Virus record (IMG/VR): IMGVR_UViG_3300049053_000107
Coordinates: 1 to 55,210 of that record
Reading direction: 5' to 3' (one strand)
Source: a virus
Lineage: Duplodnaviria; Caudoviricetes
Length of the DNA: 55,210 nucleotides
A model generated the notes under the pieces. It searched no databases and was not told the DNA's origin. It worked only from the letters and a program-made list of their open reading frames with translations. The translations under genes were made by a program, and so were the position numbers. Within the stretch, counting starts at the first letter, position 1, and the number at the start of each line of letters is the position of its first letter. Positions 1 through 55,210 of this stretch are shown in pieces.

Positions 1-2100
1 CTATTCGAATATTATCGGCTTCTCAGAAATTTCAACGCTTGTTCCGGTTGTTTGCTGAATAGTACCCCCGTCTGTTATGGTGTAAATCTTTACGGTTCTG
101 CCGGGATTGTAGATTGAGGTTTTGCCTATTTCTGAGGGATACCAGGCAACATATTTCTTTGCGGTTCCTAAAGAGTATTCGGCAAGATAAAAAGGCAATT
201 CATGCACCCATTTAGTAAATGAAAAATCCCCCATTATTTCGGCTGCTTTTTGAAGGAAAATGGTTTTTAGCCTTGGATTGAAACTACCGTCAACTAAACC
301 GGATGTACAATAAGGCGCACCACTCCAATTAACGTCCTGCATCATATACCAGCAAACCGTTCTTAGGCCTGTAGCCGCATATTCAAAAGCAGTTCTTAAT
401 TCAAGTATGGCAACAGTCTGGTCAATTGTTTTACCAGGGAGCGGTGCTGGTGTTCCTAAAGATTGCGGATGTATATCGTAACCTGTTTCTGTTTGCCATA
501 TTTCTACCTGTGGGCAAAAGTTTTGCCTTAAATATTCCATCCCGTTTTGAAGTCTTCTTAACTCTGCTTTTTCGGGGGAGACAGCTTTGCTATCCCATAT
601 AACCGGGTAAGGTGGTATAGTTGCGTTATTCTGATAACAGTGATAGTTTATAGCATCGAAGGGAACGTTTATGGACCCATCCGCATTTCTTCCCCTTAAT
701 TGTTCTGCAGCATACAACAGCCCTCGCATATAATAGTAATCTGCGCCGGCAGTTCCGGCCATCACTACTTTCATGGTAGGATCTGCTTTCTTTACAGCAT
801 CATAAACCACGGATAGATTAACTATGTATTGGTAGGCTGTTTGGTAACGGTCGTCTTCCCAATATGCATTGGTTTCGTTATTGTGTTCAATGTAAGTAAG
901 AAGATTTAATCCCGTTTTTTTATCAGGGGTTTTGAGTAGTGCAACATCTACTTTGTTTCGTCCGTACCTGGCTGCGATCTGAAAATAAGTTTCTGCATCT
1001 GCGGTATAGCTTTCTGGTAAGTTAGGATTGCTTGTAGGTGTATTGGTTGGCCTTAATTCCCCTCTCCTTTTTTCTTGCGGCCAAAGTTGCTGTTGCCATA
1101 GTGGAAGTTCTTTAGCATCAAATAAAACTTCTACTCCGGCACCTTTTAAAGCTGTAAGAGCTTTGTCGTAATCCCATCCGCCGGCTGATGTAGGCGCAAA
1201 CTCCCATCTTCCTTGTGCTACTTCAATTCTTTCCTTTTGCACGTATAAGCGGAAGACCCGAAATGCCTTACTGATTATATTCAGCTTTTTAGGATCAACT
1301 TCTGAGTTCACCCATTGGCCATTGATGTTAGGGCCTAGTATATCCCAAATATGACCATTGGCCCCAAGTAAGTTTTTAAAAGGTGTAGTCTTGGGTTGCT
1401 TTAGTTCAGGCAGTTTATACGCACTGTCATAAGTTCCATACGCTTCCAGTTCATTGGGTATTTTATAATTCTTTACCAGCAACCTTATGAAACGAACATT
1501 TGCGTTAATATCGAGCTTAGTCCATTGGCCGTGTGCCTGGCCGTAATATTTGTACAGGTCTATAAATTCAAAAGGCTTTTCCAATGTAGAATAAGAAATG
1601 ATTGTTGCGTTCGCTTCTATATCATCGCCCATTTTATCATAAAACCGGATATAAGAAACTTTTGCTTTTTGATCTTTCGGGAATTCGTATAATATCGGAT
1701 AAGGATAAGCTGTTTTATTTTTACCCCAGCCATCAATTACTGTTTCTTCAATATTGCCATCGATCAATCCATTCAGCCTGTCGTCACCGTTTATATGTTC
1801 CCATAGTTGGAGCGGATACAAAGGAATTTTACCGGTTACAATTACAGGATCAGTAACCGATATCGGTGTCGGTTCAGGCTGCACAACAACTGCAGTAGTT
1901 AATAATCCCGCACCGAATAATATTCTTTTAAATCTTTTTCCATTAGTACTCACAATGCAATTCATGCCATCATCCGGAGTTGTTTTGTCTGCTGCATCGT
2001 ATTTGAAAAACCCCTCTTTGCCCGGGTCGGAAAGAAAATATCTTGTAGTAGTTACAGGTGAAGTAAGTGCTTTTAGTTTAGCTATTGTGGTTGTTGTCAT
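1..2100 (-). CDS. Glycoside hydrolase (GH-A clan TIM barrel) with tailspike-like N-terminal domain and a discoidin/CBM-like domain
   Basis: NNETN acid/base and WQTETGY nucleophile motifs; N-terminal GFFKYDAADKTTPDDG...GKRFKR resembles tailspike N-terminal segments. Confidence 0.65.
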   Translation of the reverse strand: MTTTTIAKLKALTSPVTTTRYFLSDPGKEGFFKYDAADKTTPDDGMNCIVSTNGKRFKRILFGAGLLTTAVVVQPEPTPISVTDPVIVTGKIPLYPLQLWEHINGDDRLNGLIDGNIEETVIDGWGKNKTAYPYPILYEFPKDQKAKVSYIRFYDKMGDDIEANATIISYSTLEKPFEFIDLYKYYGQAHGQWTKLDINANVRFIRLLVKNYKIPNELEAYGTYDSAYKLPELKQPKTTPFKNLLGANGHIWDILGPNINGQWVNSEVDPKKLNIISKAFRVFRLYVQKERIEVAQGRWEFAPTSAGGWDYDKALTALKGAGVEVLFDAKELPLWQQQLWPQEKRRGELRPTNTPTSNPNLPESYTADAETYFQIAARYGRNKVDVALLKTPDKKTGLNLLTYIEHNNETNAYWEDDRYQTAYQYIVNLSVVYDAVKKADPTMKVVMAGTAGADYYYMRGLLYAAEQLRGRNADGSINVPFDAINYHCYQNNATIPPYPVIWDSKAVSPEKAELRRLQNGMEYLRQNFCPQVEIWQTETGYDIHPQSLGTPAPLPGKTIDQTVAILELRTAFEYAATGLRTVCWYMMQDVNWSGAPYCTSGLVDGSFNPRLKTIFLQKAAEIMGDFSFTKWVHELPFYLAEYSLGTAKKYVAWYPSEIGKTSIYNPGRTVKIYTITDGGTIQQTTGTSVEISEKPIIFE

Positions 2101-2107
2101 AGATTAG

Positions 2108-2620
2108 TTATTTAGCAGCCTCGAAATGCATCCAATCGTTATCGCGTTCAATGCCGTATGAAAGAAAGTTGTGTGCATAAAAAACATCAATCATTAATTT
2201 GTAGTCAGGTCTTGCGAACCTTGCCGTCTTATGTGTTTCTTTTAGAAGATTTCTTGAGGGGTCAAGATCGATAGCTATAGCCCATGAATGAGTTGATAAA
2301 TACGTATCAGCTAAATCGTAATTCTTTTTTGCTATTGCATTATTATATTTTGTCTCCAAACCTCTTTTTGGCCTATGATTAAAGCAACCACCATAAAGAT
2401 CAATACCCAATTCTTTAAGCCTATCGTAGCCATAAGAACACAAAAGAGCTTCGAATATCTTTTTAAAATCTTCAGCTACTAATTCATGGCATGTTAATTT
2501 GCTTATTGTCTTTTTTAAATCCCAGGCAATCCGCATTTTGTAAGGCAGATCAATTGCAACAAGGTTTTTTACATCACCAGGTTCTCCGTACTTTTTTAAT
2601 ATTTGAGTTGTGTTTAGCAT
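2108..2620 (-). CDS. Endolysin, peptidase M15 family
   Basis: [12 protein letters not shown] and DWMHFE zinc-binding motifs; GGCFNHR; end of lysis cassette. Confidence 0.85.
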
Positions 2621-2632
2621 ATTCCTTTGTAT

Positions 2633-2875
2633 TTATCTGGTATCCTTTCCATAAGGTGCAGTGTTTTTAAACTTCTGATCCCTGAACTCAGGGTTTTTTA
2701 ATTTAAATTCAAGTGTTACATAAGCCAATACCTTTATCAACGCATCAAAGCCAATCCTTGCATTTCGCTTACTCTCATAAGTTTTTTGAGAGCTTACTAA
2801 TTGCTTTCCATTGTCTGCAGTAACAGTGAAATACCATTTACCATTTTTCGTTTTTTTGTATTGTACGCTGTTCAT
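2633..2875 (-). CDS. YegP/DUF1508-like protein
   Basis: KNGKWYFTVTADNGKQLVSSQKTYESKRNA matches the YegP pattern. Confidence 0.75.
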   Translation of the reverse strand: MNSVQYKKTKNGKWYFTVTADNGKQLVSSQKTYESKRNARIGFDALIKVLAYVTLEFKLKNPEFRDQKFKNTAPYGKDTR

Positions 2876-3231
2876 ACAAAGAAGTTTAGAACTACAATGA
2901 TTATAAAATAGATTGCCTTTGGAGTTAAGCCGTCTATTCCGAAAACTTTATTCTCTACTTTATCTGCTATGCTTTTTGGATTTTTTGGAACATAGTTAAT
3001 CGGTAAGCCTCTCATTAAGTTCAGCATCATATCAAAAAACAACCTTGCTATAAACGGAAGTGTAGCTACTAAAATCCAGTTCTTTGTTATCAGGTACACA
3101 GCAATCCAGCAAGCGATATGCACAAGCCCGTTTAGGGCATGATATACCCGTTTATCCGCTATGATAACACGGTAATTGACGTATGCTAAAGCAGTACAGA
3201 TAAACAGGTATATTAATTCGAAGAGCCTCAT
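2872..3231 (-). CDS. Multi-pass membrane protein (lysis region)
   Basis: Several hydrophobic segments; overlapping start/stop with neighbours. Confidence 0.6.
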   Translation of the reverse strand: MRLFELIYLFICTALAYVNYRVIIADKRVYHALNGLVHIACWIAVYLITKNWILVATLPFIARLFFDMMLNLMRGLPINYVPKNPKSIADKVENKVFGIDGLTPKAIYFIIIVVLNFFV

Positions 3232-3557
3232 TTGTCTATACCGAAATAATCAAAGTTGAATCCGCATGCTGCACAGATACCCAAAGCCAATAGTATAGCA
3301 AAGCCAAGTATGTAGATAGCCTTACCGGATTCGTTTTTGATTGCCAGATAAAGTGCGCCATAAGACGCAGCTATTAACAGGAATCCCAAAAGGTTCATGA
3401 AGAAACTTGCCCTGCGTGCGAAGTCATGCAGATCGGTATCGAACACAAATAAGAGAAGTAGAATAATGGTGTACACAAATGCACTTCCATAGATCCACTT
3501 TGTTTTGTTTTTTTCATCTGCGGCTCCCATAGAGCCTTTACGAAATTCTGTTGCCAT
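3228..3557 (-). CDS. 3-TM membrane protein (holin/antiholin candidate)
   Basis: Three hydrophobic segments; operon position. Confidence 0.55.
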   Translation of the reverse strand: MATEFRKGSMGAADEKNKTKWIYGSAFVYTIILLLLFVFDTDLHDFARRASFFMNLLGFLLIAASYGALYLAIKNESGKAIYILGFAILLALGICAACGFNFDYFGIDK

Positions 3558-3562
3558 AAATT

Positions 3563-3949
3563 TTATTTAATTATTAATAGATACGCCAGCCCACCACTTA
3601 CAATAATTCCTGAAATGGTTGCCAGCATTGTTTTACGTTTTTGTTTTTTAATAGCTCTTGTCAAATCGTTCACTTGCATCTGATACGTAGATATTCTTAA
3701 ATCGAGAGTGCTTACATGGTTAGTGAGGTTTGAAATTGATGTACGTTGAGAGCTTACGATGTTTTTCAGGTCAATTACTTCCTCTTTTGTTACTTCATGC
3801 TCCATGCTATCAGCCTTCAGGTTTTCAAGTCTTGTAAGCACCCTTATTGCATCTGATCTTTTTAAAACAACGGTATCAGTTTGACTGAAAGCCCTTGCGT
3901 ATATCGTCGTTATTAAAATCAGGAGAATTAATTTTTTGAACATTCTCAT
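3563..3949 (-). CDS. Spanin-like protein: signal peptide, coiled coil, C-terminal TM
   Basis: AFS|Q cleavage site, heptad region, KKQKRK then hydrophobic C-terminus; overlaps the upstream Rz-like gene. Confidence 0.5.
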   Translation of the reverse strand: MRMFKKLILLILITTIYARAFSQTDTVVLKRSDAIRVLTRLENLKADSMEHEVTKEEVIDLKNIVSSQRTSISNLTNHVSTLDLRISTYQMQVNDLTRAIKKQKRKTMLATISGIIVSGGLAYLLIIK

Positions 3950-4247
3950 CTCTTTTTTGTTGAATAACTATAACCCTGTCCTTTCTATCTGCACTTTTTT
4001 TATCGTAATCTTTAGTCAGGCTATCAATTACAAAAGCGTCTCTTTTTATTTGTTCCTTTTGTTGGTTGCTTAACTCATTCATTTGCTTTTGCAAATCATT
4101 ATAATTGCGGTTACTCTGCTTTATTTCTCTTATACTCCAACCTGCAAAAACAAGTATCAATGCAAAAACCACAACGATCACTATTACCAATCGCTTAATA
4201 GTAACATATCCTTTCGCCCATGCAGGTATTTTACTTGTTGCTGGCAT
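3876..4247 (-). CDS. Inner-membrane spanin (Rz-like) candidate
   Basis: Single N-terminal TM followed by a coiled coil, in the lysis cassette. Confidence 0.55.
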   Translation of the reverse strand: MPATSKIPAWAKGYVTIKRLVIVIVVVFALILVFAGWSIREIKQSNRNYNDLQKQMNELSNQQKEQIKRDAFVIDSLTKDYDKKSADRKDRVIVIQQKRDENVQKINSPDFNNDDIRKGFQSN

Positions 4248-4653
4248 CTTCCCTGATTTGTTCCAACACTTCTTTATTTTTCTTCGTTAATGGTATATCA
4301 TCTGCAACGTTTGTTTTTGCATCGATAATATTTCTCAACCTTTTGTCTGCTACTGAAAAAGCTAGCATAAATATTGAACTGCCAGATATGCCAACAAAGA
4401 AGAATAACCACTTGACGAGTTTTGCAACACTTGGCTTCAATCCTATTAATTCGTCTAATCCGACAATTAACATACATACGCAGATGAAGTTTCCAAGGAT
4501 AACCGGCCACTCATCCTGTATGAATTGGGCAAATGAAAAGGGCATATTTGCAGCTTTAGCCTTTCTTTTAAGGCTTATAACTTTTATTACAAATACATGG
4601 AACAATATCCCAAGTATGCCCGGTGTCAGAATATGGTTTAATACATTTTGCAT
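4231..4653 (-). CDS. Holin candidate
   Basis: Three TM segments and a highly charged C-terminus. Confidence 0.55.
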   Translation of the reverse strand: MQNVLNHILTPGILGILFHVFVIKVISLKRKAKAANMPFSFAQFIQDEWPVILGNFICVCMLIVGLDELIGLKPSVAKLVKWLFFFVGISGSSIFMLAFSVADKRLRNIIDAKTNVADDIPLTKKNKEVLEQIREDASNK

Positions 4654-4681
4654 ATAGTGTGTTTTTTATTTTTTAAATATT

Positions 4682-5086
4682 TTAAGTCGGTCTTCTTCCA
4701 TCCCTCTTTAACCTTGAAACTTCAATTCTCAATTGCTCTACCTCTGAAGTACAAGTCCTGTTATTTTCTTGTTCCTTGTTTAACAATGCTTCCAATGATG
4801 CCAATTGAGTGCGAAGGCCAATGATTATTTTTTGAGCCTCCTCCAATTGTTTTTTTGTCTGTTCGCATTCTTCGTCCAAATGTTTTATAATTAAATCCTG
4901 TCGTTCAAAAACATCTAGTTTGCCCCTTAGTGTTATTTCTTTAGCCTCAGCTTTCATTTTTTCTGCCTTGGCTAAATCTTCTGGTCTATGTCTTACCCAG
5001 CGTATTATTTCACGGACAATAGCCCACAATCCAGCGCCAATTACACCACTGCCAATAATTTTCAAAAGGGCTACCCAATTTTCCAT
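4682..5086 (-). CDS. N-terminal TM plus coiled-coil protein (holin-associated)
   Basis: IIGSGVIGAGLWAIV TM followed by long heptad repeats. Confidence 0.55.
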   Translation of the reverse strand: MENWVALLKIIGSGVIGAGLWAIVREIIRWVRHRPEDLAKAEKMKAEAKEITLRGKLDVFERQDLIIKHLDEECEQTKKQLEEAQKIIIGLRTQLASLEALLNKEQENNRTCTSEVEQLRIEVSRLKRDGRRPT

Positions 5087-5481
5087 TATCTGTTATTGCG
5101 GACATTTATTTTGTTTTCATGTTCTTTTACATTATCCAACCGCTCCTTTGTTTCTTGTATGTCTCTATCAATGGTGTCAAGAGTTTTTATCCTCTTCAAT
5201 TCTCTTATAGCTATTGGGATCAGAGCAACACACAACAAACCAGTTGCACCGGCTAAATTTTTAATAATCCCATCCCATAAGTATAGAGAAGGAAACCAAT
5301 CTTCAAACACACCAAAGGCCCTGCTAATTCCACTTAGTAGAAAACAAGCGCTATATAAATAAGCTATCCTTCTGCGATACGGAAGATCCCCATGCTTGGA
5401 ATAAATAAGACCAACGCAACCCATTATTATAAAACTGATCGCCATTAAAACGCCTCCTGATATGTTTAAAAAGTCAGACAT
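5086..5481 (-). CDS. 3-TM protein resembling an ethylene-receptor N-terminal membrane domain
   Basis: DLPY..IAYLYSACFLLSGISR..W.P.LY..DGIIK aligns by eye to the bacterial ethylene-binding-domain pattern. Confidence 0.5.
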   Translation of the reverse strand: MSDFLNISGGVLMAISFIIMGCVGLIYSKHGDLPYRRRIAYLYSACFLLSGISRAFGVFEDWFPSLYLWDGIIKNLAGATGLLCVALIPIAIRELKRIKTLDTIDRDIQETKERLDNVKEHENKINVRNNR

Positions 5482-5485
5482 GTCA

Positions 5486-6367
5486 TTACCAGTATTTTAC
5501 TCCTTTCACGGTTAACCGTTTCTTTATTATCAAGTTCTCAGGATTAATAAAGTTGTAAGGTGCTACACCACTGCCCAATACTTTTACAGGTGCACTAGCA
5601 TAGCATTTTGTAAGAAAATAAAAAGGCATCCTTGCCGAATAGCTTCCACTACCACCAATAGAATAAACAGAGGATTCAAAAAGCACGTTATCAAATTTTA
5701 TAAAACTTCCATCATTAGGGGAGTAGTCGAAATAAGCAAAGCCGTCTAAACTTTGCCCTGTGCTTTTTAATCTTGTATTTGTAACCGTAATTTTACCGCT
5801 TCCTGTTTCTAATCCGAAATAGTTAACTCCGTATAAAAAAGAATTTTGAATATCTACAGTAGCGCCATAAACAGCAACCGCACTATTAAGAGTAGAAGTA
5901 ATGTTTCCTTTGACCCTTACAGTGTTTAAAAAATCGGTGTAAGAAGAAGCCATAATACCATAGCCACCCGATTTAATAGTTCCTTCAAAATTTAAATTGC
6001 AGTAAGGCCCGTTTAATCTTATGCCTTCCTGATCTGCCTCAATAGATACGTTTCTACAAGTGATGTTTCCTACAGCTTCTATGCCCCTTCCGTTCGGATC
6101 GGTAGAAAATATTTTAATATTTTCCAGTGTCAAATCTGATGAAGGATAAAAAGCAATACCGCCTCCTTTTACTATAATTATTCCGTTCTTTATTGTGCCT
6201 CCTTTAGTAATAGCCACTTCACCAAAAGGAACATTGTAGCTAATTGTATCGCCTCCTAAATCCCATACGTCCGTAGTAATACTAGACAGCACTTCCTCTA
6301 TTTGCGGTTTTTCTATTTCCTTAGTGCAGGAAAGTAGAATTATTAATATTGGTATGTACTTTTTCAT
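5486..6367 (-). CDS. Lipoprotein with predicted right-handed beta-helix (pectin-lyase-like) body
   Basis: MKKYIPILIILLS-C lipobox; repeated GI/xIxN beta-helix-like rungs. Confidence 0.6.
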   Translation of the reverse strand: MKKYIPILIILLSCTKEIEKPQIEEVLSSITTDVWDLGGDTISYNVPFGEVAITKGGTIKNGIIIVKGGGIAFYPSSDLTLENIKIFSTDPNGRGIEAVGNITCRNVSIEADQEGIRLNGPYCNLNFEGTIKSGGYGIMASSYTDFLNTVRVKGNITSTLNSAVAVYGATVDIQNSFLYGVNYFGLETGSGKITVTNTRLKSTGQSLDGFAYFDYSPNDGSFIKFDNVLFESSVYSIGGSGSYSARMPFYFLTKCYASAPVKVLGSGVAPYNFINPENLIIKKRLTVKGVKYW

Positions 6368-6369
6368 AA

Positions 6370-7527
6370 TTATTGCGCAAGCCTGTACCTTAATACAGAA
6401 CCTATTTTTACTGTGCTTGTTCCTGATGTGATTTTTAAATGTTGTAATGAAATATTTGCTGTTCCGCTACCCCTCGTCAACACGTAGCCCTTGAAGGTTA
6501 CAATACCGCTAGAAGAAGACGTGGTTAAAAATGTACCTACTGCTGTTCCAGATACCGCTTGCGTGACAGATGTTGCGGCATTAGTTGTGGTAGTACCTGA
6601 TACCAACATAAATACTTCCGAAGCTCCACCCGAACCGCCTGCTGTAATAGCATACTGCGTACCCGTAGAAACGTTTGAAGTGGTTACATATAAAACGACT
6701 TCTACTTCGTAAAGGGTTGCGTTTGTAAGCGTACCAGAAACCAGACCTGTAACATCTACTAAAACTTGTCCGGTAGTAGTTGCATTCGATCCGCTTACTC
6801 TTAAAGCTGTCCAGCCGCCTGTATTAGTAGATACTGTTTGTTTTAAAGCAAGTGCATCGAATACCGCATTTTGAGAAGGTGCTATAGCTGTAGTGCCATC
6901 GTTTATTGCGTCTGCTACTTTTGCGTCTATTGTTGTTTGCAGGCTCGTTCCTCCAACCGTTGGCATATTTGTGCTTTCTATATCAGTAGCCCAAACTTTC
7001 GTGGCTCTTGCGCCTGTAGCACCAATCGAACCGGGGGTTAATAAATCCGACCCGCCTAAAGTAAGATTACCTGTTACGTTTCCAGAGCCGTTAAAATTCT
7101 GGCCCCAAATAGTACGAGTAGTTGTTAGTGTTGCTGCGCTACCTGTGGTATTTTGATTGAATGTTGGAAATGTATTTGTGCCGCTTGATAAATCTTTATT
7201 TGTGAGTACTAATGTATTAGTAGTATTTGCCCACTTAGTAACATCAATAGAAATTAAATTGCTTGCTAAATCAAAGTCTGCTGCATCAAAAGAATTGAAT
7301 CGTAAATCGACTCCTGATTTTGTAGAGTAGTTTGCAAGACCACCGCCTAAGTTAGATGCTGTATTTGTTTCTCCTGAACCTCCTGCACCTGTAGGCCAAT
7401 AACTTAACTTATATAAGCGGCCTAAATAAAAAACAGCCGGTTTATAAGTAGTAGTATCTAATACAACCGTCTGAGAAAAACAGGTTATAGATGCTAAAGT
7501 GAGTAGTAAGAAAAATATTTTTTTCAT
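6370..7527 (-). CDS. Tail-fibre-like protein with Sec signal peptide
   Basis: MKKIFFLLLTLASITCFS|Q; fibre-type motifs SAATLTTTRTIWGQNFNGSGNV and APSQNAVFDAL. Confidence 0.6.
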   Translation of the reverse strand: MKKIFFLLLTLASITCFSQTVVLDTTTYKPAVFYLGRLYKLSYWPTGAGGSGETNTASNLGGGLANYSTKSGVDLRFNSFDAADFDLASNLISIDVTKWANTTNTLVLTNKDLSSGTNTFPTFNQNTTGSAATLTTTRTIWGQNFNGSGNVTGNLTLGGSDLLTPGSIGATGARATKVWATDIESTNMPTVGGTSLQTTIDAKVADAINDGTTAIAPSQNAVFDALALKQTVSTNTGGWTALRVSGSNATTTGQVLVDVTGLVSGTLTNATLYEVEVVLYVTTSNVSTGTQYAITAGGSGGASEVFMLVSGTTTTNAATSVTQAVSGTAVGTFLTTSSSSGIVTFKGYVLTRGSGTANISLQHLKITSGTSTVKIGSVLRYRLAQ

Positions 7528-7540
7528 CTTATTTTAGAGT

Positions 7541-7762
7541 ATGTTTTTAAAGCTGATTCGTTCCATAATTAATCTTTTTAAACCCCTCAAAGACCTTCCT
7601 ATTACTTGCCCTCGATGCAACTCCGTTTTGAAAGAAGGAAAGATGGATGAACCTATCTATTGCGAACATTGCAACGTGACCTTTTTCCCTACCTACGATT
7701 TCAATATTCATAATGATTCAATTACTATTAATCTTTCAAAATCCAAATACGGCAAGCATTAA
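7541..7762 (+). CDS. Small zinc-ribbon protein (antisense moron)
   Basis: CPRC...CEHC; fills the gap between two minus-strand genes. Confidence 0.45.
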   Translation: MFLKLIRSIINLFKPLKDLPITCPRCNSVLKEGKMDEPIYCEHCNVTFFPTYDFNIHNDSITINLSKSKYGKH

Positions 7763-8892
7763 AAAACCTCATCCCACGATTGCCAAATATTTCTATGCCC
7801 TGTATCATTGGGATGAATGTCGTCGTCGTCCATATTCACCCCTACCGTAAGCGTTCCCCTGTATAAATTCTGATCCACTTTCCTCACATCATATCCCAAT
7901 GCAATAAATTCATCAGCAACAGCAAAAATTGAATCTCTTGCAACGTTGATAATTGTATTATTAAGAGTAATGCCCCCACTGGCTAATACATCATAACGGG
8001 CTTGCATCATATAACAAGGAGAACCAACAGCGATAACGGGCGAGGCTCCAGGACTTTTTACTGTGTAAAATCCATCGAAGTGAAACCTTGCATTAACATC
8101 AGAAAAACTCCTACATCTTAATTCGATTGTATGCGAGCCTGATGATAAACCCCTGTAAGTTCTTACGCCAGGCATATCAGAGCCGCCACCTGTATAGGCT
8201 GCACCCTCTACTAACCCCGTAGTAACAACACTCTCTATTGAATCGCCATCAATCCAAACCTGTATATGTGGTGAACCGGTATAAATGCTTGCATTGTGCA
8301 TGAACATAAATCCTATGTTCGTGCCTGTGAAATCATAAGTAATAGTAGCATTTCCAAATGTTACCAGCATCTCACCATCCTCCACATATTGACTGCGTGG
8401 CTTAGTAAAAACGTCACCTGAAATTGGAACTACTGATGTAGCTCCTGTAATATCAATTGCATCATCATTAGCGGGAGTAAAAGAAGAAATAAAAGAACTT
8501 GTAATAGCGTGTCTGTAACACTCCTGAATCTTATAATAGTTTTTAGTAGTTGCTCCTGTTATCTGTAAATCATTCAATCCTGCCGCTAGCAATACCACGT
8601 CATTATTATCAACCGGCATTACTTCATTAATCTTCTTTGATTGATACTCTACACCGCTACCGTTTATCCCGTAGTTTGTAATTTCTACATCCTGAGAAGC
8701 AGCAAGCCTATCCACCCAGGCAGAATCGTTCACAGTTGTTACGAAACGGGCAACTATGCTATTCCCATAGACTACCCAATCAGATGATAGAGGCGGAGTT
8801 GTGATATGCGTTTTGATTGCAGGGAACAGGCTTACTTGCCCCTTCGTACAGCTTGAAAAAAATATAAGTAGTATGAATATTAATACTCTCAC
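7759..8892 (-). CDS. SGNH/GDSL hydrolase lipoprotein
   Basis: Lipobox FSS-C; blocks YGNS, NYGING, GLND and DDIHPNDTGH. Confidence 0.75.
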   Translation of the reverse strand: MRVLIFILLIFFSSCTKGQVSLFPAIKTHITTPPLSSDWVVYGNSIVARFVTTVNDSAWVDRLAASQDVEITNYGINGSGVEYQSKKINEVMPVDNNDVVLLAAGLNDLQITGATTKNYYKIQECYRHAITSSFISSFTPANDDAIDITGATSVVPISGDVFTKPRSQYVEDGEMLVTFGNATITYDFTGTNIGFMFMHNASIYTGSPHIQVWIDGDSIESVVTTGLVEGAAYTGGGSDMPGVRTYRGLSSGSHTIELRCRSFSDVNARFHFDGFYTVKSPGASPVIAVGSPCYMMQARYDVLASGGITLNNTIINVARDSIFAVADEFIALGYDVRKVDQNLYRGTLTVGVNMDDDDIHPNDTGHRNIWQSWDEVF

Positions 8893-11576
8893 GGTGTTCT
8901 ATATTTTGGTTGAGAAACTTGGCTACCAGAGGAACCTTTGTTATCAATAGTTATGTACATAGTAGCAGTGGAAGGCGTGAAGTAAGAATCCAATGCGCCT
9001 TCTGCGAACATTTCAGTAAATGTTACGCCGTCTGAGCTGGTGTAGGTGGCAAATTTCCCATTAGCTTTTCTTTCTAAGCCTATCCAATGACTTACAGTAA
9101 TAGTGATGCCCGTATTTACAAATGAATTATCTGTTTTTACAAACCCAAGCGAACCGTCTGAGTAAAAGAATACAGCCCCTTGGTAATCGCTTGAAGAAGT
9201 GGGAGTATTTGTAGGCGTCCATCCTAAAAGTCCATCCAGAGAACTTGTAGAAGTCCTTTGCATTACTATCATTCCGCTTGTGGACGAAGCAAGCGGGCCT
9301 TCATTAGCTACGCTGATATGATCGTAGGTAACACCAGATTCGGTTGATACCCATATTTTAGAACCACCTGAAGTTTCGGTATTTACACCGCCACTAAAAG
9401 TTAAGTCAGTGAACGTTCCACCGCCACTGCCCACGAAACTAAACATCGTGTCAACAGCAACCCTATAAACTATTCTCTTACCGCCTGTACTGTCATACCA
9501 GTTATACTGCCTCCCATCAATCATTCCAGTATTTCCTGTTGCTGTTTCTATGTCGGCAGTAGAACTTAATACTTGAATAGAATCGAAACGATCACCAATT
9601 ACACCCGAATTAATTAACGCACGTAATAAGGCAATAGAATCTCTCATTACGGCCATTGAATCAGCAAGTCCGGTAGTTGGAGCTTCTCTTACTTTTATAA
9701 CTGTATCGCCGCTTTCTACTGTTACATATAAATCATCAATAGAACCGTCAACAAAGTCGGAAATGTCGATTGTAAGGAATTGTGATTGCTTCGTAAGAGT
9801 ATCTTTTGTTTGCCCGGCGGTTGGTGAAGGCAATTCAAAAGAATGGTTATCTGAATTTTTAAAAGATAGCTTTGGCGTTTTTATTATAGTGCTGTCAGGA
9901 TAAATATGAACCTTACTATAACTTTCGTCTGCCGCACCCTGTGCTTCTATAAGGAAATTTGAATTATTAGATAGATTGGTTGCTTCGAATCCGGCAAGTT
10001 CTTTTGTGTCGTAATAAGAATAACCCCCCAGCGTGTTATATGTGCCGTAACCCTCGCTCCATCTGCCTAATTGCTTTTTTACGCCTAATTGAAAGTTTAG
10101 GGTAGAATCAATGTGAAGAAATTTATTATTACCATCTATGGTTCTATTTGTTTTTAAAGCACTATCCGAATTGTAAAAATTTAATCCATTACCTGAACCG
10201 CTGCCGCTTATGGTTCCTAAATCAATAGTTCCATTTGAATTTGAACTGTATCTTGTTCCGTTTATTTTTACTGCAAGGGGTATCGTACCAGAAGAATCTG
10301 GAAAAGTAAAAAGCCTGTCAGAAGTAACAGGAAATTTTAATTCTCCCCAACTAGAACCGCCGTTGGTGGTCATTGATATAGTAGCGCCGCCTGTAAAACC
10401 ACCTGTTACTCTTGCGTTAGCTGTGCCATCTGCATCTAAAATAAATGTTGATCCATCATTAAACCTTAAATGAGTTCCTGCATTTATTGTGTTACCTGTG
10501 GTTAAAACTTGCTGTATTGTTGGAACTGAGCTTAACGCTCCAATATCACTTAATACCTCTGCACCACTTCTAAGGGAAATAGAGCCATCTGAATTTATTC
10601 TTATCCATCTTTGTCCGGCTGGTGTAGCAACGGTGAAAATATTTTGACCTACTGTTGTACCTCCTAAGTTTGTTCTTGCTGTTGGCGCACTTCCTAAATC
10701 GGAAAGATTATTTGTAATTTTTAAGGCAAGTGGATCAGATTCGCTTGTTAGATAAGAAGGTGTAAAAAACTCATAGGCTGTATTCGCTGCGTTCCTTCTT
10801 AATAGTTGGTTTGCTATTCCTGCTGTATAAGAAGGGGTTGTGCCCAAAAAAGATACTATTCCTGTTCCTGATAAAGCAGCTTGCTTGTTATTGAACGTTG
10901 TCCAGTCTGTTGTATTTAATAAACCTCTGTTACTACCTGAAGCTGTAGGGAAATTAAAAGTGTGTGCTGTACCTGCTGAAGCAATATTAAAATCTGTTCC
11001 TGTTGTTCCAGTTGCAAATGTTTGAGTAACGCCCTCTAATCCATTTAAAGAAGTAATACCGCTTGATGATCCTGACCAAGAAATAACACCAGTTGCAGGA
11101 TTATAGGATATGCCACCACTGCCTGCACTAATTAAATTTCTTCCAGCCGTTGTAAAATCTGATATGTCTGCTGCTATGTGGCTATGAACAGTATTAGCTT
11201 TTCCTGCGAGTAAAGCATTTGTAGCAGATTGCGTATAATAATTTGCTGCAAGGACTGTATTGATGCTGTCTATTCCTTTTTGTCTCCATGCTCTTGTAGA
11301 AATTGAAGTTGTATCAACTTTAAACATATTCGTGGATAGCGATAAGCCGTATCCAGCAATGTATGAACCACCAGCGCCTCCTGAACCTTCACCTACAGCA
11401 TACCACTTTTTTGCTGCGGTTAGACTTCTTACTACATACAGAGTAGAATCTTCTGACTTAAACACCATTTGACCTAACCTGGTAGGTACGTAAGCCGTAT
11501 CTCTTATTGTCACATATATTTGACCATTAGCTAAAAAACTTAGCAACAGAATCCAAAAAAATAGTAATTTCTTCAT
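8889..11576 (-). CDS. Long tail-fibre-like protein with Sec signal peptide
   Basis: MKKLLFFWILLLSFLANG|Q; HSH..ADISD, DWTTFNNKQ and NNLSDL...ARTNLG fibre motifs; G/S/T rich. Confidence 0.65.
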   Translation of the reverse strand: MKKLLFFWILLLSFLANGQIYVTIRDTAYVPTRLGQMVFKSEDSTLYVVRSLTAAKKWYAVGEGSGGAGGSYIAGYGLSLSTNMFKVDTTSISTRAWRQKGIDSINTVLAANYYTQSATNALLAGKANTVHSHIAADISDFTTAGRNLISAGSGGISYNPATGVISWSGSSSGITSLNGLEGVTQTFATGTTGTDFNIASAGTAHTFNFPTASGSNRGLLNTTDWTTFNNKQAALSGTGIVSFLGTTPSYTAGIANQLLRRNAANTAYEFFTPSYLTSESDPLALKITNNLSDLGSAPTARTNLGGTTVGQNIFTVATPAGQRWIRINSDGSISLRSGAEVLSDIGALSSVPTIQQVLTTGNTINAGTHLRFNDGSTFILDADGTANARVTGGFTGGATISMTTNGGSSWGELKFPVTSDRLFTFPDSSGTIPLAVKINGTRYSSNSNGTIDLGTISGSGSGNGLNFYNSDSALKTNRTIDGNNKFLHIDSTLNFQLGVKKQLGRWSEGYGTYNTLGGYSYYDTKELAGFEATNLSNNSNFLIEAQGAADESYSKVHIYPDSTIIKTPKLSFKNSDNHSFELPSPTAGQTKDTLTKQSQFLTIDISDFVDGSIDDLYVTVESGDTVIKVREAPTTGLADSMAVMRDSIALLRALINSGVIGDRFDSIQVLSSTADIETATGNTGMIDGRQYNWYDSTGGKRIVYRVAVDTMFSFVGSGGGTFTDLTFSGGVNTETSGGSKIWVSTESGVTYDHISVANEGPLASSTSGMIVMQRTSTSSLDGLLGWTPTNTPTSSSDYQGAVFFYSDGSLGFVKTDNSFVNTGITITVSHWIGLERKANGKFATYTSSDGVTFTEMFAEGALDSYFTPSTATMYITIDNKGSSGSQVSQPKYRTP

Positions 11577-11578
11577 AT

Positions 11579-11956
11579 CTAATATTGTTCAATGCTTACT
11601 CGTTCTAAATCAGCCCAAGCCACATTCACTGTTATTAATCCGGTCGTATCGTCAAATGAGTATTTTCTCATAGTGCTATCTCCTATAGTGTGCTGTTTTA
11701 ATTCATCTCTGAAAAGCCTTATTCTTTTACCAATCAAAGCCGCATTTGTATAAGTAAACGCTCCTGCTACTGGTGCTCCTCCTGTTACGCCTATCTGAAA
11801 CTCAATGTCAGTAGCGCCTAAACTTTGCAACATCGTACTCCAACGCCGGAACACTGTTAAACCAGTCAAAGCATCGGTAAACCAAACCAATTCATTTGCC
11901 CCTGGTAAACTGGTTACTATCGCTGCGCTGTCTACGGCATTTTGTTCACAAGCCAT
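11579..11956 (-). CDS. Small tail-associated protein
   Basis: Coupled to the upstream tail gene; position in operon. Confidence 0.5.
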   Translation of the reverse strand: MACEQNAVDSAAIVTSLPGANELVWFTDALTGLTVFRRWSTMLQSLGATDIEFQIGVTGGAPVAGAFTYTNAALIGKRIRLFRDELKQHTIGDSTMRKYSFDDTTGLITVNVAWADLERVSIEQY

Positions 11957-14817
11957 TAGCTTAATATTACTTTTTCACCATTAATTAATACCAGGCAATC
12001 ATTTATTTTTAGCCACGGGCAACACTCGCCTATAGGTGTAACAGGATTATCAAATCTTTTCAACAGTTTCATTTCGCATCTTTCTTCTGAAAAATTATAT
12101 GTCAGCTTATAGGGCCATCCTGCTATATATTCACCTTCGGGATTTTTTACTGTTATATAGCCGTAATTTTTAGTTGGTGAGCTTGCACCTCGCATTGCTT
12201 CGTTTATCAACAACACCTGGTCAGGTGAAAGTCTGCATTTTAGATTCATCCATTCAGGCCGATATATGTACCCATCCGTATTCAAATCATCAATTGCTAC
12301 GTGCTGTTTTTCTTCCCATAAATCTTTATTTACATCACCCATTGGGTTTTCTTCTGTGGGTAAAAACTGCGTCGTCAAAGCACCATTTTTATCAACAAAA
12401 GTGTTTTTTACTTCATCGCTTTCGCTCTTAAACGCCCAGCTACCTACCAACCATTTAGCCCAATTAAGAAACATGCGAAGCGGTGATATGCGTAAGTTGT
12501 AAGCCGTCTCGGGCGAAATGAGATTGTCAACAGTCTGAAATGCTTCTGCTCTTTCCGCTCTGAAGTCACTACCATCTCTGCGCAGGGCAACAATAAACGG
12601 TTCTTCATCATTTTCGTAAGAATCCGTAGGTGTGTCAGCGTATTGTTGTCTGCGGCTATCTTCCAAAGAATAACCGCTTGCTATAAAATCACTTTTTGCA
12701 ATGAACTTGTTTTTATGAGACTTAATAGGCGCTAAACGTTCATGTTTCGTGTTGAATTCATCAAGCGTATTATGCCCATCTTCTTTATACTTGTTGTATC
12801 CAATTTCCAGCTCATTGTAAATAAGATCCTTTGCTACTTCCTCTTCATAAGTTTCAATACTTTCTTTGTTATTATAGTTTGGAGAGATTACCAGAATTTC
12901 ATTGTCCTGGTAAAAAAACCCTAGTTTTTCAACCCGTACTTCTTCCCTGAGACCTCTTTGTTCAAAACCAAACCCTATTGAAGCGATTGACTTTGTACTA
13001 TTCAATGCTGTTTTAAGGCTTATGTTTAAAGGTTTTTGATCAGCGTCAAAATTTCTTATGTTGAAACCGTTGGTAATTGCATAAAGCGAAAACTCACCGT
13101 CTTTTGCATTAAGGTTATTCAGTGTAGCCAGTAATTGAGAAGAAAGCCTACCCTGGTTATTTGTAGTGACTTTTAAAAGGTGATTGATCACATCGTGTAA
13201 AAGCCACATCTTAGAAGTGCTTTCAGGAGCCGATTCGAAAGATTCAGCTACGATAGACGTGTTTTCTGCACGTACTCTTGCTTTGTGTTTTCCTTCTATA
13301 GAAGCATCATAAAATGCATAAATGTAAACTTCATCGTCCTTTTTAAGATCCAGTGCAGGTATGCTGTCGTCGATCACTAAAACTTTTGATTGACTGTTAA
13401 TAGAAGCAGTTTGATCATTCCAGTGTCCATTTACCGTAGGGCCTATTTGCTGAGAGTAAAATTCTACCCCGGCTCGTATAACTTTAAAAAATGGTTTTAT
13501 AGTATAGTCGTCACTATCTGCTGTGGTAGTAGCTTTTCTTTGTAAGTCGATATATAGTGTACTTTTTATTTCAGAAAAAGTAACAACGCCGTCAAAATCC
13601 AGCTTCAGATTATACAGCGAATTGGCAACCGGGTTCAGATCAGATGCGTTCAATCCATATCCGAAATACGTACTTATCTCAGAAAGAACGGGATTGCTTG
13701 TGTCAGGTAAAAAATAAATATCGCCGTTATCTACGTAGGAAATCCAATCTGTTTGCGTACTGTTATCAATACTTAAACTTAAACGGCTTATAAACTTTTT
13801 GGAATGTAGTATAACATCGAAAGGCTGCGGTGAAATAATTGGCTCGCCATCCAAAGTTTCTGTAGCCTTCATTGACACCTTAGTTTCAAAACGACTTTGC
13901 AACAAATCGCTAAAATCTTTACGGTCTACGGATAAAGCCACACGCCCGAAAAGATTTTTACGGGTATTGAAATTCAGCTTTCCTTCAAACAATACAAATT
14001 CACTGCTGCCGTAAGTGAAACCGTATTTAAGTATTACTTCTGCGTCATTGCCGTAAAGTGAATACTGTTCTTCAATCAAGTCTTTTCCTGCATCGCAATC
14101 AAATTCTAATTGCACTTCGCCGTCTGAGTATTGGTGGTTCCAGCCATGCCAATCTTTATCCCGTTCACCGACTATACCAACAGCATCCCATTTTATTGGC
14201 TCTCTCACTAAATGCTCTGTATCTTCAATAACTAATTTGAAGAAATAGCAGATTCTTTCTTTCCAGGGAAAGCCTCCGGAACTGGTTGGTGCTATGGTTT
14301 CATTTGTTCTATTTACTGAAACGACTTCGCTATGCGTACAGCCAACATTGTCTTTTACATAGAGTATGTACACTCCTTTTACAAGTCCGACGAATTCATT
14401 TTGCAATTGCCAGGTTACGTTATCGAGAGAATATTTTATTGGACTGTTAGAAGATGAAGCGGTTACTTTAATGCTGCCATCGTAATTACCAATGTAGCTT
14501 TCATCTTCTACAGCAACTTCACTTACTGCAAGATCGCAACTAGGGGCCGGGATAAAACCGCATTCGGCAACATTATAATCTATGGTTACGTAAGTGAATG
14601 GTGTAATAAGGCTTGCGTATATAAAATGCTTATTACCCTCAAAACAAAGGCTTGTTATTTCTTCACCAGAAGGCATACCCAATTGCTCTTCTGTAACCTC
14701 GTCTAATTCGGGATCAGGTCCAGAAACATTCACATAGTTATCCCTTGTCTCTGGGTCATAGAAACAATTGTAGGCTGTGCTACCGATAACAAACGATCTT
14801 ATGAATACTTCAGCCAT
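11956..14817 (-). CDS. Large tail tip/baseplate protein with a SprB-like repeat
   Basis: Directly after tape measure; DGSIKVTASSSNSPIKYSLDN..WQ..NEFVGL..G.Y.LYVKD..GC. Confidence 0.6.
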   Translation of the reverse strand: MAEVFIRSFVIGSTAYNCFYDPETRDNYVNVSGPDPELDEVTEEQLGMPSGEEITSLCFEGNKHFIYASLITPFTYVTIDYNVAECGFIPAPSCDLAVSEVAVEDESYIGNYDGSIKVTASSSNSPIKYSLDNVTWQLQNEFVGLVKGVYILYVKDNVGCTHSEVVSVNRTNETIAPTSSGGFPWKERICYFFKLVIEDTEHLVREPIKWDAVGIVGERDKDWHGWNHQYSDGEVQLEFDCDAGKDLIEEQYSLYGNDAEVILKYGFTYGSSEFVLFEGKLNFNTRKNLFGRVALSVDRKDFSDLLQSRFETKVSMKATETLDGEPIISPQPFDVILHSKKFISRLSLSIDNSTQTDWISYVDNGDIYFLPDTSNPVLSEISTYFGYGLNASDLNPVANSLYNLKLDFDGVVTFSEIKSTLYIDLQRKATTTADSDDYTIKPFFKVIRAGVEFYSQQIGPTVNGHWNDQTASINSQSKVLVIDDSIPALDLKKDDEVYIYAFYDASIEGKHKARVRAENTSIVAESFESAPESTSKMWLLHDVINHLLKVTTNNQGRLSSQLLATLNNLNAKDGEFSLYAITNGFNIRNFDADQKPLNISLKTALNSTKSIASIGFGFEQRGLREEVRVEKLGFFYQDNEILVISPNYNNKESIETYEEEVAKDLIYNELEIGYNKYKEDGHNTLDEFNTKHERLAPIKSHKNKFIAKSDFIASGYSLEDSRRQQYADTPTDSYENDEEPFIVALRRDGSDFRAERAEAFQTVDNLISPETAYNLRISPLRMFLNWAKWLVGSWAFKSESDEVKNTFVDKNGALTTQFLPTEENPMGDVNKDLWEEKQHVAIDDLNTDGYIYRPEWMNLKCRLSPDQVLLINEAMRGASSPTKNYGYITVKNPEGEYIAGWPYKLTYNFSEERCEMKLLKRFDNPVTPIGECCPWLKINDCLVLINGEKVILS

Positions 14818-17800
14818 TAATTAAATGAGTGTCTTTTATTTAAATAGGTGTTTAGCCCATTTTTATTTTCTTGTGATCTGCGATAGCCTTTTTCATCCCA
14901 ACTATTCCGTTCTACTGTTATGTTGCCAACCGTATCTTTCATTATACCGCGCATTTCATCTTTAGAAATGCCCTTGCGGTCAAAAGCTCTTACCAAATTG
15001 TTCACTGCTTCTTTTTGTTTTCCATCACTGATTTGCCTGGTGAGCGCTGAAGTTGCTTTATCAGCAATGTTGTTCTCGGCCCTTAAAGCATGGTCAATGA
15101 TGCGCTTACTTTCTTCATGCGTCCAAACACGTTCACCACCTTTCATATCCATAATCTGAGGCTCACGGGCTACATACATTCTACCGTTACGCTCAATTAA
15201 CTCAAAACCTGCTTCACCTACTAAAGCTTTACCTACAGGTGCAGACTTAGTACCTTTTGCAAACTTTGGTAAAGGACGACTAGCTACTAAAGCTGCCTGG
15301 AATGCACCTTGTGCCAGTGCATAAGCAGACCATGGCAAACCAAATGTCAATGGACTGGCTGCAACTGCTTTTATCACACCAATTGCTGTATTAATAGCTA
15401 TCTCAAATAAGGCCATTGTCTTTTCACGTTTGGCCTGTTTTGTTTTTTCAGCATTGATGCGTTTTTGATATTCTTTTTCGATTTTCTCACGAGCTGCAGC
15501 GTTGCTGCCTGCTATTTCCAATTCTTTATTACGGGCATTTTCTAATTGGCGAATCCGGTTATCACTGGCTATTTGCTGATTGTCGGCGAGAGTAGAAAAT
15601 AATTGGTCGCTTGCCTGTTGTGCATAATCAGCGATAAGATCAATTGTTTCTCTGCGGTGACGTGCAGTAAGTAAAGCCTGTTCATGTTCTATTTCCTGAA
15701 TGGCTTCAGTATTGCCTACATACAGGCGTTTAATTTTTTCCAGGTATTCCATTTCCTCACGATAACTAACATCTCTGCGATTACGCTCAATTTCCATTTT
15801 ACGGGCTTCAGCGTCTACGGTTGCTTCTACCACTCTGTCAGCTGCACCGCCTGCGTCTACCACACCGCGATCAGATATTTTAGTACTACGAGAAGAGAGT
15901 TTATCTACCGGCCCTCTTTCCCTGTTTTTTTCAAGGAATTTGGATATTTCAACTTCAGCTTCAATAATTTCTTTTTTCAAATTGGTAATACGTTCCTGGT
16001 CTGCATGCTTGCCAAGCTCCAATTCTTTTTCAATAGATTTTTCTAAGTAGGTAACAGTCAGCCAATACTTCTGTTCCTGAAACTCTTTTTCAGTAATTAT
16101 TTTATCAACACTTTTATCTTCAGCTAGTTTTATATCAAGTTCTGCTTCCGCTTTTAATAAATCTTGTGCTTTGCGGTTTGCGGCTATGCGTTCACGAAGT
16201 TTTTCTTCAGCGCTGTCCTTACTGTCTTTTTTATTGGCTTCACCTAAAGCCTTCATTTCTGCATTATGCTTTTGTGCATTATGCGCTTCCTCGTTATCTA
16301 AGACAAGGTGACGGCCTAAGTATTGTTTATAGATCCGTAATGCTTCAGCGTAGTCTTTTTCATCCTGCACATTTTTTGCACCGGTACTATTATCTGCGAT
16401 ATTTCTAGCAACAGTAACTGCAGCCCGTTTATCTGTTAAAGTTTCCCTACGTTGAGAACTGGTTTGAGATTGGAAATTATTAAAATCCTGTTCCTTCAAT
16501 TGAGCCTGTACGTTAGCCCTAGTATTACTACCATTGAATATTCCGATAAAACTTTTCCATGAAGGTGAATTGGTAAATACATTTAAGCTATCAAAGAAAG
16601 AAGCCATACCTCTTTTTACCTCAGTCCAAAAACTTACCATACCGCTTTTCTGTCCAAAACTTTGAAGGAAACGATTAAATGAGTTGGTTAACCTGTTCGT
16701 CTCATTGGTTAATTGCTGCGCATTCTCAATGGCTGATTTGCTGTATGTCTTATTTAAGATATCTGCAACTTTTGGTAAAATGTCAGAAGCAAGTACTTCA
16801 CCACTACGAAGCATTTTATCGAGTTTAGCAGTACTAACACCAGCAGCTTGCGCAAATATGTTGAACGCACCAGGTAAATGCTCACCTAATTGCTGTCTCA
16901 GTTCTTCAGCGCTTACCTTGCCTTTGGAAAGCATTTGCTGAATAGCACGTAAAGAGCTTTCAACTTGCACATTACTTAACTTCAGTGCGGTGCCTGCCTG
17001 TACAACTGCTTCAAATATTTTACGGGTTTGTGCACCTTCCAATGAAGTGCCTTTAGATGCGGCCGTAAGTGATTTGTAGCTAATAGCCAAATTGTTCAAA
17101 TCCTGACCGTACTTGTTTGCAATGCCTCTTAGAAACTCAATAGTTTCAGCAAGCTCCTGTTCGGTATCTACAACAGCACGTAAACCGGCTTCCATGTTCT
17201 GAAACTCAATATTGGCATTAATCACTTTATTAAATCCTGCAAGCAGTGTAGTAACAATTGCCAAAGGCCCGGCAATACCAAGTATCTGTGCACCTAATCC
17301 CGAAAAAGCCGATCTGTAATTACCTACACTCCTACCATAAGCCCCCATTGACGAATCAGCACGTTTCAATGCTTTATCCAGCGTTTCAATTTTATGCTGT
17401 AAGGCAACAGCTTCTTTATTTTGACGATTAATTGCACCAGTTGTAGCATTGAAAGCACCGGGCATAGCTTGCAAACGATTCTTAAGCTGTGTAAGCTCTA
17501 AAGACATTTGCTTATAAGAACCGCTTGTAGCATCCAGGTTCTTTTTAGTAACCCTTACCACTTCAGAAAAGCGGTGAACGTTGGGGATTACTTCGGCAAG
17601 GCGCTTATTAATCCGGTCAAGTTCCTGCCTGTAATTTGCATTTGACTTATCCAGATTATCATACTCTTTTTTAAGATTTTTTAGTTCCTGCTCCAACGCT
17701 TTTTGAGAAGCAGTAGTAGCATCCGTCACAACCCGTAAACCTGTCTCTGTGTCTCTTAATTTATTTTTACGGTCAATAATTTCATCTACGGCTCTTTTCA

Positions 17801-18023
17801 TTGCCTGAAGGACCACCGTAGCATTTACGTTACCTACATTAAACTTATTGAGAATTTCAACCGTTTTAAGAAGATCACTGTTGTATTCTTGTTGCCTGCG
17901 AGAGAGTTCTTTAAGCACCCCGCCAACGGTGGCAGCAAACTCTTTGGTTTGCTTCCTTGCCTCTCCCATGTCTCTAAAGAAACTAGGAAAATCGAATAAC
18001 TCTGTATGCTGAACTGCTGACAA
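14817..18023 (-). CDS. Tape measure protein
   Basis: AIQQMLSKGKVSAEELRQQLGEHLPGA tape-measure domain; long helical protein; FAKG..VGEAG.E C-terminal motif; TTG start. Confidence 0.9.
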   Translation of the reverse strand: MSAVQHTELFDFPSFFRDMGEARKQTKEFAATVGGVLKELSRRQQEYNSDLLKTVEILNKFNVGNVNATVVLQAMKRAVDEIIDRKNKLRDTETGLRVVTDATTASQKALEQELKNLKKEYDNLDKSNANYRQELDRINKRLAEVIPNVHRFSEVVRVTKKNLDATSGSYKQMSLELTQLKNRLQAMPGAFNATTGAINRQNKEAVALQHKIETLDKALKRADSSMGAYGRSVGNYRSAFSGLGAQILGIAGPLAIVTTLLAGFNKVINANIEFQNMEAGLRAVVDTEQELAETIEFLRGIANKYGQDLNNLAISYKSLTAASKGTSLEGAQTRKIFEAVVQAGTALKLSNVQVESSLRAIQQMLSKGKVSAEELRQQLGEHLPGAFNIFAQAAGVSTAKLDKMLRSGEVLASDILPKVADILNKTYSKSAIENAQQLTNETNRLTNSFNRFLQSFGQKSGMVSFWTEVKRGMASFFDSLNVFTNSPSWKSFIGIFNGSNTRANVQAQLKEQDFNNFQSQTSSQRRETLTDKRAAVTVARNIADNSTGAKNVQDEKDYAEALRIYKQYLGRHLVLDNEEAHNAQKHNAEMKALGEANKKDSKDSAEEKLRERIAANRKAQDLLKAEAELDIKLAEDKSVDKIITEKEFQEQKYWLTVTYLEKSIEKELELGKHADQERITNLKKEIIEAEVEISKFLEKNRERGPVDKLSSRSTKISDRGVVDAGGAADRVVEATVDAEARKMEIERNRRDVSYREEMEYLEKIKRLYVGNTEAIQEIEHEQALLTARHRRETIDLIADYAQQASDQLFSTLADNQQIASDNRIRQLENARNKELEIAGSNAAAREKIEKEYQKRINAEKTKQAKREKTMALFEIAINTAIGVIKAVAASPLTFGLPWSAYALAQGAFQAALVASRPLPKFAKGTKSAPVGKALVGEAGFELIERNGRMYVAREPQIMDMKGGERVWTHEESKRIIDHALRAENNIADKATSALTRQISDGKQKEAVNNLVRAFDRKGISKDEMRGIMKDTVGNITVERNSWDEKGYRRSQENKNGLNTYLNKRHSFN

Positions 18024-18058
18024 TACGAGACTGTTGAATTATTGAAACAATATGTATT

Positions 18059-18074
18059 CAACCGTCTCTGGTTG
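18059..18074 (-). promoter_or_regulatory. AGAGAC-loop hairpin in the tape-measure leader
   Basis: mRNA CAACC-AGAGAC-GGUUG; one of four copies. Confidence 0.6.
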
Positions 18075-18090
18075 GTGTGCTAAACGAAAA

Positions 18091-18107
18091 TACTAAAAAA
18101 CTTAGTA
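18091..18107. promoter_or_regulatory. Palindrome TACTAA-N5-TTAGTA (putative late-gene operator)
   Basis: Related copies at 28271, 32327 and 32606. Confidence 0.5.
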
Positions 18108-18119
18108 AACTAAAGCCTT

Positions 18120-18938
18120 TTAAAGCAAACATCTGTTCAAAGCGGCAAACTCCTGATCGTATAACTCAATTGTTCCTTTGCAGGTCTTGCCTCTTTGTTC
18201 TGTTCCTATCTGATATGCGGCTTTGGTAATGTGCTCCTTACCGTTTAAATACCTTTCCAAATGCTCAAACATCACAATTGCAGCCCAGTGATCTGGTAAA
18301 GAAAAATAATAGCTTTCCACTTTTATCACTTTATCCAAATCAGTTTTAAACTCCCTGCGCTTGCCAGTGGTTTGTTCCTTGTAAACTTCCCGATCTATTT
18401 CTGGTTGTTCGTCAATCACGTTCATGTTTAGTCGGAACTCCTGGTAAAAATCTTCCAGCTCTGTAGCTCCGTATAGAATACCGTAAAAGTATCTGTCATG
18501 CCTGAACTTAACATGCATCGATTTATTAGCATAGTTCTCAGTCCAAACCTCAAAATGGTTAGAAGTAAGAACTACGGTATCGTCAGAAACCTTGCGTAAT
18601 CTGAAATGGTACAAGCCTTTTGCCACATCGGGGAAAAGAAATGTTGTAAATATATTATAGTTGGAACCGGCGATTACATGCTGCTCTAATGTAGCTGCGT
18701 TATCTTGTGCAACTGCACCAGTTCGGCTATTGATTAAGGTCAGCTTTAAATCAGCAAACGTACCTAAAGCCAGGCCATCAGGAACGTTTAAATAAAAAGC
18801 CATTGTTTCATCAGGCACAGCTACAATTGCTGTAGTACACCTATCGGGGTCTTGTACGTAACCATGTGGCAGATCACCGTAACCGGCAACACCTACCCCG
18901 TTATCCCACCGTAAAAAATTATTTTCATTTACTAACAT
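18120..18938 (-). CDS. Virion/tail structural protein (hypothetical)
   Basis: 272 aa, between tail chaperones and tape measure. Confidence 0.5.
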   Translation of the reverse strand: MLVNENNFLRWDNGVGVAGYGDLPHGYVQDPDRCTTAIVAVPDETMAFYLNVPDGLALGTFADLKLTLINSRTGAVAQDNAATLEQHVIAGSNYNIFTTFLFPDVAKGLYHFRLRKVSDDTVVLTSNHFEVWTENYANKSMHVKFRHDRYFYGILYGATELEDFYQEFRLNMNVIDEQPEIDREVYKEQTTGKRREFKTDLDKVIKVESYYFSLPDHWAAIVMFEHLERYLNGKEHITKAAYQIGTEQRGKTCKGTIELYDQEFAALNRCLL

Positions 18939-19228
18939 TATTGTGATTTATAGCGTTCTCTGTAAAATTCCAATCTGCTATAATATTCCCATTCACTCAG
19001 TTCTTTTGGACTAGGGATACCGTTTTCCTGAAGCACAGCAACCGTTTTTTCAAACTCACTTTCCAACTGCATAACTATATTATCCTCTTTATACGGATCA
19101 AAACGAAACGGCTTTTGTTGCAGTACAAAGAACTTTTGTAAATCAGTCAGTTCTTCCAGATGCGTCTTATTTTTTGGCTCCACTTCAAGCATTGCTTTCA
19201 CAACAATGTACCTTCTCAGCTTTTCCAA
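18938..19228 (-). CDS. Tail assembly chaperone gpGT-like extension, reached by -1 frameshift
   Basis: Its frame is open back to the A9 slippery run at 19286-19294. Confidence 0.7.
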   Translation of the reverse strand: MEKLRRYIVVKAMLEVEPKNKTHLEELTDLQKFFVLQQKPFRFDPYKEDNIVMQLESEFEKTVAVLQENGIPSPKELSEWEYYSRLEFYRERYKSQ

Positions 19229-19233
19229 ACTAC

Positions 19234-19692
19234 CTATATCGTCTGAAAAGATTCCAGGGAAATAAAGTCTTCGCTCAGTATCAAGTTTTTTTTTACTTCA
19301 TCCAGTGTTTCTGCAATTTCACCTGACGTTAATCCTTTTTCACTTAACTCACCTACCAATTTTTGCAATCCCTCCTGCGTATAATCATTGGTCTGTTTAC
19401 CATTTACTGATTTAATCAGGCACCCAAAAGATGCACTTTGGTAATCCATTTCGCTAACAGTGGAAAACAAGGCAAACCGTAAATTCTTTGCCTCTTCCAA
19501 AGCCGGACCTTTCTCATCATTGCTAACAAAAAGCATAAGTTTCTGCAGCCTGTCGTCGATTGCCTGAATGGTGTTACCTATACCTGATTCCTGCAATAAA
19601 AACAAATGCAGTTTTTTTGAAACAGCAATGGGCAATTCTTTTATTGAGCTGTATAGTTCTACTTCCGTATCTGCAATTCTGATTACTTTCAT
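19234..19692 (-). CDS. Tail assembly chaperone (gpG-like)
   Basis: Contains GTA AAA AAA AAC near its 3' end; upstream of tape measure. Confidence 0.7.
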   Translation of the reverse strand: MKVIRIADTEVELYSSIKELPIAVSKKLHLFLLQESGIGNTIQAIDDRLQKLMLFVSNDEKGPALEEAKNLRFALFSTVSEMDYQSASFGCLIKSVNGKQTNDYTQEGLQKLVGELSEKGLTSGEIAETLDEVKKNLILSEDFISLESFQTI

Positions 19693-19952
19693 TTTCTCTG
19701 AATGGTTATAAGTATATTAATTATCCCTGCAACTGTAAGCGGTATTAAAAGCCAATGTGCACCGTAAAGCCATAAAACGTAATACAAAAAACTAACTGGT
19801 ATGGATAACCAAAACGATAAACAAAGGAAACAACCGCCTTCAGGCATCCATGTAGCGCGGGAAAACTCATAGTAATCCAGCCAACCCCATTTGTCAAAAC
19901 ATTGAAGCAGGGTTATCGTTACACCTAATATGGTAATTACTGCTTCTAACAT
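19689..19952 (-). CDS. Small membrane protein with CxxCxSFW motif (DUF1360-like)
   Basis: GCFLCLSFW plus hydrophobic segments. Confidence 0.5.
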   Translation of the reverse strand: MLEAVITILGVTITLLQCFDKWGWLDYYEFSRATWMPEGGCFLCLSFWLSIPVSFLYYVLWLYGAHWLLIPLTVAGIINILITIQRK

Positions 19953-20563
19953 TCTTCGTAATAACCTAGTGTTATATCGAAACGCATCCCAAAAAAAGGA
20001 TGCATTAAATACGGGTTTTTCACATCATCTATCGTGTATCGTGCATATTTTGCTTCATTGATCAAACCATCAAATACCTGTTCTACCCGTTCATCAAAAT
20101 ACTGAATGATGTTTTTTACATACTGATTGCCTTTCAAAATAACTTCCACGTCATGCTTCAGTTCTTCGGTATAGATATAGGTTTTAGCAGGGTCAATTTT
20201 AACTAAGTCGCCCCATATTATTACTGACACCTGGCGCTCTTTGGCATTTTCTCCTGCAGGGTTAAACACTTCACCTACCCAAAATTCCCGGTCACGTACT
20301 GCAAAAAAAGCCATAGATTGGAAACTATCATTCGGTAGTACGTTTATGTACTCCGCCATTTTTGTAGTCGGGTCAATGCCGGCAAAGCATTTTGGTATGC
20401 GGATTAAATTACCTTGACCGTCCTGCTCTTTATGTTCCCATGCCCGGCCAAAGCATTTTTCCAGCCATGGCAATTCTGCGAGCTCTTCTTGCAAACTTTG
20501 TATGGCAGCGTCCAGCCCTACAGGATTTGTAATTGTCGGTATGGGAGGATTGCTATAACTCAT
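19946..20563 (-). CDS. Tail terminator/completion protein candidate
   Basis: Position in neck cluster and size; no diagnostic motif. Confidence 0.45.
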   Translation of the reverse strand: MSYSNPPIPTITNPVGLDAAIQSLQEELAELPWLEKCFGRAWEHKEQDGQGNLIRIPKCFAGIDPTTKMAEYINVLPNDSFQSMAFFAVRDREFWVGEVFNPAGENAKERQVSVIIWGDLVKIDPAKTYIYTEELKHDVEVILKGNQYVKNIIQYFDERVEQVFDGLINEAKYARYTIDDVKNPYLMHPFFGMRFDITLGYYEEC

Positions 20564-21000
20564 CTTACACCTATTGATTGTCTGAATTGTTGAATTATAT
20601 CAGGCCTGATTGCTGCTACCATTAAAGGAATGTTTTGCTTTTTAACACCTAGAGGTTCACCTCCTGTTCTTCTTTTTACATAAGCTCGTAATGTCGCGTT
20701 TTTCCAATCTCTACTATTAATTTCTGTTTTTTCAGCATCAATTATTAAATATCTGGCTTCTCTAAAAGCTCCCGTATTTTTTAAATCTATTGGTTCATGC
20801 CTTCCTTTATAAGCTGCATACCAATTACTGTAAACGCCTAAATTCTGACCGGTTGCATCCTCGCCTTCATCCAACTGCTTTGCACTTAGCTCCAATATTT
20901 CATCTGTGTTTTTTACAATAGCTTCCTGCAATGCCGATAACGGCTGAAACTTTTCCAGCCTGCTCATAAACAAATCTTCTATCCTTGCCAGGTTAGCCAT
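20560..21000 (-). CDS. Neck/tail-completion protein (HK97 gp10-like)
   Basis: PIDLKNTGAF motif; position. Confidence 0.5.
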   Translation of the reverse strand: MANLARIEDLFMSRLEKFQPLSALQEAIVKNTDEILELSAKQLDEGEDATGQNLGVYSNWYAAYKGRHEPIDLKNTGAFREARYLIIDAEKTEINSRDWKNATLRAYVKRRTGGEPLGVKKQNIPLMVAAIRPDIIQQFRQSIGVR

Positions 21001-21295
21001 TTGCTGCTTGTTTATTTTGATGCTGTGCTACTGCGTTTATGTATGCTCCAACACCTGCTTTGCCATCGCTGTTATACAGCTTTTTCATTTGGCGATAATG
21101 GTTAAGCGGAAAAGCTTGCTTTTGCATTGCTCTATACTTGGCCGAACCCATAACAGGTTGCCCCTGCACTTCTCTTACACCTTTTTCAATTAACTCTTTA
21201 CCGGAAACTTTAACGCCAACCGTTATGTTTTGCTCCATAGCAGGCATTTCCCTAGCAATCCTGCGCATGGCTTTTAATTTTAATTTTTTACCCAT
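20993..21295 (-). CDS. Hypothetical basic protein
   Basis: ATG at 21295 overlaps the upstream stop (TAATG). Confidence 0.5.
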   Translation of the reverse strand: MGKKLKLKAMRRIAREMPAMEQNITVGVKVSGKELIEKGVREVQGQPVMGSAKYRAMQKQAFPLNHYRQMKKLYNSDGKAGVGAYINAVAQHQNKQAANG

Positions 21296-22596
21296 TATCT
21301 GAAAATTGATTTTACTCTTATTTGCTGACTGCGATTGTCGCATTTAAGGCACACATCGCTTAACCCGGAAAGATCAAATGATAGCGCTTTACGTGCAGCT
21401 TTCAACTCATTTACGGCCCCCATTTGCCCGTTTTCTGCGTCGTCAAGAGCTATTGCGGCCAAACCAGCTAATTTCTGTTTTAGCTGGTTATCTCTTACAC
21501 TATAGGCCATTTCATAAAGCAGATCGACTTTAATTTGTTTTGCCAGGGCATCGGCCAAAATTGACTTACTGCGCACAAGCACACCTGTTACATCACAGTG
21601 TATCGTTAATTGCAGGTTCAACCCATAAGTCACATTATCCGTATAAATTTCTTTGTCTTCATCCCAAAGACTGTTATCACCGGGTAAGTCAACCGCATTC
21701 ACGTAAAAAGGTTGAATGCTTATGTACTTACTCCATTTAGAGTAAAGATTTGCATTTACTACTTTCTCAGTACAGCTACCGCAATTGCTACTACCTGAAA
21801 AGGAAATTTCTTTTTTAATGGCGTTGCCAGTTAATTGGTCTTCATAGTAAACCAATCGGTAACTACCACCGCTTAAATCGTCGTTCAGTAAGGAAAGTAT
21901 TTCTTGCGTAATACTGTGCCACTGAAACTGTATGCTACGGGTATGGTTTAAAGCAAAAGTTTGTATCGGTTGATCGCTGCTAGTATGGTACAAATAAATG
22001 TTTACAGGGTTTTGCACCGTGTCCAGTTGCAAACCAATATGCGATAAAATCGCAACAGTGTCTTTATGTTTGAGTGAAATTTTATATCCTACTACCCTTC
22101 CGGACTTAGCAACGCGGCCTGTGATATTGCCCGTCCCTTCATAAAGTCTGCTATCGGATAAAAGAGTTTTAGCAGCTTCGTTCAGTTTTTTTTCTGTGAA
22201 AAGCTGACCAAATAGTTTTATACTTGCCGTGTCATACACACGTCTCAAATAAGCAGATAGAAGATTCGTTTCAACCCACCAATCGGCTTCAGTAACCTCT
22301 TTGTTTAAATTGGTATTTTGCAAACTCTGATAAATAACATCTTCTGCAACTTTCTTTACAATGTCACCTTTCTTATAAGTGAACGTATTAACCCATTCAC
22401 GCGGTACTATTGCACTGAATTGTTCAGCAACCACTAACAAATTTTCATAAGTAAGTAGAGGATGCAGATTATTTACATAAATACCAGAAGTACTTACCAA
22501 AAGACTGCTATCCACTACCGGATATCCGGAAATGTAATTGCTCTCAAATCCTACCAAGCCTCTTAATGCTGTTTGTATTAAAGTTGGGTTGTACAT
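21295..22596 (-). CDS. Head-tail adaptor/structural protein candidate
   Basis: First large gene after the capsid operon terminator. Confidence 0.5.
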   Translation of the reverse strand: MYNPTLIQTALRGLVGFESNYISGYPVVDSSLLVSTSGIYVNNLHPLLTYENLLVVAEQFSAIVPREWVNTFTYKKGDIVKKVAEDVIYQSLQNTNLNKEVTEADWWVETNLLSAYLRRVYDTASIKLFGQLFTEKKLNEAAKTLLSDSRLYEGTGNITGRVAKSGRVVGYKISLKHKDTVAILSHIGLQLDTVQNPVNIYLYHTSSDQPIQTFALNHTRSIQFQWHSITQEILSLLNDDLSGGSYRLVYYEDQLTGNAIKKEISFSGSSNCGSCTEKVVNANLYSKWSKYISIQPFYVNAVDLPGDNSLWDEDKEIYTDNVTYGLNLQLTIHCDVTGVLVRSKSILADALAKQIKVDLLYEMAYSVRDNQLKQKLAGLAAIALDDAENGQMGAVNELKAARKALSFDLSGLSDVCLKCDNRSQQIRVKSIFR

Positions 22597-22608
22597 GCAT
22601 TTGAAATT

Positions 22609-22643
22609 AAAAACCCCTGTCGCCGTATGACAGGACAGGGGTT
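22609..22643 (-). terminator. Rho-independent terminator after the capsid operon
   Basis: AACCCCTGTC-N12-GACAGGGGTT stem followed by a T run on the minus strand. Confidence 0.7.
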
Positions 22644-22672
22644 GCTAACCTATTAAATCAAATTATTGGCCT

Positions 22673-23083
22673 TTACCGTCGAATAAGCACCGTTCCCGTT
22701 GGGGATAGATTCACAGTGCCGCTTGTCGTGACTGTCGCTCTGTAGTAATTGTATGTACTTGGTGCGACAGCAAACGTAGCAACTTGTGATGTGACATTCG
22801 TTAAAGTAAACGTACTGGTGCCAGGTACAGTTCCATAATTTGTACCATCGTGACTACCTTCCAATATTACCGTTCCTGCGGCTGTTCCTGTATTACGAGT
22901 TAACAGCACTGCAAAACTTATAGAAGAGGCTTTACCAGTAATAGTTTTAGTAGCGTAGCCCACATCTGTATTTACCAAACTATCATCGGCTGCGCTGACA
23001 GTAAGCGTTTGTACCTGGGCTTTCGCATCCGGCAAAAAAGCCGTCAGTAAAAAGATGCTTAATAAAAAAACTATGAATTTCAT
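22673..23083 (-). CDS. Signal-peptide-bearing beta-rich protein at the capsid decoration locus
   Basis: MKFIVFLLSIFLLTAFLPDAKA|Q; immediately downstream of the major capsid gene. Confidence 0.6.
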   Translation of the reverse strand: MKFIVFLLSIFLLTAFLPDAKAQVQTLTVSAADDSLVNTDVGYATKTITGKASSISFAVLLTRNTGTAAGTVILEGSHDGTNYGTVPGTSTFTLTNVTSQVATFAVAPSTYNYYRATVTTSGTVNLSPTGTVLIRR

Positions 23084-23139
23084 TTTATAAAAATTGACTT
23101 GTGAGTAAATGATAAGGCGGATTAAAAACGTCCAGTCTA

Positions 23140-24192
23140 TTAAGCTTCAGCTAACAGTTCCAATTTCACAATTGGCTTGCTGGTATCTGAGCTGTATGCG
23201 TGTACGAAAAAGAAATCAGCTGCAAACTGGTATTTAGTACCATAAGTTCTTTCGAACCCTGCACCGTATGTACCAGTTAAGTCTTCGCACACATCACTTT
23301 CCTGTACGTCCCAACGAATACCCATGATCGGATCTGTTTGCAAATACGATTTAAGGTTATCGCTTGTTCTGCGGTTCACTGCATCGCTGTCATTTGCAGT
23401 AAATACACCGATCGAACCATTTTGCACCAGGTAATGCGTTTCGGCTACTGCAGGATCAGTGTCATTTTCAATCCGGTTAGAAGTGTAGTGCCTCATACCA
23501 GTAGCACTTGGCAAATCGCCTTCTAATACACCTCTCATATCCTCATTGTTGTACTTGCCCATTGCTTCATACTCCAACATCAATTCGCGGCTTTCCGTGC
23601 TGGCAATGTTCAAAAGCACACCATTCAAGTCATTTCTTGCAGCAATAGAAGGCACGTAGTAGTACAAACGGTTTCTTTTATCATACGTAAGCGTATAACC
23701 GCCTGCTGAAGCAGTTAAACCAGGAAGACCAACAGTTGCATTCACGGCACTTTTATTGGTTTCCAATTGTGCTGCTGCATAAGTGTCCAGATTCACGAGA
23801 ACACTGCGCATGCCGTTCATCACGCCATTTGCGTATTGCTGTTCCAGGGAAATAAGATTGTTATCAGATACTTTCGGATAAACAGAAATTTCAAAACCAC
23901 GGGTGATTTTGCTAATGGTTGGTTTAGCAGATACCGGATTGCTACCAGTGATAGCGCAGGCTCTTGCCGTAATAACCGTTAGGGTCTGTTTAGTAAGTAC
24001 CGGGAAATACAAAGGCACTGCATTTGCATTTGATTTATTGCTTTCCACTTCTTCTTTTGGGAGAAGCAAACGTGCCATATCGAGATACGCTTTAAAAGCG
24101 CCATATACTGAAAATCTGCCTTCAAAAGCAGTGAATTGCCTGCCAGCCCGTATGATCGCTTCGGTTCTGGCGGTGGCTGATAGTTGGGCCAT
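23140..24192 (-). CDS. Major capsid protein
   Basis: 350 aa, follows the scaffold-like gene; position and size. Confidence 0.7.
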   Translation of the reverse strand: MAQLSATARTEAIIRAGRQFTAFEGRFSVYGAFKAYLDMARLLLPKEEVESNKSNANAVPLYFPVLTKQTLTVITARACAITGSNPVSAKPTISKITRGFEISVYPKVSDNNLISLEQQYANGVMNGMRSVLVNLDTYAAAQLETNKSAVNATVGLPGLTASAGGYTLTYDKRNRLYYYVPSIAARNDLNGVLLNIASTESRELMLEYEAMGKYNNEDMRGVLEGDLPSATGMRHYTSNRIENDTDPAVAETHYLVQNGSIGVFTANDSDAVNRRTSDNLKSYLQTDPIMGIRWDVQESDVCEDLTGTYGAGFERTYGTKYQFAADFFFVHAYSSDTSKPIVKLELLAEA

Positions 24193-24230
24193 TTTTAATG
24201 AGTTTTTTAATTAAATAAAAATTGATGTAA

Positions 24231-24249
24231 GAGGTCAGTCTCTTGCCTC
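24231..24249 (-). promoter_or_regulatory. AGAGAC-loop hairpin in the capsid gene leader
   Basis: mRNA GAGGCA-AGAGAC-UGACCUC with one bulged A. Confidence 0.6.
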
Positions 24250-24295
24250 ATTTTTATCTACCCTCATCTTTGGCTCTTGATGTGGAATAAATAAT

Positions 24296-25186
24296 TTATA
24301 TCGCTATGCCTTGTTCTTTACAAAGCTTTTCGAATTGTACTCTGTACTTTTCATCGTCTACTTCAGGATCAAAGCCAGTTGCTTTCAGATGGTCGTGAAC
24401 TTGTTGCCTGGTGGTAAAGGCCCCACCTGCTACACCATTACTGCCACCTGTGCCGGTACCCGTTCCTGTTACTGTATGCTGCGATGGCGTGAACCATGAA
24501 GCATAGTTTTCAGAAATAATGTCGCCGGCAGCTTTTGGCTTACCGTCCTTGGTGCTCATAAGCGGCTTGTCACCTTCATAAAAGATAATATTGCCTTCAC
24601 TATCTTTTTTGGCTTCGTAGCTGCTTAAAAATCCCTGTTTGATAAGAGCTTTTTGCTTGTTTATGTACTGTTGCTTCTCTGCATCAGTTTTCAAATGGAT
24701 GGGCACCGCAATGTTTACTCTATTTAGTTCCGCATCCACTTGCCAGGCAAGTTCTTTATTGAAAATCTCTTGGTCTTTTTTGCTCAGAGTTTGGGTAAAC
24801 TCATTTTCCTTAGTTGTAATTAGGTTTTCCAGTTCTTGCACCCTTGCTTTTGTGGCAGCATCGCCGCCTTTAGCTGCACTTGTCTCGGATAAAGCCCTTT
24901 TTACAAACTCAGTTGTTTTCTCATGCGGACCTTTCTTAAGTCCGGTTAGAGTTTCTAACTCTCCGTCAATTTCATCCATCTTCACACGAAACTCCTGTTT
25001 CAACTTACCCGGTAACAAAACACTTAACTGGTTGTCCAGGTATTGTTGATCCTGCTCCTTCGTGCGAATAACCACATTTTCAGGTGGCGCCTGCATGAAA
25101 TCATTTGTGAAAGAGCTAATCAAACCTTTTTTAAGTTCCGGATCGGTTTTCGCCGCTTCCTGAACTTGTTCTAATGTAACGTTCAT
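24296..25186 (-). CDS. Capsid scaffolding protein candidate
   Basis: Charged coiled coil with a GTGTGTGG linker near the C-terminus; directly upstream of MCP. Confidence 0.65.
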   Translation of the reverse strand: MNVTLEQVQEAAKTDPELKKGLISSFTNDFMQAPPENVVIRTKEQDQQYLDNQLSVLLPGKLKQEFRVKMDEIDGELETLTGLKKGPHEKTTEFVKRALSETSAAKGGDAATKARVQELENLITTKENEFTQTLSKKDQEIFNKELAWQVDAELNRVNIAVPIHLKTDAEKQQYINKQKALIKQGFLSSYEAKKDSEGNIIFYEGDKPLMSTKDGKPKAAGDIISENYASWFTPSQHTVTGTGTGTGGSNGVAGGAFTTRQQVHDHLKATGFDPEVDDEKYRVQFEKLCKEQGIAI

Positions 25187-25197
25187 ATATTAATTGG

Positions 25198-25217
25198 TTA
25201 GTAAGTCTCTTTACTAA
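25198..25217 (-). promoter_or_regulatory. AGAGAC-loop hairpin in the scaffold gene leader
   Basis: mRNA UUAGUAA-AGAGAC-UUACUAA, perfect 7-bp stem. Confidence 0.65.
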
Positions 25218-25717
25218 GCGCCTTGCAGTACTTCAGTTTTTATTTTCGATTCAGTGAAAAAAGTATTGCCTTTGCTGTCTTCTCTGTTCAAACGATCCCA
25301 TGCGTTTTTAGAATAAAATTGCAGGTTCATAGTGTTAGGCACTACGATCATTTCACCATTGAACACGTCCAGGTTATCCTGCACTACTACAACTTTATTT
25401 TTCGCGTTATGGGGAATGAAATGTTGTCTGCCTTTGCTGTCAGTAACGAACTTACCTTTTTCATCTTTCTTTACTTCAGGCTCAATTGCTGCGGCTATTG
25501 GTGTAGGTGAGTTAGCCATTATCTGATCAATCACTTTTTCCCGTTCCATTTCAGGACCTGTCTCAGTGGCAAACACAATTTTCCAACGCTCATCTAACTC
25601 TGCATCACTCAGACTTTCCAGTTCTTCCCTTTTTAGTTGTGCTGGTGTTTTTTCCTGCTGTACTGGTGGTTGATTCTGTGGTGACTGGCTGTTCCTGTTC
25701 GCGTTCCTGTTTGACAT
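25214..25717 (-). CDS. Hypothetical head-morphogenesis-region protein
   Basis: Between portal and scaffold; overlaps the portal 3' end. Confidence 0.55.
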   Translation of the reverse strand: MSNRNANRNSQSPQNQPPVQQEKTPAQLKREELESLSDAELDERWKIVFATETGPEMEREKVIDQIMANSPTPIAAAIEPEVKKDEKGKFVTDSKGRQHFIPHNAKNKVVVVQDNLDVFNGEMIVVPNTMNLQFYSKNAWDRLNREDSKGNTFFTESKIKTEVLQGA

Positions 25718-27419
25718 ATTCTAAAAGTTTTTTAGTAATTACATCTACTTTTTTTTCAACGGTAATCGACATACCCCATTGAACTATATCGCCGTTTGTC
25801 AATTCAAATCTACTAATAAATTTAGCAAAATCTAATTTCAAAAGAAATTTTTCCGGATATTTCTGGTCTAACTGGTATGCCAGGCACTCGGCAAAGGACA
25901 ATTCACTAAAGGGTTCCAGGTAATCCAATAACTGCGCACGTTTCAGTTCATAGGGGTTATTGCGGTACTCCGTTTGTACTAATTGCTTCTTTTTCTGAGC
26001 TGTCAGATAGCCCGACACCCCTACTTCTTTAAAAAGTTTATACTGATCGGCAATGTCTTTTGCTGTATATAGTAAAAATTGTTCGCCGTAATTCACAACA
26101 CAGTTCACATAGTAATCCCCATACATCAAACGCCCCATTGTGTCAACAAAGAACTTCTGTGTGGCTTCAAAATCACGTTTCAATCGTAACAGTACATTTC
26201 TTTTACCTTCTACTGTTACCTGAACCTGTTTTTGATTCACTGCTTCTTTGGTCACTGTCTCATCTGCACTACCTACACAATTAGCATAAACTTCCCATTC
26301 CAGGAAGTCAATTTTCTTTTGTATGTAGTCAAGTGAAGGAATGTGTGGGGCGATTATTTGTACAGCGTCCGGTAATTCCGGATCTCCTTCTTTTGGATAA
26401 GGCCGTGTTACCACGGTACCAGGGCCAGAGAATTGACTTGCTTTTTTTGCGCATGCAGGACAGTCATAAGTAGACGACTTACCTTCCTGATTCATGAAAG
26501 TAACAAGTCCTTCACTACAGCTATTTCCCTCCTTATCCACGTATTCGCATTCTTCTTCCGGCATTACCATTATAGGAAACGGACCGTAAGTTTCATAAAT
26601 ACGTGCTGCTATTTTAAAAAACAATAACCAATCCAGATCGCCTAAATTATCGGAGGCTTGTACCTTTCGCACAATCGCTAAATCATCATCGTTGTAGAGT
26701 GGCGTTTTAGGAAGGAATGTAGCCGGGGTAAAACCAAGGTTGTGAAATGATTCAGATAAAAGACGAAATTCTCTTTCACCATTTTGGCCGGGTTCTTCTG
26801 TTTCTTCCAGTATGCGATAACTCACATCGTCGATAGCAATGTATTTTTTGACAGCTATCTTAAAAATAAAAAGTCCTATGCGCTCATTGCCGGTAAAGTC
26901 ACGTTGCTTAATTACTTCAACAAAATTGCTTACGTCCACTTTGTAGTAATACGGCCGTGGGCGCAGTGTATCTTGCACAGACGGCAAGTCAATTACAAAA
27001 ATGCAATTGGGTTGTGTCTGGTATGCACGAAAAGCAACTGTTTTAAAATACTTGGTAATATCGATCTCCTGCAGGTATTTACGATATTCAACCCGCATGG
27101 TATCATCCAACATTTCTACATCAAAATACGAATCCTGTGCTGTGAACATTTTCTCATATTCATCAAACACAGAATTGCATAAAGCCGTTGTAGCAACAGG
27201 AAAAGCAAACGTATTGCGAAACGCAGTTACTTTATCCGGAGGTAGTAGCTTGCTAACCCATTGCATGAACTCATGAAAGTAGGGGCTAACCTTACCTTCC
27301 CGGTCAACCGCTTTTGTATGAAACTTTATCCTGTTTTCATGAAGTTGGGCTTCACTGATTGCTAAACTACTGTCCGGTGTTCGGATTCTGTCCTTTACTT
27401 GTTGGAGAGATAACACCAT
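25605..27419 (-). CDS. Portal protein
   Basis: About 600 aa, between terL and scaffold/MCP; internal CPAC insert; start probably the ATG at 27419. Confidence 0.7.
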   Translation of the reverse strand: MVLSLQQVKDRIRTPDSSLAISEAQLHENRIKFHTKAVDREGKVSPYFHEFMQWVSKLLPPDKVTAFRNTFAFPVATTALCNSVFDEYEKMFTAQDSYFDVEMLDDTMRVEYRKYLQEIDITKYFKTVAFRAYQTQPNCIFVIDLPSVQDTLRPRPYYYKVDVSNFVEVIKQRDFTGNERIGLFIFKIAVKKYIAIDDVSYRILEETEEPGQNGEREFRLLSESFHNLGFTPATFLPKTPLYNDDDLAIVRKVQASDNLGDLDWLLFFKIAARIYETYGPFPIMVMPEEECEYVDKEGNSCSEGLVTFMNQEGKSSTYDCPACAKKASQFSGPGTVVTRPYPKEGDPELPDAVQIIAPHIPSLDYIQKKIDFLEWEVYANCVGSADETVTKEAVNQKQVQVTVEGKRNVLLRLKRDFEATQKFFVDTMGRLMYGDYYVNCVVNYGEQFLLYTAKDIADQYKLFKEVGVSGYLTAQKKKQLVQTEYRNNPYELKRAQLLDYLEPFSELSFAECLAYQLDQKYPEKFLLKLDFAKFISRFELTNGDIVQWGMSITVEKKVDVITKKLLEYVKQEREQEQPVTTESTTSTAGKNTSTTKKGRTGKSE

Positions 27420-27576
27420 TTTCGTACTTGAAAGGTTGTTTATCAGCAATTACCCATTTGTCTTTATCGCGAACTTTACCTTTTTCCTGAATTTTAAACA
27501 GCTTTTCTGCTGCGGGAATGGTCATGTCTTTCACTTGATCCCCATGAGAGACTTTTATTTTTGTTTGCTCTGCCAT
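27367..27576 (-). CDS. Hypothetical small protein
   Basis: Starts 1 nt after the upstream stop. Confidence 0.55.
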   Translation of the reverse strand: MAEQTKIKVSHGDQVKDMTIPAAEKLFKIQEKGKVRDKDKWVIADKQPFKYENGVISPTSKGQNPNTGQ

Positions 27577-27577
27577 G

Positions 27578-28192
27578 TTAAATAGTTAAAAGGTTAGTGC
27601 CTGTATTTGTAGCCTGTACAATCAGATCATCAGCCCAACCCGGAGGCAGGTCAAATGATACACGGGCAATGTTGTCTTTATTGAAACCTTCTGTACCAGG
27701 ATCACCAGCCATGATGTTGTACACAGGAATACCAGAACCATCGGAGTTTGAAATAACCTGGCCGAAACGATTAACCATGTACATCCAAATGTTTGTATCG
27801 CCAACTGATTCATTTGCCAGTTTACGAAGTGCGTTTAGTTGTGCAGGTGTCCAGTTCTGTGCATCAAGAGTAACCGGCGCAAATCCGCGTCCGTTAAGGC
27901 GAGGCACACCATCGAGAGTTGTATTATCATTGCCGCCCTCTTTCAAAATTTCACCAGGAGGTATCACCACGTTTGGCATACGTGGCGTTTTTACAATCTT
28001 GGTATCATCCGTTTCTGCTAAAAGCGGTGTCCAGGTTGCTACTGCCTTGATTGTTGTTGCTGTGAAGGAAGAAACTGCTTGAATGCGCTGAAAAAAGAAA
28101 CGCTGAAGCTGATCAAAGCGAAACGCACATTCGCTATCGGGTATGTCTGTCAAAAGCTCGTCAGGAGGACAGGTAAAAAGAGCGTCCGGCAT
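27578..28192 (-). CDS. Major virion protein, probable tail tube protein
   Basis: CP..L.DIP..C..F.Q.Q..FQR N-terminus recalled from Bacteroidota siphovirus structural proteins; about 200 aa; no other tube candidate. Confidence 0.5.
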   Translation of the reverse strand: MPDALFTCPPDELLTDIPDSECAFRFDQLQRFFFQRIQAVSSFTATTIKAVATWTPLLAETDDTKIVKTPRMPNVVIPPGEILKEGGNDNTTLDGVPRLNGRGFAPVTLDAQNWTPAQLNALRKLANESVGDTNIWMYMVNRFGQVISNSDGSGIPVYNIMAGDPGTEGFNKDNIARVSFDLPPGWADDLIVQATNTGTNLLTI

Positions 28193-28227
28193 TTTTTAAA
28201 AGTTTAAATGTTTAGGAATTGCTTTTT

Positions 28228-28241
28228 AACCGTCTCTGGCT
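28228..28241 (-). promoter_or_regulatory. AGAGAC-loop hairpin in the leader of 27578..28192
   Basis: mRNA AGCC-AGAGAC-GGUU with one G-U pair. Confidence 0.55.
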
Positions 28242-28355
28242 TGGCGTAAAAATAGAAAAATAATTTGAAATGCTAAGTTTTTTAGTAAATTCGGTTTCTT
28301 CTTTCAGTAAATAGCATGGCACAAAATCGTTAAAACCGAAATTCGGCCTCTGTTT

Positions 28356-28820
28356 TTACAGAGGCTTTTTTATTTCAAGTTTACCTGAGTTATTAACGAT
28401 TACTTCTGCGCTTGTTTCATCTACAATAGCAGGAGTGACTAAAACTTTGCCCGCAGCATCAAAAGGAATTTTGCGTATAGGTTGAGAGACGAGCATAATA
28501 TGTTGTCTACGCATCATTTCATGGTTGATTAGGGCGAGTAAGCGCAAACGTTTTGCTTCTCTACGAGAGTATTTTTTCTTTCTGAGTATGCGGGGTATTT
28601 TTCTTTCGTACCGCGCTAATTCACCAAAGTCTTTAACGGTTTGTTGAGCGAACGAAACGGTTTGATCAAAAATAGCAAGAGCCTTCTGTAACTTAGGGTG
28701 GTTTGCAGCAAGTTCTTTTAGTTCATTTACTACAATCTTATAGCTAGGTTCAAAACTTTTTTGAAACTGCTCAAACTTCTCTTTACTCATGTTCACGTAG
28801 ATACTGTAAGTAGGCTCCAT
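28356..28820 (-). CDS. Hypothetical basic protein
   Basis: 154-aa ORF following terL. Confidence 0.5.
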   Translation of the reverse strand: MEPTYSIYVNMSKEKFEQFQKSFEPSYKIVVNELKELAANHPKLQKALAIFDQTVSFAQQTVKDFGELARYERKIPRILRKKKYSRREAKRLRLLALINHEMMRRQHIMLVSQPIRKIPFDAAGKVLVTPAIVDETSAEVIVNNSGKLEIKKPL

Positions 28821-28829
28821 GGTATAAAT

Positions 28830-30287
28830 TTAATTCTTTCGCTTGTATTTATAGCCAGCATGCTTATTAATAAATTCCTCTCTTACCGCACTGGTTAAAT
28901 TATCTACGTGTTCATCATGCTTGCCATTAGGGAAAGAGCCAAGTTGATCTAAAAACGCATCATTCCACGGGCCATAAATTAATTTCACTTTACCTGCTTC
29001 ACAAATTGCAGCAATACCGTTAGCTCTTGTTTCCTTATCGTCTTTCGGCGGTTTATCCTGCAATATGTTCAATCCAGGTATTTGCTTTAACTCCTGAACT
29101 ACAGTAATACCGCTTGCCTTTGGTTCCACTTTCATTGTACTGCGTGGGCTATGGCCATGGCGTTTTGCATACAGTGGCAAATACTTCTTTAGCTCAGGAA
29201 ACTCCAAATACTGTTCTTCAGCATTTACGATATACATTATCCCACCTTCTATGAAGTATGCAAATAACCCGCTTGGGTCATTAGTTTGTTTCTTAGTGTA
29301 GGCTGTATCAATCTTAAACTTTATTGTTGCATTACGTGGCACTTCACGCTTTACCACTTCAAACCATGCTTTCTTCAGTATACCCCCCTCAGCAGGTGAA
29401 GGACGTTGGTCTAACTGCGCTGCGGCACCGTAAGTACCTAAGTCTTTTCGCAACTTGGTAATTGCTTCCGGACCTAACCGGATAGGATCTAACAAACCAT
29501 TTTCATAAAACTGTTTCCACTCAATAGGTCGTACATTATCCTGCACTTCAGCAGGAAGGCAGATGTGTAATATCCGTCCTCCCTTGGTAAGCAAATGGCC
29601 GGTATTGTCCTCTTCATGCAAACGCTGTTGCACTGCGATCATTGTAGCAACAAGCTTATCTACCTTGCGGGTAGATAGCGTTTCATCACCATACTTATTT
29701 GCCTCAATACGGGCAAGCTCACTTGCTGCTTTCTGTGGGTTAGTGCTATCATCTACAATGATCTGGTGTGCATGTATACCGGTTACAGCCGCACCGGTAG
29801 ATGTAGCATAACGCTCACCTCCTACTTTGTTTTTAAAATGGCCTTTAGCTTCATTGTCCTTATCGATCTTTACATGAGGGAAATACTTCTGATACTTCTC
29901 ACTCCAAAATATCTTACGGGATTTATCTGCTAAGTCAAGTGAAATGTCGCCGGCGTATGATGAGCAAATAAAACGCTGTGTGGGGTCAATTGCCCAACAC
30001 CACATTGGGTACATGATGCTAACGATAGTAGATTTTGTTGAACCAGGTGGAACGTTAATAATGATCCAATCAAATTCAGCAGGCAAACGCTGCTTTACTC
30101 TTTTACCCACACCTTCCAACACTTCACATATCTTCTCAATGTGCCAGTTCCATACAGGCGTCTCATTGATCAACGTACTCCAAAACTCTTTTACAAAAAA
30201 GAAAAATTTATCCTGGCACAGATCAGCAGCTAACATATCCTGATCAATTTCCAGAGAGAGTAAATCTTCAAGAGTTAGTTCGGGCAT
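28830..30287 (-). CDS. terL: Terminase large subunit
   Basis: NVPPGSTKST Walker A, IIVDD Walker B, QQRLHEED, KIDTAY and HDEHVD nuclease motifs. Confidence 0.92.
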   Translation of the reverse strand: MPELTLEDLLSLEIDQDMLAADLCQDKFFFFVKEFWSTLINETPVWNWHIEKICEVLEGVGKRVKQRLPAEFDWIIINVPPGSTKSTIVSIMYPMWCWAIDPTQRFICSSYAGDISLDLADKSRKIFWSEKYQKYFPHVKIDKDNEAKGHFKNKVGGERYATSTGAAVTGIHAHQIIVDDSTNPQKAASELARIEANKYGDETLSTRKVDKLVATMIAVQQRLHEEDNTGHLLTKGGRILHICLPAEVQDNVRPIEWKQFYENGLLDPIRLGPEAITKLRKDLGTYGAAAQLDQRPSPAEGGILKKAWFEVVKREVPRNATIKFKIDTAYTKKQTNDPSGLFAYFIEGGIMYIVNAEEQYLEFPELKKYLPLYAKRHGHSPRSTMKVEPKASGITVVQELKQIPGLNILQDKPPKDDKETRANGIAAICEAGKVKLIYGPWNDAFLDQLGSFPNGKHDEHVDNLTSAVREEFINKHAGYKYKRKN

Positions 30288-30491
30288 TTACCAATTTGGT
30301 TTATTCAGGTATTGGATAATATATTCTTCTTTGAAAAAGATAAAATCTTTCAACGGTAACGTATCGCCATTTTCAAATTGTAAATCCTTTTCGCCTGTAT
30401 AAAACCACTCTAAAGAAACAGGTGCAGATTTTGCACCAGTGGCTTTATCTACGATTACGAATTGTTTTCTTTTTACGTTAACATCCATCAC
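30288..30491 (-). CDS. Hypothetical protein
   Basis: Abuts the terL start. Confidence 0.5.
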   Translation of the reverse strand: MMDVNVKRKQFVIVDKATGAKSAPVSLEWFYTGEKDLQFENGDTLPLKDFIFFKEEYIIQYLNKPNW

Positions 30492-30748
30492 TTCATAAAA
30501 ACATTTAATCGTTTCTCAAATTGCTCGATTGATTCATAAACTACTGTCGTATCACCGCTTTTAAATACAAGCTTTACGGCTGTGCGCTCATCGTTTGTTT
30601 CGTCTTCTGAAACCGGATAATAAAGTGTTATATCAAAAGGGTTGATCATCATAAACGAATCTTCACCGCGTTCGCTCACGTCCATATCGGCCAGCTTTGT
30701 GCTAACCAGGCGAATAGGTACTTTTAGAAATTTATTAGTAAATGGCAT
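30488..30748 (-). CDS. Hypothetical protein
   Basis: ATG at 30748 (MPFTNK) fits operon spacing. Confidence 0.5.
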   Translation of the reverse strand: MPFTNKFLKVPIRLVSTKLADMDVSERGEDSFMMINPFDITLYYPVSEDETNDERTAVKLVFKSGDTTVVYESIEQFEKRLNVFMK

Positions 30749-30752
30749 GCGG

Positions 30753-30950
30753 TTAATTTTTACTTTCCATACAAATAGCAATCGTGTTCGATACAAATTG
30801 CTCAAAGCTTTTCTGGTTAATCTGCACATCTGCCTGAATGCCGTGTTGGAGCAATGCTTTCTGGCAATCTGCTAATTTGCGCAACTCGGTTTGCAGACTT
30901 TCCATGTGCTCTTGATACATTGCTAAATTGAAAATCGGGGTATCTGGCAT
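30753..30950 (-). CDS. Hypothetical protein
   Basis: ATG at 30950 (MPDTP) directly after the upstream stop. Confidence 0.45.
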   Translation of the reverse strand: MPDTPIFNLAMYQEHMESLQTELRKLADCQKALLQHGIQADVQINQKSFEQFVSNTIAICMESKN

Positions 30951-30951
30951 A

Positions 30952-31506
30952 TTAAAATGGTTTTTTATAACACTCAAATACTTTGTCCAGTTGCTTTTCA
31001 TCTCTTATCCAAAACACCCAATCATCTTTTGCCACTTCCTCCTCAATCACTTCGATGTAGAATGTCTTAGGTGTAAATGGAAAACTTTTTATGTATTGCC
31101 CGCTATGAATAGTTTGGCCGTTGAGCATTTTAGCTGAGCCGGACCAGGTAGTATTGTTCTGAGTTTTCCAAACAATTGCATCCAGGTAATACGCTCCTTT
31201 GCTGTCTCTGAACAAAGCGCTACATCTGTTATTTTGATTCAACCCATCTGCTACTGTGCCCCACTCCTCCTTAATACCTGTCAACTCACAAATAGGCTCC
31301 TGCAAACAAAGTTTTTTAATAGTCTGCGCCAGTGCTGTAGCTGTGAAAGGTGCTGAACCACCGCTTTGTCCAGACAATCCAAACTTCTCACATAGCGCAA
31401 GTATTTCAGGTATGAAAGGTTCAACTATAGGTCTGTTATCAACAGCAGCACTTTTAACTAAAATGTCCAACTCTTGTTTTGCTTTTCTACCAGTATTTGT
31501 AATCAT
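30952..31506 (-). CDS. Conserved-looking phage hypothetical protein
   Basis: GQSGGSA, LTG..EW and QNNRCSALF motifs recalled from other phage proteins. Confidence 0.55.
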   Translation of the reverse strand: MITNTGRKAKQELDILVKSAAVDNRPIVEPFIPEILALCEKFGLSGQSGGSAPFTATALAQTIKKLCLQEPICELTGIKEEWGTVADGLNQNNRCSALFRDSKGAYYLDAIVWKTQNNTTWSGSAKMLNGQTIHSGQYIKSFPFTPKTFYIEVIEEEVAKDDWVFWIRDEKQLDKVFECYKKPF

Positions 31507-31579
31507 ACTATTCTTCGGTTCGCCTTTACACCGGAAGGTTTTAATTTTTGCTATAAATTTTTTTAGAGTTGGATTAAGT

Positions 31580-31597
31580 GGTATACAAATGTATACC
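31580..31597. promoter_or_regulatory. 18-bp palindromic operator, copy 1 (GGTATACAAATGTATACC)
   Basis: One mismatch to the perfect palindrome at 32675; contains TACATTTG (-7 consensus) on the minus strand. Confidence 0.55.
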
Positions 31598-31696
31598 TAA
31601 TTTTTACAGGTTGGATTTATTGGATATTTGGCTTTCTGCGGCTGTCAGGCTACGGGGGGAGGGGTAAATTTATAATACCTTATAATCTATCTTATG

Positions 31697-32224
31697 TTAA
31701 GTAGCCACATTGTCATGGTTGCTTAACTCCTCTCCTACCCTATCAGAATCAGTGCTTTGTTGCTCATTTGGTATACATTCATATACTAAACTATCATCGT
31801 TAACAGTATTGCTATTATTGTTAATTAGTTCAGTACTAGTATACTCATTTGTTAATGACATTTGCCTTAGTACTTCAAGTAACTTTTGCTTTTGATCTGA
31901 TGTAGCAGCTTGCAACATGTGTTGTACAGTAACGTTCACTTCTCTCTTCTCTTCAATGAAGGACCTTTGTAGTTTGGGTTTAAAGTACTCTACTACTGCT
32001 TGCCAGGCTTGCACATAAGCTTTACCTTTTAGTTTGTTCATCTCGCGAATGAGCTTCATTGCACCATTGCCAGAGGTATAGAGGTCTACTGCCTTCCATG
32101 CACTAGGTCCGTCAATAAGATGATCGATACCTAATGCCTGTTTTACTTTAGTCTTACTAGACACCATGCCTTTCTGCTTACGTGGTGGTGGGTTCTCTGC
32201 TGTCCATGTTCCTGCTGACTTCAT
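31697..32224 (-). CDS. Terminase small subunit candidate
   Basis: NPPPRKQKG..SKT N-terminal motif and EYFKPKLQR; upstream of terL; ATG at 32224. Confidence 0.55.
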   Translation of the reverse strand: MKSAGTWTAENPPPRKQKGMVSSKTKVKQALGIDHLIDGPSAWKAVDLYTSGNGAMKLIREMNKLKGKAYVQAWQAVVEYFKPKLQRSFIEEKREVNVTVQHMLQAATSDQKQKLLEVLRQMSLTNEYTSTELINNNSNTVNDDSLVYECIPNEQQSTDSDRVGEELSNHDNVAT

Positions 32225-32664
32225 CAAAAAGCGATTTTCTATTAATTCACGTGCGATTTGGTAAAAAAGGCAAAATGGCACCAAAATAAGGTGCAAACCA
32301 GTGGAAAATTAGATTGGCAATTTAGTAGCTAAATATTTTAGCAGAAAAGACTAAAACCATAAGCAACATGAAAATCTGACAAACAAGTAAAATACAATTG
32401 CCAATTTGCAGACATTGCCCCTCCCGCCTCCCCAGTGGTAAATTGTTGTTTGTTTCCGGATAAGTATTAGCTCCTTATGTTTCCGGGGTTTTCTGTTTTG
32501 CTGCCTTGCGGCTTTTGCTCAGCTCTTGTAGAGGTTTTTTAGACTTGCAGTTGTTAAGATCGGGTAAAGTGTGTTATACCGGGGCAGCTCTTAACTAGGT
32601 GAAATTACTAAATTTATTAGTACTTGATAAGTGAAAAGAAAAACCTTTTTTGGTTATTAATAAA

Positions 32665-32696
32665 TTTGGAATTTGGTATACAATTGTATACCTTTA
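32665..32696 (+). promoter_or_regulatory. Bacteroidota-type promoter overlapped by a perfect 18-bp palindrome (32675-32692)
   Basis: TTTG-N20-TACCTTTA; GGTATACAATTGTATACC. Confidence 0.55.
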
Positions 32697-32720
32697 TACT
32701 GTCAATCAAAAACAAGTAAA

Positions 32721-32996
32721 ATGTGCTTCAAAACTTCAAGAACTCAAACAACAGGTACCAAACACAATAGTGCTTGCGAAATGTCTTTTGGTCGCCCTTC
32801 TACTCACAACAATTGCCCACGTTGCCAGGAATTAAAAGCCGGTGCAACTACTCGCAAAGGTTGGTTTGAAAACAAACGTGAAGTAGTTAATCAAAGCCTT
32901 TCTGCTTATTGCTTCAGTGTTGCAATCTACCATGCAAGATGTACTAAAGAAACTAACCCTTCATGTGCATGTGGTAAAATGTCTTACACTGATTAA
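32721..32996 (+). CDS. Cys/His-rich zinc-binding protein
   Basis: TKH..C..FGR..CPRC.EL and HARC..CACG; ATG at 32721. Confidence 0.6.
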   Translation: MCFKTSRTQTTGTKHNSACEMSFGRPSTHNNCPRCQELKAGATTRKGWFENKREVVNQSLSAYCFSVAIYHARCTKETNPSCACGKMSYTD

Positions 32997-33049
32997 TCAT
33001 AAACTCTTTTGTCAATCAACAACATTTAAAAACCTCAAAATTTAATCAA

Positions 33050-33169
33050 ATGGAAACTTACCAAGTATCGCCTTTTCAAACTTCAGAAATTATTCTTTGC
33101 GTTGTAATCGTTGCTTTTTTGTGTGTTCTTATTGTGAGAGCATGCAAGACCGAAAAATCAGTAAACTAA
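33050..33169 (+). CDS. 39-aa single-TM peptide (not in ORF track)
   Basis: METYQVSPFQTSEIILCVVIVAFLCVLIVRACKTEKSVN, between two TGTCAATC motifs. Confidence 0.5.
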   Translation: METYQVSPFQTSEIILCVVIVAFLCVLIVRACKTEKSVN

Positions 33170-33591
33170 TTTTTGTCAATCGTAAAAACTTTTAAAAATG
33201 CTTACGCTTATAAACGGAAATAGACAGCCTTACGAAATAGGACTTCCAAAATTGGTAATTGTTGACGGTGCAAAATGGAATACCGGCGCAATTGCTCACA
33301 TCAAAGAAAATACTGGGATAGAATTTAAAAAAGACCATTGGAATAATCTTGAAGCACAACCAGAGAATTGTGAGCAAATAACCAAGCTGTTTTTAACCTA
33401 TAATTTCAAAACCAGGTATTACAACAACTGGAATTATAAAAACACTTTGATGTTAAAATCTGATCATCATGTAGGCTTTGACGTAAATTCTATTTGCTAT
33501 AGCTGTTGTCAGGAAAATGGAATACACACAGGAAGTTTAAAACCCACCGACAGATTATCCTGCTAAAAATTTTTGTCAATCGTAAAAACTT
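33168..33591 (+). repeat. 24-bp perfect direct repeat (33168-33191 and 33568-33591) bracketing one gene
   Basis: AATTTTTGTCAATCGTAAAAACTT occurs twice, 400 bp apart. Confidence 0.85.
33198..33566 (+). CDS. Hypothetical protein
   Basis: ORF directly after a TGTCAATC leader. Confidence 0.65.
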   Translation: MLTLINGNRQPYEIGLPKLVIVDGAKWNTGAIAHIKENTGIEFKKDHWNNLEAQPENCEQITKLFLTYNFKTRYYNNWNYKNTLMLKSDHHVGFDVNSICYSCCQENGIHTGSLKPTDRLSC

Positions 33592-33597
33592 AAAACC

Positions 33598-33981
33598 ATG
33601 CTAGAGATAAAAAACAATACCGGCGAAGTAATTGCAATCTGCAAACCTGTTCCCAAACCTTCAGCCACTTATACAACAGGCGCAATACTTGTAGATTCTT
33701 GGGGTTGGGAACAAACCAATATTGATTTTTACGTAATCATTGAACGTAAGGGGGATTTTGTAACTGTTCAAAAATTACTAAAAGACAGAAGCCCTAAAAT
33801 TGGTTTTATGAGTAACCACGTTAGGCCAACATTTGTTCCCGACTTGAAAGAAAAACCAATTCGTAAAAAAGTAAAAATCTTTGATGGTAAAGAAGCCGGA
33901 TTTACTTTTCGTAATTATTCCGGTGGTGGTTGGTGCTCACTTTGGAAGGGTGAAAAGGTAACCGAAACTCATTATGCTTAA
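33598..33981 (+). CDS. Phage hypothetical protein (SWGxxQTNxDFY motif)
   Basis: GAILVDSWGWEQTNIDFYV, a pattern recalled from other phage early proteins. Confidence 0.65.
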   Translation: MLEIKNNTGEVIAICKPVPKPSATYTTGAILVDSWGWEQTNIDFYVIIERKGDFVTVQKLLKDRSPKIGFMSNHVRPTFVPDLKEKPIRKKVKIFDGKEAGFTFRNYSGGGWCSLWKGEKVTETHYA

Positions 33982-33998
33982 TTTTAAAACTGTTTTTT

Positions 33999-34337
33999 AT
34001 GGCAACACAACAAAATACTTTTATTAGGAAATTCGGTCACCTGGCAATTATAATAACGGTCACTGATTGGAATGATTTTAAAGAATTGGAAAAGCACTCA
34101 AAAAATAAAGAACCTGATTTTTTACTAAGCAGTGTAACATCAAAAGACATTTGGAGTAACATGAACCCACAATTATTAATCGCTACACAAGGTGAAGTGG
34201 AAGATATAACCGAAAAAACGCAAGGTTTTGGATTGGCTGGAATAATAACTGGGAGTAGTCCGGCTGGTCCGTTGTGGCAATTTAGAAAAATTGATGGGCT
34301 TATAGCCAAAGAAGAATTTAGTAAACCAACACTATGA
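33999..34337 (+). CDS. Hypothetical protein
   Basis: ORF within the plus-strand cassette. Confidence 0.55.
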   Translation: MATQQNTFIRKFGHLAIIITVTDWNDFKELEKHSKNKEPDFLLSSVTSKDIWSNMNPQLLIATQGEVEDITEKTQGFGLAGIITGSSPAGPLWQFRKIDGLIAKEEFSKPTL

Positions 34338-34342
34338 AAAAA

Positions 34343-34368
34343 GAGGGGCAAAAACCCCTCCTTCTTTT
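34343..34368 (+). terminator. Terminator-like hairpin
   Basis: GAGGGG-CAAAAA-CCCCTC followed by CTTCTTTT. Confidence 0.45.
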
Positions 34369-34415
34369 GTCAATCGCAAACATTTAAAAATGCTCACTAA
34401 TACAAATTTACTAAA

Positions 34416-34646
34416 ATGAAAAAATATTATTGGGTTAGCGCGATGCTAAAATTTAGAAATGAAACAAAATGGAAATTTGAAGAATACGTAACTAATAAAC
34501 ACCCATTTATTTCTAAGGCCGACTATTTAAAATTAGAGCCTGGAATTGATAGCGTGCCTTGTGATTATCAACTTTTAAATTGGAAAGAGATCACAAAAAT
34601 TGAATACGACCTTTTTAACGATTTAATAGAAGATCCAGGAGACTAA
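34416..34646 (+). CDS. Hypothetical protein
   Basis: ORF within the plus-strand cassette. Confidence 0.55.
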   Translation: MKKYYWVSAMLKFRNETKWKFEEYVTNKHPFISKADYLKLEPGIDSVPCDYQLLNWKEITKIEYDLFNDLIEDPGD

Positions 34647-34651
34647 TAACC

Positions 34652-34888
34652 ATGCAAAACGAAAAAGAAAAAATATTAAACTGGCTGGCAAAACGGGATT
34701 TAATTGCAATTGCCAGGCTGGAAAAAAAGCTGGGCATGAAAGGCCGGTTTTTAAACCAGGTATTAAAACGGCAAAAATCCCTGCCGGATAAATACATTGA
34801 GCCAATGAAAAAGGAATTACGGAATTATGGCTATAAATCCGGTGCTACTCCGTTAGAAGGTCCTGAACCAGGACAGCTATTTTCTTAA
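34652..34888 (+). CDS. Small HTH-like regulator
   Basis: IARLEKKLGMKGRFLNQVL resembles an XRE helix-turn-helix. Confidence 0.5.
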   Translation: MQNEKEKILNWLAKRDLIAIARLEKKLGMKGRFLNQVLKRQKSLPDKYIEPMKKELRNYGYKSGATPLEGPEPGQLFS

Positions 34889-35165
34889 TTTTTAATTTGG
34901 AAAGGTGCGGAATGCGTTTTAAGGCCTTTTTAGGCTCATTTTCGAGGTATTGGGTAAAAAGGGTAGCAATGTCCGGAAAATCGAAAATCTGGCAAATTTG
35001 GATAAGCACAGGCAATTTAGGCAATGCTCTGCCTTCTTCATACTTCCGGTAGGCTGGAAATTTAATATTCAGCTCTTTTGCTGTTTTTTCAGAAGTCCAG
35101 CCTTTTTCTTTTCTAAGGTGAGTTAAATTGGCTGCAAAAATCATCCTCATTTGTTCCGGTTTCAT
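34845..35165 (-). CDS. XRE-family HTH regulator
   Basis: NLTHLRKEKGWTSEKTAKELNI..PAYRKYEEGRALP. Confidence 0.85.
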   Translation of the reverse strand: MKPEQMRMIFAANLTHLRKEKGWTSEKTAKELNIKFPAYRKYEEGRALPKLPVLIQICQIFDFPDIATLFTQYLENEPKKALKRIPHLSKLKIKKIAVLVQDLLTE

Positions 35166-36568
35166 ACTGCAATTTTTAATTTCCTGTGTTTAGAAATAAT
35201 CGCTTTGACGGCTGTCATTAAACCATCTTGCACACCTGCTTTTCGTTCGTTGGATCTAACAACATCTACGTCAATTGTGTTTTTCGCTATAATGCTATTC
35301 ATAATCATATTTTCAGCTATTAATCCCTGCCGGTGTATTCTCTTTGGTGCCTGCTGGAAATGCTCTAAATTCCAAGGACGACCAAACCAGGTGAATATAT
35401 TTCCACCAGCTTGTAAATTCAAACCGTGGCCCATGCTGGCTGGGTGGCCCAATAAAACCTGTATTTCTCCACGGTTCCATTTTTCACTAATGCCCGGACC
35501 GTTTAACAACACTGGTTTGTATTTTTTCAAAAATTTCATTATTCGCTCCATATCGTGAATGAAAGAATAGCACACCAAAACAGGTTTGCCATTTGCCACG
35601 TCAATTATTTCCTCTAAAGCTTCTAATTTTTTATTGTGTACCTCATGCCATTTTTTACTGCTGTCGTAAACAGCACCATTTGCGAATTGCAAAAGCTTAT
35701 TGGAAAGTGCTGCGGCATTTATGGGTGAAATATCCACGTCCTCTAAAGACAAAACCAGTTTTCTTTCAAAATCTTCGTATTGTTTTTGAATAATTGGCGG
35801 CAGCGTAATTTCAATATTTCGCTCTATAACAGGAGGCAATTGCAAATAATCCTCCGCTTTCATGGAAATGCATATATCTCCTATTTTTTCAAAAATCTCT
35901 TTCTGGTAGTAATCATCGCCTAAAATCGGATCATCTTTTCGAAGATTGTATTGGTATACTATATCGCCGTTTCGCTTACCTGGTGTAAAATAGCGATCTC
36001 TGAAGTGGGTTATATGTTTACCCAGCCTTTCCCCTTCATCCAAAAGATATATTTGCGGCCACAGGTCTAAAAGGCCATTTGGTGCCGGTGTGCCGGTAAG
36101 ACCGATAACCCTTTTCATTTTTGGCCGCATTTTGCGAAGTGCTTTAAACCGGATTGCTTTAGCAGATTTGAAACTGGAAAGCTCGTCTATTATCGTAAGA
36201 TCAAAAGGCCAATGCCCCTGCAGGTAAGTAATTAGCCAGGGTATATTTTCCCGGTTGATGATGTACAGATCCGCTTTTTGTTTTAAGGCTATTTTTCTTT
36301 TGATTTCCGGACCTAAAACTTTGGATACGGTTAAATGCTTCAGGTGGTCCCATTTCTCAATCTCAGCGCTCCAAACTTCTTCTGCTACACGTTTTGGGGC
36401 AATAACCAGGGTTTTGGAAATTTCAAAATAGTCATTTTGCAAAAGGTCAATCGCTGTTAAAGTAGAAACCGTTTTGCCTAAACCCATTTCCATGAAAAGC
36501 CCGGAAAAAGGATTTTTCAAAATATGCTGGGTGGCGTGGTCCTGATACGGGTAAGGTTTGTAAATCAT
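35162..36568 (-). CDS. SNF2-family helicase
   Basis: MGLGKT, IIDELS, LTGTP, GHGLNLQ and RIHRQG motifs. Confidence 0.92.
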   Translation of the reverse strand: MIYKPYPYQDHATQHILKNPFSGLFMEMGLGKTVSTLTAIDLLQNDYFEISKTLVIAPKRVAEEVWSAEIEKWDHLKHLTVSKVLGPEIKRKIALKQKADLYIINRENIPWLITYLQGHWPFDLTIIDELSSFKSAKAIRFKALRKMRPKMKRVIGLTGTPAPNGLLDLWPQIYLLDEGERLGKHITHFRDRYFTPGKRNGDIVYQYNLRKDDPILGDDYYQKEIFEKIGDICISMKAEDYLQLPPVIERNIEITLPPIIQKQYEDFERKLVLSLEDVDISPINAAALSNKLLQFANGAVYDSSKKWHEVHNKKLEALEEIIDVANGKPVLVCYSFIHDMERIMKFLKKYKPVLLNGPGISEKWNRGEIQVLLGHPASMGHGLNLQAGGNIFTWFGRPWNLEHFQQAPKRIHRQGLIAENMIMNSIIAKNTIDVDVVRSNERKAGVQDGLMTAVKAIISKHRKLKIAV

Positions 36569-36846
36569 TTCTCTATTTTTTGAAGAAAATCAAAAAGACT
36601 GTCGTTGCTATTTATAACCGAAACGTCAAAGCCCATTTTTCGTAATAGCTCGATAACTACATCTTGCCGGGGTGTTGGCTTCAATCCATCATCTTTTATT
36701 TCGGCGAAGAATATTTTACCACCGGGCATTAAAACAATCCTGTCCGGAACACCAGTAAAATAATTGCTGGAAAACTTCAAAGCCAGTCCGCCTTTGTCAC
36801 CTACTTTTTTGCGAAGTTTTATTTCGTAATACTTCTCTTTGGACAT
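36565..36846 (-). CDS. VRR-NUC domain nuclease
   Basis: GVPDRIVL...FAEIK...PTPRQ; ATG at 36846. Confidence 0.85.
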   Translation of the reverse strand: MSKEKYYEIKLRKKVGDKGGLALKFSSNYFTGVPDRIVLMPGGKIFFAEIKDDGLKPTPRQDVVIELLRKMGFDVSVINSNDSLFDFLQKIEK

Positions 36847-36861
36847 ATTATAAATTTTTGG

Positions 36862-37138
36862 TGTCAACACGGAACACACGAATTTCTATACATTTCTCGC
36901 GGGCGTGTTTTCGTGCGTTTTTCACTGTTTTTTACCTTGTTTATTTCTATATTACCTATTTAATGTTTTATAGTATATTTCGTTATTTCGTGTTGACAAT
37001 TCAATGAAATGCAGGCCAGTATTGAATTGTATTGTCAACACTCAGTTCAAATTCGTGTTGACATTCGTGTTGTCCGTGTTGACACCCCATTCTTTTTTGT
37101 CAACACGATTGTCAACACGAAATCCGCGCGTGTTGACA
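36862..37138. repeat. Cluster of eight TGTCAACAC copies in both orientations (iteron-like, putative origin)
   Basis: Copies near 36862, 36989, 37033, 37054, 37075, 37098, 37110 and 37129, with an AT-rich stretch. Confidence 0.75.
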
Positions 37139-39531
37139 CGATAATAAGGCCTTTGACGGCCATAAATGTTGAATCTTTTAACAGTACCATCCTGTTTCCA
37201 ATTCTTCATTTTTTTAAGGATTTCGTGGATAAATTTTGTGTTGTTTGTGGTCATATCTTTTTGCATTCCGTTAAGCACTTCACACCATATTTCAGCCACA
37301 CAAACAGCCGTTCTCTGGACTGTTCCTTTTTCAGAAATGTCGTCTTCACCACCTGCTAAAAAGCTCCTGCGTTCATAGATATTTTTATCTTCCCAAGCGG
37401 TTGGCAGAAGTGTTTCCAGGTAGGTTTCAATCATTCCCTGGCGCTCATCTACTTCGCTGTGCTGTTCCCTGATTTGTTCAGCTACAAGTTTAATTTCTGC
37501 GGATAAATCAAGACTTTCACCTTTGGTATAGTAGTAGAAAGCTTCAGCCCATACCTGGTTAATTTCCGATTCAGTAAACTCCTTAAAAACATCTTTGGTG
37601 GGGCTATTTACCAATGTAGCAATTGGCAAAAATCGGCGGTTGCCATAGGCACCAGTCAGGAACGTATCACGGTTTGTAGTAGCTATAAAAATGCTTTGCC
37701 TGGGATAGCTTACTTTTTGCCTGCCATAAGCCGGACGATAATCATCTGCGGGGCTGCTAATAAAACGTTTAATAGCGTCCTGATCAGCTCTGCGAAAAGA
37801 TGCCAGTTCAGCAATTTCCATGATCCATACACCGCGTAAACTCTCCATTCCGTCTTTTGCGTGTATGTCACCAAGGCAATCAGAAAACCACTGCTTTGCC
37901 AGTTTTGCTATAATGGTACTTTTGCCAATACCTTCTTTGCCAACAAGAGTAAGTACGGTGTCAAACTTTACTCCTGGCTGCATAACACGGGCTACAGCAG
38001 CAACTAAAGTTTTACGTGTAATAGCCTTTATATAATCTGAATTATCAGCGCCTAAGTAATAAATAAACAGCGTTTCCAATCGTTTGGCGCCATCCCATTT
38101 TAAGCTTTGCAGGTATTCACGTACAGGGTGAATTTTATGTTCCGTACGGATCTTGGCAAGTGCTTTTTGAATATGGGTAAAAGGCATATTGTTACCTTCC
38201 AGGTAGTGCGCCAGGCAATCAGAGTCATCGTCAGAAAAATCTTTTGTAGTGTCACTAACTTTACGCCAGGGTAGATTTTTAATAGCAATTAGCCTTTGTT
38301 CAAATTCATCATATACCAGAGCATTTTTTAGCCGCGGGTCGTGTTTTAGAATAATGTAAATATTATCAATGGTAGATAAAAATTTTCCTTGACGATCTGC
38401 TTTTAAAAGCTTTTTCCATTCATCATTTGCTTTGGTATCTTCAATTTCAACACCGCTAAAAGCTTCATCAATATCAGCAGTAAGCTCTTTTGCTCTTGTA
38501 TAATTTACCTCTTTATCATTACTGGCTAATTCCTGCATGGCTTTATAAGAAGGCAAATTGATAGATTTTACATTTACGGGAGAACCTTCATCTTTTAATC
38601 CAAACTTGTGAATACGTACCAGGTCAAAGGCATTGCACAAATTCCCGCTTATTGGATCGGTGCCATGGTGAGAAAAAACAAATTTATCATCGTACACAAC
38701 CAGACCGGCACTAGTGCTCCCTTCTTTATAACTATAACGGCCTTCAACGTCGCAAGGCTCATAAACGTCAGATAAGTATTTTTCGATTGCTTCGCTGATC
38801 GTGTAGGTCCTGCAGAAAGCACCGATAATACCTTTTTTTTCCAGTGGATCACCCTGCTTTTTTATTTCACGGTCAATAAGCGCATTTTCCTTTGTACCGG
38901 TTGGCCAGCTACTTGTATCAGTCCAATCGGTGTAGGTGGCCAGTGTTTCATCTACATCGAGCCAGGGGCCGTCTTGGGAGTAAAATAAAAACTCACCATC
39001 TTTTGCAGTAGAAGGCCAGTACATTATTTGCGAAGGCTTAAAGCTTGTTGTATGATCAAAGAGGTCAATACCAATATTATCAGCTATACGCCTGCTAATG
39101 GCTTTAAATTCATCAATACTCACTTCCCGGCTCAGTGGTATCACAACCCGAAAACGCGGCGATTTTGGGCTATGTTTATGTGTGGTATAAAAGACAGCAG
39201 CGCAGTTATAAAGCAACGTGAAATTCTCCCACGCATCCATACTGCCATAATCCATATCGAGAGTAAGAAGTTGCCGGTGCATCACAGTATGAACTTTACG
39301 CTTACCACCTTGCAGATAACCACCTACAAACCCGCCAACGTCCTTTATTTCATCTTGGCGCTTACGGTCAAAGGCAATGTATTCGCTATAGGTTTCTGCT
39401 GTTGTGTGTGTCTCAGATAACTTTTTAACCAGGTCACTCCATTGCATTTGTTTATTCTTCCAGGTAGCTTGCAATCTGGTTTTTCCTATGGCGATATCCA
39501 AGATACCATCGTATTTTACAGGTTCGGTCAT
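37042..39531 (-). CDS. Primase fused to a VirE/VapE-like P-loop ATPase
   Basis: N-terminal LTLDMD, THKH and PRFRV primase motifs; GKEGIGKST Walker A; GNRRF. Confidence 0.85.
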   Translation of the reverse strand: MTEPVKYDGILDIAIGKTRLQATWKNKQMQWSDLVKKLSETHTTAETYSEYIAFDRKRQDEIKDVGGFVGGYLQGGKRKVHTVMHRQLLTLDMDYGSMDAWENFTLLYNCAAVFYTTHKHSPKSPRFRVVIPLSREVSIDEFKAISRRIADNIGIDLFDHTTSFKPSQIMYWPSTAKDGEFLFYSQDGPWLDVDETLATYTDWTDTSSWPTGTKENALIDREIKKQGDPLEKKGIIGAFCRTYTISEAIEKYLSDVYEPCDVEGRYSYKEGSTSAGLVVYDDKFVFSHHGTDPISGNLCNAFDLVRIHKFGLKDEGSPVNVKSINLPSYKAMQELASNDKEVNYTRAKELTADIDEAFSGVEIEDTKANDEWKKLLKADRQGKFLSTIDNIYIILKHDPRLKNALVYDEFEQRLIAIKNLPWRKVSDTTKDFSDDDSDCLAHYLEGNNMPFTHIQKALAKIRTEHKIHPVREYLQSLKWDGAKRLETLFIYYLGADNSDYIKAITRKTLVAAVARVMQPGVKFDTVLTLVGKEGIGKSTIIAKLAKQWFSDCLGDIHAKDGMESLRGVWIMEIAELASFRRADQDAIKRFISSPADDYRPAYGRQKVSYPRQSIFIATTNRDTFLTGAYGNRRFLPIATLVNSPTKDVFKEFTESEINQVWAEAFYYYTKGESLDLSAEIKLVAEQIREQHSEVDERQGMIETYLETLLPTAWEDKNIYERRSFLAGGEDDISEKGTVQRTAVCVAEIWCEVLNGMQKDMTTNNTKFIHEILKKMKNWKQDGTVKRFNIYGRQRPYYRVNTRGFRVDNRVDKKEWGVNTDNTNVNTNLN

Positions 39532-39659
39532 TTTGTTAAAATTGTTGTGTTACTACTCTTAATTTCGTAGGTCGGATTTTTAAAAAAGGTTAACACGTAA
39601 CCTGGTTATAGTTCTCCATTGAATTATTTTTTAATCTTCTACAGCTTTACTTCTATTTC

Positions 39660-39902
39660 TTAAACTTCTGAGTGCTCTTGAGGGTTCTGTTCTGGGTTGA
39701 GTTTGGATTTGGCTGCCTCATCTTTATCATGGTACAGGCATAAAGCGTGACCATAAATTTCATCGGCTTCTGGGTTCATTCGGTTAATAAGGGCAGCGCA
39801 TGGGAAACAATAATACTTTCTAGTTGAATGATTAAAAAAGACAGCGTTTTTATTATTACAGGCTGTTCTATTACATTCTTCTTTAAAATCTCCTTTCGCC
39901 AT
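39660..39902 (-). CDS. Small zinc-finger-like protein
   Basis: CNRTAC...YYCFPCA..IN; probable ATG at 39902. Confidence 0.55.
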   Translation of the reverse strand: MAKGDFKEECNRTACNNKNAVFFNHSTRKYYCFPCAALINRMNPEADEIYGHALCLYHDKDEAAKSKLNPEQNPQEHSEV

Positions 39903-39987
39903 AATTGTATTTTTTATAAATTCTCTTTTTAAATCAGTTCTCTTTATTGGGGGTTTATTTTGGTTATCCGGCTGAATTGCTACTAGC

Positions 39988-40014
39988 ATCGCCTGTTGTG
40001 TCACTCACTTGTAC
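39988..40014 (-). repeat. 27-bp site A (GTACAAGTGAGTGACACAACAGGCGAT on the minus strand)
   Basis: 22/27 inverted match to the site at 40701. Confidence 0.7.
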
Positions 40015-40033
40015 GTTTAGTTCGCTATTGAGC

Positions 40034-40681
40034 TTATTTGTTTTTAATTTTAGAAACATCAACTTTGATTATTTCGTAATCTTCATTGTACATAAACAAA
40101 TTATTTTTCTTAAATGCTTTTTTCATCACTGCAATTTCAATCATATCCCAACTGACATTTTTAATAGAGTTTAAAATATAAACATCCTTTCCGGTGATGC
40201 CTTCTTTTATAGCTCTTTCACACATTCCGTTGAATATTACAGGCGCACCCATATATGAACCTCCTGACAATGGTAGTAATGATGAATCAGAATATATTTC
40301 GTCCGCCCTCTTAACTGCATTCCAAGTTTTTTCAAGGTCGTGCCAAGCATAATCCAGCACTTCTGCAAAAACTCTCCTGATGTAATTAACTTTCCTTTCT
40401 TCACACAAAGACATTACGGTTTGCTGTGCTCTTTCAAGTTCACTAGCGTGTAGTATATCTGATTCAATGTATATCCTTCTTTTAATGTCGGTTTCTGTAT
40501 GTCCTGTAGCATAACCGTAATCATCTACCCACTCTTTAGATTCAAGACATTTCTTACAGGTAACCTTAGTTGGGTCTATAGTTGCCTCTTCCTTTTCGCT
40601 ATGGCTATGAATTTCTTTTCCGCAAAAAGTAGTGTAATTAAATTTACCTCCATAACCAATAGTGTAATGTGTTTTTTTCAT
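40034..40681 (-). CDS. Hypothetical protein bracketed by inverted 27-bp sites
   Basis: 215-aa ORF with an N-terminal CG..VTCKKC zinc-like motif. Confidence 0.6.
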   Translation of the reverse strand: MKKTHYTIGYGGKFNYTTFCGKEIHSHSEKEEATIDPTKVTCKKCLESKEWVDDYGYATGHTETDIKRRIYIESDILHASELERAQQTVMSLCEERKVNYIRRVFAEVLDYAWHDLEKTWNAVKRADEIYSDSSLLPLSGGSYMGAPVIFNGMCERAIKEGITGKDVYILNSIKNVSWDMIEIAVMKKAFKKNNLFMYNEDYEIIKVDVSKIKNK

Positions 40682-40700
40682 TGCTCAATTATTTGTTACA

Positions 40701-40727
40701 GTACAAGAGTGTGACACAAGGGACGAT
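40701..40727 (+). repeat. 27-bp site B (GTACAAGAGTGTGACACAAGGGACGAT)
   Basis: Inverted partner of 39988; direct partner of 40923. Confidence 0.7.
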
Positions 40728-41665
40728 CATTCAGGGCTATTAAGTTTAGGTACTAACATATAATGGGTTGAAACTGCAAAGGGTTGATCCTCTTCCATCC
40801 ACCTTCGCCATTCGCCATTATCATACAGTATCAATACATCGCTTTCTGATGCCATAGCCTCTATAAATCCTTTATCTTCTTTGTTATCAATAGGCATCCA
40901 TTGTCCAGTAGAATTACCAGACGTACAAGAGTACGACGCAACGGAATCCAAATCAGGGCTATCCAGCTTAGTACCCACTTCCTTTTCTTCTTCTTTGGCT
41001 AGAAATTTTTTAAAAACATTTTCATAAAGACTATCAGTAAGCATACCTATTTCTGAAAGAAAAAGTTTTGGATTACCAACCCCATTTTGTAAAGAATAAA
41101 GTTCGTTTTGAATAGCTTCTTTGATACTATCTTCATCAACACCAGATACTTCTTTACTGGCTACAGTAGGGTTCTGTTCTTTATTTAATAATGAAGCAAT
41201 ACTTACTACTGAACCACTACCTGAATCATCACCATAAATAATATAATCTTCTCCGGGTGGATGGTAATAATTCTCAAAGCCGGGGTATCTCGACTTGGCA
41301 ACCCGTATCGCTTTCTTTATAATTTCTTCACTCAGAGGCTTATCTTCTCTGCCTTGTGGTAGTGGTACAGCAACTATTTTTTTTGTTCCAGTATAGCAAT
41401 CGTATAGTTCTTTATGAGTACCACGCCAAACACCTTTTCTTATTTCTACACGATATTCAATTTTAAATTCATCCAAACTATACACTCCCCCATCCTTTAA
41501 TTTTAGTTCAGGGCTTACAGTAATGCCTGATTCTAGCCATGATTTGTAGGCTTCCCAATTATCGGGAACACCATTAAGCTCTTTTGATACTTCGGGCTTC
41601 TGAACTTCCGGCAAAGGCAATAGCTTACCGTATTCTTCTCGATAGATGTGGGGTTCTTTACTCAT
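40727..41665 (-). CDS. Mosaic hypothetical protein
   Basis: Contains the third site (40923) just before a WMPI...THYMLVP (DUF551-like) C-terminal module. Confidence 0.5.
   Translation of the reverse strand: MSKEPHIYREEYGKLLPLPEVQKPEVSKELNGVPDNWEAYKSWLESGITVSPELKLKDGGVYSLDEFKIEYRVEIRKGVWRGTHKELYDCYTGTKKIVAVPLPQGREDKPLSEEIIKKAIRVAKSRYPGFENYYHPPGEDYIIYGDDSGSGSVVSIASLLNKEQNPTVASKEVSGVDEDSIKEAIQNELYSLQNGVGNPKLFLSEIGMLTDSLYENVFKKFLAKEEEKEVGTKLDSPDLDSVASYSCTSGNSTGQWMPIDNKEDKGFIEAMASESDVLILYDNGEWRRWMEEDQPFAVSTHYMLVPKLNSPE
40923..40945 (+). repeat. Site C (GTACAAGAGTACGACGCAACGGA)
   Basis: 19/23 direct match to site B. Confidence 0.6.
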
Positions 41666-41668
41666 GGG

Positions 41669-41899
41669 TTATAGGTTTTTTGTCTTTAATCTTATTTCTC
41701 CAACAATTGCCATACAGGCAGCGCATTGTTCTTTACACCCTTCTTGTGGCCCGAATAAAATATACTGTTCTTCTTTTTCGCTCAGGCCCAAATCCTTTAT
41801 TTCATTATAAGTTTTATTCCACTCTTCAATCGAAAAACCAACTTCTTCCGTTAAATGCTGACAATAGAAATGGGGCTTATCTGCTATGTCTTTACTCAT
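41669..41899 (-). CDS. Hypothetical Cys-containing protein
   Basis: FYC...CKEQCAAC. Confidence 0.55.
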   Translation of the reverse strand: MSKDIADKPHFYCQHLTEEVGFSIEEWNKTYNEIKDLGLSEKEEQYILFGPQEGCKEQCAACMAIVGEIRLKTKNL

Positions 41900-42084
41900 G
41901 GTTGTTTAGATTTTTTCAGTTCAGCATTACGTTTACCTCTTTCCCACTCCTGCATACTTTCTTTAGTGGCAAACCATCCGAAATGGCAGTTAATTGTATC
42001 TGACCCATTAAGGCCACAATCATATCCTGCATCATAAGCAGAATTAAAATTTTTAGGTTCGGTAGCTATGTCTTTTGCTTCCAT
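41896..42084 (-). CDS. Small protein with an Rmf/CrpP-like pattern
   Basis: AYDAGYDCGLNG..CHF...WERG. Confidence 0.45.
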   Translation of the reverse strand: MEAKDIATEPKNFNSAYDAGYDCGLNGSDTINCHFGWFATKESMQEWERGKRNAELKKSKQP

Positions 42085-42114
42085 GTTCTTTGTTGGTTTG
42101 TTTTTTATTAGGGG

Positions 42115-42324
42115 TTAGCATTGACGTTTAACAGCTTTAATAATTGTCATAGCCATTGTTTTATTGGCGTGGCCTCCTCTTGGTGAATAGGTTGTTACAT
42201 ATCTGCCGTTTTTAAAAACCTTACCGTCCAAGTGCTGCCACGTGCCGGTAAACTGAACAACCCATTTATCACCAGTGTCTTTATCGGTAACATGAACTTC
42301 TGTTTTTTCAAATTCCAATTTCAT
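42115..42324 (-). CDS. Hypothetical protein
   Basis: Short ORF in the early operon. Confidence 0.5.
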   Translation of the reverse strand: MKLEFEKTEVHVTDKDTGDKWVVQFTGTWQHLDGKVFKNGRYVTTYSPRGGHANKTMAMTIIKAVKRQC

Positions 42325-42330
42325 ACCTTA

Positions 42331-42930
42331 TTATTTACTGGTTATTTGTTTTTGTGCTGCTCTGTAGCCTTGCCAATATTCATCTTTCCATTTATCGTAA
42401 AGGGCTGCACCTGATAAAAAATATTCTTTCTCTTTGCTATACCATTGGTCTGCTGCTGGCTCATAAACCCACTCGTGTGAACTTGCCCACTCTGCAAACA
42501 TTATTGCTTCACTTGCGGTATAATCGTTATCAGCCATATCTTCTATAGCTTTGATTTCTTCAGGTGATAAAGCCTCTACATCTTCTTTCTCCTTTAAGGG
42601 AAGGGAAACTTTTTTAAGCCAATATTTTACCTGAACAAACCACCTAGTTTCAGATTGCTTTGTCCCTGAATGATATAAAACACCAATTCTGCTTGTATCG
42701 TTGGGAATTATAAAATATTCTCCTTCCTCTGTTGGCATTTCATCGGCTATACTTACAGCCACATAACATTCTTTCAGGGGAAGGGTTTGTGCTTCTAGCC
42801 CATCCATAGCTTTAAAAAGTAATTGCTGTATTTCATAAAAGATAGCTTCATAATTTAGCTTGCCATCCTTAGTTGCCTTTACTCTTAATTCATCTATTTT
42901 TTCAACCGCTTGTTTCAGGTTATTTTCCAT
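42331..42930 (-). CDS. Hypothetical protein
   Basis: 199-aa ORF in the early operon. Confidence 0.55.
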   Translation of the reverse strand: MENNLKQAVEKIDELRVKATKDGKLNYEAIFYEIQQLLFKAMDGLEAQTLPLKECYVAVSIADEMPTEEGEYFIIPNDTSRIGVLYHSGTKQSETRWFVQVKYWLKKVSLPLKEKEDVEALSPEEIKAIEDMADNDYTASEAIMFAEWASSHEWVYEPAADQWYSKEKEYFLSGAALYDKWKDEYWQGYRAAQKQITSK

Positions 42931-42983
42931 ACAATGCTTTTTGTTTTTGTTCCTTAGAAAATTATTTTGGTGCGATGCGTATT

Positions 42984-43415
42984 TTAAAACGGTAAATCCT
43001 CAACGGCTTCCGCTTCCTGTTTTATTTCTACCCACTTTGCCGATTTGCTACGCCAGCAATAGAAGAAATACTTCTTTATGTTTGGCAATTTCTTTATACA
43101 GGCTATGTTGTCAATGTGATAGCCAATGTCCTCATAACGTCGATCAATGTTATAGCCTGTCAGCGTTTTGCCTTTAAGTCCGATATAGTTCACTCGCACA
43201 CACCATTTTCTAAAATCTTCCAGTGTGATAGTGAACGGTATTCCATCCCTGGCAGCACGTCCTTTTACATTGTTGAATGCATAACGTACCGGGTCTGCCA
43301 ACCTGCTTTTTCTACTCCTGCAACCACCACACATTTTACCTTGGCATTCATTGGTGCAATAAAGCACCTGACAAATTCCCTTGGTAGTATGTTTTTTAAA
43401 TTGCAGGGGTTTCAT
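42984..43415 (-). CDS. HNH-like/zinc-finger nuclease-like protein (possibly degenerate)
   Basis: RA...GIPFTITLEDF and IDR....GYHIDNI......N..K. Confidence 0.55.
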   Translation of the reverse strand: MKPLQFKKHTTKGICQVLYCTNECQGKMCGGCRSRKSRLADPVRYAFNNVKGRAARDGIPFTITLEDFRKWCVRVNYIGLKGKTLTGYNIDRRYEDIGYHIDNIACIKKLPNIKKYFFYCWRSKSAKWVEIKQEAEAVEDLPF

Positions 43416-43860
43416 AGTGTTTCCTTCGTGGATCCAGAATAAACATTGCTACGTGTCTACCAGTGCCAGGGCCTTGCATATTATCTTCAGTCGAATGCCA
43501 GCGAACATTTTTTAAGTTCCTTACTTCAGCGCCTAATTCATTTAGCAGCATCAACACCCATTTGTCAATTGGATAAACCAACACAACCAGTTTTCCTTTT
43601 TTATATTCTTCAATACATTTTCTAGCCCATGCCGTTGGTCCTTTCTTTTTTTTGTCGATAGCACATACATAAGAACCAAAAGGAGGATTGACATAATTCC
43701 TTTGACCCCACTCAGTTCTTAAACCGTCAAATCCTTCTGGCTTAGGGTAAGGACATGGATCAAAGTCAAATTGAAATTCATCCTGCAATTGTTTCATCAG
43801 GTCGGGTGGCGTTAACCAGTAATGTTTTCCATCTGCTTTATTTCCGTTTTCGAATGCCAT
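43396..43860 (-). CDS. Phage DNA N6-adenine methyltransferase (short Dam-like)
   Basis: WLTPP, FDFDPC and VNPPF motifs. Confidence 0.8.
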   Translation of the reverse strand: MAFENGNKADGKHYWLTPPDLMKQLQDEFQFDFDPCPYPKPEGFDGLRTEWGQRNYVNPPFGSYVCAIDKKKKGPTAWARKCIEEYKKGKLVVLVYPIDKWVLMLLNELGAEVRNLKNVRWHSTEDNMQGPGTGRHVAMFILDPRRKHYETPAI

Positions 43861-45819
43861 TTAATCTTTTTTATAGTACATAGTCTCAAATCCATCAGCA
43901 GCCAAAGGCAAACCCTTAGCCCAGCTAATTGGCATACTCATAATTTGGTTTACTTCATCCAGACTACCAACGCCAAGCGGCATTTCCATAACTATTTCAT
44001 CGTGTATATGGGCAATGATCTTATAGCCTTTATCGTGCAGACGGAGCATAGCAGTTGCCAGAACATCACGGGCCACAGCCTGCACAATGTTTTCCACCAA
44101 TTTCCCACCGTATGTATTCTGCTTACCCCACTGCTTTGTTGTCTGGTTCATGCCTTCATAGATCAACGTATATCCGTTAAAGGCGTTTGGCCGGGTAGAA
44201 GGTTTTAAATAACAAAGTCGTCTGCCACTTGGCAATTGAATAAAGAAGATGCCTTTTTCTTTCAGCATCTTCACACCATGGTTTAAAACAATTGTTTGGC
44301 CTGTCTGTACACAGGTGTTTGCTGCTTCACCTACCTGGTACCAATAGCTGCAAATCTTCCGGTTAGCATTACGCCACATCTTAACCAGCTTCGGTAATTC
44401 CTCTTCCACAAGGCCCATGCGTAAAGCGCCCATTGCTATTAGCGCATTAGGTCCACCCTGGTAGCCCAATGCCAGTTCTGCGATCTTTGCCTTATGCCGC
44501 CATTCACTTGTTTTAGTAACTTTCTCAATGGGTATTTTAAACATGTGCGCTGCAGTAGCTTCATAAATTTTACCGTGAGTATTAAATACGTCCAGCTTCC
44601 AGCGTTCACCACTGAGCCATGCAATTATTCTTGCTTCAATAGCTGACAGGTCACTTATGATTAATCTATTTCCAGGCTCTGGAATAAAAGCAGTGCGTAT
44701 AAGCTGGCTTAAGGTATCAGGCACATTACCGTAAAGCATTTGTAGTAATTCCAGGTCATTACGCTTTACTACTTCCCTTGCCAGGTCCAAATCTTTCATT
44801 TCGTTACGTGGAAGGTTTTGCATTTGCACAATGCGACCAGCAAACCTTCCTGTTCTATTGGCACCGTAGTATTGAAACAATCCGCGAATACGGTTGTCGC
44901 TGCATTTGCTTTTAACCATGGCCGCATACTTCTTTACAGAAGTCTTTGACATTTCCTGCCGTATGTTTAGGACACGCTTAATAGTATCAGCACCTATATA
45001 GCCGTCTACCTTAGTAAGCAGTTCCGGTATATCTGTTTTTTTCAGAGTATCAATATCATCAAGCGGCATTTCCTTGGTTAACCATTCTTTCAATTGAGAC
45101 ACACTGTTAGGATTGCTAAGGCCAGTGAGCTTAATTGCTTCAGTGGTTAGTTTCTCTTTATAGATGCCTTCCATGCTGATTGCATTTTTTACCAATTCAG
45201 GATCTACCAACACGCCGGTATCGTTTATTTGCTGATCCAGGTGCCACAGTCTTTTTTCAACAGGAGGTATTTCGAAAAAGGAAATTTTGTTTTTAATTGC
45301 TTGTTCGGCTACTACGTCCTGCGCACAATAGTCTTTGAATTGCTGCCACTTTACCGGGTCATGTTGCGGCAGGTTACGTGTTCTGCCACCATTAGCTTTT
45401 GTAGGCTTGCAGGGCATCGAGAAATAACGGATAAGTGGTTTACCATTTCCTTTTTGTTCGGTTAAGTTTAGCACTCTGGCAACTGTTTCAAGATTGAGAG
45501 GCAAACCAAGCATTGAGGCATGTACGGCTGTACACTGCCATTGGTCAACGGGTAATTTTAATTTGAAATATTTATTAAGGGCCGTCCTTTCGAAGTTGGC
45601 ATTAAAAGCACATTTTATTATTGAGGGGTTAGTAAGTGCATTCTCAATTTCTAAAGGCAAGTGTTCGCCTTGTGCCATGTCTACTACTTCAACCGGACGG
45701 CCATCAAGAGAGTAGCCAAATAGCAATATTTCAAAATCAGGAGCTTCCACGTATTTGTATACACCCGTGTTTTTTATTTCGTTGCTGCTATAGGTTTCTA
45801 TGTCTATGGCTAATTGCAT
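43861..45819 (-). CDS. polA: Family A DNA polymerase with 3'-5' exonuclease domain
   Basis: IDIETYS, SDLSAIEAR, KIAELALGYQGG and HIHDE; ATG at 45819 overlaps the RT stop (TAATG). Confidence 0.93.
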   Translation of the reverse strand: MQLAIDIETYSSNEIKNTGVYKYVEAPDFEILLFGYSLDGRPVEVVDMAQGEHLPLEIENALTNPSIIKCAFNANFERTALNKYFKLKLPVDQWQCTAVHASMLGLPLNLETVARVLNLTEQKGNGKPLIRYFSMPCKPTKANGGRTRNLPQHDPVKWQQFKDYCAQDVVAEQAIKNKISFFEIPPVEKRLWHLDQQINDTGVLVDPELVKNAISMEGIYKEKLTTEAIKLTGLSNPNSVSQLKEWLTKEMPLDDIDTLKKTDIPELLTKVDGYIGADTIKRVLNIRQEMSKTSVKKYAAMVKSKCSDNRIRGLFQYYGANRTGRFAGRIVQMQNLPRNEMKDLDLAREVVKRNDLELLQMLYGNVPDTLSQLIRTAFIPEPGNRLIISDLSAIEARIIAWLSGERWKLDVFNTHGKIYEATAAHMFKIPIEKVTKTSEWRHKAKIAELALGYQGGPNALIAMGALRMGLVEEELPKLVKMWRNANRKICSYWYQVGEAANTCVQTGQTIVLNHGVKMLKEKGIFFIQLPSGRRLCYLKPSTRPNAFNGYTLIYEGMNQTTKQWGKQNTYGGKLVENIVQAVARDVLATAMLRLHDKGYKIIAHIHDEIVMEMPLGVGSLDEVNQIMSMPISWAKGLPLAADGFETMYYKKD

Positions 45820-46769
45820 TAGGCTAATAACTTTTTTAAAAGGTTTTTGCTGTTGCAGTGTTTCGCCCAACCCCAATAAGATGCAATGGAAGAAAGGTTT
45901 TTCCTTTTGGCTACCATACGGGCAAAATTTTGTTTGATACTTTTTCTTAAAAGAATGTGAGTGTGATAAAAACGGTAACCTACAAAATCCAGACTACGTG
46001 CGTCAACAGGAAATACCTGGTAATTACCTTTTACCGATAGGTTTAATTTCTCGACTAAATAGCTTTTGAGCTCTTTAAATAATTCGTGTAAATACTGCTT
46101 ATCATCTGAAAGGATAACCAGATCATCTGCATAGCGGAAATAGTACTTTACGCCTTTGGTTTCTTTCAGCCAGTGGTCAAAATAGGTGAGATAGAAATTT
46201 GCTAAATACTGAGATAGATAATTACCTATTGGTAACCCTGGTGCGCTGTCAATGATTTCGTCTAACAACCAAAGCAGGTCCTGATCTTTTATTTTCCTTC
46301 GTAATAACTGTTTTAAGATGGCATGATCTACCGATGGATAAAACTTCTTAATATCCAATTTCAAACAATACTTAGTACTTGCTTCATCACGAAGTGCTTT
46401 TTTTACTTTATTCGCAGCGTTATGAATACCTCTTCCTTTAATGCAACTGAAAGTATTAGCAATAAAACACGAAACAAACAACGGTTCTAAAACATTCATT
46501 ATAGCATGATGCGTAATCCTGTCAGGGTAATAAGGTAATTTATAAACATCTCTTTCTTTTGGTTCAAATACTTTGAAAATTTTATACGGAGAGGTTTTAT
46601 AAGTTTTATTTATTAGGGATTGATGAAGCTTAGTAATGTTGTTCTCCCGGTCAATGTCGTGAGCTTTAACACTGTACTGATTTTGTTTGCCTTTACGGGC
46701 AATAGTGTCGGCAAGCATAAGATTTTCTACGCTGCAAATTTGTTCATATAAATTACCTAATCGTTTCAT
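45819..46769 (-). CDS. DGR reverse transcriptase
   Basis: GLPIGNYLSQ and YFRYADD; 316 aa with no maturase/HNH domain; adjacent TR and VRs. Confidence 0.95.
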   Translation of the reverse strand: MKRLGNLYEQICSVENLMLADTIARKGKQNQYSVKAHDIDRENNITKLHQSLINKTYKTSPYKIFKVFEPKERDVYKLPYYPDRITHHAIMNVLEPLFVSCFIANTFSCIKGRGIHNAANKVKKALRDEASTKYCLKLDIKKFYPSVDHAILKQLLRRKIKDQDLLWLLDEIIDSAPGLPIGNYLSQYLANFYLTYFDHWLKETKGVKYYFRYADDLVILSDDKQYLHELFKELKSYLVEKLNLSVKGNYQVFPVDARSLDFVGYRFYHTHILLRKSIKQNFARMVAKRKNLSSIASYWGWAKHCNSKNLLKKLLA

Positions 46770-46864
46770 CCTTTGCTTAATTGAATCACCTTCACTTTCG
46801 TTACCAGTGCTTCTTTTTTAAAATCATTTTTTGCCAAGAGGCAAGGCTTGTACTTAAATTATTT

Positions 46865-46931
46865 AGCAATTGCGGGAGCTAACATTCGAATTCGTGTAGT
46901 TGTCATTGACGTTGTTCAGCGAAAAGCCAGA
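46865..46931 (-). repeat. DGR template repeat (TR)
   Basis: Intergenic; reads SGFSLNNVNDNYTNSNVSSRNC; 18 adenines, all at codon positions 1 or 2. Confidence 0.93.
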
Positions 46932-46980
46932 AGCAAAACAGCACAAAGCCAAAATGCAACACTCCAAGTAGTACACAACC

Positions 46981-47352
46981 CTATTTATCAAACACCATGT
47001 AGTCTTTATACAGATCAATAAACTGTTTTACTGTGTACTCCGCTAAGTCTCTACTTTTGAAGCAAAGGCGGGAGCCAACACCCGAAGCCGCGTAGTAGTC
47101 ATAGACGCCGTCCAGCGAAAAGCCAGAGGGGTTACTTTTTGTTTTCTCCATATCAAACCAGGGATAGTACTTGTATTCATCATTGTTGTTCCAATCGGGT
47201 TTCCAACCATCGTTTATAACCTGAATAATTATAAACAGTTTTGCAAGTGCGATTAACGCTTTATTATGTGGATTATCAGGCAATGCAGGCACAGCTTTTT
47301 TAGGATCAATACCTAGCTTCTTACAAGCAGCTTCAAAAGTTTTTACTTTCAT
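46981..47352 (-). CDS. DGR target protein 1 (123 aa)
   Basis: Contains VR1 (SGFSLDGVYDYYAASGVGSRLC). Confidence 0.9.
   Translation of the reverse strand: MKVKTFEAACKKLGIDPKKAVPALPDNPHNKALIALAKLFIIIQVINDGWKPDWNNNDEYKYYPWFDMEKTKSNPSGFSLDGVYDYYAASGVGSRLCFKSRDLAEYTVKQFIDLYKDYMVFDK
47061..47127 (-). repeat. DGR variable repeat VR1
   Basis: 13 mismatches to TR in 67 bp, all at TR adenines. Confidence 0.93.
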
Positions 47353-47361
47353 TTTTAATAT

Positions 47362-47817
47362 TTATAAAGTGAAAAATTGTTTGTATAATTCAATAAATTG
47401 TTTAGCGGCATATTCTGCTAATTCCCTTGATTTGAAGCAAAGGCGGGAGCCAACACTCGAACCCGTGCAGGCGCCAGTGACGCTGAGCAGCGAAAAGCCA
47501 TTAGATTTATCCATGTAAAACCATGGGTAATACTTATATTCATTGCCATTATTCCAATTTGGTTTCCAACCTTCGTTTAAAGCAAGTATGATAATTTTCA
47601 GTTTTTTATAGGCTTCATCGTCGGGATCGTCCGTATTCGAAGCATGGAAACGCACACCTAACACTTCGCAAGCATCTTCAAATGTTTTTACACGATCAGT
47701 AATTTTTTGAGAAAAAAATTCTTTACCAAACGTATCTACTAACATTGTTTTAAATTCTGCTGAAGCTGAAGGGTAAAGTTTTCTAGCGTTTTCTTTATTT
47801 ATTTGTAAGGTTTGCAT
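47362..47817 (-). CDS. DGR target protein 2 (151 aa), paralog of target 1
   Basis: Shares VKTFE.AC, N.GWKP.W, EYKYYPWF and GSRLCFKSR.LAEY with target 1; contains VR2. Confidence 0.9.
   Translation of the reverse strand: MQTLQINKENARKLYPSASAEFKTMLVDTFGKEFFSQKITDRVKTFEDACEVLGVRFHASNTDDPDDEAYKKLKIIILALNEGWKPNWNNGNEYKYYPWFYMDKSNGFSLLSVTGACTGSSVGSRLCFKSRELAEYAAKQFIELYKQFFTL
47436..47500 (-). repeat. DGR variable repeat VR2
   Basis: 14 mismatches to TR in 65 bp, all at TR adenines. Confidence 0.93.
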
Positions 47818-47838
47818 ATTTATGTTTTAAAAGAGTTT

Positions 47839-47867
47839 AAAAAGGACCTGCCTGGAAAAGCAGGTCC
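47839..47867 (-). terminator. Rho-independent terminator after ssb
   Basis: GGACCTGC-N8-GCAGGTCC followed by TTTTT on the minus strand. Confidence 0.75.
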
Positions 47868-47894
47868 GTAGCCTAAACCGATCCGACAAAAAAA

Positions 47895-48437
47895 TTATTT
47901 CATAAAATCCTCATCCTCTACTTCCACTTCTGCAAAATCATCTTCTGCACTGCTTCTACCAGAAAGCGGAGTATCATCTTTTGCTTTCATCACATGGTTA
48001 AGTGAAAAGCCTACGCCCTTGCTGCCTTCTTTGTCATAAGGGAACGCAGTGATTGATACAAAAGCCCAGCAACCGCTATACACATCTTCCTTGTTCAAAA
48101 TCTTGTCGCGTTTGCCGTCTACAATACCAGGCTGCATTTTGGAAGAGGCATTAAGGAACATGCTTTTTAAATAAGCCTCGTCGTCCTTCTCTGCGTCACC
48201 GTCACGAAGCGGTTCTTTCAGCTTTTTAGGGATAACACCGCCCCACTTCTTTTTGCCTTCTTCCTTAGCGGCAAGTACCGCAGCTTCTACTTTGGCAATT
48301 GTCGCTTTGTCTTTCTTTGGGATGATAATAGAGGCAGCATACTTACCGTCCTTATTAGGTTCCCAAATCCATGCGTAACTAAGCCGCACCGGGCCTATTA
48401 CGATTTTTGTACTGTTTTGCTGTTTTTCAGTTGACAT
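47895..48437 (-). CDS. ssDNA-binding protein (DUF2815 / T7 gp2.5-like)
   Basis: VRLSYA.IWEP, PLRDGD, VYSGC and an acidic C-terminal tail. Confidence 0.85.
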   Translation of the reverse strand: MSTEKQQNSTKIVIGPVRLSYAWIWEPNKDGKYAASIIIPKKDKATIAKVEAAVLAAKEEGKKKWGGVIPKKLKEPLRDGDAEKDDEAYLKSMFLNASSKMQPGIVDGKRDKILNKEDVYSGCWAFVSITAFPYDKEGSKGVGFSLNHVMKAKDDTPLSGRSSAEDDFAEVEVEDEDFMK

Positions 48438-48569
48438 TTTTACGTTTTTAAATATTAAGAGTTATTGTGTCTTAGTTAAAAGAAGTAGGTAACATGGTAA
48501 GTCACTTTTGCCCTGTATTACTTTGGCACTGCCTTTAGTCATGCATCACCCTTTCGGGTTTGATGGTTC

Positions 48570-49751
48570 TCAGGCGCTACCTACTTCTATTTGTTCAAAA
48601 TCCTTAATTGCTGCAGCCGTACTATCTAATTCAGGCCGTTTGTCACTTTCAAATATCAGAGTTGGTTTGCCTTCAGGCTTCACTACTAAACCATTCAGCT
48701 TTTCAGTGAACACCGTTTTGCCAATCAGCTTTTCCATGGCGCCAATACCAAGCAACTTTTTTGTATAAATCTGATCCTGCTTAAAGCCTAATTTCTTTAC
48801 GGCAGTAGCTACTTTCTTTTCATCTGCATACACCCGGTTGCTGCGTCCTTCCACCAGCTTAAAGCCGGGCCACTTTTTACCAGTAACAGCCTGCTTCAGT
48901 GCATAATCTTCCACGGCAGTTAACCAGTTCTTTATTACGTCTGCTTTGCCCAATATCTCAGTAATAGTCTCTTCAGAAAGTAAATCGGGTTGTATGCCTG
49001 CAAACTCACTGGCAGCAAGTTCCATGTGCTTTTCACCATTGGCCCTGCAGGTAGCACGGGCACGGCAAAAGCGGCAATGTTCACCAGGAATAAATTCGCC
49101 GTCACCGGCAAATGCTTTTGCAGCAAGCGGTTTTAATTCCTTATCACCCCATTCTTTCAAATAGCCAACAGGTACTTGCCATTCTGTTATATTGTCAATA
49201 CGGGGTTGGTAAATGGTCATGCGCACTTCTTTGATGGAGTACAGAAAGTCGTGAGCTTCCAAAGCACCGAGCGCATACACCATCATTTGCTTATTGTTCT
49301 CAGCACTTACAGGCACACCCTTGCCATACTTCAAATCAGTGATTTCTAAAACACCGTCAGCAATGATCTGGTTGTCTATTGTGCCGAACCCCTCTTCTAT
49401 ATAGCTGCGTAAATCAACTTCTGATTCAAGAAGAATTGTAGCGTCCGAGGTATGCTGTTTTGCTTTTTCGAATCGGTCAATAACAAAAGCAGCATAATCA
49501 GAACAATAGTCAAACATTGCTTCATCATAGAAAACGTTACCGTGTATTTCTCTGAACGCATCGCTAAATTCTTTATCGCTGATCATGTTCAGCTTGTGTG
49601 CAAGCATTATTTCAGCCAGCTTATGTGCCAGTGTGCCTTCCTTTGCCACGTCGCTATCAGTGTCAGGAAACTGCTCTTCCAGTCTTGCGCTTTTAGAGCA
49701 CACAAGCCATCTACTTGCAGATGAAGGGGAAAGAATCGCATGCTTACCCAT
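48570..49751 (-). CDS. DUF2800-like (Cas4-like PD-(D/E)XK) nuclease
   Basis: HAILSPSSASRWLVC, GFGTID, DLKYGKG, QMMVYA and CRFCRARATC. Confidence 0.85.
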   Translation of the reverse strand: MGKHAILSPSSASRWLVCSKSARLEEQFPDTDSDVAKEGTLAHKLAEIMLAHKLNMISDKEFSDAFREIHGNVFYDEAMFDYCSDYAAFVIDRFEKAKQHTSDATILLESEVDLRSYIEEGFGTIDNQIIADGVLEITDLKYGKGVPVSAENNKQMMVYALGALEAHDFLYSIKEVRMTIYQPRIDNITEWQVPVGYLKEWGDKELKPLAAKAFAGDGEFIPGEHCRFCRARATCRANGEKHMELAASEFAGIQPDLLSEETITEILGKADVIKNWLTAVEDYALKQAVTGKKWPGFKLVEGRSNRVYADEKKVATAVKKLGFKQDQIYTKKLLGIGAMEKLIGKTVFTEKLNGLVVKPEGKPTLIFESDKRPELDSTAAAIKDFEQIEVGSA

Positions 49752-50167
49752 TACAGTGCGTTTAGGTCGTTGATAAATGCGGCTCTGTCTTTCTCTGCCA
49801 CTTCGGACACTGAAGGATAGCCGTATTTGTCCAGGATGGCTTTTACTTTCTTATTATCCTTTGTTCTCTCAGCAGCTTTTTTAGCAGCAGCACGTAACTG
49901 TTCCAACGTAACTTTTACGTCCGGGGCACTGTGTACAAAATGGGCTTCAGTTTCTTCGTCCTTTTCATCTTCATTTTGCGTCGATGCAGGCGTAGAAGTT
50001 TGTTGTAATGGTAATTCGGGAACAGGCTTTTTGCTCCTGCCTTTTGAGGTCTTTGGAGATTCAACAATAGGCTCAGAAGTTTCTTTGATACCAACCAGGG
50101 CATTAGTCAGGCCTTGCAATAATTCTGCAAGTTCAGGCGAAGGGGTAATTGTTAATGTGAAGTTCAT
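49751..50167 (-). CDS. Replication-module hypothetical protein
   Basis: C-terminal VTLEQLR...VKAILDKYG..SVSEV pattern; coupled to the DUF2800 gene. Confidence 0.65.
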   Translation of the reverse strand: MNFTLTITPSPELAELLQGLTNALVGIKETSEPIVESPKTSKGRSKKPVPELPLQQTSTPASTQNEDEKDEETEAHFVHSAPDVKVTLEQLRAAAKKAAERTKDNKKVKAILDKYGYPSVSEVAEKDRAAFINDLNAL

Positions 50168-50278
50168 ATTTGTAAATTGATTGTTAACGATTTCGGTTGT
50201 GCATTCACGTTACTTTAACAGGATAGGGCCTAAAAAAGGCCTCTGTAGACACAAAGGCCGTGTTCTTTGACTTTGAAA

Positions 50279-50542
50279 TTATACTGTGCTGATACTAAAA
50301 TTTTCAGTTAGCTCTACTTCTAAAATGGCATCATAAGCACTCTCACCTATAATAAGTTTAGTAAGTGTTGGACTAACATCTGCCTGTTGCTGTACGTGCT
50401 GAATAAACAAATCCAGTTTATCAGGTGTGTTAATTGATTTGATCGCATGCACATAAGGGTTATCGCCCTGTACGGCTTGCAGCTTATCGTAAATCCGTTT
50501 TCTTTTGTCGTCAAGTTTTGCTTTATCTTGTTCAGTAAGCAT
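50279..50542 (-). CDS. Hypothetical protein
   Basis: 87-aa ORF. Confidence 0.5.
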   Translation of the reverse strand: MLTEQDKAKLDDKRKRIYDKLQAVQGDNPYVHAIKSINTPDKLDLFIQHVQQQADVSPTLTKLIIGESAYDAILEVELTENFSISTV

Positions 50543-50672
50543 AAGATATTTGGTTTAGTTTTTTATCACTTTTAATTTGCCTTTACTGTTAATCCGCATT
50601 TTTCTTTTTGGTGGGATGCTTAACAAGCAACACAGTAAAAAGCCGGTTATGAATCCTATTAAAAACATAGGT

Positions 50673-50888
50673 TTAGTATTTTCTTGAGGCTGATAATTTC
50701 CAAACTTTTAAACAGCTATCTGACAATGCTGTAAACTTCTTTTTCCTTTCCCACTTCTGTACATTTTCGGGTGTTGCTTTTGGGCATATTGCACAACCAA
50801 AAACAGCAGTAAGCACCAGTGTCCAGATTATGATACTGATAATTGTAACTACAATCCAGGTAAGGCCTTTTACTGCTGCTGGTTTCAT
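50673..50888 (-). CDS. Small membrane protein, possibly a lipoprotein
   Basis: ATG at 50888 overlaps the MTase stop; hydrophobic stretch then VFG-C. Confidence 0.45.
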   Translation of the reverse strand: MKPAAVKGLTWIVVTIISIIIWTLVLTAVFGCAICPKATPENVQKWERKKKFTALSDSCLKVWKLSASRKY

Positions 50889-51619
50889 TACGCTGCTTTT
50901 AATTTTTTGTGCGCTATATAATCGCTCCATTGCTTAGCTATTGCATACCCAATCCCTTCATATGTTTTGCTCCTTTTCTTACCTCTGTCGTCGCAAGGGC
51001 TCTCTCTGTTTTGGCCGCTATCGGTTTGGTTAGCCCATCTTTTTTTGCCGTTAACAATTCTTGGTTCTATTAAAAAGGTTGGTTCTAACAGCGGTAGGTT
51101 TTGAAGCCACAAACAAGTAGACTTGCTCGCATCATGACCAAATTGATAGGGCTGAATAATTTGCGACGGCTGAACACCGATAGTTCTTTTCGGAAACACC
51201 TCCCATCTTTCGGATCCTATGCCGCCAACATATCTAAAAATCCTTGTGCTAATGCAACCAATAGGGTTTTCAATGGCTATAAAATCTATCGGTGCATTCA
51301 TAAGGCGTTTTACAAATTCAAGTGCTTTTTCTCTCGCTTGTCGCCGCGCTTCACCTACCAATGTTGACGACTTTACTTTTTGATGATAAGGCCCATCACT
51401 ATACGCCCATTCAGCAGATACAGTGAGATAAGTACAAGGCGGATGAGCAATCATTAAATCCCATCCTTCATTTAAATGGTTCAACACATCGTCTTTTATA
51501 TGCCATTCGGGATGTCCGCCACTGCAATCAAGTACATCACATGAATAGGCCTCGTGTCCTAACCCACGAAAAGCTTTACACACGACCTGGCTTTCTTCAC
51601 ATGCGATAAGAATTTTCAT
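50888..51619 (-). CDS. Compact DNA cytosine-5 methyltransferase
   Basis: LIACEES, AHPPCTY, IAIENP and RSKTY.G motifs. Confidence 0.8.
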   Translation of the reverse strand: MKILIACEESQVVCKAFRGLGHEAYSCDVLDCSGGHPEWHIKDDVLNHLNEGWDLMIAHPPCTYLTVSAEWAYSDGPYHQKVKSSTLVGEARRQAREKALEFVKRLMNAPIDFIAIENPIGCISTRIFRYVGGIGSERWEVFPKRTIGVQPSQIIQPYQFGHDASKSTCLWLQNLPLLEPTFLIEPRIVNGKKRWANQTDSGQNRESPCDDRGKKRSKTYEGIGYAIAKQWSDYIAHKKLKAA

Positions 51620-51837
51620 TACGCTGTGTGTTTACTCGGTGAAAAAAGAGGTAATACTTTACCTTTTGTTTTTTTGAGTTTGATCACTTTATTAACGATC
51701 TCCTGCAAATCTTCTTTCTCAATGCTTACTGCCACCAGCAAGCTTCTGCTCATTGCAGTGCTTTCTCCAATTACTTTGTACTTCATACCTTCAATAAGTG
51801 GTAAGTCGTCTGGTTCAATAACAATTGCGCCGGTCAT
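51619..51837 (-). CDS. Hypothetical protein
   Basis: Stop overlaps the MTase ATG. Confidence 0.5.
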   Translation of the reverse strand: MTGAIVIEPDDLPLIEGMKYKVIGESTAMSRSLLVAVSIEKEDLQEIVNKVIKLKKTKGKVLPLFSPSKHTA

Positions 51838-51985
51838 GGTCTAGGTTAGTTTTAGTTATATCTCATTGCGTATTCCAGGTACAGCATTTTAGCAACTATC
51901 ATATCGTTTTCATTTTCAAAAGGAAGTTCAACAGCTTTGGCATACTGCTTTACACAACCCATAAACGATATGTGGTAAAGCTGAA

Positions 51986-52162
51986 TCATACGGCAAGCGA
52001 TCGTGCGAACTTTTTAATTTCTTCAGTAATACAATTCTTAGCCTGGTCAATCGTGTCAAAGGTTTCTCCCAAGGCTTCCCATTTACCATTGTCTGTTTTC
52101 TTAATTAGACAACCCTTGTAATTGATGAAATTCAGGCTCATTATTTTGTTCAACTCTTCCAT
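51986..52162 (-). CDS. 58-aa hypothetical protein (not in ORF track)
   Basis: MEELNKIMSLNFINYKGCLIKKTDNGKWEALGETFDTIDQAKNCI... Confidence 0.45.
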   Translation of the reverse strand: MEELNKIMSLNFINYKGCLIKKTDNGKWEALGETFDTIDQAKNCITEEIKKFARSLAV

Positions 52163-52385
52163 ATTCCTTTTTTATAAAAACTTCGTTTATGCTTTCCAGT
52201 AAGTACCAAAATCCATCTTTCTTTTTCTCCCATTTCACATAACCGTTTCGCCTTGCTACTCTCATTCCTTCCTGATCCCAACCTGTCAGCTTTGTAATTA
52301 CCGGCGACTTCACCCACGTCTTTTTTTGTGTTGTCAGTTCCTTAACCAATCGCTCTAACTTCTTAACTCTTTCTTCCAGTTCCAT
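52101..52385 (-). CDS. Excisionase-like/HTH DNA-binding protein
   Basis: Short coiled coil, then WVK..VITKLTGW....MR.AR..G.V; position after cro. Confidence 0.45.
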   Translation of the reverse strand: MELEERVKKLERLVKELTTQKKTWVKSPVITKLTGWDQEGMRVARRNGYVKWEKKKDGFWYLLESINEVFIKKEYGRVEQNNEPEFHQLQGLSN

Positions 52386-52439
52386 TGTGATTAAGTTAAC
52401 AGGGGCTTTAGATTTTAGTTTTCAAACGGTTATCTAGTT

Positions 52440-52664
52440 TTATGCTGTTAAACCACCACGCACTTTAGCTATCGTTTCAGGTAATGCTGTACCTCTGGCT
52501 ATCAGGTCTCTTATGGTGCTTTCGTGTAAATCCACTTTCCTTGCAAACGCCCGGAGTTTTCCATAGCCAAGCGTGATCTGCCTTAGCGCTTTAAGTTCTT
52601 GCGTGGTTAATTCTTCTATGACAAAACCCTCTTGGTTTTCGATATTGAGCTTAGAATCGTACAT
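52440..52664 (-). CDS. Cro-like HTH protein
   Basis: LRAFARKVDLHESTIRDLIARG; divergent from the repressor. Confidence 0.65.
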   Translation of the reverse strand: MYDSKLNIENQEGFVIEELTTQELKALRQITLGYGKLRAFARKVDLHESTIRDLIARGTALPETIAKVRGGLTA

Positions 52665-52700
52665 TTAATTCAAGTTTGGATTGTAGTAACAATTACAACT

Positions 52701-52733
52701 CAAATATACGGGAAGTAATTTCCCATTTCCAAA
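52701..52733 (-). promoter_or_regulatory. Early promoter with an operator palindrome in its spacer
   Basis: Minus-strand TTTG-N21-TATATTTG; GGGAA-N5-TTCCC at 52710-52724. Confidence 0.65.
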
Positions 52734-52777
52734 TATTTCGGGAACTATTTTTACATATTTATTTTAATAATACTTAA

Positions 52778-53197
52778 TTGGCTGAAGAAACTTTACTTAA
52801 TACGATTGGAGCAAGACTAAAGAAAGTACAGGCGGACTTAAACCTGAAGGTTGAGGATATGGCTATTAAAATAGGCATGGATAGAGGCCAGCTCGGAAAG
52901 GTTTTAAATGATAAGTTGGGTGTTACCACAAAGCAGGTCTTAGAAATTAGTTCCCAATTCGGTGTAAGAACGGGGTGGATTTTAGAAGGAGAGTTACCTG
53001 TATATGTGCAAAAAAAATCCGGCAACCAGGAGTTACCGGATCATTACTTACCAACCCTAAGTAAACACGTTAGTCAAGCTTTTTCTAATTTACAGGAAGC
53101 CATGAAAATGCTTCCGCAACCAATGGGGCCAGAAATAACCGCCGTTGGGGATGCGGCTTTTCGGAAGGGCAAAAAGAATAAGCAAGAAAAGCAATAG
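52778..53197 (+). CDS. CI-like repressor (XRE HTH, no obvious S24 peptidase domain)
   Basis: IGARLKKV...MAIKIGMDRGQLGKV...WILEGE; TTG start. Confidence 0.75.
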   Translation: MAEETLLNTIGARLKKVQADLNLKVEDMAIKIGMDRGQLGKVLNDKLGVTTKQVLEISSQFGVRTGWILEGELPVYVQKKSGNQELPDHYLPTLSKHVSQAFSNLQEAMKMLPQPMGPEITAVGDAAFRKGKKNKQEKQ

Positions 53198-53561
53198 GGC
53201 ATTTGTGTTTAAATGGGCAATTGCTACATTTTGTCGTAGTGCTCAAATTAGCGCTCATAGTACTCGATTTTTTGTTGATGCCACCTTAAAAGAAGCCAGA
53301 TGCCCTGTTCCGGTATTTCTAAAAAGGACGTCGAAGATAAGGCTAAATGCTAATTTTTTTAGCGGTTGTTTTGATGTTAAATAAACACTATTTATTAACA
53401 GGTTTTTCCACATATCGGTGTTTTATAGGTTAGCAAAAAGAAGGGCCGAAGATCGTTGGAGAGCATGGTAATTAATCTTATAACTGGTTAATTGGTGTTA
53501 AAACATGGATGAGTTGGAAACTGTTTAACTAAGATATTATTTTACTCTAAAAATTTTAAAC

Positions 53562-54017
53562 ATGAAATCAATTTTGACTTTGACAGTGTTACTTTTTACA
53601 ATAACTTCTTTTGCTCAAATACAAGTAGGCGAACCTGAAAAAAGAGTAGTTGTAAGTGAGTTAAAGCCTATGGGTAAGTTCACCGCAGAACTGTCTTATA
53701 AATTAGAAGGGAGAGATACTTTGTACAGATTGATGTTAGCGAATGATAAGTTCAAAACATTAACCGATTTATACTCCGTTCACTTCAGTGGTGAGGAAGG
53801 TACACTTGATAAACTGTACAGCATAATGAAATCGGTTTTCGCAAAAGAGAATGCTAAAAATAAGGAATACAAAGTAAATTTTAAATTAGGCGAAACTGAA
53901 GTTATTGTAAGCAATTACAGAACAACAGGTATTACTTTTTGTATGTTTTTTACTACTGAAGGTTATACGCTTCTTAATGAAAAAAGCATTGATAAGTTAT
54001 TTGCTAAAGGTAAATGA
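53562..54017 (+). CDS. Secreted moron protein
   Basis: MKSILTLTVLLFTITSFA|Q signal peptide; between repressor and integrase. Confidence 0.7.
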   Translation: MKSILTLTVLLFTITSFAQIQVGEPEKRVVVSELKPMGKFTAELSYKLEGRDTLYRLMLANDKFKTLTDLYSVHFSGEEGTLDKLYSIMKSVFAKENAKNKEYKVNFKLGETEVIVSNYRTTGITFCMFFTTEGYTLLNEKSIDKLFAKGK

Positions 54018-54115
54018 GACGTAATCCTTACAACTCAAATGATCGGTGGATAGGCACTTTAGTTTTCGGAGTGATCGCTTGTATTGTTGCAGTTATAGCA
54101 AAGGCTTGTTCATAA
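54014..54115 (+). CDS. 33-aa single-TM peptide (not in ORF track)
   Basis: ATGA overlap with the upstream gene; MRRNPYNSNDRWIGTLVFGVIACIVAVIAKACS. Confidence 0.4.
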   Translation: MRRNPYNSNDRWIGTLVFGVIACIVAVIAKACS

Positions 54116-55210
54116 ATCTTTCCAGGCTTTATCAGTTTCCAATCGTATTTTCTCAGGAGTGATATAGCTGTAGTTTTTTTCAAACACAGCAAGCGTTATA
54201 CCCATAAGCTTAGCAGCCGTTTCAGAACTTACACCGCGTTCTAAACACATGGTTACTGCGAATGTCTTACGTCCGCAATGGGTAGTTAGTTTTTTATCAA
54301 TCTTCAAATACCCAGCGATCTTTTTAAGGTGTGCATTTATAGTAGGTTCGGACAAATATAATTTTGTTTCTTTCATCATTTTCAGCACTTCCAAAAGTCG
54401 AATATGCAGAGGGACATTTACCCAGACTTTGTTTTTTGCAGCTCTGAGCGATATGTTCCGTTCTTTTATTTTAGCCTCAACAAATTCTTTCCAATCACTT
54501 AACCTGAGCCCGGTATAACAAGCGAATAAAAAATACAGTGCGGATTGCTTCAGTGTAGCATGATCTGTTTCTACAGTATACTCATGCCATTTAATAACTT
54601 CTTTAAAAGTCAGATATGCTTTATTGCCTCCTGTAGTTTTAGGCATTTCGAATTGAGAGAAAGGATACACTTCAATTATCCCTTTTTTCCTGGCTGCATT
54701 AAACAGGGTACGGATCGTTCTAAATATAAGATTGCGATAATTTCCTTTATTGTCTGTGCCTTGCCTGGTTTTTACATTTTTAGGGTCCTGCATCCACTCA
54801 TCAAAATTGGTTAAGAAATCAACAGTTATTTCTTCAAAGGAAAGCAATTCACCTGCGTACTCTTTTAATTTACGTAAGTGTTTATCGTAGTTAGTAAGTG
54901 TAGATCTTGATTTATTATTTTTCACCTGGCGTTTGAACTGTTCAGCAAATTGGTAAATGTCATGTAGTTTACCGGCATGTAGATCCTTCACTCCTTTCGC
55001 TGATAAACCTTTACCTTTTACACTGGCGTTTATCAACTCCTGCAGTACTTCTTTTTTCTTATTGGTAATGTCCAGGTTAATTTGAGCATGCAGTTTATGC
55101 GCTTCTTTCACTAACTCTAAATTTGCATCCCACATTTTTGGTGGTATGGAATAACCAGTAGATGTGAATGAAGTTTTACGATTGACAGTAACACGTAAAT
55201 AAATAGGCAT
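54110..55210 (-). CDS. int: Tyrosine recombinase/integrase; 5' end may extend beyond the window
   Basis: PIYLRVT arm-binding start, SAM-like domain, YTGLRLSD, HCGRKTF and C-terminal Tyr. Confidence 0.92.
   Translation of the reverse strand: MPIYLRVTVNRKTSFTSTGYSIPPKMWDANLELVKEAHKLHAQINLDITNKKKEVLQELINASVKGKGLSAKGVKDLHAGKLHDIYQFAEQFKRQVKNNKSRSTLTNYDKHLRKLKEYAGELLSFEEITVDFLTNFDEWMQDPKNVKTRQGTDNKGNYRNLIFRTIRTLFNAARKKGIIEVYPFSQFEMPKTTGGNKAYLTFKEVIKWHEYTVETDHATLKQSALYFLFACYTGLRLSDWKEFVEAKIKERNISLRAAKNKVWVNVPLHIRLLEVLKMMKETKLYLSEPTINAHLKKIAGYLKIDKKLTTHCGRKTFAVTMCLERGVSSETAAKLMGITLAVFEKNYSYITPEKIRLETDKAWKDL

Follow-up and report, generated by a model that had tools for sequence, protein, structure and literature searches.

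The window analysed here, by which we mean the whole 55,210-nt stretch of a Caudoviricetes genome (IMG/VR record IMGVR_UViG_3300049053_000107), carries a module of virion genes, and a sequence-only reading had placed hairpins with an AGAGAC loop in the leaders of four of them. All four hairpins were located where that reading had put them, each on the minus (sense) strand, and a fifth, HP1, absent from its list, was found 5' of the capsid gene. The genes and hairpins are as follows:

27578..28192, minus strand: 204-aa MP2-like gene (phrog_8193), homologue of Bacteroides phage B40-8 "major protein 2"
24296..25186, minus strand: scaffold-like or capsid-associated gene (phrog_7970)
23140..24192, minus strand: major capsid protein gene (phrog_7231)
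14817..18023, minus strand: tape measure protein gene, TTG start
28228..28241, minus strand: hairpin a, AGCC-AGAGAC-GGUU, 4 bp including two G-U, in the leader of the MP2-like virion gene
25198..25217, minus strand: hairpin b, UUAGUAA-AGAGAC-UUACUAA, 7 Watson-Crick bp, A/U-rich stem
24231..24249, minus strand: hairpin c, GAGGCA-AGAGAC-UGaCCUC, 2 contiguous bp, or 6 bp with one bulged A
18059..18074, minus strand: hairpin d, CAACC-AGAGAC-GGUUG, 5 bp, before the tape-measure gene
24262..24285, minus strand: extra hairpin HP1, CCACAUC-AAGAGCCAAA-GAUGAGG, 5' of the capsid gene

The 204-aa product had been taken for a putative tail tube; its homology is to major protein 2, and public records name it either a tail or a head protein. 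The distance from the end of the loop to the start codon was 39 nt at site a (ATG at 28192), 18 nt at site b (ATG at 25186), 45 nt at site c (ATG at 24192) and 40 nt at site d (TTG at 18023), the range claimed earlier being about 19-46 nt. Hairpin b itself ends 11 nt 5' of the scaffold-like ATG, and its 5' arm contains the TAG stop codon of the upstream ORF 25214..25717.

The AGAGAC hexamer alone was not enriched in the window (16 copies versus 15.40 expected; at least 16 in 47 of 100 shuffles). Stems flanked four of the 14 sense-strand copies, all four inside intergenic gaps of the virion module, while the remaining 12 copies in the window had flanking stems of 0-2 bp. The four site-bearing gaps make up 389 nt of the 55,210, where about 0.1 of the 14 sense copies would be expected and four were seen. 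Hexaloops of AGAGAC on a stem of at least 4 bp numbered three in the window versus a mean of 0.225 and a maximum of 2 in 200 dinucleotide shuffles. In a blind search of all hexamers AGAGAC was unremarkable, because A-rich loops reach seven copies and the top hexamer of shuffled sequence averages 5.4. The hairpins at sites a and b were weak (-3.0 and -4.9 kcal/mol) and no better than shuffles, as would fit a structure needing a ligand. Site c was the weakest copy, because it has few contiguous base pairs and ViennaRNA favours a competing AAGAG/CUCUU pairing.

In relatives whose proteins are 45-58% identical, the hairpin was found at equivalent sites with different, compensating stems and with loops of AGGGAC, AGAGYC or AGGGGAC. 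In locus L008, AGGGAC precedes all four orthologous genes. Orthologues of site a read CGCC-AGGGAC-GGCG, 33-38 nt 5' of the MP2-like gene (L008, L009/L022 and L010/L023/L024), and those of site c read GGGUG-AGAGCC-UACCC and GGGUG-AGAGUC-UACCC, likewise 45 nt 5' of the ATG. At site b of L008, AGGGAC lies 17 nt 5' of the orthologous ATG on a weak stem. The HP1 position holds GGUCUG-CAGAGAAAAC-CAGACU in L004 and CCACAU-AGGGAC-AUGCGG in L008. Site d of L008 is CAGGCC-AGGGAC-GGCUUG, 35 nt 5' of a TTG start, and the tape-measure N-termini of the window and L008 align from residue 1; no equivalent of site d was found in L025, L026 or L037. No exact AGAGAC hairpin occurred in the relatives, the 16 AGAGAC copies in L001-L008 having stems of 0-2 bp. 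The loop, claimed to be invariant, is therefore fixed as AGAGAC within the window genome only, and across phages the conserved core is A-G-R-G in loops of 6-10 nt.

In the 6-nt-loop alignment (12 copies from four phages), 81.9% of cells were paired versus 45.7% when shuffled (0 of 500 shuffles reached 81.9%), and for HP1 (four sequences) 89.3% were paired. All six pairs of the 6-nt-loop alignment, and four of the seven pairs of HP1, were altered on both sides; slid controls of the former were 27.8-43.1% paired. Copies were chosen for alignments A6 and A10 with stem presence as a criterion, which inflates the paired percentages; the syntenic and model-search evidence is free of this selection bias, and below an E value of 0.5 a search of 143 kb with model R1 matched its 12 training copies only. 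At the level of sequence, conservation at orthologous sites with compensatory stem changes is decisive support for the predicted hairpins. The earlier proposal of a strand-specific, loop-conserved hairpin family with covarying stems in virion-gene leaders thus held, as did the expectation that it would be kept 5' of orthologous genes.

A version with a 9-nt loop, consensus AAAGGGUCA, was present in 63 IMG/VR contigs and in the cultured phages PDS1, TCUEAP2, AS73P1, BKO1-3 and C1_85S2P, which belong to a large group of siphovirus-like Bacteroidota phages with the gene order terminase, MP2-like protein, portal, scaffold and capsid. Its alignment (36 distinct copies) was 84.3% paired versus 57.9% when shuffled (0 of 500 reached 84.3%), with the inner five pairs 83-100% paired. 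A search of 785 kb with model R2 (E ≤ 1) returned 96 matches, 95 of them on the sense strand and typically three per phage; whole genomes gave three in G002, and three strong and one weak in G003. The MP2 copy lies in most loci 6-10 nt (up to 18) 3' of a perfect TAnnTTTG, reportedly (Bayley et al. 2000) the consensus of the Bacteroidota -7 promoter box, and this first copy would therefore sit at, or close to, the transcript's 5' end. The distance from the end of the copy to the ATG is, in most loci, 28-37 nt for MP2 and 29-33 nt for capsid. Most copies end about 30 nt or more 5' of the start codon, too great a distance for repression by simple steric means, which speaks against the operator reading favoured below. 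In 27 of the 28 distinct contexts the scaffold copy, AAUUC-AAAGGGAAA-GAAUU, directly adjoins the ATG, and its A/U-rich stem, like the UUAGUAA/UUACUAA of the window, would suit a structure that ribosomes have to melt. PDS1, AS73P1, C1_85S2P and TCUEAP2 have a fourth copy, which lies about 150 nt 5' of a terminase small-subunit-like gene and about 90 nt 3' of a promoter box, and the start-codon distance is therefore not universal. The motif was absent from 13 B40-8-like loci of the same family, which still make virions.

A comparison with Rfam gave no family matching the element, and it had not been recognised as a described motif in the earlier reading either. In the host MAG (4.2 Mb), CCAGRGACGG occurred 10 times versus 32 for the reversed control, two of the 10 inside a prophage, and neither R1 nor R2 yielded a host regulon; judged by sequence, the motif is phage-specific and not used by the one host genome examined. 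Scans of 60+20 ORFs with Pfam and PHROG revealed no known RNA-binding, NusG, sigma or antiterminator domain, and no candidate reader protein was found among the scanned phage ORFs. The two basic ORFs put forward earlier as readers (28356..28820 and 20993..21343) lack homologues in the hairpin-bearing relatives and therefore cannot be a general reader.

Three further DNA features lie 5' of hairpins a and d:

28247..28254, minus strand: TATTTTTA, a 7/8 match to the -7 box, 5 nt 5' of hairpin a
28273..28285, no strand assigned: palindrome CTAA-N5-TTAG, 5' of hairpin a
18085..18105, minus strand: palindrome CTAAGTTTTTTAG (18093-18105) overlapping TATTTTCG (18085-18092), 5' of hairpin d

TATTTTCG is likewise a 7/8 match to the -7 box, 10 nt 5' of hairpin d. 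The palindrome CTAA-N5-TTAG occurs nine times in the window versus 1.57 expected, and L008 and L009 also have it, 5' of their orthologous hairpins; the copy at 28273..28285 is a likely DNA operator. In the tape-measure leader of L008 the order is GCTAA-N5-TTAGC, a perfect TACTTTTG, 9 nt, and the hairpin.

Hairpin d overlaps a second predicted structure:

18021..18074, minus strand: predicted alternative long hairpin, taking in both arms and the loop of hairpin d and pairing the UUG start codon

The two are mutually exclusive. The alternative fold had a minimum free energy of -15.4 kcal/mol (z -4.0, 0 of 200 shuffles), or -17.5 kcal/mol (z -3.2, 1 of 200). The L008 leader has an analogous predicted fold pairing its UUG (z -1.97, 9 of 200 shuffles), so that this start-burying fold is represented by two sequences, the window and L008; fold predictions did not give such a switch at the other hairpin copies.

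On these sequence data we tentatively favour a loop-specific operator or enhancer that acts on late mRNAs after transcription; earlier, a translational operator had been offered beside boxB-like antitermination and a processing signal. The four AGAGAC hairpins and the related fifth would be the local form of a conserved RNA element that acts in cis from the 5' leaders of late (virion and packaging) mRNAs, its stem free to vary as long as it pairs and its loop holding a purine core, A-G-R-G-(A/U)-C here and AAAGGGUCA in the wider family. A trans-acting factor, most probably a protein that binds RNA but perhaps the ribosome itself, would read the loop. At the tape-measure copy, a factor holding the small hairpin closed would switch translation on by opposing the UUG-burying fold. 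In the com-mom system of phage Mu, Com activates translation by binding a hairpin and so opening a stem that buries the start; the tape-measure leader resembles it in its two exclusive folds, of which a hairpin-holding protein would favour the active one, and differs in that the switch is predicted at one site in two phages and no Com-like zinc-finger protein was found. CsrA/RsmA sites carry GGA in hairpin loops, several per leader, with one over the SD. The phage element shares with them the purine motif in short-hairpin loops, the variable distance to the start, one copy over the SD position and a purine-repeat leader beside the fourth copy; however, its core is G-R-G, in many cases with a U next, and can do without GGA, as AGAGAC and AAGGGUCA do, and no CsrA-like gene turned up in the phage. 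The hairpin loops of the E. coli rpsA leader also carry GGA motifs. An account of that leader (PMC10931766) describes an SD-less, S1-dependent initiation region with a folded leader and AU-rich single strands. The phage arrangement is similar in having an SD-less start behind upstream hairpins and then A/U-rich single-stranded RNA, in a host phylum that starts translation without SD, and it differs in loop motif and organism and in being a multi-gene phage regulon rather than one autoregulated gene.

A somewhat unlikely alternative is RNA processing or 5'-end stabilisation, in which an endonuclease cut or a transcript start just 5' of each hairpin would give abundant late mRNAs a shared protective 5' stem-loop, with the loop as an identity mark for the nuclease or a protecting factor. 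The first copy, 6-10 nt after TAnnTTTG, would lie within a few nucleotides of the 5' end, like the stem-loop of the E. coli ompA leader type, which is a 5'-terminal stabiliser. In L057, L063 and L082, a strong terminator-like hairpin with a U run stands about 20 nt 5' of the capsid copy, and no promoter box separates the two; this layout resembles a processed junction, at which the upstream RNA would carry a 3' hairpin and the downstream RNA a 5' one; intrinsic terminators also flank the window's module (28345-28366 and 22615-22635). Unlike the ompA type, however, the phage hairpins are weak, have internal copies and keep a conserved loop, which a purely protective 5' hairpin would not need; the scaffold copy adjoins the ATG, and the fourth copy lies about 90 nt 3' of its promoter box.

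Processive antitermination of the nut type, in which the nascent hairpin would load an N-like phage factor or a NusG-paralogue-like host factor on RNA polymerase for read-through of terminators within the late region, is unlikely. In lambdoid nut sites, the N protein binds the boxB hairpin, whose loop takes a GNRA-like fold. The likeness lies in the short hairpin, whose stem varies while its purine-rich loop is conserved, in the promoter-proximal copies of the MP2 and terminase-operon leaders with terminators downstream, within the late region, and in the window-clade loop, which can be read as a GNRA tetraloop (GAGA/GGGA) closed by an A-C mismatch (a pentaloop, GGGGA, in L025). ORF 28356..28820, adjoining site a, has an arginine/lysine-rich stretch but is not kept in the hairpin-bearing relatives. 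On the other side, the wider family's 9-nt loops do not resemble GNRA, no conserved boxA-like linear element was found beside the hairpins in the window's clade, and no N homologue and no NusG/KOW or Q-like domain were found. The copies also belong to late rather than early operons, number up to four or five per genome and are in several cases fixed in their spacing to start codons, one type adjoining the ATG, which would be unexpected for nut sites; the capsid copy moreover lies 3', not 5', of the nearest terminator-like hairpin.

Quite unlikely, in our estimate, is a tethering of the ribosome through the 16S rRNA 3' tail, by which loops such as AAAGGG, AAGGAG and AGAGA would pair with the pyrimidine-rich anti-Shine-Dalgarno tail and so provide late mRNAs with a standby or SD-like site, which ribosomes with a freed tail (bS21-poor) may use. 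The spacing from GGG to ATG in the scaffold copy is 8 nt, and SD elements lie 7-9 nt upstream according to PMC7797042; the loop variant AAGGAG occurs in two of 28 distinct scaffold contexts, and PDS1 and C1_85S2P have a perfect AAGGAGG after the fourth copy, with the leader beyond rich in GGAAC repeats. However, two sources (PMC7797042, PMC13000457) state that Bacteroidia ribosomes do not recognise SD sequences, the one natural exception given there requiring a 13-bp helix. The conserved part is G-R-G and then U/A-C/A-A, rather than GGAGG, and the MP2 and capsid copies lie some 40 nt away from the start codon. The AGAGAC loop would form at most five pairs with the tail, one of them G-U; a 16S gene was not found in the host MAG.

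A DNA element, whether a duplex protein-binding site, a promoter part or an ops-like non-template-strand hairpin read by a factor of the RfaH type, is very improbable: sites a and d do adjoin promoter-like boxes and a DNA palindrome, and the hairpin evidence alone fits RNA or single-stranded DNA, but the stems differ wholly between sites of one genome while pairing is kept, which a duplex-DNA reader would not select, the uniform sense orientation fits only RNA or non-template DNA, and no promoter box lies near the scaffold and capsid copies.

Taken together, the hairpin with a fixed purine-rich tip that precedes the main virion genes in this soil phage, and in many Bacteroidota phages related to it, some of them cultured, is real and seemingly an undescribed, putative control element. 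The earlier idea that it coordinates the stoichiometry of the major virion proteins fits three of the four sites better than the tape-measure site, because the tape-measure gene is low-copy and its hairpin occurs only in the nearest subclade. As the post-transcriptional operator or enhancer that we favour, the element would set, on binding of its factor, the translation efficiency of the late mRNAs and perhaps their lifetime, and would therefore couple the output of the main virion proteins.

Nearly all genes of the complete 55,210-base window record lie on the minus strand. In sense order, the virion module and its strong intrinsic terminators are as follows.

28830..30287, minus strand: large terminase, first in the sense order of the module
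28356..28820, minus strand: 154-aa ORF, second in the module, with an arginine/lysine-rich stretch RKIPRILRKKKYSRREAKRLR and no family match
28345-28366: strong intrinsic terminator behind the 154-aa ORF, shortly before site a
27578..28192, minus strand: 204-aa gene (phrog_8193), homologue of "major protein 2" (MP2) of Bacteroides phage B40-8
25605..27449, minus strand: portal
25214..25717, minus strand: 167-aa ORF between portal and scaffold, no family match
24296..25186, minus strand: scaffold-like gene
23140..24192, minus strand: capsid gene
After the capsid gene, minus strand: 136-aa gene, then a strong terminator, then a 433-aa gene and tail genes
22615-22635, minus strand: the strong intrinsic terminator behind the 136-aa gene
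14817..18023, minus strand: tape-measure gene, last in the listed module

Public records call the 204-aa protein family either a tail or a head protein. The terminator behind the capsid block is also kept in relatives.

The four AGAGAC hairpins proposed by the sequence-only reading, before the 204-aa gene (site a), the scaffold gene (site b), the capsid gene (site c), and the tape-measure gene (site d), were confirmed at the proposed positions. All four lie within four short gaps of 389 nt combined, with 18–45 nt between loop end and start codon. AGAGAC alone was not enriched in the window (16 copies seen against 15.4 expected). Only 4 of its 14 sense-strand copies have flanking stems, of 4, 7, 2 (6 with a bulged A), and 5 bp, which are entirely different in sequence; the flanking stems of the remaining 12 copies in the window are 0–2 bp long. 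As had been anticipated, the loop within a stem of at least 4 bp was more frequent in the window (three times) than in 200 shuffles (mean 0.225, maximum 2), with the caveat that a blind scan over all hexaloops would not put AGAGAC first. The window hairpins are predicted to be thermodynamically weak, and site c to have a competing fold. An extra AGAGAC at 17970-17975 (minus strand), at the 5′ end of the tape-measure ORF, lies directly before an in-frame ATG (17969) and within a G-U-rich 8-bp hairpin; this copy is probably coding and coincidental, because the part of the N-terminus that precedes it is also conserved in L008, which is a prophage of a Chitinophagaceae MAG.

Orthologous leaders were sought in relatives. 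Megablast of window positions 17000-29000 against phages gave no match, capsid- and portal-based IMG/VR scans yielded only two contigs, and the metagenome and genome scans gave five loci and one locus, respectively. No exact AGAGAC hairpin was present in relative loci L001–L008, where all 16 AGAGAC copies had stems of 0–2 bp. At first taken as a refutation, this absence lost that meaning once the loop was relaxed to AGRGNC, with which hairpins appeared in the orthologous leaders. L008, L009, and L010 have the hairpin (T/A)CGCC-AGGGAC-GGCG(G/T) (CGCC/GGCG in L010) 33–38 nt ahead of the 204-aa homologue, and L009 and L010 also have GGGUG-AGAG(C/U)C-UACCC at 45 nt from the capsid gene. The prophage L008 carries the motif in front of all four orthologous genes, with AGGGAC ahead of the scaffold gene (at 17 nt) and the capsid gene (at 51 nt), and CAGGCC-AGGGAC-GGCUUG 35 nt before the tape-measure TTG. 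In an alignment of 12 copies with the 6-nt loop, both-sided changes occurred at every pair, and 81.9% of cells were paired, compared with 45.7% in shuffles (0/500) and 28–43% in slid controls; the copies were partly selected for their stems, which inflates the pairing percentage, while their syntenic placement was not selected in this way. A covariance model of these copies (R1) found nothing beyond its training copies below an E value of 0.5 in 143 kb. Upstream of the capsid gene, an extra hairpin (24262-24285, loop AAGAGCCAAA) is kept with four different stems.

Access to a wider family came from alignment of the 204-aa MP2-like protein rather than from the capsid and portal scans; it gave 63 IMG/VR loci with 22–58% identity and the same gene order. 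Upstream of the 204-aa gene, most loci have a perfect Bacteroidota -7 box (TAnnTTTG), followed after 6–10 nt by a hairpin with a 9-nt loop and about 30 nt further on by the ATG. Examples of this hairpin are GCGGC-AAAGGGUCA-GCCGU, GCGGU-CAAGGGUAA-ACCGU, and GAGGC-AGAGGGUGA-GCCUC. A second copy, AAUUC-AAAGGGAAA-GAAUU, lies directly at the ATG of the scaffold gene (27 of 28 distinct contexts) and has a compensated stem variant, AAAUC/GAUUU. The third, CCGGGU-AAAGGGUCA-AUCCGG (also CGGGU/ACCCG and GGGC/GCCC), ends 29–33 nt before the capsid ATG. Across 36 distinct copies, 84.3% of cells were paired, compared with 57.9% in shuffles (0/500). Across 46 sources (785 kb), a covariance model of the 9-nt-loop copies (R2) gave 96 matches at E ≤ 1, of which 95 were in the sense orientation; it matched neither the window's own clade (window, L008, L022, L023, and L025) nor the B40-8-like group as sampled by L011, L028, and L029. 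Judged from the loop sequences, the conserved core is A-G-R-G followed by (A/U)(C/A), because L025 has loops of intermediate size (GCC-AGGGGAC-GGC and GCCG-UAGGGGACAU-CGGC) that link the 6- and 9-nt versions.

In a strict automatic count, the 204-aa homologue was preceded by a hairpin in 38 of 59 assessable loci, of which 2 are probably spurious by eye, and 7 of the 21 misses carry variants excluded by the rule (3-bp stems or loops such as UACGGGUC); before the capsid gene, the count was 24 of 43. Thirteen B40-8-like loci are truly without the motif. The B40-8-like Bacteroides phages (L011 8875-8940 and L028–L041) keep a different capsid-leader hairpin, such as GGGGA-GCGA-UCCCC with a GNRA tetraloop. 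The degenerate 19-mer GCGGYMAAGGGTMARCCGY was found in 54 IMG/VR stretches, with a single copy in each: the 204-aa homologue comes directly after it in 42, two more belong to the family by context, and 10 are chance matches within coding sequence of high G+C content.

The R2 model was also run on the whole records of cultured phages. It gave three strong matches in the head genes of Parabacteroides phage PDS1 along with weaker ones, 3 + 1 in Elizabethkingia phage TCUEAP2, five in Alistipes phage AS73P1, and three in BKO1-3 and four in C1_85S2P, both of Bacteroides. The whole records of BF503P1 and Croceibacter phage P2559S gave none, and P2559Y gave a single match (E 0.68), although variant copies are visible there by eye. 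In PDS1, AS73P1, C1_85S2P, and TCUEAP2, a fourth copy lies within a long purine-rich leader; a TAAATTTG box precedes it by about 90 nt, and the gene ahead of the large terminase follows about 150 nt downstream. This terminase-operon leader (L088 6040-6200, L146, L147, and L148) is very purine-rich, with AAGGAGG (AAGAGG in TCUEAP2) after the hairpin and, in three of the four phages, repeated GGAAC-type words after it; it might serve as a multi-site platform for the same reader as the hairpins.

We compared the hairpins with known classes of RNA element. The comparison with Rfam bore out the impression that the motif was undescribed: no family matched, the only hit in the window at the Rfam 15 gathering threshold being an RT-17 RNA (46769-46848), and even at E ≤ 5 no match overlapped a hairpin in window positions 17900-28400 or L045 6150-10450. 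An intrinsic terminator was rejected, since there is no U run, A-rich sequence follows the stems, and no site is among the predicted minus-strand terminators; terminator prediction listed only the reverse complement of site c, on the non-coding strand. A REP- or MITE-like mobile repeat was rejected as well, as the stems all differ within a genome and relatives have one copy per orthologous leader. GGA, as in CsrA/RsmA targets, is present in the loops AGGGAC and AAAGGGAAA, but is absent from AGAGAC in all four window copies and from most 9-nt loops (AAAGGGUCA and CAAGGGUAA), and this candidate was also dismissed. boxB, Com, and coat-protein operators combine a variable stem with a fixed loop in a phage leader, and the hairpins share this design; the defining features of the known families were mostly not found. 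Folding predicts for site d, in both the window and L008, the mutual exclusion between a small hairpin and a start-burying stem that is known from Mu com-mom; no such alternative stem was seen in predictions for sites a and b.

A protein or RNA partner was also sought. Two basic ORFs that the sequence-only reading had put forward as readers (28356..28820 and 20993..21343) have no homologues in the hairpin-bearing relatives, and the portal–scaffold ORF 25214..25717, also considered as a reader, lacks a family match and occurs in the motif-less group as well. Family scans detected no RNA-binding, NusG, sigma, or antiterminator domain in the phage ORFs. In PDS1 and C1_85S2P, a gene annotated as "RNA polymerase sigma factor" occupies the expected place of the terminase small subunit and does not explain the motif, because homologues also occur in motif-less B40-8-like loci. 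The only conserved regulator-like gene encodes an Xre-type HTH protein (34845..35165), which more likely reads a DNA palindrome than the RNA hairpin. Its operator is probably CTAA-N5-TTAG, with nine 13-nt sites in the window (11531, 18093, 25813, 28273, 32329, 32608, 43533, 45810, and 53350) against 1.57 expected (0/100 shuffles reach nine). Hairpins a and d each have a copy upstream, other copies lie in the divergent 32.3–32.7 kb region, and relatives have copies ahead of the gene that precedes the large terminase. A conserved antisense partner of the loop was rejected for want of a matching sequence: the sense strands of L042–L084 contain 4 T[GT]ACCCTT against 74 AAGGGT[AC]A, none of the former was in a leader among the first 20 of 43 loci by context (one copy, in L056), and the window has four GTCYCT, two of them inside ORFs. 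Host use of the motif was not supported by a search that in part scored only 150 first-look candidates, and a 16S rRNA gene, sought for complementarity of its tail, was not found in the host MAG.

The sense-strand bias and the covariation of the stems point to an element that acts as RNA, and its role may be linked to translation. The hairpins keep a fixed distance of 0 or about 30 nt from the start codon, and their stems are rich in A/U precisely in the copies close to the ATG (site b, and the scaffold copy elsewhere). An A/U-rich single-stranded tract separates hairpin and ATG, and predicted tape-measure folds in the window and L008 would bury the UUG and preclude the small hairpin. A role in translation alone is harder to square with the position of most copies, too far upstream for steric control, and of the fourth, 150 nt from its gene. 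Processing or stabilization of the mRNA is an unlikely alternative, in favour of which speak terminator-like hairpins just upstream of the capsid copy with no promoter box between them.

We give rather little credence to nut-like antitermination. Promoter-proximal placement with terminators downstream agrees with it, and this arrangement holds for the MP2-leader and terminase-leader copies; the capsid copy follows a terminator-like hairpin and the scaffold copy abuts the ATG. The near-clade loops A-GAGA-C and A-GGGA-C could be read as GNRA with an A-C mismatch, while AGAGUC, AGAGCC, and the 9-nt loops are not GNRA. No boxA-like linear element was found beside the hairpins, the flanks of the 12 copies not being conserved; in the wider family, a downstream AUUAACAAUUAAAAC-like tract is confined to the MP2 and capsid leaders. 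No match to the lambda N family was found in the phage. A sigma-70-type promoter scan gave 46 hits against 45.1 expected, such a scan being uninformative for this phylum.

Equally speculative is the idea that the hairpins act together with the SD-like purine tracts next to some copies as a ribosome-recruitment signal, brought by the phage into an SD-blind phylum, by which late mRNAs would gain privileged translation through a ribosomal component directly or a 16S tail freed in infection; the hairpins would then amount to a small bacterial version of the internal entry elements of viruses. Tethering of the ribosome by SD-like pairing of the loop with the 16S tail is very improbable. The purine loops resemble an SD, which lies 7–9 nt ahead of the start codon, but SD-like spacing is seen only for the wider-family scaffold copy and the conserved letters are not GGAGG. 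Moreover, PMC7797042 states that ribosomes of Bacteroidia, which belong to the host phylum, do not read SDs, and the known exception requires a 13-bp helix according to PMC13000457 and PMC13000453. The SD-less rpsA start region, as outlined in PMC10931766, is a further parallel to the hairpin leaders.

Several other features of the window were recorded. ORFs in the same orientation run off both record ends (1-2100 and 54110-55210, minus strand); one gene probably spans the ends, and the genome is probably circularly permuted or circular. The RT-17 RNA (RF03020, minus strand, 41.6 bits against a gathering score of 40.4) adjoins a reverse-transcriptase ORF (45819..46769, minus strand; Pfam RVT_1 is among the proteome matches), and together they look like a diversity-generating retroelement or similar RT cassette. 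A 184-aa ORF (30952-31506, minus strand) matches Pfam Tad3, a Thoeris inhibitor (E 9.3e-19), and upstream of it lies the sole canonical TAnnTTTG box near the late region (31586-31593). The gaps 32997-33197, 33567-33597, and 34338-34415 contain a repeated box, the reverse complement of gtttttacgattgacaaaaat, before three small plus-strand genes, which is probably a shared early promoter or operator.

No description of the element was found in a full-text literature search, as judged by titles and abstract openings. The element is a well-supported, widespread, and experimentally approachable RNA motif, whose conservation extends from phages of the soil Chitinophagaceae type to cultured ones of gut and aquatic origin. 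It represents a new family of RNA motifs, described by two covariance models, is a candidate for annotation libraries, and marks the late leaders of a phage group. Because cultured phages of Parabacteroides (PDS1), Bacteroides (C1_85S2P and BKO1-3), Alistipes (AS73P1), and Elizabethkingia (TCUEAP2) carry it, its function is directly testable with existing phage–host pairs, and, should it turn out to enhance expression, it would make a useful component of genetic tools for Bacteroidota. Very high, coordinated expression of virion proteins without a Shine-Dalgarno sequence is poorly understood in Bacteroidota and their phages, and the element provides a compact, sequence-defined handle on it.

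Follow-up and report, generated by a model that had tools for sequence, protein, structure and literature searches.

Organization of the DGR cassette

The locus is located on a stretch of 55,210 nucleotides (the window), an IMG/VR record of a provirus that encodes an integrase and an HTH repressor. All phage genes are on one strand. The record is 76% complete and cut in the tail region, so a further variable repeat might lie outside it. The cassette of interest is flanked by the genes for an Enc34-type SSB and PolA. It is a genuine DGR without Avd, consisting of one template repeat (TR), a DGR reverse transcriptase (RT) and two adjacent paralogous target genes, each with one variable repeat (VR). 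The features are listed below.

45819..46769, minus strand: DGR-type reverse transcriptase, 316 aa; Pfam RVT_1 at 3.3e-19, phrog_1423 ("Reverse transcriptase") at 3.6e-124; directly downstream of the TR
46865..46931, minus strand: TR; non-coding repeat that separates target 2 from the RT and contains 18 adenines, each at codon position 1 or 2 in the frame of the targets
46981..47352, minus strand: short target gene (target 2) for 123 aa; encodes the core domain alone, with VR1; phrog_11581 at 1.9e-28; AF2 pLDDT 94.6, pTM 0.87
47056..47076, minus strand: candidate IMH at the 3′ end of VR1; copy of the 21-nt stretch common to both VRs
47061..47127, minus strand: VR1 of target 2; the codons for residues 81, 82, 84-89, 91, 93 and 96 are variable
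47362..47817, minus strand: long target gene (target 1) for 151 aa; the core domain with VR2 is preceded by a helical extension at the N-terminus; phrog_11581 at 3e-33; AF2 pLDDT 87.5
47431..47451, minus strand: candidate IMH at the 3′ end of VR2; the 21 nt are the same as in VR1 and unlike the TR
47436..47500, minus strand: VR2 of target 1; the codons for residues 111, 112, 114-119, 121, 123 and 126 are variable
47844..47867, minus strand: terminator-like hairpin with T-run, between the SSB gene and target 1; 10-bp stem with 6 G-C pairs, found by a consensus scan

Template and variable repeats differ at adenines

The TR and VR1, compared over 67 nt, differ at 13 positions and all of these are TR adenines (13/13). 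The comparison with VR2 over 65 nt gave the same picture (14/14); extending it to 67 nt adds two non-A mismatches, both in the two bases 5′ of VR2. The hypergeometric probability that all mismatches fall on A is 3.4e-10 for VR1 and 5.0e-11 for VR2. The two VRs are unlike each other, with differences at TR-adenine positions only. An earlier, sequence-only reading of this locus had given the same 13 and 14 adenine differences and two dissimilar VRs, and our recount agrees with it. That reading had also proposed a search for further VRs with the TR. The degenerate TR pattern has three copies in the window, namely the TR, VR1 and VR2, with none expected from shuffled sequences, and the next-best site in a sliding scan matches only 26 of 49 non-A positions.

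Since all TR adenines are at codon positions 1-2, no A-substitution can create a stop codon, as had been claimed. Codon enumeration confirmed this, with 4 or 15 residues per codon and 0 stops. Both VRs end approximately 25 codons ahead of the target stop codon. At their ends they have an identical 21-mer, which occurs exactly twice in the window (chance expectation 0). By analogy to the IMH/IMH* elements of phage BPP-1 (PMC5758913; this and the other papers cited here by PMC or bioRxiv number were available to us in part), we infer that these stretches are IMH candidates. The last two adenine differences (AAT in the TR, CTT coding for Leu in the VRs) are the same in VR1 and VR2. Because they are located in the 21 nt identical between the VRs, they may stem not from free mutagenesis but from an IMH/IMH* boundary or from strong selection for Leu.

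The reverse transcriptase and accessory genes

The RT is 61% identical to the RT of the crAss-like phage cr52_1 and 48% identical to that of phage Versailles. Altogether, it shows 48-73% identity to the RTs adjoining TR/VR sets in these two phages and in 70 other loci. The NCBIfam models for group II, retron and Drt reverse transcriptases all scored far under their cut-offs. The protein carries the sequence LPIGNYLSQ, and we take the IGNYLSQ motif to be diagnostic of DGR-type reverse transcriptases. In the portion of PMC5758913 available to us there is no text on a diagnostic RT motif.

No match to Avd (PF05635) was found in the window at E<=1, and the gap between target 2 and the RT is only about 210 nt long. 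The RNA structure predicted for the spacer between TR and RT was no different from shuffled sequences (z = 0.60). According to the available part of a DGR survey, avd is present in 275 of 372 DGRs and lacking in 26%, is found nowhere else in the remaining genomes, and Avd-independent homing has been proposed (Wu et al., 2018, PMC5758913). The window DGR fits this Avd-independent group. A conserved ORF of about 100 aa (phrog_19665, no Pfam family) directly follows the RT in 62 of 70 relative cassettes, and it is absent from the window (tblastn E>0.4) and from its four closest relatives. Judged by size, and for CH1 also by the published pI, this ORF appears distinct from the Avd, HRDC, MSL and CH1 classes in the accessible part of PMC5758913. 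Since the window has neither Avd nor another accessory gene, the activity of its DGR is deduced from the VR differences and from related cassettes.

The element resembles the BPP-1 DGR (mtd-avd-TR-brt), as far as this is described in the part of PMC5758913 at hand, in the A-specific changes between TR and VR, the restriction of adenines to codon positions 1-2, a VR that lies close to the 3′ end of its target, the RT adjoining the TR and the IMH-like conserved end of the VR. It differs by the missing Avd, by having tandem targets of 123 and 151 aa in place of one tail-fibre protein, by the location of these targets among replication genes, by the approximately 25 coding residues following the VR and perhaps by the fold of the targets, in which no C-type lectin was detected.

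The cassette is recurrent and active in related phages

Screening of IMG/VR gave 530 pattern matches and 488 confirmed relatives; 80 loci were fetched. The recurrent layout is long target, short target, TR and RT. An RT is located just downstream in 70 of the 80 loci, and in 7 it is absent despite at least 6 kb of downstream sequence. Among the 70 loci with RT, 63 contain a tandem pair of targets and 7 a set of three, and the TR is in every case (70/70) found after the last target and before the RT. Over 143 TR-VR pairs, 2131 mismatches are at A and 643 at non-A positions; the alignments were untrimmed and many of the non-A mismatches stem from overrun beyond the VR ends.

A comparison of ten cassettes showed variation spread throughout, the set being too divergent, and was narrowed to six cassettes that are about 99% identical. 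Here, 29 of 40 variable columns are TR-adenine positions, 15 of them in VR1 and 14 in VR2. Two close relatives of the window (L010 and L012), both without the accessory ORF of about 100 aa, differ in 12 columns, all of which are in VR1 (12/12). Near-identical cassettes thus vary almost only at TR-adenine positions of both VRs, and therefore the cassette class is active. Variation of the VRs across related phages had been named as a point on which the sequence-only reading depended.

For the window copy itself, VR heterogeneity was analyzed in four soil or rhizosphere runs as Logan contigs, which drop rare variants and hence give no measure of activity. The probable source run, which is not an independent sample, contains one contig of 15,442 nt with a depth of 42 that spans the cassette with 0 differences, and no alternative VR contigs were present in this run. 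The other three runs yielded only short, diverged pieces.

Two relatives that are 100% complete (G001 and G003) contain one TR with three VRs and one TR with two VRs, respectively. The third VR of G001 lies in a third member of the target family just after PolA. Every VR in these two genomes is located in the target family and none in a structural gene. The proposal that the DGR diversifies these proteins instead of a tail fibre thus holds for the cassette class.

A large phage-specific family of DGR targets

The 151-aa and the 123-aa targets are 57% identical in an alignment and neither contains an N-terminal hydrophobic segment, in agreement with their earlier description as paralogs without signal peptide. 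The conserved tail of about 25 aa that had been noticed after each VR is likewise present (CFKSxELAEYAxKQFxDLYK). The targets are members of phrog_11581, a large, unnamed, phage-specific family that is a recurrent DGR target in phages of Bacteroidota. Membership holds over the full length, with the conserved blocks KTFEDAC, ALNEGWxPDW with KYYPWF, and VGSRLCFKS..LAEYAxKQF. At E<=1e-3, relatives of the long target make up 3459 of 3489 candidates, and the short target has 2844 cluster representatives. The family ranges from soil prophages of the Chitinophagaceae type through gut Bacteroides phages to Crassvirales. In PHROGs v4, phrog_11581 is listed as of unknown function. We regard the DGR anatomy together with this family membership, taken alone, as practically certain.

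Neither target matched a family of Pfam, NCBIfam or PADLOC above the cut-off, and structural families of PHROGs and Pfam were not matched either. DUF3798 was considered for the long target and rejected (Pfam score 16.1 bits, cut-off 24.6).

Foldseek searches of the PDB with the two target models returned nothing at E<=1e-3, and the best hit of the target profile against PDB sequences had an E of 0.31. Structural neighbours in BFVD were found (10 at E<=1e-3), all of which are uncharacterised phage proteins, and the ESM Atlas contributed only "hypothetical protein" clusters, mostly viral. Structure and profile searches did not detect a C-type lectin fold in the models. According to the models, the targets contain a small alpha/beta domain without detectable known fold, and the variable residues are located on its second beta-strand and on the loop after this strand.

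The long and the short paralogue are predicted to form a heterodimer. The prediction scored 0.84 in three runs, compared to 0.01 for the best of three controls; the partner pLDDT is 89 and at least 97% of the contacts are common to the runs. In the calibration, 58 of 80 solved complexes and 2 of 110 mismatched pairs attained this mark. Roughly half of the variable positions fall into the predicted interface, with which a free binding surface fits less well. Natural fusions of two domains also occur in the family.

The cassette is located among replication genes

The neighbours of the cassette in the window are SSB, a DUF2800 nuclease and PolA. The tape-measure gene (14817-18023) is approximately 29 kb away. 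The earlier assignment to an early/replication operon about 30 kb from the tail genes is therefore correct for the replication genes and the distance. The term "early operon" is merely positional, because all phage genes share one strand. The terminator-like hairpin between the SSB gene and target 1 suggests that the cassette is a separate transcription unit. A sigma-70 promoter scan, the consensus of which does not cover Bacteroidota promoters, found 6 sites with 8.8 expected.

Similar neighbourhoods are found in other loci of the class: an SbcC-like ATPase, RecT, an MBL hydrolase and a helicase in one (L025), primase and DNA methyltransferase in two (L017 and L015) and a PAPS reductase in another (L019). 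None of 20 neighbour proteins in five other loci belongs to a head, tail or packaging family. This supports a non-structural neighbourhood that recurs in several unrelated phage lineages.

Family members are remote DGR targets in cultured and gut phages

A distal, non-structural DGR target near counter-defence genes has already been published for Quimbyvirus (Benler et al., 2021, PMC8008677), and the same kind of target for four gut prophage species (Nature 2025, PMC12629997). Both papers, in the parts accessible to us, interpret the distal target as a non-structural protein with a link to counter-defence. For LoVEphage as well as for Quimbyvirus, about 95% identity to the same B. dorei prophage, CP011531.1, is reported (PMC8008677 and the LoVEphage paper, as far as available). 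The LoVEphage RT is split over three frames, as the accessible text describes for Quimbyvirus. The LoVEphage early protein QVQ57199.1 aligned over its full length to the window family with hhalign (probability 99.3%, E 2.4e-20). Its VR shows A-only differences to the TR beside the LoVEphage RT. Thus, the main interpretation of the sequence-only reading stands in part: the DGR is genuine and its two small tandem targets lie among replication and not tail genes, but the novelty implied by the comparison with BPP-1 was overstated, because a distal non-structural target had been published in the two papers above and is a homologue.

The neighbourhood in LoVEphage is of the same kind (methyltransferases, PAPS reductase, tRNA ligase). 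In LoVEphage and Quimbyvirus the family member is a single additional target far from the RT (about 14 kb away in LoVEphage) and has its TR in common with an RT-proximal target. Its VR is about 108-117 nt and the protein about 190 aa long, whereas the VRs of the window cassette class are 65-67 nt long and the family is the only target, encoded as tandem long and short forms directly upstream of TR and RT. The homologues in Versailles and cr52_1 are also remote DGR targets, with 14/14 and 12/12 mismatches at A, respectively. In all three phages one TR also serves a second, RT-proximal VR, so the loop repertoire is shared with a presumed virion protein; in LoVEphage this VR is located in an ORF upstream of the RT to which the LoVEphage paper, in its accessible part, gives the name tail collar fibre protein. 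The early and the RT-proximal LoVEphage proteins are 62% identical over the 50 residues of the VR stretch, and the similarity is confined to the VR. The phrog_11581 family member is the target far from RT and tail module in the two-target phages. Among cultured Bacteroides phages, Versailles and the LoVEphage-like isolates BI-TP1 and PV4-TP1 have a homologue; the deposited Versailles record annotates its copy as "tail protein".

A search of main texts did not find the target family, its fold or the heterodimer described. Figures and supplements of PMC8144416 (Fig. 2a, Supplementary Data 5), PMC8008677 and PMC12629997 (Extended Data Fig. 3c) may already include the family as one of the target clusters.

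Possible function of the targets

By analogy to BPP-1, the RT would copy the TR RNA with random bases opposite adenines, and the cDNA would replace the VR of either target, probably guided by the common 21-nt IMH-like end. Each replacement would recode 10-11 codons without generating stops, which would give a repertoire of approximately 2.9e9 variants per protein. The target family is always encoded among early, replication, recombination or DNA-modification genes, and it is the sole target in the cassette class. The pair is most likely an intracellular variable binding module in the conflict between phage and host, acting in counter-defence or host takeover, that would track a fast-changing molecule of the host or of a rival. 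The two observations from which this intracellular function is inferred are the position of the genes and the lack of export signals. For the whole explanation, from the DGR to the function in the infected cell, we estimate a probability of about 0.5.

The pair could also serve the lysogen instead of aiding the phage against host defences, as a moron-like unit expressed from the prophage whose variable heterodimer recognises incoming rival phages or other mobile elements, in superinfection exclusion or as a defence sensor. This would suit a provirus with integrase and repressor, a cassette parted from the upstream SSB gene by a terminator-like hairpin, and a cassette site within the replication region that differs between the window and its closest relatives (L010-L013), as is the case for morons. 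DGRs that diversify putative sensors of bacterial conflict systems (PMC10907252) and a prophage DGR expressed during lysogeny (bioRxiv 10.64898/2026.05.08.723808) are described in the accessible parts of these reports. A conserved effector domain or partner gene beside the targets was not found, however, and 0 PADLOC families match them. The target family is also present in crAss-like phages, which are not known as classical temperate phages, and we consider this explanation unlikely. Action outside the cytoplasm on variable surface structures, either in the virion as accessory or adaptor subunits or in soluble form as adhesins or decoys freed at lysis, would make the cassette an ordinary receptor-binding diversifier encoded off the tail module. 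The Versailles annotation and the 62% identity between the two LoVEphage proteins served by one TR are consistent with it, virion proteins need no signal peptide, and extracellular DGR targets other than tail fibres have been published. These are the tentaclins (PMC10743442) and a secreted Hoc-like protein (bioRxiv 10.64898/2026.05.08.723808), which, in the available parts of these papers, belong like the window cassette to two-target phage DGRs, one target being no classical tail fibre. They are large proteins with C-lectin and Ig domains that are thought to be extracellular, whereas the window targets have about 120-150 aa, contain no such domains and are encoded in the replication region. 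The gene context in the window and five further lineages (replication, recombination or DNA modification, with no structural neighbour) also speaks against an extracellular role, as do the position of the family member in two-target phages and the restriction of the LoVEphage similarity to the VR. PHROGs and the BFVD neighbours do not characterise the family either. We judge this role to be quite improbable.

A dead relic or a chance similarity, with no present diversification, has next to no likelihood. The single Logan contig without alternative VRs points weakly towards a relic, as contigs drop rare variants, and so does the missing accessory gene. Chance is excluded by the hypergeometric probabilities and the lack of shuffle matches. 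All ORFs are intact, VR1 and VR2 differ only at TR-adenine positions, and L010 and L012, although also without the accessory ORF, differ only in VR1.

The preferred intracellular binding module can be extended to a dedicated "intracellular antibody" DGR of Bacteroidota phages. Its sole job would be to diversify a cytoplasmic heterodimer whose scaffold is recognisable neither as a C-type lectin nor as an Ig fold, and the composite surface of the two variable loops would neutralise rapidly varying host-defence or rival-phage proteins. We regard this extension as tentative and rather doubtful; if true, these phages would possess an adaptive counter-defence based on targeted hypermutation, and the variable proteins of DGRs would have a third structural scaffold.

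Phage DGRs are generally read as a means of host-range switching via tail proteins. The cassette class represents another use of DGRs, namely a conserved, abundant and apparently active hypermutation of small replication-region proteins that are the only targets in some complete genomes. Scattered published remarks on distal second VRs near counter-defence genes can now be tied to one definable protein family. If the targets bind host defence components, they would be a phage-side counterpart of adaptive immunity and would provide tools for DGR-based protein evolution with a new, compact scaffold. Testable handles are the cultured Bacteroides phages with a homologue, the confident models without a match among solved structures and the predicted heterodimer.

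A DGR With Two Tandem Targets

The window carries a bona fide DGR with two tandem targets that belong to a large phage family. All features lie on the minus strand; in 5′ to 3′ order they are:

47867-47844, minus: strong terminator-like hairpin (10-bp stem and T-run) between the SSB gene and target 1
minus: target 1, 151 aa, first gene of the cassette, with VR2 at 47436-47500
minus: target 2, 123 aa, after target 1, with VR1 at 47061-47127
minus: spacer of ~50 nt between target 2 and TR
46865-46931, minus: TR
minus: spacer of ~95 nt between TR and RT
minus: RT, 316 aa, matching RVT_1 and phrog_1423 (3.6e-124)

The adenine-only differences described in the sequence-only reading were reproduced. 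TR and VR1 align over 67 nt without gaps and with 13 mismatches, all 13 at TR adenines; TR and VR2 align over 65 nt with 14 mismatches, again all at TR adenines. Given 18 adenines in TR, the chance of such a pattern is 3.4e-10 for VR1 and 5.0e-11 for VR2. The claim that mutagenesis cannot create a stop also held: each of the 18 adenines occupies the first or second codon position in the target frame, and the enumerated products of their codons include no stop codon. With the AAT/CTT codon left out, codon enumeration gives a repertoire of ~2.9e9 sequences per target protein. At that codon, AAT in TR reads CTT (Leu) in both VRs, which makes up the final two adenine differences. Since these lie inside a 21-nt stretch identical between VR1 and VR2, the region resembles an IMH/IMH* boundary or a fixed Leu more than a site of free mutagenesis, and retrohoming into both VRs would use a common IMH-like end. 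The degenerate TR pattern occurs in these three copies only in the window, which is the complete IMG/VR record of a provirus that is 76% complete (CheckV), and the next-best place in a sliding scan matches 26 of 49 non-A positions.

Scores of the RT against group II intron, retron and Drt models were far below the cut-offs. The Avd model PF05635 has no match in the window and the cassette leaves no room for an Avd gene; we infer that this DGR is independent of Avd. DGRs without avd are already known (97 of 372 in one survey; PMC5758913). The hairpin separating the SSB gene from the first target hints that the cassette is its own transcription unit. At the other end, the listed PolA ORF (TTG start at 45876) overlaps the final 58 nt of the RT gene (45819-45876). 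PolA itself probably starts further downstream, since its conserved exonuclease motif lies past an internal Met (MQLAIDIETYS).

Two genes mark the lysogeny end of the provirus:

54110-55210, minus: tyrosine integrase of Bacteroidota type (Arm-DNA-bind_5, Phage_int_SAM_5), cut by the window end
52778-53197, plus: Cro/C1-type HTH regulator

They are followed by genes for a methyltransferase, a DUF2800 PD-(D/E)XK nuclease and an Enc34-type SSB, then the cassette, then PolA, primase-helicase and SNF2 helicase, and finally large terminase, portal, capsid-region proteins, tape measure and distal tail genes; the opposite record end is cut inside a 699-aa ORF of the tail region. This order places the targets between SSB and PolA, ~29 kb from the tape measure, in agreement with the ~30 kb from the tail genes estimated before.

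The Target Family

No family in Pfam, NCBIfam or PADLOC was found for either target protein; both match phrog_11581, with function listed as unknown. For the 151-aa protein, 3459 of 3489 candidates were relatives at E<=1e-3 (90% clusters), and the 123-aa protein yielded 2844 representatives at E<=1e-3 and 1144 at <=1e-10 (50% clusters). When 37 long and 39 short forms of the family were aligned, KTFEDAC, ALNEGWxPDW, KYYPWF and VGSRLCFKS..LAEYAxKQF stood out as strongly conserved blocks, and in both forms the single hypervariable block coincides exactly with the VR. Two-domain fusions of 247-353 aa exist (database proteins P0121-P0125, P0004 and P0129), one of which, P0122, joins a long to a short form. 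By Rosetta-stone reasoning these natural fusions hint that the tandem paralogues may work together. Two family members, P0002 and P0014, are labelled at source as "pantothenate kinase" and "FMN phosphatase YigB (HAD superfamily)", which are likely mis-annotations because neither the sequences nor the searches support the names.

A Conserved and Active Cassette Class

An IMG/VR scan based on the family alignment produced 530 pattern matches; 488 of them could be confirmed, and 80 loci were retained. An RT homologue lies directly downstream in 70 of the 80 (56-73% identity over full-length matches); among the ten RT-less loci, three end <=700 nt downstream and seven have at least 6 kb downstream. 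Two tandem targets, long then short, are present in 63 loci, three targets in 7 and a single one in 10. TR is located between the last target and RT in all 70 RT-bearing loci, and most VR differences from it are at adenines. Altogether, 143 TR-VR pairs contain 2131 mismatches at A versus 643 at non-A positions, the latter inflated by alignments running past the VR.

Recent diversification is evident from close relatives, which show A-specific variation at the population level. Six ~99%-identical cassettes differ in 40 of 1938 columns: 15 are TR-adenine positions of VR1, 14 of VR2, one is a non-A VR position and ten lie outside the VRs, five of these being one indel. Between loci L010 and L012 all 12 differing columns are in VR1, nine of them TR-adenine substitutions and the others a 3-nt indel. 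This insertion in L012 is an in-frame length change within the VR that is unexpected from simple A-mutagenesis.

The closest relatives of the window are L010-L013 (RT 68-72% and PolA 58-65% identical). Their cassette is located upstream of the DUF2800-SSB-PolA genes, whereas that of the window lies between SSB and PolA, so the cassette moves as a unit.

Relatives in Deposited Phages

Relatives of the targets (~30-44% identity, tblastn) were found in 14 of 50,697 phage records, namely LoVEphage-type Bacteroides/Phocaeicola phages, phage Versailles and crAss-like phages. The family is a remote DGR target in all three deposited phages examined. The LoVEphage homologue QVQ57199.1 has methyltransferase, PAPS reductase and RtcB ligase genes as neighbours, aligns full-length with the window family (hhalign 99.3%) and has a VR with adenine-only differences from a TR beside the RT ~14 kb away. 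A second VR, proximal to the RT and part of a larger protein, uses this TR as well, the two targets being similar in the VR only; the window class has a tandem pair instead. The Versailles homologue follows SbcC, RecT, MBL hydrolase and NinB and is annotated "tail protein"; 14 of 14 VR mismatches are at adenines of a TR ~44 kb away. In crAss-like cr52_1 (homologue gp91) this holds for 12 of 12, with the TR ~56 kb away. The cr52_1 DGR RT (L101; NC_055888.1 26623-27591) is 61% identical to the window RT and is interrupted by six in-frame TAG codons, consistent with TAG recoding. The LoVEphage RT (L007/L008/L009; MW660583.1 47930-48984) is spread over three segments in different frames, one of which contains a TAG; the Quimbyvirus RT is likewise split, and two programmed frameshifts were proposed (Benler et al., PMC8008677). 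Both Quimbyvirus and LoVEphage reportedly share ~95% identity with one and the same B. dorei prophage.

According to the abstract of Benler et al. (PMC8008677), phage DGR targets known earlier were structural, and in Quimbyvirus they describe a distal, non-structural one; a 2025 Nature paper (PMC12629997) describes a second, distal VR near counter-defence genes in four gut prophage species. The proposal of a non-structural target made from the sequence is sound, although not novel, being in print for gut phages in these two papers. Roux et al. (2021) class viral DGR targets as "structural" or "unknown" only, and sections 8 and 9 of that paper contain no discussion of such proteins.

Predicted Structure and Heterodimer

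AlphaFold2 with the family alignments gave confident models of the 151-aa (pLDDT 87.5, pTM 0.77) and 123-aa (pLDDT 94.6, pTM 0.87) proteins. The modelled core consists of a long helix, a Trp-rich loop, a beta-hairpin, a loop and two C-terminal helices; in the long form it is preceded by an N-terminal extension of ~40 helical residues. The variable codons fall in the second strand and the loop after it. Foldseek against the PDB (E<=1e-3) returned no solved-fold match for either model. The fold may be a much reduced relative of the C-type lectin. The targets and the LoVEphage RT-proximal target are alike at the VR end, and both Quimbyvirus targets have C-type lectin domains according to Benler et al. 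(PMC8008677).

The predicted complex of target 1 and target 2 scored 0.84 over three runs, against 0.01 for the best of three controls, with a partner pLDDT of 89 and at least 97% of contacts common to the runs. This passes the mark of the method, which 58 of 80 solved complexes and 2 of 110 mismatched pairs reach, rates that are approximate here as custom alignments were used. Roughly half of the variable positions fall in the predicted interface, together with the first strand and the invariant end of each VR loop. The modelling supports binding as a long/short heterodimer, in keeping with the conserved arrangement of long before short form and with the naturally occurring fusions.

Genomic Neighbourhoods and Possible Role

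Whole records of relatives were searched for a structural DGR target. G001 (record of L010 and nearest complete relative of the window; 55,425 nt, 100% complete) contains TR and three VRs, G003 (record of L019; provirus, 59,436 nt, 100% complete) and G002 (75% complete) contain TR and two VRs each. The third VR of G001 is in a third family member just after PolA (G001:C1, L091:27-614, minus), ~6.4 kb from TR, and has no mismatch at non-A positions of the TR pattern. The corresponding place in the window is occupied by a Dam-like methyltransferase. No structural target was found in the complete genomes G001 and G003. The claim that the DGR acts on small proteins instead of a tail fibre thus stands for these relatives, and extends to the window only as far as its record, which is 24% short.

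In five further chosen loci, 20 flanking proteins were annotated, with these assignments:

L025: upstream SbcC-like ATPase, RecT and metallo-beta-lactamase hydrolase; downstream DEAD/ResIII helicase
L045: AAA_22 ATPase
L017: primase upstream, DNA methyltransferase downstream
L015: primase downstream
L019: PAPS reductase

None of the 20 matched a head, tail or packaging family, the other flanking proteins being without assignment. In several lineages the family resides in replication, recombination or DNA-modification neighbourhoods.

We consider it about an even chance that the DGR diversifies a cytoplasmic heterodimer which serves as a variable binder in phage-host conflict; the pair would then act inside the cell. 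An extracellular or virion role would fit the "tail protein" annotation of the Versailles homologue and the TR common to a family member and a tail-module protein; the complete relatives and the sampled neighbourhoods show nothing structural next to the targets or among the VRs. The targets might also protect the lysogen in a moron-like role. In the literature searched we found neither the family itself nor its fold described, and no account of dedicated tandem cassettes or a heterodimer. New here are one definable family uniting the published distal targets with the window cassette, from soil prophages to Crassvirales; a whole DGR class dedicated to the phrog_11581 family as tandem long/short pairs; target models without a solved-fold match; and the predicted long/short heterodimer.

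A Candidate Accessory ORF

In L025 a conserved ORF of ~100 aa (8000-8296, plus) starts where the RT gene ends or overlaps its 3′ end. It belongs to phrog_19665, of unknown function, and has no match in Pfam, NCBIfam or PADLOC. Counterparts are present in L015, L021, L029, L033, L034, L036, L038, L045, L051, L052, L056, L075 and L084. Absent from the window and L010-L013, the ORF occurs in 62 of the 70 RT-bearing cassettes, adjacent in 60, and is a candidate for a new DGR accessory protein of the Avd-less class.
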